A stretch of DNA of 63,037 nucleotides, the filler included, from Asterionella formosa (taxonomy: Eukaryota): the NCBI GenBank assembly GCA_002256025.1. It is 8 parts of 8 records of this genome, joined end to end, with 100 filler letters (N's around TTAATTAATTAA, not from the genome) between each part and the next. Parts side by side here need not be neighbours in the genome. Positions count along the whole stretch, not along the records: positions 44,094 to 52,792 come from NKIB01011794.1; 7 more parts are not named here. One strand, written 5' to 3'. The translations under genes and the position numbers were made by a program. Below, in pieces: positions 1 through 63,037 of the stretch. The stretch's first letter is position 1. Each line of letters opens with the position of its first letter. A model generated the notes under the pieces. It worked only from the letters and a program-made list of their open reading frames with translations, was not told the origin of the DNA and made no database searches.

Positions 1-366
1 ACCAGCATGCTATAGTATAGTACGTATGTATTTCTTTGTGGTTCTTGACATAACTGTAATGCACGTTGGATTGTTGGTGAGATGACTGTTCCCCAGCCAT
101 TCGAAGTGCACGGCTCGGCAGTCAGGCTGGAGATGTCGTTCAACAAATAAACTCAACCGGTGAGCACCTCATCATCATCTCGGGCATGTGACGCTGTGAT
201 ACATGTGAACGGTGAGAAGGAGTAAGCAGTATGACTAGTGAATAACAATACTCAGATATCGATTTGAGAATCTACGTATTGGTTCCTTTTGCCGAATCCG
301 CCAAAGATAACATCAGTCGGCTCCTCGTCGTGCCGTTCCTCTGTTTTGGTAGCGGAACTTTACAAG

Positions 367-1638
367 ATGCCTCCCATTAACAAACTAAAACAGTCAAGGA
401 AAAAATGCCCCTTTGTGATGTTTTCTGCTTTCGTTGTTTGGTTTGTGTTGATGAAGATGTCAATTGTTCATCTTGGTCCTGAACATCCAGCCATTAGGGA
501 CATTCTGAACTTAACCTCGGAGTCTCAGAGGCAGCAATCACCAGACTATTTCCCGCTTGTGGAAACACAGCAAGCTAGAGCAGAAACGACACATCCACGC
601 AACAAACAATCAAATCCCAGTCAAGAACATTCAAGCACTATCAAACCTAGAGTTTGGAGATCGTGGCCGTCACATGCACCCTTACCGTGCTTCGAACCTG
701 ACGCAGAAATGTTCACAGAAGCAGTCCAGACGACACAGTCGCGGATAGGATTTCTGTACGTCCGACCGCTCAAAACTGGATCTTCAAGTATGAATGGAGC
801 AGTTATTCGGGCAGCTCAGCTGATCGCAAACCGAGAAAACCGTAGCTTTGACATTTGCAAACTGCGAGTCTTCCATGGCTTTGCTTCTAGATACGGATAC
901 GTCCAACGAGAAAAGGAACAGTCTTTCCTATATTCAAGTCTTCGAGATCCCTCTCAGCGATCCGTGAGTAGGTTCTTCTTTGCCCAAGTATCGCGGAGAA
1001 AAGTCCAACCCACAGATCAAAATTTCATCAACTTTTTGAAGGCCACTTCTAGGTCCTCGTACTTGACGACTTTGAGTATGTTGCCATATCAAGACACACC
1101 AGAACAATATCAACGTGACGTCGGGAAAGTTCTGGAGGACTACGACTTCATCGCTATTACTGAGAGGATGGACGAATCATTAATCGTTATGCAAATGCTC
1201 TTGGGCTTACAACCCATGGATATGCTTTACTTCTCAGTCAAGACGAATGGTGGCTACGATGACGGCGGAGCTGATACAGGATGCACATTCATTCAAAAGA
1301 GCCAGTTAACTGACGGAATGACCGAGTACCTCAGATCTGATGATTGGAAAGCAAGGACGAGGTCGGACTACATGCTCTACGAAGCTGCTAAAATCAGCTT
1401 GGATTTGACAATCGAACATCTCGGACGAGACAAATTCAACAAGAATCTTCGAGAGTTTAGAAAAGCTTTGGCAGTTGTCAAGTCCGCGTGTGAAGGCCTA
1501 GTGAAGTTTCCATGCGCTCTAGATGGTACCAGAAATAACGACACGGATTGCATTTGGGAGGATTCAGGTTGTGGCCAGAAATGCTTGAACGAAGTTTCAA
1601 CAGAGTTTAAAAATGACACTACAACTAATCAAAGATAG
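367..1638 (+). CDS. Type II membrane sulfotransferase (Gal3ST / Sulfotransfer_2-like)
   Basis: First ATG at 367. N-terminal TM (FVMFSAFVVWFVLM) followed by a stem region. 5'-PSB-like motif YVRPLKTGSSS, 3'-PB-like motif LRDPSQRSVS, and YDFIAITERMDESL. Intronless. Confidence 0.8.
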   Translation: MPPINKLKQSRKKCPFVMFSAFVVWFVLMKMSIVHLGPEHPAIRDILNLTSESQRQQSPDYFPLVETQQARAETTHPRNKQSNPSQEHSSTIKPRVWRSWPSHAPLPCFEPDAEMFTEAVQTTQSRIGFLYVRPLKTGSSSMNGAVIRAAQLIANRENRSFDICKLRVFHGFASRYGYVQREKEQSFLYSSLRDPSQRSVSRFFFAQVSRRKVQPTDQNFINFLKATSRSSYLTTLSMLPYQDTPEQYQRDVGKVLEDYDFIAITERMDESLIVMQMLLGLQPMDMLYFSVKTNGGYDDGGADTGCTFIQKSQLTDGMTEYLRSDDWKARTRSDYMLYEAAKISLDLTIEHLGRDKFNKNLREFRKALAVVKSACEGLVKFPCALDGTRNNDTDCIWEDSGCGQKCLNEVSTEFKNDTTTNQR

Positions 1639-1672
1639 AAGCGAAGAACGCACAGAAATTTATTGTGCAAAC

Positions 1673-4600
1673 TTAGCGCTTTCTCTTACCGCCTCGGACG
1701 ACAGTCGCCATCTTCTCCACAGCACCTCGTCGATTCCTCTTTGTGTAGCTCTTGCCATCAAGGGGCATGTATGCGTAAGGCTCAAACCTTTGCCCCTTCT
1801 TCATGACATCCCCTCCTGCTTTTTTCGACTTATAAGCAGCTCCTAATGATTGAACACCTTTCTTATTGCCGCCCTTCTGTTTTTCCTCTCGATCTACCTT
1901 GGCGCTCTCAAACTTATTCATTTTTCGCCTTTTCCCACCAACCTCAATTTCATCATTTTCTTCATCAAACTGTTGCACTTCATTTGTATGGGAGGAAAGA
2001 GGTGCTTGCAGGTCATCAGGAACAACAAGACGTCCGAGATCATCAAACTCCATTGCGCCCCCATCTGAGTCACTGTCGTCGTTCATTTCCTCGGCAAAAC
2101 GAACACTCTTGGCCATACTAGGATCGAGCATATCAAGAACATCGCCGTCATCCTTCTTGAGACGTGGAGTCGGTACATCATTTCCTCGCGTGCGACTTGT
2201 GGCGATAGTTGAAGCAGCAACACTGCGTTTATCGCTTCGTTCAACGGCGGCTGTACGAATAGTCTTCCCAGTTCTGCCAGTCATTTTAGTAAAACCAGTT
2301 GCTCCAGTCATCAATGTTCTGCCGTCATCGGAATCCTCTTCATCTGATTCCATCATATCTTGGAAGTCATTATTCTCAGGCTTGCCATCAGCCTTCTGGG
2401 CTACCTTGCGTCGTTCGGCTCTATCTGAGAGCTTTCTCATGTGCGTCAAAAGCCGAGTATCAGTTGCGGGCACCATTGGCATGAGTTTGTCGTACCAATA
2501 AACTCGAACCAGCTTCTTCAAAATGATCTTGATCTTCGCACGGAAACGATCTTTGCCCTTATGGTACTTTAAAAGCCCGTTGACAAGGTCAGGAAGCGTG
2601 GGTTCAAGTTGCTCTGGTGTCATAGCTGCAACACTAACTCTTACAAAGCCGACAACGCTCTTGATAACTTCTCTCGAGTTTTCACCGAAGAGAACAATAA
2701 TAGTCTGGAGTAACGAAGGTAACAATGCATGTACCGAAAGATCGTTCCTTGCATGTTCGAAGACAAGGCGCGACATTGCCATGACTGCTGCTGACCGCAT
2801 ATGAGGGGTTTGGGCACCAAGGGCGGCCATAACAATATAGAAGTACTCTGACATGTTATCTTTTCGTGCTCCCATGTTAAGTAATAGTTGATATCCCGCC
2901 TCTCTAGTCTTCGCGTTTGAATCCTTCAGACAGAGGAGGACTTCTCCCACAACCTTAGGGATAATATCCATGTGTTGCTTGTTCGTCGAGTCAAACTCAT
3001 TCACAATCAAAGCCATACATTTTAGTCTCATGTGTCTCGCAGATACTTGACATGTCATGATGGATCCGACGAGCAACTCGGTCAACTCATTGAGTCGCTC
3101 ATGTTCTGTAACAAAGCTCGGGTACTGAGAGCAGATCTCCGCCATGACTTTATATGCCTTCTTCTGAACTCGAGATTCATGAAGGTCAGAACGAATGAGA
3201 GGCTTCACTGCTCGATAGAGAAGTGCAACACTATCCTCGTCCAAAGCTTCAGACGAGACTAGGGCCTGAGATAGACCTAGAAAAGTAGAAATCTTTTCGG
3301 TTTCATCTTCCTCTGATTGAGTTGCTGCAAGCAGGCGCTGTATCACCTTCTTGAACAAACCTTGCAAATACGCTTTCGGGGCAAGTCGAGACAACGCTGC
3401 AATCGCCTCTGTAACGCTTTGAACTCTTTGCGCTTCTAGAGATTGTATGTTTTGTTTCGACTCAGCATCGCCCTCGTCGACGTCCATACTATCCTTAGCG
3501 TTTGTGACTTCGGATAACGTTCCATTCAATGTTTCAACCAGCTTGAATAATGCTGGAAGGAGTTTGGTTGTCAACTCAGCTAGGATGTCTGCCTCAACTT
3601 CTCCTTCATCGTTTATTGAGCGACGATCGAAAATTCCTGTTGCCAGTGTCTTCAGACCCCCACAAATAATGCTTACAAGCTGCGGATATCGGACATCACT
3701 CATGGCTCTCACCAACGTTTGAGACAGATTTGGAAAAGTAGCCTGTAAGTCGGCTGGATGCATGGCAAAGCACGGAAATAGTGACCAAAGGTCGGCCACT
3801 CGTGCTCGATGAAATGCTGCTTCAGACGGGTGTGCTACAGCGAAGGCATCACATTTTCGAGCCAATCCTAGCATTTCCTGTTGGAAGAAGGCCAGATGAG
3901 GTTGCAGTGGTTGTACTGCCATGGAAGCTGACTTCAACACTGGAAGCAACCAAGCACGGCTGATGCTCACAACTCCCGCTATTTCCTTCTTTTTGGATTT
4001 TACATTACTCTTAACATCCGCCCACCGAATCCAACCCCAGAAGGCTTCAATCCCGACACCTTGTACCAAAGATGACACTGCCTCTTCAATGGCCTGCCTT
4101 GACGAGTCATCGTCAGCTACGTGAATTCTCAACTTAATCAAGGATTCAACAATCTCTGGTAATTCCATTTGGCTGGGCATCATCTGGAGCAAATATGTCA
4201 AAGTCTGCAAGGTAGCGGTCCAGGTGGGTCGGTAATTGTCTTGTAACACAACTTCCAGACAGCGCAAAGCTTCCCTCAACGCTAAATCGACATCTGAGGA
4301 GTGGGTTCCACTTTCAACGAGAGGACCAAGCCTCTCCCGAAATAGCTTGGTCAACTCCACCATTACCGCTTGAGCAACATCTTGGTCTGACTTTTCTTCG
4401 ATTGGCCGAGAAAGCTGAACTGCCACTTGAATAGAAAGGGGCAACAGCTTCAGACCAACGGGTGGGTTCGAACTGATAACGCGACTTTCGGCGATCAAAA
4501 CGAGCCTACCATACATGGATCGACCAGCTTCCAGAAGGCAAAATTCTGCTGATTGAAAAACTAGGGATGGCTTAGCTTGTAAAACACTTGCCAAGACACG

Positions 4601-5500
4601 AGCAGAAAATGTATTCAACTTTTCCTTGCGATTCCAATCTTCATCTTCCAACATGGCAAGCAAGTCCAATAAAAGTGCATTGATAAGAATGACCTTCGAT
4701 GTGGTATCCTTTCGAAAGCTTGCTACGAAGTCACCAACACTCGACGATTCGATTTGCATAAGTACCATCAAGAGTTCCATCAAGTCTCCTCCAATGCTTT
4801 CGAAATCTAATGATAGGGCTGCTCTCTCTAAAAAACTCAAGAGATGTAAGAGGCTGGCGTTGTCGCCTTTCCCTATTCTCGCACGTTCCAGGTGCTGATG
4901 CGAGAATGCTGTCAGGCTTTGTCCAATGACAAGGTGACAACTTTCAGTCATCAAAACATCAAGACAACCACTCTGAGCAGCTTTCCGCACCTTTGGCCGT
5001 CGATCATCAAATAGGTTGAGAAGTGTACCGTGAAAGAATTGTCTGACCAGTTTTTCATTTGTGCTCTGGGGTAGCTTGCGCAAGATTTCAGTCACAGCCC
5101 GACATGCGGATCGAAGAGTCGCGTTGATACCGCCCAGTTCGTCCTTTGTTTCTGACGGATCTTCAGCTCCGACCGATTGGCAGGACGTCACGACAGCTCT
5201 CAACACCCTAGAGGACGCCGGCAAAGTGGCCGACAACGCCCCTGGCGAAACATGAGGAACAGTCGATTTCAATAACTCCAGTAGAGCGACTTGGGTAGAC
5301 AATGAATCAGATCCTTCCAGAGTCAGCGTTCCTTCTAAAGTGGCAACAGTCGAAGCGTACACCTTGGTGGGCGAAAAGTCGTCGCCAGTAATGTCAATGA
5401 TTGCAGCAGTGACTGCAGCCAATCGAACCGATCGAGGATCTCTCTTCTTGTGATCTCGCAAGCGTTGAAGGACCTCCTCAAAGGAGCCGGAGTCATCCAT
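1673..5500 (-). CDS. RRP12: RRP12-like ribosomal RNA-processing protein (HEAT/ARM repeats, NUC173-type)
   Basis: 1275-aa intronless ORF. Helical repeats (DLWSLFPCF, VQKKAYKVM, EVLLCLKDSNAKTREAGYQLL, SREVIKSVVGFVRV) and the RRP12-type C-terminus GAAYKSKKAGGDVMKKGQRFEPYAYMPL with a basic tail. Confidence 0.92.
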   Translation of the reverse strand: MDDSGSFEEVLQRLRDHKKRDPRSVRLAAVTAAIIDITGDDFSPTKVYASTVATLEGTLTLEGSDSLSTQVALLELLKSTVPHVSPGALSATLPASSRVLRAVVTSCQSVGAEDPSETKDELGGINATLRSACRAVTEILRKLPQSTNEKLVRQFFHGTLLNLFDDRRPKVRKAAQSGCLDVLMTESCHLVIGQSLTAFSHQHLERARIGKGDNASLLHLLSFLERAALSLDFESIGGDLMELLMVLMQIESSSVGDFVASFRKDTTSKVILINALLLDLLAMLEDEDWNRKEKLNTFSARVLASVLQAKPSLVFQSAEFCLLEAGRSMYGRLVLIAESRVISSNPPVGLKLLPLSIQVAVQLSRPIEEKSDQDVAQAVMVELTKLFRERLGPLVESGTHSSDVDLALREALRCLEVVLQDNYRPTWTATLQTLTYLLQMMPSQMELPEIVESLIKLRIHVADDDSSRQAIEEAVSSLVQGVGIEAFWGWIRWADVKSNVKSKKKEIAGVVSISRAWLLPVLKSASMAVQPLQPHLAFFQQEMLGLARKCDAFAVAHPSEAAFHRARVADLWSLFPCFAMHPADLQATFPNLSQTLVRAMSDVRYPQLVSIICGGLKTLATGIFDRRSINDEGEVEADILAELTTKLLPALFKLVETLNGTLSEVTNAKDSMDVDEGDAESKQNIQSLEAQRVQSVTEAIAALSRLAPKAYLQGLFKKVIQRLLAATQSEEDETEKISTFLGLSQALVSSEALDEDSVALLYRAVKPLIRSDLHESRVQKKAYKVMAEICSQYPSFVTEHERLNELTELLVGSIMTCQVSARHMRLKCMALIVNEFDSTNKQHMDIIPKVVGEVLLCLKDSNAKTREAGYQLLLNMGARKDNMSEYFYIVMAALGAQTPHMRSAAVMAMSRLVFEHARNDLSVHALLPSLLQTIIVLFGENSREVIKSVVGFVRVSVAAMTPEQLEPTLPDLVNGLLKYHKGKDRFRAKIKIILKKLVRVYWYDKLMPMVPATDTRLLTHMRKLSDRAERRKVAQKADGKPENNDFQDMMESDEEDSDDGRTLMTGATGFTKMTGRTGKTIRTAAVERSDKRSVAASTIATSRTRGNDVPTPRLKKDDGDVLDMLDPSMAKSVRFAEEMNDDSDSDGGAMEFDDLGRLVVPDDLQAPLSSHTNEVQQFDEENDEIEVGGKRRKMNKFESAKVDREEKQKGGNKKGVQSLGAAYKSKKAGGDVMKKGQRFEPYAYMPLDGKSYTKRNRRGAVEKMATVVRGGKRKR

Positions 5501-5808
5501 GATAAGCTCAGTTTTCGATATTTTTTCTTGCTACGGTAACGATAACAGTAATAATTACAACAACAAAATGAAGAAATGGTTCAACGATGTAAATCCATTT
5601 GTATAACCTCTGATCATAAAAATAAAATAAAAACTTCAAATCGAGAATCAGATCATCGCCTTATCGTCACCTCCGGCTGCCAAAAACGCTTGACGTCTTT
5701 AAATTTTATTAAGCAATGGCCAAGGACATTTTGAGCTCATGATCCATTGTTGATATTTTCAAGGCGTACCTGGCAACAAGTAGTAAGTACCTGGTACCTG
5801 GTACCTGG

Positions 5809-5900
5809 TGAAGTATCTAACTAAAAGTAGTAGTATTTGTTGAATAAAGTATGAGCTTGTGTGCAACTCGTTCTCTAAGTCGACACCAAGGAATACGATA
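5809..5900 (-). mobile_element. Gypsy LTR fragment (3' half)
   Basis: TGAAGTATCTAACTAAAAGTAGTAGTATTTGTTGAATA... matches the LTR end at 21262 and, inverted, those at 20648 and 54898. It abuts a (CCTGGTA)n tract. Confidence 0.8.
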
Positions 5901-7437
5901 ATGGTGTAAGGGAATGCATCAATGACATGCGGAAAACACTGATATATCCACCATCCAGGACATGGTATTTTGTACAAAATCCATCATACTAATTTAACCA
6001 GCTGGACAAATACCGTGTGCTTCATTGTCTCGCAGAATGTACCAAGACCAGGTGCTTCTTATTCACACCCTGAATTTTAGGTCAAACTGAGACCAAAAAA
6101 TGGTCGGTACAAAATGTACACACGAGAATGACTTCTACCTCGGGCGGACCACACCCATCCATACCTAATACAGAAAGTACTGATCATACGTTGCAGGGCG
6201 GAGGAGATGACAAAAAATATTGTAACTGTAGTATACACTACCCACAATATGTAAATTACGACTCACTATCACATCATTTCAACCTATGCAGATGAAATGA
6301 ATAGCTAGCTATTAGTAGTGTCAGTACTACTTGTGCTGTTGAAAATTGTTGACAACATTCAACAATGGCATGATTCTTCAGTTGGCTGCTTGAACCAAAT
6401 TAATTCCCTTGTTCATTTCAATATTAGAATCAAAATTTCAAATTCAGATTTCGAGGTTAATATCTTAGTCTTTAATAGTAGATTTCTCCATACTGATAGC
6501 TAGTTTGAATTATCTTGCACATTGTGAGTTTAGCTTCATGCACTCCTTGCATCGCTCATGAAGCCTCAATGATAGGCTTATGGAGCGAGTTCAATCATCT
6601 CTTAAATCTATCAAAAAATCATGTTATTTGTGTGAATTTTTAACTACCAGACCTGCTTTATCAGCTTGCAACAGATGGTGGACCCTCAGTGACAAATTTG
6701 CATGACATGGTGATAGAGAATTCAGAAAGCTTGATTCAATTCAACAAGCAAAAATGCGCCAGAGTTTAAAAACGTGGTTGGTAATTAATAGACGAACTCA
6801 TTCGAAGTTTTTTCTCGCAATAAGACTTAGATATGAAACTGGATCATTCAAGCAAATCAAGTTTATTTGAGAACTACTGCTGATGATATTCCTGAATCAA
6901 TTGGTGACAACAGGAACNNNNNNNNNNNNNNNNNNNNNNNNNNNNNNNNNNNNNNNNNNNNNNNNNNNNNNNNNNNNNNNNNNNNNNNNNNNNNNNNNNN
7001 NNNNNNNNNNNNNNNNNNNNNNNNNNNNNNNNNNNNNNNNNNNNNNNNNNNNNNNNNNNNNNNNNNNNNNNNNNNNNNNNNNNNNNNNNNNNNNNNNNNN
7101 NNNNNNNNNNNNNNNNNNNNNNNNNNNNNNNNNNNNNNNNNNNNNNNNNNNNNNNNNNNNNNNNNNNNNNNNNNNNNNNNNNNNNNNNNNNNNNNNNNNN
7201 NNNNNNNNNNNNNNNNNNNNNNNNNNNNNNNNNNNNNNNNNNNNNNNNNNNNNNNNNNNNNNNNNNNNNNNNNNNNNNNNNNNNNNNNNNNNNNNNNNNN
7301 NNNNNNNNNNNNNNNNNNNNNNNNNNNNNNNNNNNNNNNNNNNNNNNNNNNNNNNNNNNNNNNNNNNNNNNNNNNNNNNNNNNNNNNNNNNNNNNNNNNN
7401 NNNNNNNNNNNNNNNNNNNNNNNNNNNNNNNNNNNNN

Positions 7438-8540
7438 CAACTAGAAAATTTTGAAGACGGCAAATGCAATTTATGACAACAGGAATCAAGTCAAGGTTAA
7501 GCATGAGAGGCCTCCACAACACTCTCCATCTTGCATACACTATGCCAAAAACACGTTCAATAAAATATTGTTTCCCCCCAGAAAAAGTAATTGAATGAAT
7601 GTTTGCATGGAGCTCTTGACATAAGAAACTAACCAGACCACGGTGAAACTAATCTTGAAAATAACCCATATGCTTCATCCCCTTCTAAGAAAAATTGGTG
7701 TCTACCGCTTTCATCAGTTGTTGACTGTTCGAACAACCAATAATGTAACAGTACAGTTAAGTGAAATGCAGTTGAATCATGTGTACTTCCAGGAGACTCC
7801 ACAGAAATCAAAAGGAAGCGGCAATCGCCACCAGCAATGGCCCGTAAGTTAATAGATGCAAATCATCTTCTTTTTCTATATGATAATGGTGATGCACATT
7901 CGTTTTCTCTGGGTTGTCGAATTCTAATGGTATAACCAGCCATCAATAGCCCCAACACAACCATGGAATTCATGACACTTTGTTACGAATTTATCCATTT
8001 TATGACTAGCTCATTGCAGGTCGACGAGGATCGTCTCTGGGAATTTCATTTCTTCAGCAATTGATGTAATTACAGCAGCTATCAGCTTCCCAAGTGTCCT
8101 GTATACGGAAGGAGTGCCCACATTAAAACCCCAGCTTGCATCGATGTATGTTGAACCTCCCAAAATGCGAAGAGACAAACACATGATTTCATCAATGGAA
8201 AGTGCCCGCCTGTCCTATTGCTTGTCCTTATGGAAAGCTCATTCTTTTTGTGAAATTTTGAAGCATGCCCTGGACCAATGACTCTTCTCAATAAATCATA
8301 AGCATATCGTAACATTCAAAACATTGCACGGAAAGTGACAGCATCAAGCATTTGGAACTTAAGCATGAATTGGTCACGAAACGAGGAATAATGTTGACCT
8401 CTTCTGTGGCGATAGTATCTGATCTTTTCCTTACTTTCTTCTGCTTCTTTGTCTCTTTCATTTTTAGCTGTATTGTGCGTGACAAGGGCGGCATACTATC
8501 CCAAAAACGCAAGGAGTCTTGGCTGAAGTTATCCATTGAT
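7438..8540 (-). pseudogene. Degenerate PIF/Harbinger (DDE_Tnp_4, HARBI1-like) transposase
   Basis: Frameshifted fragments FHGCVGAIDG, PGSTHDSTAF, FLEGDEAY, ERVFGIVYARWRVLWRPL and CICRLQNF. Runs into the N gap at 6918-7437. Confidence 0.85.
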
Positions 8541-8733
8541 GATGAGCGATACTTGACATGATGTGAATGTTTTTCACATTTATCATGTATAATTACGCAC
8601 TTTAATGCAGCTACCCTAAATCACACAATAAAGTTTGAGTGTTGTAATTCCGCCATGTCTGTCATTTTTAGCCCTTCAAATTTCCGAGTTGACCCAAGAA
8701 TTTTGGCTGTGTTGGTTCCTCTTTACTTTGGTC

Positions 8734-8833
8734 NNNNNNNNNNNNNNNNNNNNNNNNNNNNNNNNNNNNNNNNNNNNTTAATTAATTAANNNNNNNNNNN
8801 NNNNNNNNNNNNNNNNNNNNNNNNNNNNNNNNN
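8734..8833. other. Artificial contig-join spacer
   Basis: 100 bases: Ns around TTAATTAATTAA (stops in all six frames). Confidence 0.97.
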
Positions 8834-8849
8834 TAAACGTTTTGTTAGT

Positions 8850-9105
8850 TTTGTTCCAACAGAAGTGAATAGGTCCAACGAGCGACAAGAGCACTTACGC
8901 AATTTGGTTTTGTTTTACATTGGTGCTCCCCAACAAGCGAAACGAGCTGTTGAATCAACTGAGAAGAAAGGAAATGTGCGTTTAGTTAACAATTTGTTGT
9001 TGTCCTGCCTCCCAACGATTGTCATCCAAGTACCACATTGATGGCTTCATTAACTTAAACATTCTCCATCCTTCGAAGGCGCAATGTTTCGAAGTCACAA
9101 TGACC
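8850..9105 (+). repeat. Dispersed ~250-bp repeat (probable transposon part), copy 1
   Basis: Closely similar to 50520-50775 (e.g. CAACAAGCGAAACGAGCTGTTGAATCAACTGAGAA, GTCATCCAAGTACCACATTGATGGCTTCAT). Confidence 0.85.
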
Positions 9106-9955
9106 ATGCCACCAGATGTTTAACTGTTACAATCCTCAAAACGAGCATACCGTCATTTCTTCCTTCTCGTCATTGCCACTTTCGGGGTTGCACATTCCAT
9201 AATTGAACGCAAGTTGCAGTTGTTCTACTGTTATATCTTACTTTGTATGTATGTTGAGAATAGATGGTTCGAAGAAAAATGGGTCCTCATGCATCTGCAT
9301 TTTGCTCGAGATAGCTAGAAGTGAAAATCGAAAAATCCCAAAAATAATTTTTTCAAACATAGTTGCCAATTTTAATTTTTGTATAAATAATATATTAATG
9401 ATTCTGTAGCTTAGAGTAAGCCGCACAATAGGGCAATTGAGCCGGAGAAAATCGTAGGAGTCAAAATGGTCCTGGATAAATTTGAATTATCGATGCAACT
9501 GTTACTAGACAGAGGGAGTACCTGTTACTAAAATGTTCGTTTTGTGTAGCTTACATCACATACCTAGCCTGATGTTTTTGCCTTTCATTTACCTATTCAT
9601 GATGTGCTGCTGTGTTGGCTTGCTTACCTTTTGCTTCTCCAATTCATAGGCTGTATAATTATTTTATTCTTGTGAATTTGAGTCCCAAATCATATAACGG
9701 TACATGTGTATACACGTGTAGCTATATTTTTTGGCTACATGTTTTCAGATATATATCCGTACATATCATGATCATAAAGCGGTAAACCCGGTGTACCTGT
9801 AGTCACAGGAGGTAATAGCCATAATATTTTTTAGGTATGTAGGAAGTATTTTCTTGACACTTTTTTCGTTCGTCGTCCATTGTTGATGTTGTTGGCTTGC
9901 TTCATTATTACTCTATTCCTCAATGGATACAGCTTATATAGGAACTTGATATAGA

Positions 9956-11974
9956 ATGACAACCATTATCGAAACGACCAGTATTATTACTGCTGCTGCA
10001 ACTGATGATATTGAACATGGAACGACCAATGTAACATCCGAGCAAGGAGAAGAATGCCAGCTACACAGCAGCACGTGTTTCAACAAGACGATTCGAACAG
10101 GAAAGGCTCTTGTTTGGAAAGACATTTCCATGGAATTGGTACGTATTGTATAGTGCTGGTGTGTTCCGTGCGTGCATGGATCTCAACCAAAGGGGAAATG
10201 CTTACATATATCATTTATCATTTTATTCGATTTATTTGTTCATCAGAAATCAAAAGATGGTTCCGTCGTAGAAAAGGCTATTTTAACAAACGTATGGGGA
10301 TCCGCCAAGCCTGGGGAAACTACAGCCATAATGGGGGCATCAGGAGCAGGCAAAACATCACTCTTTCTCATTCTAGCTGGCCGTACTAAATCTCATGGCC
10401 GAATGGTCATTTCTGATGCATCCTCCATTTCTCTGGGTGACTCTGCTATTACCCCAAGCACGGTCCGTAGTTCCTTTGCCTTTTGTTCTCAAGACGATTC
10501 CTTGCATGCCCCATCAACACCACGACAATCCTTGTACTTTAGCGCCAAATTGAGATTGCCAAAAACAACGACAGAAATTGAATTGAATGAGTTAGTGGAC
10601 GATTTTATTACACAACTTGGATTGACATTGTGTGCTGATACCATGATTGGGGGTCCACTACAAAAAGGAATTTCGGGTGGTGAAAAACGACGTGTTAGTA
10701 TTGGAGTCGAGTTGGTGGCTAATCCAAGTATCATCTTTTGCGATGAACCCACAAGTGGATTGGATAGCTTTGCTGCCAAGCAAGTCATGGGATTACTAAA
10801 AACTGTGGCATTAGCAGGGAATACTGTTTTGTTTACTATTCATCAACCCAGTTCCAACCTATTTTCATCCTTTGATAGACTCTTGCTGTTACACCAAGGC
10901 AGAGTCATGTACACAGGAAGAACTATGGACGTCCCTGCTGATTTTGCTAGACTTGGTTATCCATGTCCAACAACGTACAATCCAGCAGATTGGGTCGTTG
11001 ATGTGGCTCAATTGGGAACTATGGACGAATTAGAATCCCACGGATTCTTTCCCAAAAAACAAAATGACATGAGTGTTGCCGTCGTTATGGACGAGCCAAA
11101 GTCGATCAAGGAAGGGACTCGTTCAGTAGACCCATCCAACGAGAATAATCACGTGTCTACGTGGACAGAATTGGTCCTACTGGTAAAACGTGAATACACA
11201 TCTGTGACCAAGAGTCCCATGCCCATGATTATCAATGTATCTTTGACGGGATTCTTGGCAGTCGTCTTTGGTGTCATCTTCTTTGGTATTGGAAAAGAAG
11301 ATAGATCAAATGCATTAGTTGTGCAGGGGGTACTTGGGGCTTTGGTCAATATCATGATTTCCACCATGATGGGACAGTCACAAACGGCTCTCACTATGTT
11401 CTCGTCAGAACGACCACTATTCTTGAGAGAGTACAGTACCAATCACTATTCCATCTTGCCGTACTTCTTGTCTCATTTAGCTACAGAAGCTCTCAATTGC
11501 TTGGTTGCCATTATGATACAGAGCATTATTGTGTACTACATGATTGGCTTTCAAATGACATTTTTTCAATTCTTTACCATTACCTTTACTTTGGCCATGA
11601 CGTCAACTGCTGTTTCGGTATGGTTGGGTGCTATTTTTTCCAACCCCAAATCGGCGCAAGCATTATTTACTTTGGTGGTGGTGCCACAGTTTTATTTTAG
11701 TGGTGTCTTTGTTTCAACTAATCTAATCCCAGTATGGGTTCGATGGGCTCAATACTTGTGTTCACTAAAATATGCAGCAGGGTTGGGATACATTTATGAA
11801 TTTACCAACTGTGCCCCTGGTCAGGCCAGTATCAATTGTTCTAATGTATTGGCCCAAAACAATGTCAATGAGAGTGATGTATGGTGGTATTGGTTGGCAT
11901 TGTTAGTGTTGTTTTTCATGTTCCGATTTGCGGCCTTGATTGTGTTGAGACGAAAGGGAAGGGATTTCGATTAA
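9956..11974 (+). CDS. ABCG (White-like) half-size ABC transporter; exons 9956-10138 and 10247-11974
   Basis: NBD-then-TMD order. Walker A GASGAGKT, signature ISGGEKRR, Walker B IIFCDEPTSGLD, H-loop TIHQP, YNPAD, and ~6 TM helices. Phase-0 intron GTACGT...TTCATCAG at 10139-10246. Confidence 0.92.
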
Positions 11975-12983
11975 TTGGTTAGTATAAATCTCTCTCTATA
12001 CATGTAGTTAGTACCTTTTGAAAGTAGTAACTGATGTGAGTATCATATATTATTAGAAAAGTCTATCATGGTATAATACAATTTAATTCATGTATTAGCT
12101 ATTTGTAGAGTCTAAGAAAGTAATCTTATTCATCAAAATGGAGAAAAAACATTTGATTTTTGGAGTTGTTGCTTTCCCCCCCCCCCATGATGCCAAAATT
12201 TTATTGCTTGTTGATGACAATGCTTTACTATCAAATGAAGATGGATGGATATATAAGTTGCCTAGACTGGTTATAGCTCTTCCAACATATTTAAGGATGA
12301 AACAGAAGTAGACACTTTTATTATTATGAAAGGATAGTACTGGTAGACTATTGGCGGATTTTACTGGGACTATGGTACTCAATTACCGGTAGTTGAAGTC
12401 TCACTACACTATCACAATTATTGCTAATTGGATCTACAAGGTACAACGGACCAGTCGCACATACAGTTTGTCCCACATCAAGAAAAAATGGAGGTTTTTT
12501 ACCCGGCTGTGTGAAATTTATCATACATTTATTCATTGCTTATATTATATGGATGTGGATGTGTATGATTTTATTCAGATTTTTATCCTGATAACATTTA
12601 TATAGTATATACCATTTATGTGTATGAAATCGTCATGTCATTCCTCTTTTTTTGGGGTTGACTCCGACAACCATTTCATGAATGTAACATCTGATGATCC
12701 CCATGCCCTTTTCTTGTTTCGTTTCATCCTCGCCGTCCTCATCACAATGATAATAAGTCCCATCTATCATATACCGATATGTATATGGAATACCATGACA
12801 ACATGACATTTTACCACGGCCTAAAGCAACACGATTGTTATTCTATAAATGACAAATGCTCCACCACAACTTGTTCAAAACTGACAACAACAAAACGAAA
12901 CGAAACGAAATTTTGGTTATAATTTGTGTACAGCAAAAACAAGGAGAGAAACAAACATCTATTACTTTAGTTACGACAACATA

Positions 12984-15083
12984 ATGAGAGCAACTACCGG
13001 TAGTGATAATGACAGGAACGAATTGAAGTACCAACCTGAACAATATGGCTTTTCTACCATTGTTATTAATGAAGACAACGACATGACTAATATTCATGAT
13101 CAGCTTCCTTCGGTTGAAGATGCCAAGGCAAACATTATTCCGCAAAAGTATATAAAAATGACGAGAGAAAATGTGCATTTGATTCTTTGGATGCTTGCCA
13201 ATATATGTTGTATTGTACTTGTATCTTGTCTGGCATCCAAGTTTCAAAAGGAAAGGAAACTGCACATTTACAATCATAATTATGAAGAAGTGGTGAATGC
13301 TTTGTCTGGACATGTGGATATGAATGCTTTAAATACTCCAGGAACTCTTCAGAATAAGGCTGTCATTTGGATGGCAACCCACCATATGAAAAACGAAAAC
13401 ACTCTTCAACGATTTGCCTTGGTGCTTCTTTTTTTCTCAAATGTTGTGGTTCGTAAAGACGGCAATGACGAAACGTCTTGGGGGCAGCTGCAATTGAATT
13501 TTCGTCCATTGTATCATGAATGTGACTGGAATGAACTATTTCGTCGTTCTGATGATATGACTGTCATTACCATGGGTGTAGAATGTGACGAAAATGAAGA
13601 AGTGACCTCGGTTGTGCTTGGTAAGTTTTCTGATAGTTGGACTGTGCTGGTATGTAGTATGTACTATGAACGAGATAAAACTGACAGTGTAAGCATATAT
13701 ACCATTGTCCTCACACTCACCTCTACATGTTTAACTGATTTTCATTTCACAGAAAATATGAACTTGGTGGGTACTATACCTCTTGAGATTGCATTACTGA
13801 GCAAACTGACATTCTTATCTCTTGATGGGAATCAATTTACTGGATCAATCCCGAGTAATATGCAATACTTGACTATGCTCACGTCCTTGACTCTTGGGTA
13901 TAATGCCCTTGCTGCCTCGACGATTCCCCACTGGATTGGCTCCTTGACGAAGCTTCATGTACTGAACCTCGCTCACAATGCCTTTACAGGTACTATTCCT
14001 GAATCTCTTTTTGAGTGCCGTTCTATTGTCACGTTGAGTTTAAGTCACAATAATCTCACTGGGAACTTGAATGTATTGACTAGAATGACATGGCTTGAAC
14101 ATTTACTTATCAAGGACAATTCCTTGACTGGAGTTTGTGATGATTCTTTTTTTCAAAATCATGGCAATTTAAAATCATTGGATGCGTCAAATAACGTTTT
14201 GCAGGGCAAGGTGTCGCAAAATCTTTTACTCAAGGCCAGCTTGAGACTCTTGGATCTTGGTGGAAATTATATGAATGGTCCTATCCCTGAATTGAATACT
14301 AATTCCACAAGTGCCATTTTTAGTCGCCTTGAGTACTTGGCACTACAAGAGAATCGCTTTACTGGGTCGATTCCACGTTCGATTGGGACTGTTTTGACAA
14401 ATCTTGTGCATTTGGATATTTCCACAAATGGCCTTACAGGTGAGATCCCCACTTCCTTTACTGCACTAACTCAGTTGGAGTATTTATTCTTGGCCAACAA
14501 TACTGGTTTTACTGCTGGTCCTATTCCTTTGTTTTTAAAACAATTGACGGCACTTCAAGAGATTAGTTTCAAACATTCGAGTCGAACTGGGACTATTCCA
14601 AATTGGATTGGCAACATTGTTTCTATTTCCTTGCTTGATTTGGAATCGAACAAATTGACTGGAACTGTACCTTCTTCCATTGGTTCATTAACGAAGTTGG
14701 CTATTTTGCTACTCAATCACAATGACTTGACTGGAACACTTGTCAATGGAATGAGTCAACTATCCAATCTTGTTATTTTAGGTCTTGATAGGAATTCTAT
14801 TGTTGGGCATGCCGGAGATTTGTGCAACAAGGACAAGATGAGTCACGTTGAAGTCTTTACTAGTGACTGTCGAACAGACGAAAAGAAGCATTCTACTGAG
14901 TTTACATGTTCATGCTGTACAACATGTTGCAAGGATTCGGACACGTCTTGTAATGATGGTTGGTTGTTGGCATTTCATGGCGTTCCAAGTACTAGCAAGA
15001 GCAGCATCATATTATCTCGAAATGACAATGCCTTTTATTCTGACCATGTTGACTATATTCCAGTCAAGGCGACGCAAAATTAA
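12984..15083 (+). CDS. Membrane-anchored LRR receptor-like protein (no kinase); intron 13621-13752
   Basis: N-terminal TM (LILWMLANICCIVLVSCLA), LQRFALVLLFFS/ECDW/GVECD cap, more than 12 plant-type LxxLxLxxNxLxGxIP repeats, and a C-terminal CSCCTTCC. Removing GTAAGT...TTTCACAG restores SVVLENMNLVGTIP. Confidence 0.88.
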   Translation: MRATTGSDNDRNELKYQPEQYGFSTIVINEDNDMTNIHDQLPSVEDAKANIIPQKYIKMTRENVHLILWMLANICCIVLVSCLASKFQKERKLHIYNHNYEEVVNALSGHVDMNALNTPGTLQNKAVIWMATHHMKNENTLQRFALVLLFFSNVVVRKDGNDETSWGQLQLNFRPLYHECDWNELFRRSDDMTVITMGVECDENEEVTSVVLGKFSDSWTVLVCSMYYERDKTDSVSIYTIVLTLTSTCLTDFHFTENMNLVGTIPLEIALLSKLTFLSLDGNQFTGSIPSNMQYLTMLTSLTLGYNALAASTIPHWIGSLTKLHVLNLAHNAFTGTIPESLFECRSIVTLSLSHNNLTGNLNVLTRMTWLEHLLIKDNSLTGVCDDSFFQNHGNLKSLDASNNVLQGKVSQNLLLKASLRLLDLGGNYMNGPIPELNTNSTSAIFSRLEYLALQENRFTGSIPRSIGTVLTNLVHLDISTNGLTGEIPTSFTALTQLEYLFLANNTGFTAGPIPLFLKQLTALQEISFKHSSRTGTIPNWIGNIVSISLLDLESNKLTGTVPSSIGSLTKLAILLLNHNDLTGTLVNGMSQLSNLVILGLDRNSIVGHAGDLCNKDKMSHVEVFTSDCRTDEKKHSTEFTCSCCTTCCKDSDTSCNDGWLLAFHGVPSTSKSSIILSRNDNAFYSDHVDYIPVKATQN

Positions 15084-15239
15084 GGTTTGTTGTGGGGAAA
15101 GGTGTCATTACTATATGAAGATTAAAAGTTTCTTTTATATGAGATTTTGAAATTGAAGTGTCAGCAAGGACTGTAATAATTTCTTTTCTGCGAAATAAAG
15201 GACGTTACTAGAAAATATGTATTTATGTATGAAGCTGAT

Positions 15240-16867
15240 TTATTCGATTGTCATCATGTACGATGGTGTAGGTTCAATTTGAATAATTTGCTTTCCACCC
15301 CACATGGCTTCCAACGCATCTTCAAGGTCCGAAATGTTGATAAACATATTATCAATCGTCGAAGGGGGTTGGTAAAAGAGTTCATGGTAATCCAATGGTA
15401 GACTTCGAAAGGATCGATAATATCCTTGAAAGGCAGAGTGAATATTTTCTGTTTCAGAGGTGCACATGAATTCCAAAACCTTGGTACGAGCCTCACATCC
15501 TTTTGGATTTGGATTGGTCCAAACCATACTGGAAATACCAGTCCCATGAGGTCCAATAATGGCACTCGCCCGACGAAATGCCAAAAACTGTTGTTCCACA
15601 GACAGAGTATGCCCATTCTCATCTTGACCATTGTAAATCAAAATAGGTTCCTCCTTCATCCCGTACTTGTCCATGTACTTGCGTATCGTAGCCAATATTT
15701 GTTCTTGTATTTGAGCATTTAATACACGACCTCCATGAACATCACTCGAGGATGATCGATCATAAAATAAGACATGTTTGTTGACCTGGTAGTCTCTATA
15801 ATCCATAGGATGTACTTGTACTAACCAATTTCTCAAGTACGACATGAGTACATGACCATTATGTTCTGCTCCTCGTCCATTGGGCATGACATACATGACT
15901 TGTCCTTGGACTTGAATCACTTCCCCCTGTTGTATCCATTCTACACGCTGGTACATGTCTGGATCTAAGAATTGTACAATTTCTTTTGCCTTTTTTGTAT
16001 CAACAAGTATATACTTGGCATTGTCCTTTCCATATTTGTCATTCGTGATTTTTTGTAAGTATGCCATGGTTGGGAAATGATCATGCATCATGTGTCCATA
16101 ATGTCCATTGAACCACGCGGTGTAAAATGTATACTTGCCCACCAATGTTCGTGTTGGCACAATGTTTGGATTGGGTGGATCGATCCATCCATTTCCTTTT
16201 GCAACTGTAATAGTAGGAGTAGTACTACTAGTACTAGTACTTGTTGTTGTCCACATGCTGGAATGAGATATCATCCCTTCTGTAGCCCATACTACCAATG
16301 TTGGATTGTCCATTTCTGCCACGGCAGGTACATCATCATCCCAATCATTCCAAAAGTATCGTGTTGTATAAATGTTTATATAGTCGGAAAGGACCAATGG
16401 ATTGTGTTCATGAACTATAGCATGATAGGGTAGATTCAAACATGTGCCCTCGTTGGTTAGAAACTAAAAATGAAAATGTGAAGTGAGTGAGTAAGTGTGT
16501 GTGTGTATGTGATACTTTGACAAATCAACTCAACTCAAACCAACTAATGAAATATATATGTAACCAAAACCAAGACTTTGACAAATCAACTCAAACCAAC
16601 TAATCTAATCTAACCAAACCAACGAAAAATACTAAACATGTATATATAAATAAAACCAAATCCAAACAATATACGTACCACATGTTGAACCTTGACATTC
16701 CCTGACATGGACAAGGCAGTATTCAATTGTCGATTTTTGAAATCATTAGGATCATTCATCATCGACATGATGGGATTGAACCATGTGACAATGCATGTCA
16801 ACAACAACAACGATAACAGCACTACCTTATTGGTAGTCGTTGTCGTTGCCGTCGTCGTCGAACTCAT
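15240..16867 (-). CDS. Glycosyltransferase family 61 (DUF563)-like type II membrane protein; exons 16867-16679 and 16463-15240
   Basis: TM anchor VVLLSLLLLTCIVTWF, HYGHMMHDHFP, SVEQQFLAFRRASAIIGPHGTG, and KVLEF. Phase-0 intron GTACGT...TTTTTAG at 16678-16464 joins the two ORFs. Confidence 0.78.
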
Positions 16868-17271
16868 TGTTGTCTATATACCGGGTATATAGATATACTA
16901 TAAAATGAACGAATGTAAAGTGACTGTGCTGTGCAACAAACAAAAGTGGAGTTACACTAAGCGAAGTCCTGTAATCTAACGATTGTACTGACAATAGATT
17001 CCGGTACTACACATATGTATGCATCTTTGATACTTTGCTACTACCGTTATCTGCTACCAGTACTATTATAGGAGCGAGTATTTTCAGAAATAAGCAAAAA
17101 GCCGATCTAAAACTACCGGTACCGGACCGGTTATTCTTACGGCAATGTGCAGGTAAGAATGACTATTTTAGTCATTCGTTGCAACATACTGCTAGACATT
17201 TAGGTCTTTGGGTCATTATAGAATGGGTGGTAATATATACCGGGTATATCAACATCACTGTATCTACTGTA

Positions 17272-17367
17272 CCTGCAAGTTGCGGTAATTTTGCTGATAC
17301 TAAAAGTTTAGCTATCTTTATCCGATATTAAATTTTTAGTTTAAGCAAAATTACCGCAACTTGCTGG
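17272..17367. mobile_element. 96-bp TA-flanked MITE, copy 1
   Basis: TA|CCTGCAAGTTGCGGTAATTTTGCT...AGCAAAATTACCGCAACTTGCTGG|TA, a 24-bp TIR with one mismatch. Further copies at 53622 and 60900. Confidence 0.85.
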
Positions 17368-17564
17368 TATTCCATGCATACATATGATAGAAGAAAAATA
17401 ACAAGTATATTTATATATAAATATACTCATTGTGTAAAAAGGATGATACCAGGTACCGGTTGTATGTCAAATACAGGAAGTATGCACAGTGCACAAATTA
17501 GTGACACTGGCATCATTCCCTTCTCCCACACAACATTGCTACCAGTATATACATGGATAGGGAG

Positions 17565-17664
17565 NNNNNNNNNNNNNNNNNNNNNNNNNNNNNNNNNNNN
17601 NNNNNNNNTTAATTAATTAANNNNNNNNNNNNNNNNNNNNNNNNNNNNNNNNNNNNNNNNNNNN
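17565..17664. other. Artificial contig-join spacer
   Basis: 100 bases: Ns around TTAATTAATTAA. Confidence 0.97.
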
Positions 17665-18045
17665 GATAGTGTTTAGGAGGGGGGAGCAAAAGTTATCATA
17701 GCTGAACGCATTCGAAACGTGTATAAACAATAGATGGTGGCATGCCATGGCTGCTCTTGGCTGACAGCTGCCAGGTCAAGTACAAACACAATGAGCGAGG
17801 GTGCACAAAAGACAGTCCAATTTTAATCGACTGCTGGCTGATACTTAGTTGTGAGACTCACCATTCTGCAATGGGGTGGACATTGATCATTGCTTCGTTT
17901 AAAGCACAATCAATTCAAATGCTGTCCAGTGAAACAGTCAATGAAAACAATTGTGGCGAAAAAGCGCAGAACAGATCAAGAGATTTCATAGGAATTAAAA
18001 TAACAGGGCACATATGATGCACTGCTCCTTGTGTAGACTAGCTAT
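17665..18045 (+). pseudogene. 3' remnant of an IS630/Tc1/mariner-like transposase
   Basis: Colinear, diverged copy of 62678-63037, which lies immediately downstream of the transposase motifs there. Confidence 0.7.
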
Positions 18046-19799
18046 ATTTGATCATTTCCATATTTCATATACAGGTGCATGGATGACTCCTCCCTAAAAA
18101 TTGAAAAAACTCAACAGGTCATGGAAAACTATGAACTCATCATGCATTGTTGTATATATTTGAATTATGTATAATCAAAATTGATGAAAGTATACACAGG
18201 ATGTGCCGTATCATGAGGGTGTTCAAATATATATAAAGTTAAACTTCTTACAAATCGTTATATATATATGTATTCATGGCTGAAACATTTGAAATCATGT
18301 TTTCATGTGGTTCCTTGTCATGCATACACTTTGCTCCTGAATTGAAGGATTGACACAGATGATGACGCGGAAAACGAAAGTGATAATAAAGCACAATGAT
18401 ACTTGCGGCTTAGAAGAGAAGGGCGGAATCAAATGATGGTAAGTCAAGAGCAAATGCCTTTCATGTTCCTTGTCATTCTGCATACACTTCCTGAAATGAA
18501 GGATCTCAAGCAACGAAAAACTGAAGTGGCAATACACCGTGCGGCTAAGAAGAAGTGAATATGATGGGCGGAGAAGGGCGGAATCAACAAGCTGTGTATA
18601 GTATCACAGCATGTCAAGAGCACATGCCAAGATGATCAATTGTTGAGATTACAATTACGAAATGACTCGTCCCCTTGCTTTCAGTGATTCAATAGCTCCT
18701 TTTCGATTTGGTTACTGCTGACCAACCATCAATGGCTGTGGACAAAAGAAATCGGTAGGTGCTATCAGCCATCTTTGGATCAATCTACAACTGTTAGAAA
18801 AACTGACACATATGTGTTGCTTCTTTCAGGATAATGGTAGAAAAACAGTAATTGTAAGTTACAAACAGCAGTGTTGGAGCCCATTTATTGATCGATACTT
18901 TTCTTCTCATTCAATCTTCGACTGACACATTCTTCTACAGAAATATGCATCAGTTACTTCCTCAATTTTTGGTAAGTGAAGGGAGATAGAAGCGAAGAAA
19001 TGCATGTTGTTGTGTAAGCAAAACATGAACAGCTAACAATGAATTGCTTCTCTTTGTTTGTATGGCTGATTGGAACAACGAAACGGATTCAATAGTAATA
19101 GGAAAATGCGTGAATGCAAACTCAGAACAACCCTCAGGAGTAAATAGAACAAAGCAAGCAGGGGAACAACGGCAAGGCAACCGGTACAACAACCTTCAGA
19201 ATTGGATTGGGGGGAATGTGGAAGTGAAAGTGAATGCTGAAGCATCAATCATTGCAATGAGAGAATTGTAGAACATTCTGTAGCCACTCAAGATATAGAA
19301 ACATAGAACCATTCTTAGCTAAATATAGTTCTAAATTTCGATCAATTTCATCCCATTCTAGACAGTGATATCGATGAGAATTACGATCATTCTTAGATAG
19401 ATGTATGACAAAAGTATACACATCATGTGACCATGTTTAACTAGTTATATGATGCAATGGTATTATAACTATGATAGTCTCATCATACTTCAAGCTCGGT
19501 AAATGTTTACTGCATGATCATAATTATATGATACATTGATCATATTTTTGATCGAAAAACTATCATGTATGTGAAAATCCTGTGCCACTTAGCGTACAAT
19601 ACCCTTGATCATATTTTCATGCTATTTTTTATTTACAGACGTTGTCCTTACAAACATCTCATGATGCCTGCCTTCTCAAGACTGAAGATGCCATTCTGAA
19701 AGAATTGCTTTGTTTGATTGCATATCGAGATTTGTTTCCCATGTAATGTTAAATACCGGCAGTTGAATTAGAAATTAACATATTTGATTGTACTTTTAA

Positions 19800-19965
19800 A
19801 TTACGTTAACAAATTTAATACATTACGTGAACTATATTATAGAATTACGTGAACAAAATTATAAGGCAATGTGAACTAAATTACAGAATTAAGTGAAGTA
19901 TTTCAAATAATTATGTGAAGTATTTCAAATAATTACGTGAAGTATTTCAAATAATTATGTGAAGG
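19800..19965 (+). repeat. ~22-bp minisatellite, ~7 units (AATTAYGTGAAGTATTTCAAAT)
   Basis: Three near-perfect units at 19887-19953, preceded by diverged units. Confidence 0.85.
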
Positions 19966-20442
19966 TGATCACGTAATATAGTGATGATCAGGAATGCATG
20001 CATGATTCTCTGATCAAATAAGTAACGTGATTCAGATAATATATAGATTTATTCTAGTAAGCATTTTGATGTATTCAACTAATTCATGTGATCAATTCAA
20101 AATCAACTAGGCTTATTTACGTGATTGTCACTTCACGTAATACGCGGCTTAGATGTACACAGTGTTAAAATTCATTATTTATGTCTGTTGTTACTTTTAT
20201 TCTGCATTAGCTATTATATCAACTAGTACCTGCCTTCCATACAAAATCTTGGATGCTTCTTTGCTGCAGCCACCATCGGACGATTCTCGTACATCCTGGT
20301 ATTATAAAAATGGCTGATGGAAACGTGGGGCGAAACGACGACTGTTTGTACTACAACCAAGGAAAACACTACCGGTACTGGTACTGGTATACTGTATCGT
20401 TTCCTCGCAATAAAGAGATGTAGCAGACCAAACAGACCACGT

Positions 20443-20648
20443 TGAGCGATCTTGCGCATCAATACAGATGTATATAGGGTTAGTGTTATTTCATACATGT
20501 ATCAGAATTCAGTAATGAGAGAACTCGACTAGTGCTAACCCACATTGTATACTTTGGTGTCGACTTATTAGAGAACGAGTTACACACAAGGATTAACAAA
20601 TAAGATCATATATTCAACAAATACTTCTACTTCTAGTTAGATACTTCA
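20443..20648 (+). mobile_element. Solo gypsy LTR (206 bp, TGAG...TTCA)
   Basis: Full-length match to the reverse complement of the 3' LTR at 21262-21456. TG...CA termini, followed by CCAGG. Confidence 0.85.
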
Positions 20649-21261
20649 CCAGGTACCAATCTCACCTTGTTTGTCCGAGACGTGTTATTGCATACTCAAC
20701 ATCATCTACAGGTACCGGTACCAACGTCACCTTTCTTGTTTGTACGAGAAGAACGTGTGATTGTTGCGTACCAGGTACCTGGTACCTGTACCGGTACCAG
20801 TAGGTCTATGGTGGTGCAATGTGGTGCAGCGACAATATGACGTCAGCAAGGAGTGCCTTTGTTAAAAATTCATTACCGGTAGAAACCTATATATGTGATA
20901 CAAAATGCTAGCAATACTTTATTAGTACCGGTATGTCCTATTACATGTGTGTGCCGGGTAGTCTACGGCCGTTGGCTACTACAAAATTCATATCTTATAT
21001 GAATCTGATCGTGATCCTATGTTGAAAATATCACTATGGTAGTGCAGGCCGTAGCACGGATTTTATGTATGGATAGTCTGATGGTGCAATTTTGGTTTCT
21101 CTAAGTAATAGTGGTGCAATCGGTGGTGCAATTGTGGTGCAAATGCCAATGGGCAGTTGAATTTACATATAGTTTCCTCTTTTTCAACCCTGTTTGGGAA
21201 AAGTCCCGGTATTCCGTTTCTAATCATTCTACCCTCTACCTGTAGTTACATTGGTACCAGG

Positions 21262-21456
21262 TGAAGTATCTAACTAGAAGTAGTAGTATTTATTGAATAT
21301 ATGAGCTTATTAATTAATCCTTATGTACAACTCATTTCCTGAACTGACATCAAAGTATAGAATGGGTGTTAGTCGAGTTCTCTTATTATTGAATTCCGAT
21401 ATATTTGATATATTCCTAACCCTATGTACATCTGTATCACTGTGCAGGATTGCTCA
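21262..21456 (-). repeat. 3' LTR (195 bp) of the gypsy element
   Basis: Starts TGAGCAATC after the PPT (21457-21465), ends AGATACTTCA, then CCTGG. Confidence 0.85.
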
Positions 21457-21482
21457 CTCTCCCACACTTGAGGGAAAACCTT

Positions 21483-22847
21483 TTACCTATGAAAAGGTTT
21501 GATACGACGAATATTAATTCGTTCTGCAATGTGCATAGTGCGTTGAAAGGTTACTGTACCATTGGCATGTATTTGAATAATTGTATAAGGACCTCGTCCA
21601 CGATAATCCAAAGTAGTAGGATTATCCAATAATATTAAAATCTCGTAACCCACTTTGTAATCATAAGATCGACGACGGAAATTAGCATGACGTGAACGTT
21701 CGTCAATTATCACTTGTCGACGTTGATATATTAATTGTAAATCTGTAATCAAAGGAATATTTAATATCATATCACGTTGAAAAACCCATGCTCCTGGTGA
21801 AATACGTAATATACTATGAAAAGTAGCTCGAGCTGCATATGACGCAGCTGCAAAACATCTATCCACAATATTTTGGGCTTGAAATTCATTGATTGGAGGA
21901 TGAGCCTTTAACATAACTCGTAGACTATTGCTGATGGATTGATGTAAACGTTCACAGATAGCATTTGCTTGCTGGGGATTCTTTACTGTAGTAGTCACAT
22001 CTTTGATTCCATTCAATACTAACATGTGTAAGAAAGGAACACCAGTAAATTCACCTCCATTGTCATGTTTACAACGTTCTGGACGGGGATATCTGGCTAA
22101 CCAATCATTTTCAAATTTCATCGCAATATATTCTGATGATTTGTTAGTGATACGTGAATTTTCTGCTAAATTGGTGACTGTGTCAATACAAGTTAGAGCA
22201 CGAAATTCAATCGCTTGAGCAGCCACTGTTATCTTCCATGGACCAATTAGAGCTACTGCAACTTCTGACCATGGTAATAACAATGCATTCCTGGGTAGAA
22301 GTTCACCATAACCAGTACCAGGTAATTTTGTAGGTTGACATGCTTCACATATACTTACAATATGTTCCACTTTTGCTTTTAATGTAGGGTGACAAAAATG
22401 TGTAGCAATTGTGGCATTTAATCTTGTCATACCCAAATGAGCTAACATCTGATGATACCAATAAATAATAGGATCCAATAATAAAGTAGGAATAGCAATA
22501 CGCCAAGTATCTCCTGGATTCTTCACAAAACATATTAAAAATATATCATGAAAATTCATAGAAGGAAATTTTAATGGATGTGTTTGTTGATTGAGAATCA
22601 ATTGTATATCCAGCAATTGTCTATCATGTATTAAATGATAATCCAGAGGATATTGAATATTGTCTGTCGAGATGGGATGATTAAGAAAACATGTAAGCAA
22701 AGGTTCATCAACTAATTCAATTGAAAAAGTATAAGTGGAAGTTGATGTTGGAGATGTCGGTCCAATATCAATATCATCCCCCACCAAAGACTCAAGCCTC
22801 GGGAGGCGAGAGATGAAATCTGTAATAGCATTTTCAGTCACTTTCAC
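21483..22847 (-). pseudogene. Gypsy integrase segment
   Basis: HHCC zinc finger (WYHQMLAHLG...CEACQ). Core VAVALIGPW with the first catalytic D mutated to A, HDNGGEF and NAICER. GPY motif. Confidence 0.9.
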
Positions 22848-22913
22848 GTAGTAGTGAAAAATAGGATGATATTCTTCAATGTAAAGTCTCCACCGTAGAA
22901 CACGTTGAGTATG

Positions 22914-23378
22914 TTAAGTATTATAAATATGATTTCGATGATCAGTGTGAACATGTAGAGCTGCGCCCAATAACATAGAGCGAAATTCTTTGAAAGTTTC
23001 TACCAAAGAAAGTAATTCTTTTTCAATAGTAGTATAATTCTTTTGAGCAGCAGATAATTTGCGAGAATAATAAGCAACTGGGAGATCATTTTGCATAATG
23101 ACCGACCCTAATTGATAATAAGAGGCATCAGTAAAGATATGAAAAGGAAGATTATGGTCAGGATAACGCATGAGTGTATCTGCTACTAACAATGCCTTCA
23201 TTTCTTCAAAAGCTTGTTGATGGATAGGTAACCAGACAAATGGACTAGTTCCAATTAAATCCGTAAGTGGTCCAAGAACATGAGATCGTCTAGGAAACAT
23301 GTCTCGATAGTAAGTAACAGCACCGAGAAATGATCGAACTTGTTTAAGATTGGTAGGAGGTGAAGACATATTAATCAA
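22914..23378 (-). pseudogene. Gypsy RT thumb / RNase H segment
   Basis: [13 protein letters not shown] and [46 protein letters not shown]. Confidence 0.92.
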
Positions 23379-23429
23379 TGCTTGGACCTTTTTAGACCAA
23401 GGTTTCAGTCCATTAGGAATTAACCAATA

Positions 23430-24335
23430 CTAGCCTAACCAACAATCTGTCTCTTGGACGGCCCATTCACACTTAGATGGATTAATTGTAAAATCATTTG
23501 TCTGTAAACCATGTAAAATAATGTCCAATAAATGAAGGTGATCTGACAAATTCATTGAAAAACAACCCACATCATCAATATAAATTTCCACATCATCAAA
23601 ATCACTAAGGATCTGTTCCATAGTTTCTTGTGCAATATCAGATGATTGTTTCACCCCCATAGGCAGGCGTAAATATTTGTATAAACCAAATGGAGTTGAA
23701 ATAACGCACAAGTTTTGACTCTCCACATCCAATGCAAAAGTATAGTATTGCATAGCAACATCCAATTTGGTGAAAAATACATATCCAGTACGTTTAGTGA
23801 GATTAGTTTGTAAAGGGTATATATTACGATTGATGACTTTATTGAGTTCACGAAAATCTGATACCCATCGGACACTTCCAACCTTTTTTGGAATAATAAA
23901 GGTGGGAGATGCCCATTTAGAAGCACCACATTTTCGTAGGACTACAATATCACATAATCGTTGTAATTCCGTTTTGAAAACTTCTAAATGAATATGAGCG
24001 ACCGGATATGCTCGTTGATGACGAGGGACAGCATTTGATAATAATTCCAAATGTACCTGTTTATGAGGATAGACTTCTAATTTGCCATCAAATAATGTTT
24101 GATATTTAACCAATATAGATCGTAAACATGATCGTTGTATTGTTGTCAAATGTATCTCTTTATCCACCACTGTATCAATATTTACGTAATTATATTCAGC
24201 AGCTTTAATTTCCAGCGCATGTGAAGATTCCACAATCATAGGTGCATCAAAATATAATAATACATCTCGTAAACGTTCTCCATCATCAAAGAATGTGAGA
24301 GGATGCATAGGAACAATCATATCCATACAGGACAT
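23430..24335 (-). pseudogene. Gypsy reverse transcriptase segment
   Basis: WASPTFIIPKK, RWVSDFRELNK, TPFGLYKYLRLPMG, YIDD and INPSKCEW. Confidence 0.93.
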
Positions 24336-24417
24336 GGTGTTATTTACGAAATCAATGGTTAAACCAACTTGACGGAGGAAATCACGTCCTAAAATAACAT
24401 CAAATGTGCATAGACCA

Positions 24418-24720
24418 TTAAAAGACTTGACATTTTTGTTGTAAAATATGAGCGGATCGATTAAATTCTGGTAGAATCAGGTCATATAGCATGACACTGG
24501 CATGAGATGAATAAGTACCAGCTATGGTATGTATTAATTGGGAAGTCTCGTTAGACAAAGAAATACCTTGAGGCATAACCCGTTCATATATTAAGGATAA
24601 CGATCCTCCAATATCGAATAATACTCGTAGTATTTTATGCATAGGTATATCATCCACCAATCGTGGCGCTAAAAGGGACATCGGAATCAAATCAATTGAT
24701 GTTAAAATATCCTTAGAAGT
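24418..24720 (-). pseudogene. Gypsy aspartic protease segment
   Basis: LRVLFDIGGSLSLI (degenerate D-S/T-G site) and IHTIAG. FDVILGRDFL follows in another frame. Confidence 0.7.
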
Positions 24721-26382
24721 AAAACAGGAAACCGGAATTGGGCCCTGATATGTATGTGGAACGTCATGTCCACCAATACAGTTATATATGTCCCGCGTTA
24801 CAGCAGCAGCGGTATCCATAGTGTATTCAACCTGTATGTAAACAATATTATTCAGGTGATGACTAACGTGAGATATACTCAACGAGTCATTATAAATAGC
24901 ATCGTTATTATCGCACATACCTCTGTGATGGCGATCAGCAATCTGCTGTTGTGTAGGAGGGACAAAAGTCACTATCTGACCAGCAGGAGGGTTCGTGACC
25001 ACTGAAATTTCCTGGGCTGATGTATTCTCGGTAAGATCGGCACGTGGCACGGTACCCCAACCGGATGGATGAGTATTATGACAACATGCATTTAACATAT
25101 GAGCATGTGGAACAGGCACAGGGTTAGCAGTGTCAGTATGACGCCAGTAGCGATTCTTTGCCTAACGGATGCGGTTGATTGTTGGATTGCTTGTCTTCTC
25201 GAGGTATTCATGTAGTCGCATCGTCCATATTTCGTCGGACGCATGATGATATCGATACATCTGATGTTGGTGGCAAGTTTTTGCTCCGGTCATGTATGTA
25301 ATGATGCTTAACGGATATTCTACCGGTACCGGCAGTCATCTAGTCTACATACGTACGTGGTACTAAAAACAACCATGCATGCTTTAACGCTTACTTTGAA
25401 CACGTTATAATATTATCTCTGTAGACTCGGTATTATTTTTACGAGACCTGAAATGTTGAATTATATCGTTCACATATTCATTGATTTTACATACCGTATG
25501 CCCGATTTCGTCCTCACAAATATAGTTCTCACTCTATCTTGCCTGCCTTTGCTCTTTTCGGGCTTGCAATAGGCAACTTTCGTCTTTCTTTTATCCCATC
25601 GTCTGCTGCTTGTTATGCTAGTTGAAGCGGATCGGTGAGTACAACAGTGAAATACTGAATGTGGATTGTAGGTCGTATTTATCGACTTTCCGATTTGATT
25701 GCTTCCGTGGTTTGTTTTGATCGCTTCCATCGTTGTTTGTCGTTACGCACTGTCGTTTTGTTTCGATTGTACATATCTACATGAGAACCAATGCATTTAT
25801 CAATGACCACTCATTGAAGATGTGGTATTGTGCCGTTGTTGATCGTATTTGTTGATTTGTATAGTCGTTGACAATGATGTCAATATTGCCGCCAAACAAT
25901 GCTTTTCTTGTACTAACGCGCTTTGCTACATTTCTACTACGAGTTCGTATCAGAAGCTACATGACGAATACTCAGCTAGAGAGAGTCAATAGTTCTGGAG
26001 CAGCGTGGCGATCAAGCTTGCTCAGAATGGAATGATCAGGGTTGCTTGTTTGGTGGGCAGCGGAGAGGAATGACTGTGGCGGAAATACTGCTACTGGTGT
26101 CAGGCTGCTACAGCGATGCGCATTGTTGCAGAAACCAGACCATTTACGCTACATGACGATGTAGGTCAAGATTGGGTTCAGCTTTTCCCTTCTTATTTTG
26201 GTCTTCGATTGTGTGGTGATGGAAAGTGAATGTTGCCTGGTGTGTAAGTACTACAATGATTCACAATGCATACGTCTCCATTGGAACTCTTATTTTTTAT
26301 TTCATTTCTAACCCAAAACAATTTTTTCTATTTCTCATTTGATGCTACTTATTACATCGCATTTCATACTTTGGTTGCTCCA

Positions 26383-26482
26383 NNNNNNNNNNNNNNNNNN
26401 NNNNNNNNNNNNNNNNNNNNNNNNNNTTAATTAATTAANNNNNNNNNNNNNNNNNNNNNNNNNNNNNNNNNNNNNNNNNNNN
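26383..26482. other. Artificial contig-join spacer
   Basis: 100 bases: Ns around TTAATTAATTAA. Confidence 0.97.
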
Positions 26483-26495
26483 TATTTATTCCTTC

Positions 26496-28010
26496 TCAAG
26501 CTGCAATAATTTTGTTTCGTTGTTCCTTTAGCTTGGCAATTCGTGCCTGCATCACCAACTTTCGCTCCTCCAGAGGTGCAATAATAGGCTCCAGATGATT
26601 CCTGCTGTTGACTCGTTCATTGGCCGCCCAATGTCTCCTATACCAGGACGTGGTACATTGTGCTAATAGTTGTTCGTTCTGGTTTCTATAAAACTCCTCA
26701 AACTCGTTCAACAACAACAGGGCCTCAAAAATTGATTGAAGTTTCGCCACTTTATCTCTTAGTTCCGGTTGCATGTATCGATGCAAGAATTTAAATAAAT
26801 GACCACGTACGATATTGAATGATCCACCCGTCGTGCCTGGAAGTGGTGGATGTTGCGCAGCATAATAAAGGTAGTCACGGGCAAATTGTAGCTGTTGAGA
26901 GAACAGAGCCGCAGTGTTATTGTCCACGTAGCTCGGTTCAGAAAACACATTTGGTGTTTCCAACAATGCTTCCGAACTCATGATAGCACTGGCACTAGTC
27001 AGAGTCAAGACTTTTTGAATATCTGAATATTGTTCAATGCCACCATTGGCAACTATTGGGAAATCATTTGGCCGTACCTGCCGACATGTGTCAATGGCCA
27101 ATCGTACTTTATCTAAATGCGCTGCACCAACGAGTGTTTTGTTTTCGTGCAAGGTCCGACCATGAATGGTAACGAAATCGACTCCAGTTGCCATGAGTTT
27201 CTTCATTCGTTCTTTTAAAATATCATCACTACCATTGGCTGGGAGTCTAATTTTGGCAGAAACTTTAACATGTTCAGGTAGATTCCGTCGTAGTGCCGAG
27301 AGTATGTCCATGACGACATGTTCCTGCTGTTCCATTAGGAAGGCTCCATATTTCCCTTTCCGTGCAATTCCTTGTGGACACCCCAAATTGACATCAATCC
27401 CAGCAATGGCTGGTGCCTGGTCAAGAATTAATTGCGCAGCATCCACCATGAGGGTTGGTTCCGAGCCGGCTAGTTGGACAATTAGTGGCCCTCCTTCCAC
27501 GTGATGTGCGCCTGTGTATAGGTACTCTTCCATGCCGGCTATGCATGATTGCTGCGATGGTAGCAAGTGTTCATATAGTCGACTATCAGTATTCGCCGTA
27601 CTTGGTCTGTCAATAAAATCAAAATGTGCCAATTGAAAGTCTCGCGATTTTAAACAATTTCGTGCATGCATCATTTGTGTCATGCATAAGTCTACACCAT
27701 GTTGGCGACATAGGAGTCGAAATGGATAATCACTGGCAGCCACCATGGGTGCCATGATGGAGTGGATGGGCTTTTCGTTAATTATAAGGGGTGGCACTGA
27801 GGAGAGGGCCGAGGACAAACGTACTTGGCGATTCTGAGATGGAATCCTAACGCTAACTGAAACTGATACTGGTAAAAAGGCAGTGGCAGCACTGACGGAG
27901 CGTTTCGTCGCAGTCATTAGCATCATGCAGCAGCAGCAGCAGTAGCCTACACTAGTACTCTTGCTTCGTCGTCGTCCTCTTGTTGGGTTCAAGGATGGTA
28001 GAGATATCAT
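26496..28010 (-). CDS. DUS1: tRNA-dihydrouridine synthase, DUS1-like, with N-terminal extension
   Basis: APMVAASDYPFRLLCR, PLIVQLAG, DVNLGCPQGIARKGKYGAFLM (catalytic Cys), VSAKIRL, TIHGRT, ANGGI and RGHLFKFLH. Confidence 0.9.
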   Translation of the reverse strand: MISLPSLNPTRGRRRSKSTSVGYCCCCCMMLMTATKRSVSAATAFLPVSVSVSVRIPSQNRQVRLSSALSSVPPLIINEKPIHSIMAPMVAASDYPFRLLCRQHGVDLCMTQMMHARNCLKSRDFQLAHFDFIDRPSTANTDSRLYEHLLPSQQSCIAGMEEYLYTGAHHVEGGPLIVQLAGSEPTLMVDAAQLILDQAPAIAGIDVNLGCPQGIARKGKYGAFLMEQQEHVVMDILSALRRNLPEHVKVSAKIRLPANGSDDILKERMKKLMATGVDFVTIHGRTLHENKTLVGAAHLDKVRLAIDTCRQVRPNDFPIVANGGIEQYSDIQKVLTLTSASAIMSSEALLETPNVFSEPSYVDNNTAALFSQQLQFARDYLYYAAQHPPLPGTTGGSFNIVRGHLFKFLHRYMQPELRDKVAKLQSIFEALLLLNEFEEFYRNQNEQLLAQCTTSWYRRHWAANERVNSRNHLEPIIAPLEERKLVMQARIAKLKEQRNKIIAA

Positions 28011-28599
28011 GGCAAATGTGATGAGTGCGCTCGTTGGGATAAGGAAGTCCGTGAAGCTGTTGGAGAAATTATCTTCAGAGAAATCCCGGTCGTATTCAAA
28101 TTACCTACAATACTACGAATATTGTGTGCGTACAAACAACGTGACATTGGTATGTCCAAGGGATTGACAAAACATACATGTTGAATCAAATGAATCAAAA
28201 AGACTACGGTATCAAGATGAGAATTCGAAAACAACCTGCACCACCAGTAAAACCCAACTTTAAGGAATGATTACAATTGATCTCTGTGACATCGTTGTTC
28301 ATATCTAAAGCATGTTTGGTCCTTGATGTATCCTTCCAGGATTCCAGGAAACAAGAAGGCAATAGAAGGCTTCGGGATGCAATTTTAACAGTTTTAATAG
28401 AATTTTCCAGTCAGGATGTGCCACAAGACTAGGAGCAACATCAGGCAGACCATGGAGAGTCTGAAGTCAAGAATTAAGGGTACCAGACCATACAGAGTCT
28501 GAAGAAGTTGCAAAAGGCGCGAAATTTGTGGCAAAGAAAGGTTTCTAAGAAGGCTCAAGTCAAGGGCAAGTTCCAAACCAAGGGAGCAATAATGCTTCT

Positions 28600-28860
28600 C
28601 AAACCAACAAGAAGTGGTCTATCAATGACTAGTACAACTACTGGGTACTGCCTCGGATTGATGAAACAGTCATCTGATTATGAAACCACCATAGAGTACC
28701 TGATCAACTATATCAAGAAAGTATTTGACTATGGCAACAACATATGAACTGCACTTGAGTTATTAGAACCAATGATCACATCAGCATGGAAGCCAAGAAT
28801 GCAGGTCAGTCTTGAAACTACAGATGAAGATCATGCTTCAGAGAATTGGTTTGTTGCAGA
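28600..28860 (+). pseudogene. Possible retrotransposon gag remnant (copia-like)
   Basis: KQSSDYETTIEYLINYIKKVFDYGNNI*TALELLEP..WKP resembles, from recall only, the gag of diatom copia elements. Contains an in-frame stop. Confidence 0.4.
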
Positions 28861-29490
28861 TAATAGGCCCAAGATGGATGTTGTTGTCCTATGTTTTATG
28901 GTATTTGACTTGTTGTAGCTGAATTAACTTCTTGTATTTGGGAAGGAAAATCAATTGGGGTTCATTCATCATCTTTTGTGGGAAAGGGGACAAATTGATG
29001 GCACCTGCTGCTGCTACAAAAAGTAACTCTCCAATAACAGCACCCTGAAAAAAGCAAGGCATCTGGATTAGTGCATATGCAGGCATGGTGGCTCACATGT
29101 TACATAATGGAATCTGGCACTGAAGGTGTAGAAATGAAGTCAAATGTCATGCCAAGTGTTAACACATCCATCATCCATTGCTGATATAATATCAAATTCC
29201 ATTACAGCTTTAGATTTTCTCCTTGCAATAACATCCACAAGTCTGGTTAATTGCATATGATTGCAAATGAAACATGGACTTGTTTGAGATTATTCATCAG
29301 TAAATCATTATAGGATGGCATTAGTGCTTTCAAGTCTTCCTCTAAAGCACATGCATGAGTTGGATTGGGTTAATTAATGCATGCCAAAAATACCACTGAA
29401 CTACAATCTTCCATGGATTGTAGCAGTAGTGGCTTTCACTTCCAAATTACTATATAATGCACATTCTTGATTCCACTTTGATACGGGATT

Positions 29491-31242
29491 TCATACTTCA
29501 TGTGTAGTCTCATCTCCACTTGTATAGCATGCCCGCATCTTAGTGGGTGACAATTGATGTCCAACCATGACAAACTTTGGATCATGACAGTTTCCCTCAT
29601 TGGCAAATGCAGCAGACTTCTCCCAAAGCACAGTATTTTTAAGGGGTGACTCATCCATCCAAATGCCTAATGATGCATCTTCCCCTTGATACTCATAGAG
29701 GGAGTCAATGTGGTTCGCCACATATTCTGCAACTGGTCGACTTACAGCATACCCACATGATCCCTGTGGCCATGGAGGATAAGTCTTTTGATGGTACTCA
29801 GGTTCTGCCCACTTGCCTTGCTTAGCAACGCGCGAGCCATGAATGACCCGGCCAACCACAGTTGGATTTGTTGGACTGTACCGAGAGAGCAACTTGGCAA
29901 CAGAGGAAACTCTCACGAATGTATCATCATCAGCTTTGACTATCCAATCTGCTTTTGTATTTTTCAGCACCCAATCAAATGCAGCTTTTAACTTGTGCAC
30001 CAATGATTTGTAGGAATCAGGACGCTCTATATATATAATGTCTTGATATTTCTCTTGCTCGGCAAAAAGTTTTTCTTGTACCTCTGCAACTTTCGCCAAA
30101 TGTGTGTCATCTCCCATTGGTCCTTCACATCCCAATTTATAAAGTCCTGGGCGCATGTGTTTGGGTACAAGGCAGGGTGTGTTTATTGCAAAGTACACAT
30201 TGTCATGTCCACTTGCCCATGATTCTCGAATTGCCGCCCGCATGAAAAAATTTTCTCGAGCTGACATGACGATAATGACAGTCGTGTCTTTGGTCACCTT
30301 TGGCGCTGTCAAAGTGCCTACAGCTTCTTTCTCGCTGGGCAATGCTCTCTTGTCGCTTTCATAACATAATTTCATAACATCAGGGCTAATTTCGTGGCCA
30401 ATGATGACAAAATCATCGTCATAGCATGATCTAACTTCTTTCTTACCGGGAATGTTTGTTCTAGCAAATTGGGATGACTCCAACCACTGTACAGCTGCCT
30501 TGTGCGGTGATTCGTCCAACCAGATACCAATAGATACATCCTCACCCTGATAATCAAAGAGAGTGTCCTTCGTCCCAGCAATATATTCTGCCACGGGTCT
30601 TGAAACGGCATGTCCAAAAGATCCTTGTGGAAAACTGGGGTAAAGAGTTTTGTTGTAGTCCAACTCAGCCCATTTGCCTTTCTTTTGTGGGCGTGACGTT
30701 GACCTGATGTGCCCCAAGACTACGTACTTTGATGCATCGATGGTTTGCAGATACGCTCCAATCTTGTCAACCCGTGCATACATGTCATCGTCCGTTTTTA
30801 CAATCCATTTTGCAGTGGGCATATCGTTGACAATCCATAAATATGCTTCTTTGAGCTTATGTGGCAACCCCCGATAGTTTTCCGGTTGCGGGGTCCAGAT
30901 CAAGTCACGAAAGGTTTCTTGCTCTTTTGATATCTTGAGACTCTCGACTCTCAACTGTTCTGTGTAAATGGCATCATTGATACTGTTGTTCTGGTCTTCG
31001 TCTCGTTGTTCGCACGTGAGTTCGTTCTTGCGTTGGGCAGGAGGGAACGGGCAGTCGTTGCCAATGACAAAGAATACATTTGATTTCTCCTTGGCCCACG
31101 TTTCTCGAATGGCAGCACGTTTATCAAAGTGCCCCCGCGCAGATAGTACGATAATGATAGTCTCTTCGAAGGAATGGTCGGGGTTTACCCAATCAGCAGG
31201 GCGTTCCGAAGTGGCAGCAGCAGCGCCACTATTGGGATTGGC
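29491..31242 (-). CDS. GT31 (beta-1,3-galactosyltransferase family) protein with two tandem catalytic domains; 5' end lost in the N gap 31245-32046
   Basis: Each motif occurs twice: RAAIRETWA/RAAIRESWA, WIVKTDDD/WIVKADDD (DxD), GKWAE, FPQGSFG/WPQGSCG, and QGEDVSIGIW/QGEDASLGIW. Confidence 0.88.
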   Translation of the reverse strand, partial: ANPNSGAAAATSERPADWVNPDHSFEETIIIVLSARGHFDKRAAIRETWAKEKSNVFFVIGNDCPFPPAQRKNELTCEQRDEDQNNSINDAIYTEQLRVESLKISKEQETFRDLIWTPQPENYRGLPHKLKEAYLWIVNDMPTAKWIVKTDDDMYARVDKIGAYLQTIDASKYVVLGHIRSTSRPQKKGKWAELDYNKTLYPSFPQGSFGHAVSRPVAEYIAGTKDTLFDYQGEDVSIGIWLDESPHKAAVQWLESSQFARTNIPGKKEVRSCYDDDFVIIGHEISPDVMKLCYESDKRALPSEKEAVGTLTAPKVTKDTTVIIVMSARENFFMRAAIRESWASGHDNVYFAINTPCLVPKHMRPGLYKLGCEGPMGDDTHLAKVAEVQEKLFAEQEKYQDIIYIERPDSYKSLVHKLKAAFDWVLKNTKADWIVKADDDTFVRVSSVAKLLSRYSPTNPTVVGRVIHGSRVAKQGKWAEPEYHQKTYPPWPQGSCGYAVSRPVAEYVANHIDSLYEYQGEDASLGIWMDESPLKNTVLWEKSAAFANEGNCHDPKFVMVGHQLSPTKMRACYTSGDETTHEV

Positions 31243-32268
31243 ATNNNNNNNNNNNNNNNNNNNNNNNNNNNNNNNNNNNNNNNNNNNNNNNNNNNNNNNN
31301 NNNNNNNNNNNNNNNNNNNNNNNNNNNNNNNNNNNNNNNNNNNNNNNNNNNNNNNNNNNNNNNNNNNNNNNNNNNNNNNNNNNNNNNNNNNNNNNNNNNN
31401 NNNNNNNNNNNNNNNNNNNNNNNNNNNNNNNNNNNNNNNNNNNNNNNNNNNNNNNNNNNNNNNNNNNNNNNNNNNNNNNNNNNNNNNNNNNNNNNNNNNN
31501 NNNNNNNNNNNNNNNNNNNNNNNNNNNNNNNNNNNNNNNNNNNNNNNNNNNNNNNNNNNNNNNNNNNNNNNNNNNNNNNNNNNNNNNNNNNNNNNNNNNN
31601 NNNNNNNNNNNNNNNNNNNNNNNNNNNNNNNNNNNNNNNNNNNNNNNNNNNNNNNNNNNNNNNNNNNNNNNNNNNNNNNNNNNNNNNNNNNNNNNNNNNN
31701 NNNNNNNNNNNNNNNNNNNNNNNNNNNNNNNNNNNNNNNNNNNNNNNNNNNNNNNNNNNNNNNNNNNNNNNNNNNNNNNNNNNNNNNNNNNNNNNNNNNN
31801 NNNNNNNNNNNNNNNNNNNNNNNNNNNNNNNNNNNNNNNNNNNNNNNNNNNNNNNNNNNNNNNNNNNNNNNNNNNNNNNNNNNNNNNNNNNNNNNNNNNN
31901 NNNNNNNNNNNNNNNNNNNNNNNNNNNNNNNNNNNNNNNNNNNNNNNNNNNNNNNNNNNNNNNNNNNNNNNNNNNNNNNNNNNNNNNNNNNNNNNNNNNN
32001 NNNNNNNNNNNNNNNNNNNNNNNNNNNNNNNNNNNNNNNNNNNNNNTGTGAAGAGACCCAGCCCAAAGGAAGGAGAACGGACCATTTTAACAAAAGTATA
32101 GCCGATGTAAACAGAAGAAACTAAGCTAGTACTATCACAGCAATCCTACTAGCTAGCGCTGGTAAGTAACCCCTCTCACCATGGAGGGTAATGTATATTT
32201 GCAGCTACACCATCAAATGAGTCCGTTTCAGCACCACTGCAGCTACACAGTATAAACCACCCTACAGG

Positions 32269-32702
32269 CAGATGAAAGAGCCACAAGAATTGACAAGAAA
32301 CTCATGGAGAACGACCAAAATGACCAAAATCCACCCAACAGCATCATTAAATTGAGTAAGTCTTCTGACGATGTCCTTGCATAAAAATCAGAAACGGTCA
32401 TACCGTTTCCATTCCACCGTACATACACAGGATATGATGAACAACAAACAGATGAAAGAACCACAAGAATTGACAAGAAACTCATCATGGAGATAGACCG
32501 AAATAACCGAAATCCATCCAACAGTGGCATTTACTTGAGTAGGGCTTTTGACGATGTCCACGCTTCTAAATCAGATCCAAACACAGTGTTTCGGTCCCAC
32601 CGTACCTATACTGTACATACATAACAACAAACAGATGAAAGTTGACCACAAGAATCGACAAGAAACTCATGGAGACCCAACCACAGCATCATTCAGTTGA
32701 GG
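32269..32702 (+). repeat. ~180-bp tandem repeat, ~2.4 units
   Basis: CAGATGAAAG..CCACAAGAATYGACAAGAAACTCAT recurs at 32269, 32449 and 32632. Confidence 0.85.
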
Positions 32703-33829
32703 AATGCTCTAAGACAAATTTGAGGAAAGATACAATGAAACAAATGAAGAAGATAAATTAATCCAGGCTATATAACCACCTTGAAGACAATTGTTATTCA
32801 TGGACCTGGCAACACTGATGGCAAAACCTTTTCTACAAAACTCCTACCTGAGGAAATGATCACCCCAAACTTCTCCACCAAGCAACCCACCAAGATTTCT
32901 TGGCCAGCATGGAGCGCAATTAATTCCATTATGTAGCTAAATCAGAACTAACGAGCTACAAATATTATTGAGCATAAATATAGCCTATCCATGGTTGCTT
33001 CGCAACTGATTCCAAATTAATTTCTTCTCATGTCAATTGTCAACTGCCATCAGTTTCGATTTCTCTGCGGCTCCAAAACTCAATATAGGCAGTGCAGACT
33101 AATTTAATTCACAAAATCTAGAAATCATTTCGTTTGAATGCCATTTATATTAGCACCTACTAAGGGAATGTCTTAGATGGATGAGTATGTTGCCTGTAAT
33201 CGTCTGATTGTGTGGTTTGATTCCCTAAATTTTTAAGAAGCAATTGTTGTTTACACTCAGACAATCCTTACATCTAAGATGCCGTTTACGGCACTTTTTC
33301 GAATTTATGTCTAAAGTGACGTATTAATGCTAATTTTTTCGGGGGAATTTATTTGGGTCAAACCAAAATTTATGTGTTCTAAAAAATCATTTTCTTCACT
33401 TAACGAATAACTATGTAATCAAACCAATTATCATGTTAGTTCACAACAATATTTTCATATCAACTAGCCATCACAACAGTATAATGGCAAACTTGCATCA
33501 CTTCACGGCAATATTATGCTGGTCTCACCACAACAAAATAAAGAGTCTCCAATTTCGATTTAATAAATATTTTTCTGCTATCTTATTTGACTTTGAGATC
33601 AACTGCCAAAGAGCAACACATCTAGCTATTTGAAGCCAATACCTGCATCCAGGAATACACAAATTGTCGGCACAGTAGAGTCAATCAATTCTCAGTTGAT
33701 AAATAAATTTTTAACACCTTTTGCTTCAACTAATCATGTTATTGTTATAGTCGTTGTCTTACTCACCATTGATCAGCTATTGCGAAAATTCGTTGTTTTG
33801 GATTATGCAGCTATAGATCATGTAGAAAA

Positions 33830-34075
33830 AATATGCCATTGGCGATTTCAGTTTTCTTTGTAAATATCATTGTTTTTACAATTATTTTTCTTTTGCGATT
33901 GTATTGTCTTTGTTGTGCTTGAATTATGTACCAAATATGAAAGTGTCATTCTCAATTTTCGAAGCGATCTCCCCTATTTTCGTCATGGTCAAGGTTGAGA
34001 CAACATGATTTCGGATGCTCCAGCCGATCACAACGTCTACACTGTAGTGTTTTGTATAAACAAGAGAGTCGCATG
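33830..34075 (-). repeat. Diverged inverted copy of the internal part of the 41614-42248 element
   Basis: TATTTTCGTCATGGTCAAGGTTG is the reverse complement of CAACCTTGACCATGACGAAAATA at ~41857, and the flanks are colinear. Confidence 0.7.
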
Positions 34076-35192
34076 ATAACCTTTATGTTTCGCTTACAAG
34101 GGCTGCCTTAGGTACCAGTACTTTACCTGAGCATGAATACATCCATATGAATTTTCCTTATGTTTCTATTACTGGTGGTGCGCAGTTGAAGAATGGTGGT
34201 AAAATTGGACATCCTCATTGTAGACTGCGCCAGGATCTTAGTGTTTTCATATTACAGTAATCTGGTACATTGTATTAGGAAATGAGCACAATTGACCCTT
34301 CCCATAATAATAAATAAAACATGTGTTATTATCATCAATCTTCCTCTTCTCCTTTTCTCGCTCAGCTCAACCTCTTTTCTAATCTATAGCCTCATATTTA
34401 AAAAAAGAATCAACCAAGAAGGGGTGTCGTTTTCAAACCTTAGTTGTCGGCGCTTTTTTGGTATGTTCGTATTGTTTATTTCTTCACCTTTCTCTGTATG
34501 CAATAAAAAAACTACTTGAAATCATTCAGTGATGAGCACAAATGTAATGGAGCAAATATTACTTTGGCATAGAAGTAAATTAATGGTACGAAACAAGCAT
34601 GCAGGCGATGTTGACGATGTGGTGAAAGATTTGAAGCTGGATCAAATGGCGCTCCGCTCTTTTCGTTTTGCTACAAAATGACTTACTAAGATTGTTCGAC
34701 TAGGTAAATTGATAGTTTCAATCAAGATTCAAGAAGAGCTTTGTGAAATGACAGTGCTGCTGTGATCAAGAGGAGGTGAAAGTAGTGCTGTACAAAGACA
34801 AGCTGGAGTGGTGTCCCCATTTGGCATTGCTCTAGCTACTGCCTTGCGTTCCCTCTAGTGCCAGCATTGTACTATCTGGATTGCTAGTAATAAAAATCAT
34901 ACACACTTTATTTACATTTATTCAACAACTTCTTGTATTTTTTACATCATTTATTTGTAGAAATTACGTGATTGTTGGGAAAAATTTTCGTGGTTGGCGC
35001 TCAAGAAATTATTTGATCAGACATAAAAAATATTGTCAGTTGGCCACAAAAATTATGTGGGTTTCTAAAAATATGGAAGTTGTCGAAACTATTTTAGTTC
35101 ACTCTTATCATATACCGGTATATTATGTGATGCATCACATTAAATATGTACTGTCATACCCTTAAATTATGTATGTAGCCAAATTAGTCATA

Positions 35193-35292
35193 NNNNNNNN
35201 NNNNNNNNNNNNNNNNNNNNNNNNNNNNNNNNNNNNTTAATTAATTAANNNNNNNNNNNNNNNNNNNNNNNNNNNNNNNNNNNNNNNNNNNN
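35193..35292. other. Artificial contig-join spacer
   Basis: 100 bases: Ns around TTAATTAATTAA. Confidence 0.97.
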
Positions 35293-35820
35293 ACTTCATG
35301 TTCAGACTGGTGCCGGCTCATTGTTGATTTTGCTATTGTCTTCCCTCTGATATATGCTAAATTCATGAGCTGTAAGGACTTCATTTTATTTGCTTCCTTC
35401 TTCGCTTTTCGTATATCACATTCTCTAATAGTGCTGCTTTGTTTGTCAATCTCTGGTGGTAAAATGCTATCCATGATATTTACATGTGAAAGTACTACCA
35501 TGCCCTCCTCTTGTCCTTGATTGGAATCATGTCTCCTCTCTTCATCTTGTTGTCGTTGTTGCAATGCAGTTGCATCATCTGGATTCATCAGGGCGCAACC
35601 GAACTTTTCATAGCAATGGATGTATGTTGTTTTGAACTGAATATCTGCTTCTTCATGCAAATGACCGCAAAGAGCATGAATGTTATACCCGCATCCAGGG
35701 CAGTTATGTGCACTTGACCTTGGAAGCTCCTTCACCATGCATCTCTCTTGAGATGCACAAACCATTTCTTCATTTTCTGACATGAGCGATGTTTTGATGT
35801 GGCAGTGGGTCATTTCCATG
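35293..35820 (-). CDS. Truncated ORF with a Cys/His zinc-finger-like motif, possibly transposon-encoded
   Basis: C..ERC...HNCPGCGYNIHALCG...YIHCY followed by low-complexity and basic helical sequence. Cut by the contig end. Confidence 0.4.
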
Positions 35821-36195
35821 GGTATATTGTTGATTGTTGTTGTTCTCAATTGATGTTCATAATTGACTGAGTCCTCGGAACCCCGCTATATTTGTTAAGA
35901 AGATTTATGCATTTTTTCGTCATCTGGAAGAAACATTGTATCATTGCTCAGGCCTTCCGGTTTGCATTCTACCAGTAGGAGTACCTGGTACCTGGTACCT
36001 GGTACAGGAGTATTCAACGCAAAAGACAGACATACCGGTAGTAGTCCCGAAATTCTGCTACCATACGTATGTACCAACCAGTAACTGGGTACCAGGTACC
36101 TTAGTACCGGTACTACCGGTACAGCTATTAGCAGTTGATATCATGCATGTACTGTCAATCTGAATCCTACGATGGTACAAAATTGAACGCTGTTT

Positions 36196-36330
36196 CTACA
36201 TGTTTTTGGGGAGAAAAGTCTCCCCAAAAAGCCGCTGCTGACGGGGCCGCAGAAAATATACGTGTTAAAAGCTAGAGGGGAATAAATGTCAGCGCGGAAA
36301 AAAGGGGAGAATTTCTCCCCAAAAATGTAG
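36196..36330. repeat. Inverted repeat with internally palindromic arms
   Basis: CTACATGTTTTTGGGGAGAAAAGTCTCCCC ... GGGGAGAATTTCTCCCCAAAAATGTAG. Confidence 0.65.
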
Positions 36331-36624
36331 GAGTATCTCCTACATTCTCCCCATTTTCCACGCTTCTGCAGCAGCAGCTCCAGTAACAGGTACCAGGTAC
36401 CAGTAGCAGACAATGGTGGACTCGGAGTAAGTTGTTGGTCGTCAAGGGACGAATTCCCCTGAATTCGCTCTTAACTCTTTTTTGCACAACATTCGCACTT
36501 AAAATTGCGCATAAAATCCACAGCCACAGGGCGCTTGTTGAGATGTTCCAGATCTCCTTGATAGTACTTAAACGTCTAGTGTCCAGTACTACTAGTTCTC
36601 CTCTAGCTAGTTTTCGACAACACT

Positions 36625-37152
36625 TTAATCTATTTTTAGATTAACCTCTTTCAATGTTCTGTCTTCACTGTTGGAAATATATTGAGCAACCTTTCTTGCA
36701 ACCACACCATCTAGCATAGCCTTAATCTCCATCTTTCTTGATTTCCATGATTTGCGAGAAAAGTAGCAATGTAGGAACCATAAATCATCTCGTCGCATGT
36801 GGCATTCCTTGGCTGGCCTGTAATCCACCCAGTAATCCGTATGCAGAGGACCAGCATAAGATGACCCCCTATAGACTTTCGGAGCAACAGAAACAGAACT
36901 TGCTTTCGAGTTCACTTGAGGTACCAATCCGTCTCCAGGTGCATAGTAGGGATGCAGTGAGACAGTCGGCAGCCATGTCAGCTTGAATACTTTCGCTGGC
37001 GCTGGCGACCCTTCGGCTGGATTCTCACTCAGACAAGGAGGGGACTTCATAGGTTGCACAGGGTAAGAACAGATTGACGACTTTGTACTTTTCTGTACAA
37101 GGTCTTGCATGTCATTTACAATAGTAGTCACACTGGCATCCTTCACATACAA
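36625..37152 (-). CDS. Unknown ORF, probable continuation of the 37143-38327 gene
   Basis: Overlaps the upstream stop. Its C-terminus (SRK....MLDGVVARKVAQYISNSEDRT) duplicates the upstream ORF's C-terminus. Confidence 0.45.
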   Translation of the reverse strand: MYVKDASVTTIVNDMQDLVQKSTKSSICSYPVQPMKSPPCLSENPAEGSPAPAKVFKLTWLPTVSLHPYYAPGDGLVPQVNSKASSVSVAPKVYRGSSYAGPLHTDYWVDYRPAKECHMRRDDLWFLHCYFSRKSWKSRKMEIKAMLDGVVARKVAQYISNSEDRTLKEVNLKID

Positions 37153-38327
37153 ACTTGTGTTTTGCCTTCATTGTCGGAAATGTATTCAGCAACCTTTGTC
37201 GTAACCACACCATCTCGCATACCGGAAGCCTTGACCTTCGTCTTTCTTGATTCACATCCATTGCAATAAAACTTGAAAGCGAACACTACCAAAGCCTTGA
37301 CACAATAACTCTTTTTCAGAACCAACACAAAAAAGGCCAAAACGAAGATCCATTTCTCAATATTCCCAACCAATTCTCCAAACATTTCCCCCAACACAGC
37401 CCCTGACACGAAACTCAACACTTCCGCCAAATCCAACCCCAAGATCGACCCATACGCCAAAAACTGCGACAACAACGAAGCCCCCGACAAGACAAACACA
37501 AAGACAAACACATACCCGAGCAATTGCACCAATAACGTGGTCCCCGACACATATGCCAACAATTGCGACAAGAACGAAGCCCCCGACAAGACGAACACAA
37601 ACATATACCCCAACACTTGCACCAACAACGTGGTCCCCGACACATATGCCAACAAGTGCGACAAGAACGAAGCCCCTGACAAAATGAACACAAACACATA
37701 CCCAAGCAATTGCACCAACAACGTGGTCCCCGACACATCCCCCAACACTTCTGCCAACCCGTCCTGTGACGCATCCAGTATTTCCGTCAATGTTGGTATT
37801 TGAATGAACAAGATCAACTTGTCATACTGATAGTAGTTAATTGGTAACCACCAATCCAAGTTAGTCCATGTACTGTTAAGAAAAGCAACACATTTGATGA
37901 AATCGTGGTGGACTCGGCGAAGGAACATGAGCCACTTGTCATTGTCATAGTATGCATACCGGTAGGCATAGTACCGCCAGTAGTCAAATGCATGCTCCTC
38001 CCAGACAAGGAGTTCACTTGGTTGGTTGGTGGTGGTTGTTGCTGCTGCTTTCTTGATAATGCTCCTGGTAGCAGGTGGAGCACTAATAAGCAGCAACTCT
38101 GTTCCACTTGTCTTCCAGCTGAAATTCTCGGAAAGTATAATGGATTCAATGGGCGTTGCACTTCTGCACTCATGCACCCATTGCATGCCAAGCCTCTCTG
38201 CAAAGTCTTGTTGAAAAGCCACATTTTGTTCCCCGAACTTGGAGTTCGAGTAGGCATACCGTGGCGAAGACAACATTGACTTTCCTAGAAAGGTCAAGGC
38301 GAAAAGTAAAAGTAAAAGTAGATTCAT
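37143..38327 (-). CDS. Unknown signal-peptide membrane protein with 31-aa hydrophobic repeats
   Basis: ATG at 38327 gives MNLLLLLLFALTFLG. Three copies of VSGTTLLVQ(L/V)LGY(V/M)FVF.LSGAS.LS..LAY, plus a further TM segment. Confidence 0.6.
   Translation of the reverse strand: MNLLLLLLFALTFLGKSMLSSPRYAYSNSKFGEQNVAFQQDFAERLGMQWVHECRSATPIESIILSENFSWKTSGTELLLISAPPATRSIIKKAAATTTTNQPSELLVWEEHAFDYWRYYAYRYAYYDNDKWLMFLRRVHHDFIKCVAFLNSTWTNLDWWLPINYYQYDKLILFIQIPTLTEILDASQDGLAEVLGDVSGTTLLVQLLGYVFVFILSGASFLSHLLAYVSGTTLLVQVLGYMFVFVLSGASFLSQLLAYVSGTTLLVQLLGYVFVFVFVLSGASLLSQFLAYGSILGLDLAEVLSFVSGAVLGEMFGELVGNIEKWIFVLAFFVLVLKKSYCVKALVVFAFKFYCNGCESRKTKVKASGMRDGVVTTKVAEYISDNEGKTQVCM
37460..37760. repeat. 93-bp (one 99-bp) coding tandem repeat, 3 units
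   Basis: TGCACCAAYAACGTGGTCCCCGACACAT recurs three times at 93-bp spacing. Confidence 0.9.
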
Positions 38328-41300
38328 TTTATTCGTTTCTGTTGAGCACGGAAACGGAAACGGAAATGCAAAGACATGGAACGACGACAATGGAAGAAGT
38401 GGCTGGTGTGAGCAAGAGCAAGCGAATTGGAATTGGAACTGCAGTTTCTCGTCTCCTTCCCATGATGAGGGAAGCAGAGCGAGTCAAAAGCAGGAAGGAA
38501 CGAACGAGACGAGACGAGCCGAGCCGAGATGAGACGAGCAATTCAATTGACAAAAACTTACATTATTTGTTTTTTGTTTGGCATAAAACACTGTTCGTCG
38601 TATTCTATGAGCAAAACCGTGGCAAAGCAAAAATTGAATAGAGTCAAGGCAAGCAAGAGGCAACATCAAATCGAAACGGCCACGGTTCAAGTTGATATAT
38701 ATGGACAATGGACAATAAATAGCTCGAAATACTTCAGTCTAATAGGCTCACCTATTTTATCTCTGCTATATCTATACTGTACTAACCGGTATGGGTCTCT
38801 TCTCCAGATTGGTTATGACTGATGATATTTTTGGACTGCTTGTAGATATATATTCGGTATATACATACATCTTTACCGTTTACATATTTGCAATGCACAG
38901 TACATGGTATATATTTATTCGCACATAGACCATGATATTCTATACCAGGTACCTGATACCAGGCACCTGGTATCAGCCTACCCGCGGTACCTGGTACCAG
39001 GTACCTGAATTTGTGTACAGCGATATACACACCGGTATCTGGTACCTGGTACCTACTTCCTTTGCGTCGTCATTCTTGCTCTATGACATGTGTATTTTAG
39101 TGCCGATGCAAGAAAAACAGTGCCGTCATGGTGGGCGATCTGTTCAAATGCATCTTGACAAATCATCGTGATCAGTAGTCTAATAATACCGGTAATAATA
39201 ATGAGAATATTATTTCCGGTACACTTTTGCACTTTCGTTCATAAAATAAATAAAAAACCTAAAAAATATAAAGTACGAACAAACCATCCACATGCGCCAA
39301 TAAAATGAATCCACCACGAAATCTTGATGCTTTTTTAATTATCGCATCTAACGCTTGTCTTATTGCGTGCTTGTTCGTACAATCCCTCATGATGAGCGAG
39401 CGATTTCCACCACAACTACGAAAAAAAGGCTGGCTCCCTGTCCAACCTCGACGGTCTCCTGCTAGGAATACTTCGTTGTTACGGGTGCCTCTTGCTTTTT
39501 TCATCGACTTAGTGGGAACCGGCGAGGTTCGGGAGGGACCTTTGACTTTTGGAGGACGAATACGGCGGCGAGTGGCGAGTGGGCTGCTGAGCCGGTATTC
39601 TGCAGTGTGAGCATGACGAAAAATGACAGCAAGTGATGCACGGCGCAATGGGTGACCGGTGGTAACTGAGATTCAAGTCAACGCAAACGCGAACGCGACG
39701 GAACAGAACGGAACGGGTTGCTGATGTGAGTGCCGCGCTTGTGCTATTGAGCTTTGGTTGTGTCCACTATGGAGAGTGGCTGGTTGTATTGCTTCTTCCG
39801 ATCAATGGAAAGGAAGCAAGCAAGCAACAGAGCAGAGCGGAGTGGCAAAGTCAAAGTCTCTTTTGTGATTGCTTATTGAATCCGTTATTTGTTCTAGCCT
39901 GACTCTCTCATGCCCTATCTTGACAATCAACTCTAGCGGACCAGTTTTACCGAACAAGAATCGAAGAATGCCTCCTCCCAAGTCTCAATCTTCCCTTCGC
40001 TAGGTGTAGGTGCTGCACCTGCCTTCTGTACAAGACACAAAGAAGAATACCACCATACAACCATACCACCGGCACTGCACTGTACCACAACCTACAGATG
40101 GATCGTTGTCCAGAGGCGTGCGCATCGGACCAGTATGGAATTTATAACAAAGCACTTGTACCAAGGAATGGGGTCTTGATGATAGTAGGAATGTCCTCCT
40201 TCTTGATTTTCCCTTCCCCACTGGTGGTGTTGACGTTCCTGCTAAAGTAGCAAGCTTCGGAATCAGCTGCTTCCAAGCTCTGGAAACAACTCAATAAACA
40301 AGTTAAATTGGCTAGTTATATTATTGTTGGACCAGTGCGATGCGATCCATAAGCTTTCCCTTTAAAAGAATGCTCTGTCTTGCGAATTTGGCCACTGCAC
40401 GCTACGCACTAACATTCTTATTAAGGTCCTGATGGTCACACATGGCATTGGGAAGCAAATTCTATGCATAAACTAGGTACTAGCTATCTTTGGCTGGAAA
40501 TCGACTCACAGGGATTTCAGATGCATTGGCGGTTTAATTTGCTTCCAGTCCGAAAGCAGCCATGCATCTTGATTTCAGGATTTCAGTAATTGTGATTTGG
40601 TGTCACTCCCTGAGAAGTGATGTCATTGTTGCTCCAGTTGAAGCGACTTGTTTATTTTGTCACAAAATCGAATCACACACTTTCCAGATGAGGTAGCTAT
40701 ATTGTGCTTGTTACATGCTGCTAAACTGCGATTAATGTTGGTATGGCTTTGGCATGGAAAACCAGCATGCTCATGTAGCGATAAATCGAAGCGAGCCTGT
40801 CAAAGCCCATAATGTAGATTGCAGATTGCAGATAGCTATTTTTCCTCATGGCACTGGCTGCATTTCCTTACCAATATTGCAGAGCTTTCGGTTTTTTGAC
40901 AAGCAATGCATTCCTTTATAGAATACAGTTGGAAATGATGATTTTGCAGGGTGTAGGCAAGCAAAGCATGTCAAGAGTTGGAAGTTCAGACTGTTTGCAA
41001 GTTGGAAGTTCAGACTGCTGTTTACTACACAAGCCTAAGCCGCCTAAGCCTAACCATAAGCTTAACCCTAACAGAAGCAAACATTGGAGGCAAGTGCATT
41101 TTTCTAGAAAGTATTTGTGACAACGACGATTTGCTGGCGGGCCAGAGAAGCACAAGGCAATGGCGGATTTTAATTGGGAAGCACAGAGAAGTAGCAGTAC
41201 ATGTCCGTCTGCCTATCAGCCAGCCAGTATCCTATCCAACAACAAGGATGGGCCGCATGTTTCGATTATCAATTCAAAAACTTATTTATTGTCATCAACA

Positions 41301-41613
41301 TTACAGAATACTCTGCATGTGCGTACCTTCCCCTAAGGGTCGTTCTTATCATTTTCGATTTGGTATCATTTTTTTTGAAAAAGTATCATGTAACGGCTAC
41401 TCGATTTAAACCGAAAAAATCCATTCTCCACAAAAATAGAAATGAAATTGTATCACCAAAAAGTATCACGAAAATTCAACGGTTACGGGCTGGCTACAAT
41501 CATGTGCATATCCCTCCAGGCTTCCCTCCAGACTATTTCGATAATTTTCCATTACTAAAACCATGTAGGAAAACTATGCGTATTATGTAGCAGTATGGAA
41601 TATATACCGTATA

Positions 41614-42248
41614 CATCATTGTCCTGGACCCCCCCTATGGTTGCTGGACCCCCCTGTACATTTTTCTCGAGGTGGAACCAAACACCCAATAATTTTCTTG
41701 TCATAGACAAAGTAACGTGCTATAATTCTTTTTGTCCTCGTAGGCACTAGTACATAATTATTTAGCTACCATTTTGCGATTCTTTTGTACATACAAAACA
41801 CAAGAGACGACAGGTAGTGGCTGTGAGCAGCTGGAGAATCCTTCATGATGTTGTCGCAACCTTGACCATGACGAAAATACGAATTACCTCCACGAAAATA
41901 GAGAACGACGCTTTGCTACTTGCTGCCTGTATTAAGAACGACATGGAAAATACAATCGTAAAAGAAGTAAAGTAATAACACTAATAATGACAACGAAAAT
42001 TGAGATCGCCGATAACAACATGAAGTCGCGTTTTTCTTGCGAGGTGAAGAACTCTCTCATTTTTCACAAGACGGAAATAATTGTCATATTAATACATCTT
42101 AGAAAAATGTGCGCTATCCTGTAGAACTAAAGAAATTTCCTTAGGTCTATTATAAGGGAAATCTCTTCATTGTCCTGGGCCCCCCTTAAGTAAAATCAGT
42201 CAAATTCAGTCACGGCAGTGTACATTGGGGGGGTCCAGGACAATGAAG
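41614..42248. mobile_element. 635-bp non-autonomous TA-flanked TIR transposon (Tc1/mariner-type)
   Basis: TA|CATCATTGTCCTGGACCCCCCC...GGGGGGGTCCAGGACAATGAAG|TA. Extra internal TIR-like copies at ~41642 and ~42165. No ORF. Confidence 0.82.
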
Positions 42249-43317
42249 TATATGATAGCTGACATACCTGCTTAATTCTTGATTTGCCATGAGTCAACAC
42301 AGACATGCAAGATCGTCTATACACTTCTTCTTACACTTCTGCTTGCCATCATCCCCTTTCAGGTTTACAAGCAATCAGCACCATGTCATCATTGTCAGTG
42401 CACAATGACGAACAAGTGGATCAACATTGGACTGAAGAAGGTGCTGTGAATATCAACGATGGCAATGATGATGATGGCAATGAAGTCATCAGTAATCAAT
42501 TTTTTGATAATGAAAACAACCATCAATTCTTTGATTACGATGACCATGATCAATTCTTTATCCTTTGTCATCTGGCTCTGGAGGCTGAAACGTACTGTAC
42601 AGGAGGTAAACCGTAATGACAGGCCAATACAGTTAGTTAGAGAATTGCTCTTGCAAACAAGTGCTCCAAGTTGAGATATCATCACAGATTGCCAATTCAA
42701 TAAAGAATACGCCAACTGTCATGCAACAACTTACAACAAATGCTAGACGAGCCTGATATATTATAGCTCCGGCTGGTACAGTACCACGCCGGTACCATAT
42801 ATTCGTTCGTAGGCCAACTTGAGCGTACCCAGGCTACCACCAAACAGAGAATACCACGCTGGGCTTCACGCCGAACAAGTAGCGGCTCTCTGTACAACTG
42901 GTAGCCTCATTACACGGGAAACCAGATCTGGTCATATGCCAGTAAACAATCACTTTCATCAATCGCATTTCTTATGTGCTTGATGGGGTTTTTTACCGGT
43001 GTGTCTAATGAAAATTCATTATATTACATTTCTATAATACATTTAATAACATTAGTAACACTGCAAACACCACGGCAAACACTGCGAAACTACGTAGAGT
43101 AGAGTACTTGACAATTTACTTGCACTTGCGCCAAACCTTGCCTTCACCGTGCGAATTCCTTTTTCATACTGGTACGCATAGCGCAACAGTAAACCAACAT
43201 CCTACTTCGATATGCACGAGCCACAACAGCAAGGCACACCTTGGCAGCATATTTCGGGACAACAGCCTACACTGATACAGATTTTACCTCCCAATCACCT
43301 CTCAGACCCATGAGAGA

Positions 43318-43993
43318 ATGTCATGGCATTCTCATGTCAAGAAGCTGTGTCATGAGGACGCATTTGAAAAGACTTATAGAATGTCCCTTCGAGCCTTTAA
43401 GAAGTTGGTTTACTTGCTGGAGAGTGATGTCATTGGGAATTTCTCCAAGTGCGGTACAGCTACTCCCATTTACCCAGAAATTTTGCTGGCCATTGGCATT
43501 CGATGGTTGGCTGGAGGCAGCTACATTGACATTTGTCATGCCTATGGATGTAGCATAGCTTCAATCTATAGATGCCGAGATTTATTTCTTGAAGCCGTGC
43601 TTAACTGTGATTATCTGAAAATTATATTTCCTAAAACAAGGAGTGATTTGGTGAAATTGGCTATAGCCTTTGAACAAAAGGGTACAGAAGGGTTGATCAG
43701 AGGGTGTGTTGGTGCTATTGATGGTTTTTTAGCCACAATTAGTCGCCCCACGCTACGTGACTGTGGAAACAATCCAGGAGCTTTTTATTCTGGACATTAC
43801 ATGACTTATGGTATCAATGTTCAGGCTATCTGTGATGTTGAGAGTAGATTTATATTTTTTGGGGTGATTGCTCCTGGACGATGCAGTGATCAAGTTGCAT
43901 TTGAGAGAACTGCTCTACCCAACAAAACTGCATTATTTGATTCTGGTTTTTATCTTGTTGGTGATGCAGCATATACATTGTCAGATGTCATGT
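43318..43993 (+). mobile_element. PIF/Harbinger transposase (DDE_Tnp_4), uninterrupted up to the contig end
   Basis: FEKTYRMSLRAF, LAIGIRWLAGGSYIDI, GCVGAIDG, YGINVQAICD and YLVGDAAY. Confidence 0.9.
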
Positions 43994-44093
43994 NNNNNNN
44001 NNNNNNNNNNNNNNNNNNNNNNNNNNNNNNNNNNNNNTTAATTAATTAANNNNNNNNNNNNNNNNNNNNNNNNNNNNNNNNNNNNNNNNNNNN
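43994..44093. other. Artificial contig-join spacer
   Basis: 100 bases: Ns around TTAATTAATTAA. Confidence 0.97.
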
Positions 44094-44103
44094 TCGATTA
44101 AAA

Positions 44104-46167
44104 TCAAAATTTCTCCCCTTCTAGCTTTAAATCGGTAACGAACCTATTCATTCTTCTACCCACACCTGCTAATAATCCATCGAATCTCTTGAATTCAAGG
44201 CTTTCTTTGTTTCGCAACTCTCGCCCGAGCTTGCGCTTATCCAGGCTCGCCTCAAGGAGTTGGTTTCTGGAGTACCCGAGTTTCATTAGTCGCTCTTCTC
44301 GCTCGAATCGTGACAACTTCAATTGCTGCTCCCCCCTCCGCCTCTCATGTTTATTTTCGAGGATTTCAATGTCATAGACTCGTTCTCTCTTGTACTTCCA
44401 ACCTAAGCTCAGACTCGGGCCATCTTCACATGACGGATTATCACCTAAAACTGATTCGTAGTCACGAACGTGGAGAGTGCTAAATGCAACTTTCCGGAAA
44501 GCTTTTGGTGGCTTTGATGGCTCCGCCCGGTTGGTCCTGTAACACAATCCTGTGGTATCGCAGTTTTTTTCGCCATCAATTTCAACTCTGTATTCCTCAA
44601 GTACTCCGGGATATTGAATACAAGCTGAAGTTCTGTCGGAGGAACTGTCCTGAAACACGCTACTGAAACCTGAGATATCTGACGAGTCAGATTGTTCATC
44701 ACCTTCAACTGTGGAGGGATCAATTGGAACAAGTAATTCATTTATTGGGGATGCTCCCGTTAGCCATTGTTGATGAAGCAATAGAAGACACTTTTGCACA
44801 GATTCGGGAAGAATGGAAAAAATCTCCTGTGCAGAACTACCGCTAACCTGCTGATCTGCCTTGATCGAGAGACTTTCAGGTTTGGGATGGTCAGTTGGCT
44901 TTTCAGGAGCAACAATATGAAGAACCCCTAGTTCTGTTACGGAAGTAGGAGACTTCTGTCGACATGAATGAATATTTGATGGAGTGGCCTCTGAACAACA
45001 TAGAGACACTGGGCTACTTTCGTCTTGTATCATTTTTTTGTTGTGTTGCACGTAGGTCGCTACCGAATGCTTCATTTCTGGGGTACCTTTCGATCGTTTG
45101 TTCTCCTCAATCAGGTCGAGAATAGAACTGACAACTGCTTTCTCTGCTGATTCTTTCTTCTTCAATCTAAGCTCATTTCTTCGCCGACTGCTCGTTTTGC
45201 TTTTCTTTCGGTCCTTATTGTCCTTGCGGAGTTTACGTGTGCTGTGCTTCCTAGTATCATTACTATCCAGGATCGACTGCATTGGTAGAGATTCCTCGCT
45301 TTTGATGGGATACCCGCGATTTTCGAGCGACTTGGCGGATCTGGCTTTCTTACCCGTACGCGTCAACTGCTTCGCATGAGGAGCTACTGATGAAAGTATC
45401 TCTGACAAAAGTCCTGTCATGTCGGATTTTGCAGACTGGTCGCAGCTGCCACTGTAAGCTTCCATCAATTCTCTGCTATTCGATATGGATTCAACTTTGC
45501 CAAATTCCCCACAAGAATATTCTTGATCTTCGTATAGCAATGGCATCAAGGCGTCAATGTCGTCGTCCTCAGCTTCGTCTTCGGGTATAATTGAGGCAGC
45601 CAATAGCTCTGACAGAAGTCCAGATAGGTCGGAGTCTCGTGTTAAAGCTGATCTCTGACAGTAAAGATGGTCGCCTTCGCTTCTAAATGATTCATCTCGC
45701 ATCAAATGCGCTGATAGAGAGTCACTTTTGGTTTTCTCCTTCTGGCTTCGAAATGACGAGGAGGCTCGTCGGGAAAAGCCTCCAAGCGAGTTTTGAGATC
45801 CACCTGCCAACAGTTCGGAGAGCAAATCTGACAACTCAGAGGCAGCAGAGGATTTGCTATTGAGGGATCTCTCATCTGTGTCTCTGGCATTAGCAATGTA
45901 TTCTGTTAGTTTGTAAATTACCTCTTCCGACGAAGCCGTTGAGTCTTTCCGAAGCGGAAATGTATTAATACATCCAACGCCACGATGCGAATTAACTCGT
46001 TCCGAATCGATCAACCGCGACCTGATATCATTAAACGATGCATTTGAAGAATTGAAGAGATCAAATCCCAATGTCTTCTGTTCATTGAAATGATCATCTC
46101 CTAGCACATCGAAACTACCAATGTCTGGACGAGTTTTTGGACTTGAGCTGACATGAGAGTTGGCCAT
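44104..46167 (-). CDS. Unknown Ser-rich, largely disordered protein with a C-terminal 'KVxF...GDNPS..GP.L.LGW' domain
   Basis: Long open frame, first ATG at 46167. C-terminal RKVAFSTLHVRDYESVLGDNPSCEDGPSLSLGWKY...EREERLMKLGYS. Basic NLS-like patch. Confidence 0.75.
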   Translation of the reverse strand: MANSHVSSSPKTRPDIGSFDVLGDDHFNEQKTLGFDLFNSSNASFNDIRSRLIDSERVNSHRGVGCINTFPLRKDSTASSEEVIYKLTEYIANARDTDERSLNSKSSAASELSDLLSELLAGGSQNSLGGFSRRASSSFRSQKEKTKSDSLSAHLMRDESFRSEGDHLYCQRSALTRDSDLSGLLSELLAASIIPEDEAEDDDIDALMPLLYEDQEYSCGEFGKVESISNSRELMEAYSGSCDQSAKSDMTGLLSEILSSVAPHAKQLTRTGKKARSAKSLENRGYPIKSEESLPMQSILDSNDTRKHSTRKLRKDNKDRKKSKTSSRRRNELRLKKKESAEKAVVSSILDLIEENKRSKGTPEMKHSVATYVQHNKKMIQDESSPVSLCCSEATPSNIHSCRQKSPTSVTELGVLHIVAPEKPTDHPKPESLSIKADQQVSGSSAQEIFSILPESVQKCLLLLHQQWLTGASPINELLVPIDPSTVEGDEQSDSSDISGFSSVFQDSSSDRTSACIQYPGVLEEYRVEIDGEKNCDTTGLCYRTNRAEPSKPPKAFRKVAFSTLHVRDYESVLGDNPSCEDGPSLSLGWKYKRERVYDIEILENKHERRRGEQQLKLSRFEREERLMKLGYSRNQLLEASLDKRKLGRELRNKESLEFKRFDGLLAGVGRRMNRFVTDLKLEGEKF

Positions 46168-47049
46168 TTCTAACTCCTCTCGAACCACCAGATAAGCGAT
46201 CAATTCCTATTACCCTTTTGTTACCTCTTACGAAGGAGTAAGGAGCGATGCATATATTTGAAGTAACCGTTGAGCAATTTTGGCAGATTTCTCAAGGCAG
46301 AGTGCACTGATTGTGTTTTGTGGTTTTTGAGGCATTTTCTGGGCCAGAAAATAAATGAGGAACATGATATATATAGAACTTGCACCCAACGCGATTCTCA
46401 CGACAAAAGAGGACGACGAACAAAAGGGGACCGAGAACAAAAGGGCCCAAAGCAATACCGACATGCTGCACCTGATACATCTATTACCTGATTGTACCCT
46501 GGTACCTGTACCTAGTACCTGGTACGAGGTACGGACTATTCCGGAGTTCTAGGTACTCGCTTGTACCTACTCTGCAGTACCTGGTACCAGGATACTGGCA
46601 ATGCACTCCTGTTACCAGCACATACCAGCAATTCCGTTGATATCGCTGGTCTAACTGCACCACCGTACGTATCGACAGAGTTTCTTATTTCTTGATATGC
46701 ACATACGAAACGACACACGACGATGCGCAGATTGACATACATATGTAGCACTACACGGTATCTCAAGATTCAACGGCCACTGGGTGCATATGAATTCGCG
46801 ACTTCCGCGATCCGCAATTTTATGTATACATTTTGTACATGCATACCAGTATAAGACGACATATTTCTTCAATTTTTTTGTAATGTTTGGGTCAAAATTG
46901 CGTGACAACAACAGAATGAACTACAAAAATGACCTCACTTTCATCTAGTGGCCGTTTAGTCTAGGAATTCTGCTGCCTCATGATGTTTGCATAAAAATTA
47001 AAAATCATCTTTTTTACAGCCCATTCCTACTCCCCTTTTTCAAGGTAAG

Positions 47050-47325
47050 TATTCATTGTGCTGCCTGCCAACAAGAGCTGTGCTTCCCTAGTTTTATGCT
47101 ACGAAAGGTGATTCTCTTAGCCACAGTGATAGGGGAAACTCCGACTGCCTAGGAAGGCGGCATAAGTTGCTTGTAGGGGGGCAAACCCACTATTTATTGC
47201 ACACCAGGCAAGGGAGTGCAGGACGGTAAGGAGTGTCGGAGTCGAACCCAACAATTGCTTCTAAAAATTTGCTGGAATCGAACCGCACAAAAGGCAACAT
47301 GCTCAACCAACACTGGAAGCCATTC
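47050..47325 (-). mobile_element. Putative tRNA-derived SINE-like element
   Basis: On the minus strand: A-box-like TGGCTTCCAGTGTTGG, then two perfect B boxes, GGTTCGATTCC (47274-47284) and GGTTCGACTCC (47238-47248). No cloverleaf. The 3' boundary is uncertain. Confidence 0.4.
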
Positions 47326-48769
47326 CCTTGTTTGCATAAAAATTGATATTATTTACGTACGTATTATACAGTAGACCTAACCCCAAGTAGACCTCCTGGT
47401 GGGAGCTGATGGAAAGTCCAAAGTTCCAAAAAATGATTCAAGGAGAAAATTTGGAATATACCTACCAGCAATCAAACTCACATCACAGGTTTAAAATTTT
47501 TTTGATTTCCAGAATCATTTTTGCCGAAATAGGAAGGGGTAAGTGAACCCCCACATCAGCCAGCATGATCAATTATGAACTTTGCACTTGTTGAATGCAT
47601 TGTTTCTCAAGGACTCACCATTAAATTCCTTTGCATGCTGCTTCTATTCCAACCACTTCTATATCAGAACTGGTGCTTTTCTGCTTTCACACTTTATGAA
47701 ATGTATAGACTTTTCCAGTTGGATGGTGCTGCGATGTGGGCAGATAGATTCTAATGATCTGAATATCTTGCTGATTGGTTGCTAACAACCCCAATATTCA
47801 CAATAATTTGATTAAGTACTACTACAGCAATGCTAGTAGGTCCAGCTGCAGCAGCAATAACACAAATACTCAGTTGCAGACCTTCAAAGCACTGTGGAAG
47901 TTGTACTTATGATTTCGTGTCATTGCTTCTTTTATTTTTATTCGGTGATGAATGAAATACAATGAGAGTTTTGGATGGGACAACCACGTCTTTGAATTCC
48001 AACCCGAGCTGTACCAAATAAGAACGTAGGAGCACCAGTGAGGCAGAATCCGCAGGTCCTTTCTTGATTGATGAAGTATGCTAGATGATTATTTGTATAT
48101 CTACTGTAAAAAATTCAGAACTGATGCAACAGCTCAAGATGCCAAAATAATTTAAAATATTTGTAAGTACTAATTTTCAAATATGTGCTTCTTGCCCTAT
48201 AATTGTCAGGAATAAAGTAGCTAATAGGTACTTGTTTGTTATTGTGAATTGTAATTCAGGATTGTAAAATAAGATTAAATTGTAAATTATGAGCTTAATC
48301 TTAATCTACTAGTTTCAGTAGGTAAATCTGTGGTGGATTTTGACCATATTTTTCCGAATGGCCGGTTCCGTCAGCAGCGAATTTTTCTTGCTTTACCATA
48401 ATTTATTTTTTCAGCTCTTGCCATAGACGCTGTGATGACATAAATTCCATTATCCACTAAATCATCCTTGAACAGGGACCTTGATTTCATATGACCCACA
48501 ACTGCAAGTGGCTTGGACAAATACAAAATCTTCTAGTCCAGCTTGTTGAAATTGCTACATTCTGGATGACTCCTGGTGAGCGACATTCATGCCAACATGA
48601 TGTCCCTAGTAGCGCAATAAAACTCTCGTAGAACTCGGTCGCAATTGATAGCTTAACTTGCTTCAAGAATAGCTAGCACTAGCCAAAGGTAAAAACAAAT
48701 GCGAGCTTCAGATTATTTCTTCATAGACTAGTATGAAAATTGAAACTAGCTACGACAAGTAATATAAGT

Positions 48770-49370
48770 CAAGGAAGGCTGGGAAGGCAAAGCAAAGGGG
48801 TTAATGCAAGTCTTGTGGGGAAGAGGGTTTATTGATGACAAAACCTTACCTTACTGTGATACCACTTTTACTCGACGGCAAGATGCACAAGAAATCTTCA
48901 ACCTTGATTCACGTTTGAGGCACATCATTTCAATGTTTACTGAAATCTTGAAAGAGAACAAAGGAATGATGAGCACATTGCTTGGCTGGGACCAATCTTG
49001 GCGTTTGTTGCCTAGAGGTCATCATGTTTACACCGAAGTGTCCTCATGCGGAAATTGCTTGCAGAGCGGCAGGGAGTTGTATATCTGTGTGCTGCCTATG
49101 CCAAAGGGGCATACCGATCGAGCGAAACCTGTCACTGAAGTAGAAATGAAGGGGGCAAGGAGAAGCGTTAGCTAGATCATTTCTATCAGAGGAACAAATC
49201 TTTTCCATTCAAGCTCATCAGTTCATGTTGGCTTACCATGTCATGCCATTGACTCTGGCCAATTCAATCCAGCAGTGCTATCAATGCGTTCCAGTGGCAA
49301 GCGAAGACCTTGTGAAGAAGATGAAGACTCATGTGTATTGATGTGCCTTGGACTTCGATTACAGGCTTGT
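48770..49370 (+). pseudogene. IS630/Tc1/mariner-like transposase remnant
   Basis: GWEGKAKGLMQVLWGRGFID, frameshifted FTPKCPHAEIA, and C-terminal CALDFDY. Same motif set as 61800-63037. Confidence 0.65.
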
Positions 49371-50519
49371 AATATGTCAATTGAATAAGCAATTGCTGAT
49401 TGTTGTAGTGTGATGGTAAACATTACATAAATACATGTATCTATGTATTTATACATAGAATATTCTCTATGATAATAATTATTATAAATATTAGAAGATA
49501 TATTGAAATTATATGATCATATCATTGCCATTATGTAATGGGCCTAACACGAATAAAATGATTCTATTTGCAGACATTTCTTCATTTACAAACACAGCTA
49601 ATATGTCTTAGTTTAGTGCAGTGTTAAAGATGTAATAGATATGTTAAATCTAAGAAAAGAATGTATATATATGATAATTTTTGGATCAAAACTATGATCA
49701 AGGTATCCTATAACTGTGATGATTTATTAATATTTTACTGACCTTGAAGTATAATGATAATAAGAACATTATCATCACACAATGTATATCAACTGATCAA
49801 CAAAATTACTCATCAACATCATAAACCTTCTCATATTATTTTCAATTCTCGTGATTGCCCGATGTAAATTATTATTACAACACATCCTAAAATAAGCTCA
49901 ACTCCATGCTATGATCTAAATTGTTTCATCGTAAATCTATCGTATAAACATCATCATAATTCTAATCACAAGCATTGTTCAAAATAGACTGAATTGGATT
50001 GTAATTCAAAAAATCAAATTTAGCAATGCTATCTATTATTCTACATGCCAGCGACCCAACGTTTCTCTCTCTACTCGGCTCAATGTATATTGTTCCTGTC
50101 TCGCCCTTTTCTTCCTCTTTTCTGAATCTTGTGCCAAGCAATGCCTTACTAATGTTGCGTCTCTCTCGCTCCTTTTAGTTTCATTCTGAACTTGCCGACT
50201 ATTCCGTTGTTTGATTGGTTTTATTGTCCTATGCAGTTACAGTAACAATGAGAAGGAACGACTTGTTAGCTAGACATGTTACACTGACACAACATCACGC
50301 CATTCCATCGTATCCTCTTGCTTGCTTCACTTACCACAGCCAAATCAAAGCAAGTGATGCATAAGTCTGTAATAGTAAATTGTCAGTAAATTAATAGTAA
50401 ATTGTCAGTAAATTCTTGAATAAGTAAGTTTCAGGTTTTCAATGTTGCCGAAAAAAACTTACCGATTCATTTTCGTTAGCTTAACGTTGAGAGAAGGTAA
50501 AGTGGCGAGTCTGTCAGTT

Positions 50520-50775
50520 ATGTTCCATCAGAAGTGAATAAGTCCAACAACGAGAGCACTTACCAATTTTGTTTTGTTTTATTTTACATTGGTGCTCCCC
50601 AACAAGCGAAACGAGCTGTTGAATCAACTGAGAAAAAAGGAAATGTGTGTTTAGTTTACAATTAATTGTTGTCCTACCTCCCAATGGCTGATTGTCATCC
50701 AAGTACCACATTGATGGCTTCATAACCTTAAACATACTCCATCCTTCGAAGGCGCAATGTGTCGAAGCCACAATG
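50520..50775 (+). repeat. Dispersed ~250-bp repeat, copy 2
   Basis: Matches 8850-9105. Confidence 0.85.
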
Positions 50776-51329
50776 TTTTTCGTTATTGCGTAAACTTTCC
50801 TTTCTTGTCATGTGCTTTACTACAATATTTCTTTTCATGATGCAGGCATTGTTTGTTAACATGACAGAATGATTTCAAATGTATTTGCCAGGTATATAGT
50901 TATAAAATTTGTAAATATATAAATATATCAAGTGTCGTAGATTTATGAAAATCAAAGGCACTCTCAATATGGAACATCTGGTATTGTTGAGATGATCATA
51001 TTCGCATATACATAATTCAAAAATATTCAATGCACGATATGTCAAATGTTTTACATGACTTCGTGTACCGGTACAGTTTCTGAAATTTGCTTGCATCAAT
51101 ATTTTCTACGGCCGTTGGAACTAATTATTTAGACCATTCAATTGGTGTACTAAGTCATTACCCATTTGTATCATTATTTATACGCGAGAATTTTGGTAGC
51201 AAATTGTTTAAGCCCTTTTTTGGGCGGGAGTTCTTCATGTTTACCGGTACATCATACAACAATAACATTTTATCATATATATACAGAGTACCAGTAGCAG
51301 GTAGGAAGTGATATACTGGGGGTACCAGG

Positions 51330-51800
51330 TAGTCAGAGTACCAGGTAGTAAGCAAGCAACAGAACACCATATGTTCACGACTGTTGCTACTGCAGTGTGA
51401 CAGCAAATCATCATAGTTTTAGGATCGTATGATCATAAAATTGAAAAAGGATAGTCAGAGTAGTAAGCAAGCAACAGAGCACCATATGTTCATGACTGCT
51501 GCTACTGCAGCGGGACATTAAATCATCATATTTTTAGGATTGTATGATCATAAAATTGAAAAAGAATAGTCGGAGAAGTAAGCAAGCAATAGAACACCAT
51601 ATGTTCATGACTGTTGCTACTACAGCGTGACAGTAAATCATCATAGTTTTAGGATTGTACGATCGTAAAATTGAAAGATAGTAGTCAGAGTAATAAGCAA
51701 GCAACAGAACACCATATGTTCATGACTGCTGCTACTGCAGCGGGACAGTAAAGCATCATATTTTTAGAATTGTATAGTCGTATAATTGTAATTGAAAACA
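51330..51800 (+). repeat. 115-bp tandem repeat x4 with ABAB higher-order structure
   Basis: AAGCAAGCAA anchors at 51350, 51465, 51580 and 51695. Confidence 0.92.
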
Positions 51801-52792
51801 AGATATGCTATTACTCAAACTTGGTTCTGATTTTGTATATGATAATGTAAATAGCACTGTTGGTTTTATGGTATCAGCATATCTAGACAGCGTAAAATAT
51901 TATTTGTAGTGGCTGATGATTCATTTCATTGTAGCTTGCAACACCTGATTTTAAGATCATCGAACTTTAAGCAAGACAACGACAACAGTTATCTAGTAGC
52001 TAGTACAAGCAATGTCTTCAAAAAACCATAAAGAGGTTCATGGAAACAAGCGAAATGTGGCAAATACTGCCGGTATGGAACAAAGAAGCAAGTACCAAAA
52101 TCCAAAATGAGTTAACAAAGAAAAAGCGAATAGGCGATTATCCAAAGGAACCCAATCGGCGACAGGGATTTAGGGGGGGGGGGGGTGGAACCCCCTGTGT
52201 GTTGGGGATACCATTAATAACTTTTGGATGCAGATGGACGACATGGTACCATATCATAAATTTTCTAATCGCACGGACTAACAAGTACATGACAAACTGA
52301 GGGAAGAACATTTTGCGCTTGCCAAAGGATATTATCAATTGGTCAATGAACTCAATCACTACAAAGGTAGTAATTCGGTTCAAAACTCGTCCAGACGAGG
52401 TTATCAAGAATCTTCAATTTCAGCAGCCTTATCAGAACGTCGTTCCCGCTTAGCTAAAATTGATCCATCAATTGTAACAAAGGTTGTGAGTTTTATTTTC
52501 AAGACCAAGAAGTTTTGCTGTGAACATGTAAGTATGAGGTTATAGTTCGCGAATTGCAGGTACTGTAAAAAAGAATATCAATCTAATGTGCTTTTTTCTG
52601 GTCCCAAAAGGGAAGCCAAGGATACCAAGTCTGGCGTGATGTTCTTGCTCCAGTGTATTTTATAGGCAGGACAAGCCATGGAGAACCATTTTTAACAGGA
52701 AACAAATCTGGTGGGTGTGACCAAATTTCAACTAAGTCTTCGGGCACAATGTGAATTGCAATCACGTTTTGTTGGTTCGCTGATCAATGCCA

Positions 52793-52892
52793 NNNNNNNN
52801 NNNNNNNNNNNNNNNNNNNNNNNNNNNNNNNNNNNNTTAATTAATTAANNNNNNNNNNNNNNNNNNNNNNNNNNNNNNNNNNNNNNNNNNNN
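52793..52892. other. Artificial contig-join spacer
   Basis: 100 bases: Ns around TTAATTAATTAA. Confidence 0.97.
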
Positions 52893-53621
52893 CGTTGTCC
52901 TGCAGCTTGTTGCTGTCGCTGGGAAATCTGAGCTTGCATCTGCTGTTGCAAGCGTTGCATTTCTTGCAGCTTCTGGAGTTGAGATGAGTTCATGGCACCT
53001 CCTTGCGTTGCTTGTAAGCTTACCCTCGTGCGATTTCCTGATCAAAGTATTGGAGAGTGACAATGATAAACCGAAAGTGTTGTCCGAACGACAGCAATCA
53101 AGTTTGATTGCCTTTCGCCACTTGCAGCTAGGTATTCGTGAAAAGCAAATACTTCAACTGTGTTCCAGTAATGAAAAAATGCCGTACATATATGTAGGGC
53201 CTGGTATGTGTTACAAATATTAGTCTGGCCTGAAAGAAAAGCGAGGGGTACCAGGGTCCCCAAAGCAATTGTGCTTGCTTCGAAAACAAGACAGGCATTA
53301 TCTATTACTATACAAACAAGGAAGGATTGACTTAACTGCAAAATCACGTAGAGCTTGTACCATCATATTTTCATTTGGCCCGTTGACCATCGAAGAAGAA
53401 GCGATTCGACTTTCTGTGGAGCAGAAATGAACATATTCATGTGTGAATATACTCCTAATCAATGTATTACAAGTTGAATTCACTACCAGTACCGGTACCG
53501 GTACCGTTACCAGTGCTGTACCCGTAGCTAGCAACCAGCACTACGAAATGCTCCGTACAAGGTGCCCGGGTACCTCTACTGTAGGGTACTAGGGGTACCA
53601 GTACCGGGGGGGTACAAGGGA

Positions 53622-53716
53622 CCAGGAAGTTGCGGTCATTTAGCTTAAACAAACAATTTAATATCGTTTAAAGATAACTAAATATTTGCTCAGCACAATT
53701 ACCGGAACTTGCAAGG
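53622..53716. mobile_element. 96-bp MITE family, copy 2 (diverged)
   Basis: CCAGGAAGTTGCGGTCATTTAGCT...AGCACAATTACCGGAACTTGCAAGG. Confidence 0.75.
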
Positions 53717-53733
53717 TGCCAGATACCACCAGG

Positions 53734-54898
53734 TGAGCGATCTCGCGCATCAATACAGATGTATATAGGGTTAGTGATATATCATATATACCGGTATATG
53801 AACTGAGTAATGAGAGAACTCGACTAACCGGCATGACAAAATTAAATGCTGCAATTGCTACACAGTTTTTATCATCCTACATTAAAATCAAGAGGGGAAC
53901 ATATTGTAATCATATGTGAAGCATGTCAAAACGTACAAAATTACCGGGTGCTGGTTTTGGTGAATTTCCACCAAGGAATGCAGCCATTGTTATTCCAATG
54001 GTCAGAAGTCACAGTGGATTTAATTGGTCCATAGAAGATAACAGTGGCTGCACAAGCAATTGGATTTTGTGCTCTGACTTCAGTTAACACAGTCACAAAT
54101 TTACCAGACATTTCATGTATCAATAAAAAGACATCAGAATATATTGCGATGAAATTTGAAAATGATTGGGCCTGGCTGGTTAGACAGGTATCTACTTCCA
54201 GAACATTGTATACATGACAATGGAGGTGAATTTACTGGAATTCCTTTCATACACATGTTAGTGTTGAATGGAATTAAAATATCAGTCAAGACTCCACAAG
54301 AAAAGAATGCTATCTGTGAACGTTTACATCAATCTATCAGTAACAGTCTACAAGTTATCATGTTAAAGGCTCATCCTCCAATCAAGGAATTTCAAGTTCA
54401 GAATATCGTGGATACATGTTTTGCAGCTGAATCATATGCTGCTCGAGCTACTATTTATAGTACATGGCGTATTTCACCAGGGAATATGGCTGGGTTTTCC
54501 AACATGATATGATATTAAATATTCCGTTGATTACAGATTTGCAATTAATATTGGAATATCAATGTCAACAAGTGATAATTGAAAAATGTCGACATCGGGC
54601 TAATTTCCATCATCGTTCTTGTGATTACAAAGTTTGTGACGAGATTTTAATCCAATTGGAAAATCCTACCACCTTGGATGACCGTGGACAAGGTCCTTAT
54701 TCTATTATTCAAGTATATGCCAATGGTACAGTTACTTTTCAACAAACCATGCATATTACGAAACGAATTAATATTCATTGCATCAAACTAACCCTTATTG
54801 TATACTTTGGTGTCGACTTCGAGAACAAGTTGTACTCAAGGATTAACTAATAAGCTTTTATATTCAACAAATACAACTACTTCTAGTTAGGTACTTCA
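53734..54898 (+). mobile_element. Gypsy derivative: LTR 5' half, integrase pseudogene, LTR 3' half, with CCAGG target duplication
   Basis: CCAGG|TGAGCGATC...GTACTTCA|CCAGG. The internal 53830-54786 encodes a broken integrase (CEACQ, VTVDLIGP, HDNGGEF, NAICERLHQ, GPY) homologous to 21483-22460. Confidence 0.88.
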
Positions 54899-56617
54899 CC
54901 AGGTACCAGTACCAGGTAGACCACCTGTTACAGACACACTTCATGTACCACCAGCGAGTACTCGTACCAGGTACCAGTACCTTGACCAGTACCTGGAACT
55001 GGTACTCCGCATGCCTGCTACCGTAGTACATGGGCCGCTATTAGGAATCTTGACACTCAGAATTGAGAATAGGGGGAAGCCCCCAATCGCAGTAAGATTA
55101 GGGAAACTGGTTTTTTCAGAAAGTCTTTCTTTAAAATTTGATTTTGATAAAATTGAAATTATTGGGCCAGTGCGAAACCGTTAGAAATTTCTAAATGTCG
55201 AGGTACTATTACCATGGCTGGAAGTCTAATTTGAGTGCCTGCTGGCGCCGCATTTCTGTTTTGGCAAATGACTGCAACTTGCTGGTACCCGGTTCTATAC
55301 CGGCACTGCAATGACATGGCTGCGCCTGTCATTCCACTTGTTCTCAAGACACTTTGATTGCCCAATTCGTATTAAAACATGGAGCACTTCAAATGTACAA
55401 ATTTGATGGTGATTTAGATGATTGTTTTTGGTGCTAGGAAGCTTACAAGTCGCAGCATTAGTAGGGGAGCATTGACCACTTTGGAAGGCGGCAGATCATG
55501 CTGGTGCTGTAGGAGGGCAAGAACCCGCCCATTTTTCTTGCATCGCTCTTACCACTACTATGCAAGACCAGCATGTGGGACCGTTCTTAGCCAAGTATAG
55601 TCAAGTTATATAGACATAAATATATTTGTAAACATTTGACCTACTAAATTAAACGACACCTCCTCTCCACGTGTGTTAAATCAATTTTACTTGTGTTTCA
55701 TGGTTGGCTGCAGCAGGCAATTACTTTTGTATCAGCATGCACATCTGACCACTGACCACAATAAAATCTTGAATATTGAAATACATCATTTTGTTAACAT
55801 TTTTATGTTTTAAAGTTCAGACAAATCAAAGTAATTTTGGGTTATGCTATGAGGCTTTGCCCTGTGGCTTTGCCCTGTTAATAAACAAGTTTCGTTGAAC
55901 AACACGTTTCAACCATTGTTTGATGACCAATAATCAACAAAGTTAGGTGTCAAGATATCATGAGAAAGTTTCTTGTCCTTTTAAGTATCATTGTGTTGCC
56001 AGGCATGAATTCCTCCTCCAAACTGTCATTTCGGCATATTAACAGCAATAACTAGCAAGCAAATATTTATATAGTAATCATGTTCATAGTGCACTGGTAC
56101 TAGCATATTTCTAGTTTTGTCGTCAATGCCTTGTCCATGGCCCAGATAAAGTGTGGCCACGGAGACAGGCATGAAATGTAGTAGCATATCACCTGGTACA
56201 GTAATGAAGCTTTTTGTATTTTGCTGCTGAGAATTGGAATTATTCTTGAATACTGCAGCAGTAATCCCAATTAACTGATTTTCGATTTACTGTGGGCAGA
56301 TATGACTGTTAACCTAGATTATTAGTCCCAACTTGATCGAGGGAGTATTTGAGGTGTTCAGGCCACTAATTGATGTGACCAGAAAGCAAATCCTGCCTTT
56401 CTTTTCACCATAATAAATCAGGTTCCTTTCCCAATATACAGAAGGAATTTAAATGATTTGAAGAACAATTTCACTGCATGCTATGCACTTTGAGGTCAGC
56501 AGATCCTAGAAATTGAAGGCTTGGATAATTGCATGTATATGGAATCTGAGCCCTTGATGTGCCCATTGACTCAACCAAAATCCCCTGTTAGATGGCCTGG
56601 ACCATTCGACAGCATCC

Positions 56618-56820
56618 AAAAATCTGGTGCGAAGCTGGCATCTATGGAAAAGTCGACCACTAAAGGTTCAGAATTACTATTATCTCTTGCCATCAACATT
56701 TTCTGTCTTCCAACGCGAAAATCTGGTGCGATGTTGGCATCAAAGGAAAAAGTCGGCCTCTAAAGGTTTAGAATTACTGTTCTTTCTTGCCGTCAACATA
56801 TTCTGCCTGCCAACGCAAAA
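56618..56820. repeat. ~100-bp tandem duplication spanning the phosphatase stop codon
   Basis: AATCTGGTGCGA...TAAAGGTTYAGAATTACT...CCAACGC occurs twice. Confidence 0.8.
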
Positions 56821-57616
56821 GTGCTCTTTTCATGAGACCGTTTAGCTTGCAGACAGACCTTTTCGGTTTGATTCCTTGCTCAAAAGCTTCTTGCCATGTT
56901 TTATACAAGCCAGCCTTGACCAAGCAGGCACACATTACAGTTGTACTCCGACCACGACCATGAGCACAATGAACAATGACATCCCCCTTCTTTCGAGCTT
57001 CAACGGCAAATGTAGCACACTCTTCCAACTGAGCCGGAGTTGCAGGGACTCCATCCCAGGTCGGGCAAGACAAATACAATTGTGATCGGTCAATGCATCG
57101 CTCAGGAAATTCTACAGTTAAATCAATAATGCCGCCCCAATCTCTGTCGAGATCATTGGCATAACAGCCTCCAACCCACCAACCCGGCTGGACCTCGGAA
57201 GCAACTGGAACCCTCACACTCTTGGTTCTGCCGTCATCTGTCTTGACCTTGGTATTCCCTTGCAATGTATGCACATATGTGTATAGTATTGTGGGCAAGT
57301 GAAAGGGAAAATAAAGGAAGTACGACCAAATTGGGATTTGCCCAGTCTTTCTATTCTTTCCGATCATACCCATACCCCATTCCAGCTTGAATAAGATTGC
57401 GATCAAGCCGTTCAGAGCTGCTGAATATCCTAAAATAGCAGCAGGAATGAGGCGAGTGAACGGCCTGACTGTAGATCCAGTCATTTCCGCCAATGACCGA
57501 GCCGCTTGACTGACAACCTCATTTGAGCCAGATTCTCCAACGAAGAACGAATAACCTGCATACGATAATGCCGATAGGCCCACATACTTAAGATAAACAC
57601 CGTGAACAGCCCCCAT
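56774..57616 (-). CDS. Membrane-associated dual-specificity phosphatase (CX5R), YnbD-like architecture
   Basis: VIVHCAHGRGRSTTVMCACL P-loop, IIDLTVEF and PTWDG (general-acid loop), with N-terminal hydrophobic segments. ATG at 57616. Confidence 0.87.
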   Translation of the reverse strand: MGAVHGVYLKYVGLSALSYAGYSFFVGESGSNEVVSQAARSLAEMTGSTVRPFTRLIPAAILGYSAALNGLIAILFKLEWGMGMIGKNRKTGQIPIWSYFLYFPFHLPTILYTYVHTLQGNTKVKTDDGRTKSVRVPVASEVQPGWWVGGCYANDLDRDWGGIIDLTVEFPERCIDRSQLYLSCPTWDGVPATPAQLEECATFAVEARKKGDVIVHCAHGRGRSTTVMCACLVKAGLYKTWQEAFEQGIKPKRSVCKLNGLMKRALLRWQAEYVDGKKEQ

Positions 57617-60011
57617 CTTCAAAGGCTAACGCCAAACAGAATGGATTTGGGTAACTAGGTTGGATAATCACACACCCAGAGCATTGAAATAGAAGGGTAC
57701 TGGTCTGTTTGTATAGTTCCTGGTACCTGGTACCAGCTGCGTTTATGATTACCTACATGAACATATAAAATACAAAGTCTTCAAACTTCAACGCTTTCGA
57801 GTTGGCACGCCATCACTTTTGCTCCATTCTGTGCATACGATCACTTTGGCAGATATGGCCAAATGTTTTGATTTGGCAGATAAAGTATTATTTGTTTACC
57901 AGTGTTTATTTAGCCAAGTATAAAGGCGAGTTTAAAAGAGACTACTGCAGTACTTTTGGTTGACAGCACCGAATATACCGGTATACCGGTACCTGGTAGT
58001 ATACAGTAGTACCTGGTTCTCACGCATGAGGCGAAATCAGGTATTTTTAATTGATCGAAAATGCGGAAAATGTTTGAATTTCACTATGATAAATCTTGTG
58101 TTGTCAAAATGACGATGGCGATCACCAATTTCTTCCTGGATAATAATAATTCATAATCACTTTTTTGGATATGCTCAATCATATTATTGTCTAGGAAGTG
58201 AGCAACTGTAATGGCTCGAAGACAACTTGTGTGTAGTGAAATCCATAATTTGATACATTCACATCCTTGACTCAATTGGTACCAGTCCCGGCTCCTGTCT
58301 CTGCTGACGCTTCTTCACCAGCTGCTTCGCCAGGGTTGTATGGCTAAGTAGCCTTCATGACTTGAATTAGGTCAGCCATGCCATAAATAAATAAAAACCA
58401 AGGCGCCAGGAGAAAACCTATCCAGCCGCTTTGCCCGCCTGCCCCATCGATGTGGGGTGCTTGGGGGGCATCATGGGAGGATTCGAACTCCTCCCACCAG
58501 TTCACGTGTTCAGGAATGTTTTTGAGGCACCCCGTCCTCCAGTCATGTCCCAGTGTCCGGCGGGGTTCAAAGCACGAAAATCCAGTACGGAAATGTCTAG
58601 TACCGTCAATGATATACCGGTATTTATTTTAGCATAGAACAAATATTGCTTTGCCTTGCTGGTAGTCTAGTATCTAGCTACCGTATCAGTGCATAGTCTA
58701 ATCATTGTTTCATCATACATGCTGGTAGTAGCCAACATGGTGCAAAGAGTCGCTTTGCTCATGAGCATATGATGCCCTACCTGGTATTTATGTGTCCCTG
58801 GTACCTGGCTACCTGGGACGTTGCAGTACAGGGTAGCCCTGAGACTCCGAGTGCATACCAGTATATATAAATAAAGACTTCTTTGTATGGGGCATGGAGC
58901 AGCAGCCATGGAGAATGCATGAAAGAACCAAAATGGAATGGATATGACATGGTACTGTTCTTACATAAAGACTACAAATTTTTGTTAGTTGCCAATACCT
59001 GTATTAATAACTAAAACACTCTGCTATGAATTTGTCACGTCCTGTAAATGGTGTGAAGTAGGAACTGTTCCACTTAGTATCAGAAACTCCTGGGTTCTTT
59101 TCTATCCACCATAGCAATTCATCAGCTTTAAGAGAACCCTTGAGAATACGAATGGACCTGTTGATCCCTAATTGAAAATTCCTAGCAAGCAATTCTGCAA
59201 CCAGATTCTCCATGTGATTTGGAGTTGTCACTTTCTTCTTTACATCAATAAAGCGAACCACCATGCCTGTGATTAATGCACCTCTAATCCTACCACGTCT
59301 GCAAATAAAAACCTATCATATTTCCATGATGCATTATAGGATTGTGATCATCTGATCATAATTTTTCGTTATATCATCTAATAATTTTGATAAATGCCCT
59401 TGTAATTTAAATAATAACCCTTCTGACTACATATATCTAATTATTACATGTATTGTTTCTATTAGATTCCTGTATTCGAATTTCTTGGTAGGATAATGTA
59501 CCAGTTCAAGTAATGTAATTTGGCTCGTCATTTCCATCCGTCATCACTCTGATTTTTGCAACAACAACGAAATTCTAGCGATGACTAGTGGAATGATTGT
59601 TTGCGATAACGACGTCTTCAATTGTTGGTCATGTGATCATTATATCTTTGAGTAATCGTCATGTGCAGTGAACCTTTGTTCATAATCATACAATTAAGAG
59701 TTTACAGGAGAGAAGAAATCATTCGAACTCGTAATGGTTCCGCACACAGTGTACATTGTGAATCCGTTTCGTCGACCACCAGCATTACAATCTCGCCAAT
59801 CAACCCGTAAACAAACACATTCTACTTGTTCTCGTTGACATTTTCAATTCTCACATGATACTACATCTACTATTGAGATTCAGCATAGAAGGAAATACGA
59901 AAATGTAACAGACTACTGTCCACATAGCTATAGTTATAGAATGATTCTGATTACAATTTCTTTTTCATGTCGCTCGTTTCTGCATTTGGCATGCTGTACT
60001 TGTATTTAATA

Positions 60012-60435
60012 TTGAACTTGTCCGCATCTTTGATACCATCAAGAGAGCGAAAGCAAGTGGCTCTCTTCATTGTTGTTTGCTCGTAGGAAATATTTGATAT
60101 CCATATCGTCATTTGTTTGTTGGAACTGTCCGTTGCCTCAAACCTGCTTGGCGTGTGTGTACACACACTGCCGACTTGTTTTCATTGGTAGCTATGTTGT
60201 TCTTGTATTCACTGTTGAACTTTTCCGCATCTTTGTTACCATCAATAGAGCGAGCGACAAGTGGGTCTCTTCATTGTTGTTTGCTCCTGGAACAGTCGGT
60301 GTCCGTGTATCAATAGAGGGACAAGTGTCCTTCATCATTGCGGTTTGCCGCTGGAAAAATTGGTACCTGTGGTATCGTCATTTGCTCGTTGGAACCACTG
60401 TCTGTTGCCTCAAACCTGATTAGCGTGTGTGTATG
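60012..60435 (+). repeat. Diverged ~200-bp local duplication
   Basis: TTGAACTT.TCCGCATCTTTG.TACCATCAA...GTTGCCTCAAACCTG.TT.GCGTGTGTGTA occurs twice. Confidence 0.75.
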
Positions 60436-60899
60436 AAGGATTTAATTTTAGAGGCTGCTTATGTTAAGTATACTTCAATTAGTCATTTTAGCTATTATTT
60501 AGGATCTATTGGTGCATTCTTGACATCATTTTATTCTAAACGACTAATTTATTTAACTTTTATATCCAAGCCTAATGGAAATAAGTCTGTAATAATTTTT
60601 GCTCCTGTTTCTTCTTATAAAATTTGTCTTACACTTTTTTAAGCTGAAAGCTCCATTTAGCGATATACATTTGTTTTTTACTCTTAGAAGTTTGTGATTG
60701 AGTACTCTGACTCAATATTCTGGTTTTAACCCTACCTCTAAACCAGGGTTGAAATGCATGATCCTTTAGTGGTACAGCACCCTCGTATCCTGGTACCGGA
60801 AACAGATACCAGGGTTCCAGGTACCACACCACCCTACCGGTATGATGTATGGAGGAATAAACATAGAATTCCACGTGCCGATGAGGAGGAACATAAGTA

Positions 60900-60994
60900 C
60901 CAGCAAGTTACGGTCATTTTGCTTAAACTAACATTTTAATCTGGGATAAAGAAAGCTAAATCTTTCGTTTGAGCAAAATTACCGCAACTTGCAG
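60900..60994. mobile_element. 96-bp MITE family, copy 3
   Basis: TA|CCAGCAAGTTACGGTCATTTTGCT...AGCAAAATTACCGCAACTTGCAG|TA. Confidence 0.82.
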
Positions 60995-61046
60995 TAAGTA
61001 CAAGTGAATGAGCAGTGCGAACTGTCAACGTCACTGGTGAGTTTTC

Positions 61047-61210
61047 ATTGGTTGAGTGATTTCAAACGGTTTCCCGCGCTTTGTCGCGATACACACGTAA
61101 AATTTCTCGCTGAAGGGCGATTGTTGTCGTTTGTTTGCCAAATCAGCCCGTTCTGAACAGTCATTCATGTCACATAATAAAACAGGTCCGCTTTCCAACT
61201 AAGGCCGTTG
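61047..61210 (+). promoter_or_regulatory. Candidate cell-cycle promoter module of the Aurora kinase
   Basis: Reverse CCAAT 61047-51, reverse CHR (TTTGAA) 61061-66, MSA/Myb core AACGG 61065-69, E2F TTTCCCGC 61070-77, E2F-like 61103-10, and reverse AACGG at 61148 and 61205. Confidence 0.55.
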
Positions 61211-61229
61211 ATACATTCGGATCAATAAG

Positions 61230-61590
61230 ATGACAAGTGCAATGCTGTCGAATACAGCCGTAGATAAAGAGAATTTGAAGGATAGCCTCTCATCAGCGGT
61301 GAAAACCGGTGGTCTGAAACGAGCCTTTGGGTCTCAAAATGGATCCCTGCCGTCAGCACTAACAGCCGATGTGAAAAAGCCCGTAACGATGCAAGAAAGA
61401 GCGGCAAAGGGGAAGCAATGGTGCTTGAACGATTTCGAGATCGGCAAACCTCTCGGACGAGGGAAGTTTGGTTCTGTTTACCTGGCACGGGAGAGGAAGA
61501 CCAAGTACATCGTCGCCATAAAGGTCTTACAGAAATCACAGCTTCTAAAAGCCGGCGTCGAACATCAATTGAGGCGCGAAATCGAGATCC
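61230..61590 (+). CDS. Aurora kinase, 5' part (truncated by contig end)
   Basis: [57 protein letters not shown] is the Aurora subdomain I-III signature. N-terminal KEN box. Confidence 0.93.
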
Positions 61591-61690
61591 NNNNNNNNNN
61601 NNNNNNNNNNNNNNNNNNNNNNNNNNNNNNNNNNTTAATTAATTAANNNNNNNNNNNNNNNNNNNNNNNNNNNNNNNNNNNNNNNNNNNN
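61591..61690. other. Artificial contig-join spacer
   Basis: 100 bases: Ns around TTAATTAATTAA. Confidence 0.97.
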
Positions 61691-61799
61691 CTCTAATGAT
61701 TGTATCAATTATGCTGATACCGATTCTGCTATGGAAATCTAGTATGGTTCGTACGTTTTTATAAAGCCATTCTTAGTGAACTTTCTTGGCTGAGTACTA

Positions 61800-63037
61800 C
61801 GGAGAGAACAAAGAACAAGGCTAGTACTGGACCTGCAGCCACTAAGCAATGTTTGATAATGCAGTTGATGTTATTAAAGAGATGCATCCTACGTACCATT
61901 TCGTTTTTCTCTTTGATCAGTCTTAGGGCCATTCAGAGCAAAGACTGGATGGATTGAGTGCTGCCAAAATGAACAATGTCTATTGAGCCGAGGAAAAGCA
62001 TCCACCACAGATTCGAGATACAATGGTTGTTGATCCAAATGGCTACAATCTTGGGCCATTTGAACTTATTCTTGAAAAGGGGCAAACACAGAAGAGACTA
62101 ATTTTTCTCCCCAATGATCCCAGACCCTCTTGGATGGCACTTGCTTGCTACAGAAAATGGAGAACAGACGCCATGATCTGTTGATTGTTGCTGTCTAGTG
62201 CCACTGACCAAAACCTCCAGAAATCTCAATGAGTCGTTTCTTGACTTGAATGCCCAAAGATCAAAACCAATGGAAAAAGCAAAAGGGAACTAAAAATTCT
62301 CTGCAAACATCAGGACAATTGTGAAAGAGAAATGAGGGTTCTTGGGAGGAGAAGTAAAGGGATAATTGCTTCTGGTCTTGCGGGAACAAGAATGGATTGA
62401 CCCAAACAATGTTGACAAATAGGTACCTATGGGAAAAGGAAGCAATTCATTCGGCATCATCAATCTACATACTACGAGCCTGCGCCACCTGATGTCAATA
62501 TAGCTACTACCTCGACTTCATCAATGAAGAAAGTTTGATGGGCGGAGCATGTGAGAAAAATCGGGGTTGAGGTGTTCTTGACGCCAACGTGCTTGGCTGA
62601 ACTTGCAGGTGAAGGCACTGAGTAACCTGGGCCTGTGCGGCCAAAGGATAAAGAAAAATCTATGACAAGGGTGGTGAGATAGTGTTTAGGAGGGGGGAGC
62701 AAAAGTTATCATAGCTGAACGCATTCGAAAATTCGTATGGACACTATATGATGGCATACCATCATGGCTGCTCTTGGCTGACAGTTGCCAAGTCAATGTA
62801 CAAACACAACAAGGGTGCACAAAAGACGGTCCCATTTTAATCGACTGGCTGATACATAGTTTTGAGACTCGCCATTTTGCAATGGGGTGGACTTTGATCA
62901 TTGCTTCGTTCGAAGCAACCAATCAATTCGAATGCTGTCCAGTAAAACAATGAAAATAATTGTGGCGAAAAAGCGCAGAATAGATCAAGAGATTTCAAAG
63001 GAATTAAAAGAACGGGGCATATATGATGCACCGCTCC
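61800..63037 (+). pseudogene. Degenerate IS630/Tc1/mariner-like DDE transposase
   Basis: HPTYHFVFLFDQS*GHSEQRLDGLSAAKMN, VLREQEWIDP and VFLTPTCLAELAGEGTE, with many stops and frameshifts. Confidence 0.7.

Follow-up and report, generated by a model that had tools for sequence, protein, structure and literature searches.

Short TA-bounded palindromes with CCGG or CCWGG cores recur in genomic DNA of the diatom Asterionella formosa, and the isolated copies are probably excision footprints of TA-targeting, non-autonomous elements of the Tc1/mariner type with ends CCW...WGG. We consider this the best explanation because units were seen as insertions at TA, because a resident MITE family has matching ends, and because MITEs and units lie close together.

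Composition of the window

The window, by which we mean the whole stretch of 63,037 bases that was analysed, is made up of eight genomic segments of about 8.7 kb, separated by N44-TTAATTAATTAA-N44 spacers, and contains two masked stretches besides the spacers. Its GC content was 39%, with a CpG observed/expected ratio of 0.75. Long uninterrupted ORFs encoded housekeeping-type proteins (RRP12-like, an ABCG-type transporter, an LRR protein, GT61, Dus, a galactosyltransferase and a dual-specificity phosphatase), and mobile-element coding sequence comprised one Ty3-like retroelement and one Harbinger-type DDE transposase fragment. Segment 7 was present in freshwater or lake metagenome runs from 14 studies.

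Enrichment of TA-bounded units

The window contained 24 copies of TACCGGTA and 24 of TACCWGGTA, against 0.29 expected in each case, and neither count was reached in any of 100 shuffles. Units were found in seven of the eight segments, the unit-free one being only 1.3 kb long, at an overall density of ~1.2 per kb. The recurrence of TA-bounded units across contigs, which a first-pass annotation of this DNA had described, was thus confirmed, and the eight tracts that it listed all lay where it had placed them. Among strings between consecutive TAs, the only strong outliers were CCGG (24 vs 0.42 expected), CCAGG (11 vs 0.12), CCTGG (13 vs 0.18) and CCAG/CTGG (13 vs 0.66 for CCAG). The flanks were specific too: TA stood on both sides of 24 of the 87 occurrences of CCGG and 24 of the 105 of CCWGG, with every other flank pair seen at most four times. 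As in a footprint, each short insert had a copy of the TA target at either end. The centre base of the 5-bp cores was T in 13, A in 11 and G in two (W 24 vs S 2). GGTACC occurred 52 times (6.3 expected in the window). Target context, compared across 17 isolated units, showed a weak excess of A at -1 and T at +1, and the sequence flanking units was unconserved.

The dominant one-mismatch variant was the CpG transition TACTGGTA/TACCAGTA (19 vs 1.4 expected), which we read as decay of unconstrained units; CCA+G joints would give the same appearance. The full 3+3 joint TACCATGGTA had no copy in the window. TACWGTA and TACATGTA, also reported earlier as recurrent, were indeed present, but their excess was weak (17 vs 7.1 expected, or 2.4-fold, and 4 vs 1.5, respectively), and we dropped them as extra footprint classes.

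Two further words were recorded. TAGCTA was found 33 times (9.9 expected, with no count as high in 200 shuffles; for example at 6302, 9312, 32150, 48670 and 51997), scattered and unlinked to the CC..GG units (4/33 within 100 bp of one), and may constitute a second class of TA-bounded words. TATATACCGGGTATAT, with G at its centre, occurs twice in the same orientation (16877-16893 and 17236-17252), 360 bp apart on the upstream side of the GT61 gene, one copy being 24 bp from MITE M1.

Units as insertions at TA

In four comparisons of repeat copies, a unit was present as a private insert of 6-7 bp at a TA, with the TA duplicated, and in three of the four no unit adjoined the site. The features that enter these comparisons within the window are as follows.

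51323..51331: TA-CCAGG-TA neighbour, 16 bp upstream of the unit at 51339
51339..51347: TA-CCAGG-TA unit, adding 7 bp that units 2-4 of the 115-bp array lack
51345..51775, + strand: 115-bp tandem array of 3.7 copies, compared internally
53789..53796: TA-CCGG-TA private to LTR copy D1, in (TA)n context; copy C is without the insert
37220..37227: TACCGGAA, a 6-bp in-frame insert (+Ser-Gly) relative to the paralogous segment 36655-36769

Unit 1 of the array (51334-51353) reads CAGAG-TA-CCAGG-TA-GTAAGC, and units 2-4 are insert-free (CAGAGTAGTAAGC, CGGAGAAGTAAGC and CAGAGTAATAAGC), in agreement with the earlier description. The unit close upstream, mentioned there as a potential source for slippage, is real: TACCAGGTAGT is found 16 bp upstream and is common to the 51323 and 51339 units, so that the 51323 unit is a possible local template for this +7 event, which is the one case of its kind. 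LTR copy D1 reads TATATA-CCGG-TATA where copy C has TA repeats only. The claim that this insert is lacking in the other full copies therefore holds for copy C; copy B carries TACATGTA at the site and is ambiguous, since alignment within the (TA)n run is uncertain. For that reason TACATGTA of copy B, which is +2 and not +6 relative to C, was not counted as an independent scar. The coding paralogues read CA-TA-CCGG-AA-GCC (37220) and CA-TA-GCC (36655-36769), the unit being one mismatch off. The fourth event is a private +6 insert, CA-CCGG-TA, in an LTR of metagenome contig L002, the three window copies having CTTATTAGTT, CTTATTTGTT and CTTATTAATT. The ancestral site was a single TA in the paralogue comparisons. 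Scanning metagenomes with the LTR as probe yielded only two contigs (L001 and L002), neither with a MITE copy.

We tabulated 85 indels in 5,391 aligned bases of the window; the 23 rows of at least 4 bp represent 21 independent sites. Two of these 21 were of the TA to TA-CCGG-TA type (LTR D1, and 37220-37227 with its one mismatch), to which the +7 of array unit 1 and the +6 of L002 add two events from outside the table. When TA-duplicating micro-insertions were recognised by eye, four of five had a CC(W)GG core. The fifth was TA-GTGC-TA, a private 6-bp insert in LTR B (20527-20540) that duplicates TA and has a non-palindromic core.

The same insert at unrelated sites, without a local source sequence, implies an external template. 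Since three of the four events had no neighbouring unit, first units cannot have originated by slippage alone, and the prediction by which the footprint idea might have fallen, namely gains only beside old units, was not borne out.

A resident MITE family with matching ends

A palindromic MITE of about 100 bp is present in three copies in 61 kb.

17270..17369: MITE M1 including the TA duplications, TA-CCTGCAAGTTGCGG...CCGCAACTTGCTGG-TA, with 41-nt arms that are 90% complementary
60898..60996: MITE M2, TA-CCAGCAAG...CTTGCAG-TA, right end one G short
53622..53716: MITE M3, degenerate, with flanks GA and TG where TA is expected

The family is Stowaway-like in being short, non-coding and repeated in many copies, with terminal inverted repeats and a TA duplication. 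Read depth at the M2 bin was several hundred-fold above that of neighbouring unique bins in four runs. M1, at 100 bp with its TA duplications, has clean ends (TA-CCTGCAAG...CTTGCTGG-TA), as had been proposed for the family (TA-CCW...WGG-TA); M2, one G short, and M3, which is degenerate, depart from this form. Overall, MITE ends are CCT/CCA...AGG/TGG, with a CC start at five of six ends, and the third base is W, matching the W centre of the units. The unit cores thus equal the first plus last 2-3 bases of a resident TA-flanked family, as a footprint should, and the opposite outcome, cores that match no element termini, did not materialise. A unit is found 18-56 bp from each of the three copies (chance ~0.003).

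A Tc1/mariner transposase was not found among 150 ORFs of the window (138 of at least 70 aa and 12 long ORFs), in which the only matches were to DDE_Tnp_4 (Harbinger type) and Ty3-like RT/RNase H/integrase. The DDE_Tnp_4 fragment (43276-43992, + strand) runs off the end of segment 5, and a faint second match (7632-7862, - strand) lies beside the masked stretch 6918-7437. Another terminal-inverted-repeat element (arms 41605-41639 and 42223-42257) was rejected as a source of units because its ends are not CC...GG. It spans ~650 bp (41605-42257), with poly-C-containing arms of 35 nt that are 89% complementary, and has a relative at 33841-34055 that is 75% identical.

Contigs from runs X1, X2, X6 and X7 were laid out on 52893-61590. 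At this contig level, where high-copy repeats dominate and the indels and joints listed belong to copies of LTRs and repeats, no site was resolved into occupied, empty and scar states in the four runs, nor was any in the two metagenome contigs. Contigs of three runs begin at the left edge of M2, consistent with the repeat that lies to its left. One X1 contig over 57876-58185 showed a net gap of six letters.

Stacked tracts and their LTR context

CCGG units were mostly isolated (17/24) and CCWGG units mostly stacked (19/24; Fisher p=0.001), a contrast that is new here. The principal tracts and LTR copies are listed below.

5788..5808: (TACCTGG)x3 tract, directly adjoining the 3' end of truncated LTR A, with the RRP12-like ORF 258 bp downstream
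20370..20389: chain CCGG-CTGG-CTGG
20443..20660, + strand: LTR copy B, 218 bp, TG...CA, 3' end CACCAGGTACCA
20707..20802: two chains, one of them five units long (CCAGG-CCTGG-CCTG-CCGG-CCAG), located between LTRs B and C, whose ends face inward
21250..21456, - strand: LTR copy C, the 3' LTR of the Ty3-like element 21486-25161 (-)
35982..36121: (TACCTGG)x3 with CCGG/CCAGG units, 85 bp upstream of ORF 35295-35885 (-)
36391..36405: chain CCAGG-CCAG, pairing with 35985-36010 as an inverted repeat of 26 nt
38943..39051: degenerate tract that lies upstream of ORF 37146-38483 (-)
46495..46586: degenerate tract, 297 bp upstream of ORF 44107-46206 (-)
53484..53503: chain CCAG-CCGG-CCGG, adjoining MITE M3
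53728..53826, + strand: LTR copy D1 (5' part), bearing the private CCGG unit
54788..54908, + strand: LTR copy D2 (3' part)
54904..54979: units immediately after the 3' end of LTR D2
57976..57998: TATACCGG-TATACCGG-TACCTGGTA, with the dual-specificity phosphatase ORF (-) 351 bp downstream

Two of the tracts contain perfect (GTACCTG)3.3-3.6 arrays. Of 17 pairs of adjacent units, 12 differed in core; five were identical, against 3.3 expected if cores were independent. A microsatellite would have identical neighbours and gains only beside old units, and this pattern was not found. TA-sharing adjacent pairs were in large excess over a random choice of TAs across the window (17 vs 1.4 expected). When landings were confined to the clusters extended by 25, 50 or 100 bp on either side, 14.1, 10.5 and 7.0 pairs were expected, and 17 pairs were compatible with chance only for the extension of 25 bp (P=0.016 at 50 bp). 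The stacking excess, together with the contrast between CCGG and CCWGG, indicates that either the hotspots are very narrow or local growth has added to the heptamer tracts. The contrast would not be expected from a single random footprint process, and the earlier proposal that each cycle of insertion and excision writes one unit was not supported in its simple form: stacking exceeds random landing unless hotspots are only about 25 bp wider than the clusters, and the proposal is weakened further in that the sole +7 event has a possible template 16 bp upstream.

Several observations concern the LTRs themselves. The terminus of the 218-bp LTR is CACCWGGTACCA in all four window copies (5799-5808, 20649-20660, 21250-21261 and 54897-54908), so this near-unit has been copied by retrotransposition. 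Further units directly follow the LTR end in copies A and D2. A contig joint from 57998 to 53724, with CCTGG between, represents another genomic LTR copy whose 5' end abuts a tract. Such contacts may have arisen through integration into tracts or through growth that started at the LTR end. The 3' ends of LTRs B and C (20443-21456) face inward, 590 bp apart, with nine units in the interval. The inverted repeat 35985-36010/36378-36403 (26 nt, 92% complementary) is made of tract units and spans 367 bp with more units. The region 53728-54908 is a rearranged retroelement remnant in which an integrase fragment of 960 bp separates the 5' part of the LTR from its 3' part, and contigs in runs X1 and X2 fuse the D1 and D2 parts directly. 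The non-coding region 59273-60722, with internal repeats of 100-200 bp, had very high depth in all four runs (X1, X2, X6 and X7) and has relatives at L001:1453-1698 and L002:4869-6098, in L002 beside LTR pieces; it possibly represents the internal part of a non-autonomous LTR element.

Position of units relative to genes

Unit density was 4.63 per kb in 600-bp 5' flanks and 1.46 per kb in other non-coding DNA, a difference of ~3-fold, with a depletion to 0.26 per kb in host ORFs and no units in the 1.9 kb of 3' flank covered. The 5' flanks, which make up 17% of the non-coding DNA, held 12 of the 28 non-coding clusters (p=0.0014), and nine of 12 host genes had units within 600 bp upstream. The distance from unit to ORF ranged from about 85 to 700 bp. 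Only two strict units fell within host ORFs, both of the frame-preserving +6 type.

Discussion

Alternative explanations

The bias to 5' flanks is what one would expect of a promoter cis-element, and it fits a regulatory motif equally well as it fits scars. The palindromes might be bound by a dimeric factor or might exclude nucleosomes from promoters, being kept upstream by selection and present in multiple copies because more sites give stronger function. The upstream excess (4.63 vs 1.46 per kb, 12/28 clusters and 9/12 genes, with none in 3' flanks) the palindromic form of the motif and the excess of GGTACC (52 vs 6.3) speak in its favour. Against it, units appear as inserts in LTR copies and in a coding paralogue and not as promoter point mutations, ORF distances are spread over about 85-700 bp, and 16 of the 28 non-coding clusters lie outside 5' flanks. 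Spacing between half-sites is variable, with CCGG and CCWGG equally common at 24 each, and the two spacings, together with unconserved flanks, count against a protein-binding site. CpG-decayed variants are near as frequent as intact TACCGGTA (19 vs 24), and a matching diatom motif was not found in the titles and abstracts of the literature searched. We judge a regulatory origin to be unlikely; the two readings are compatible, in that scars could later have been co-opted.

An ordinary microsatellite, with a palindromic unit of 6-7 bp multiplied through slippage in replication or local template switching and with isolated units left over from arrays that collapsed, would account for the two perfect arrays, for the stacking of 19/24 CCWGG units and for a +7 event 16 bp from an identical TACCAGGTAGT. 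It does not account for three +6 inserts at TAs that lack a neighbouring unit in any copy, nor for 17/24 isolated CCGG units, and the identity of the unit with MITE ends is left unexplained by slippage. The 12/17 unlike neighbours, in which TA, CC and GG are nevertheless kept, count against plain slippage, and we regard this origin as very unlikely. Units might also be written by some other TA-specific process of break and repair or by an unseen element family (for instance a TA-duplicating transposon of another kind or a domesticated transposase), the likeness to MITE ends being secondary and some units having spread passively inside LTR copies. In line with this, neither a transposase (in the window ORFs) nor excision (in the four-run layout) was seen, CACCWGGTACCA shows that a near-unit can travel at the end of all four window LTR copies, TAGCTA is in excess (33 vs 9.9) and a TA-GTGC-TA insert exists. 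Yet the CC/GG cores and the W centre are both what the MITE ends predict, all three MITEs sit in the same hotspots as units, and the LTR-borne near-unit is CA-flanked and covers few sites only; such a process appears improbable.

A proposed model for scar formation and tract growth

Enrichment, insertion character, the MITE-end match and the co-location of MITEs and units are direct observations. From them we infer excision, the positions of the cuts, the route of repair and the manner of tract growth. An element would insert at a TA and duplicate it. On excision, the transposase would cut the non-transferred strand 2-3 nt inside both ends, leaving TA-CC(W) on one side of the donor site and (W)GG-TA on the other, and end joining would give TA-CCGG-TA (+6) or, with a one-base overlap at W, TA-CCWGG-TA (+7). 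Landings would cluster in narrow hotspots, mostly in 5' flanks of genes, where scars would pile up and in time erode, mainly through CpG transitions to TACTGGTA/TACCAGTA. For the stacked heptamer tracts, one scar per cycle is too simple an account; they probably grow from seed scars by a local process, either microhomology repair in a shifted register or copying from a template inside the palindromic array. Of the interpretation given in the first-pass annotation, the insert character, the match to MITE ends and the W centre stand, and one unit per cycle is doubtful. The imperfect ends of M2 and M3, the lack of a Tc1/mariner transposase in the window and the missing 3+3 joint all weigh against the footprint reading.

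Comparison with known systems

Tc1/mariner footprints consist of TA, the first or last 2-4 element nucleotides and TA, and are end-joining products whose central W comes from the overlap of two 3' overhangs (PMC6943129). The units resemble the Sleeping Beauty footprints TACAGTA/TACTGTA in having TA on both sides, a core from the terminal 2-4 nt and a central W. They differ in that the cores are CCGG or CCWGG, which implies that the overhangs could form no more than a single base pair, and that this would require complementary third bases (A opposite T). Furthermore, they occur at ~1.2 per kb, stacked and concentrated upstream of genes, and are known from sequence comparison only. The MITEs themselves, ~100 bp long, non-coding, palindromic and near genes, with a TA duplication, are like plant Stowaway-type MITEs; here, in contrast, the host is a diatom, and an autonomous partner was not found in the window. 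Their ends, CCWGCAAGTTGCGG, presumably differ from the plant Stowaway consensus. Excision of Stowaway-type MITEs is reported to leave the duplication and short end sequences (PMC4561436).

In a comparison of Oryza sativa and O. glaberrima, only eight of 94 excisions left a bare duplicated target site, and the other 86 had flanking deletions, filler DNA or both (PMC4423477). Excision was there a significant source of small sequence change, as it may be here; unlike the mostly irregular rice scars, the putative scars in A. formosa are stereotyped, which would imply an unusually uniform repair. Microsatellites of 6-7 bp share with the tracts the short head-to-tail arrays, two of them perfect with three units; they differ in that neighbouring cores here are usually unlike, first units stand at isolated TAs and the unit matches transposon ends. 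In literature on the motif, on promoter motifs and on MITE and mariner footprints, we found neither the motif nor such scars in diatoms at the level of titles and abstracts. The mechanism is of a known kind; its density and location are unusual.

Implications

As a tentative and rather doubtful extension, we propose a footprint ratchet: MITE scars would seed palindromic GGTACC(W) tracts that are grown by microhomology repair at each break, the tracts would become landing pads for MITEs and for an LTR retrotransposon whose terminus mimics the unit, and this traffic would write, and perhaps tune, DNA upstream of many genes. The contrast between isolated CCGG and stacked CCWGG offers a testable handle on tract growth. 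If the footprint reading is correct, excision of one small transposon family would be a major source of small insertions in Asterionella formosa, having left a scar-like unit in about every kb, and some four per kb in 5' flanks, so that palindromic, CpG-containing sequence would be made right at transcription starts. The units would then be a legible history of transposition hotspots and a natural system in which to study end joining in diatoms, and would mark a concrete path from mobile DNA to promoter sequence and microsatellite-like tracts.
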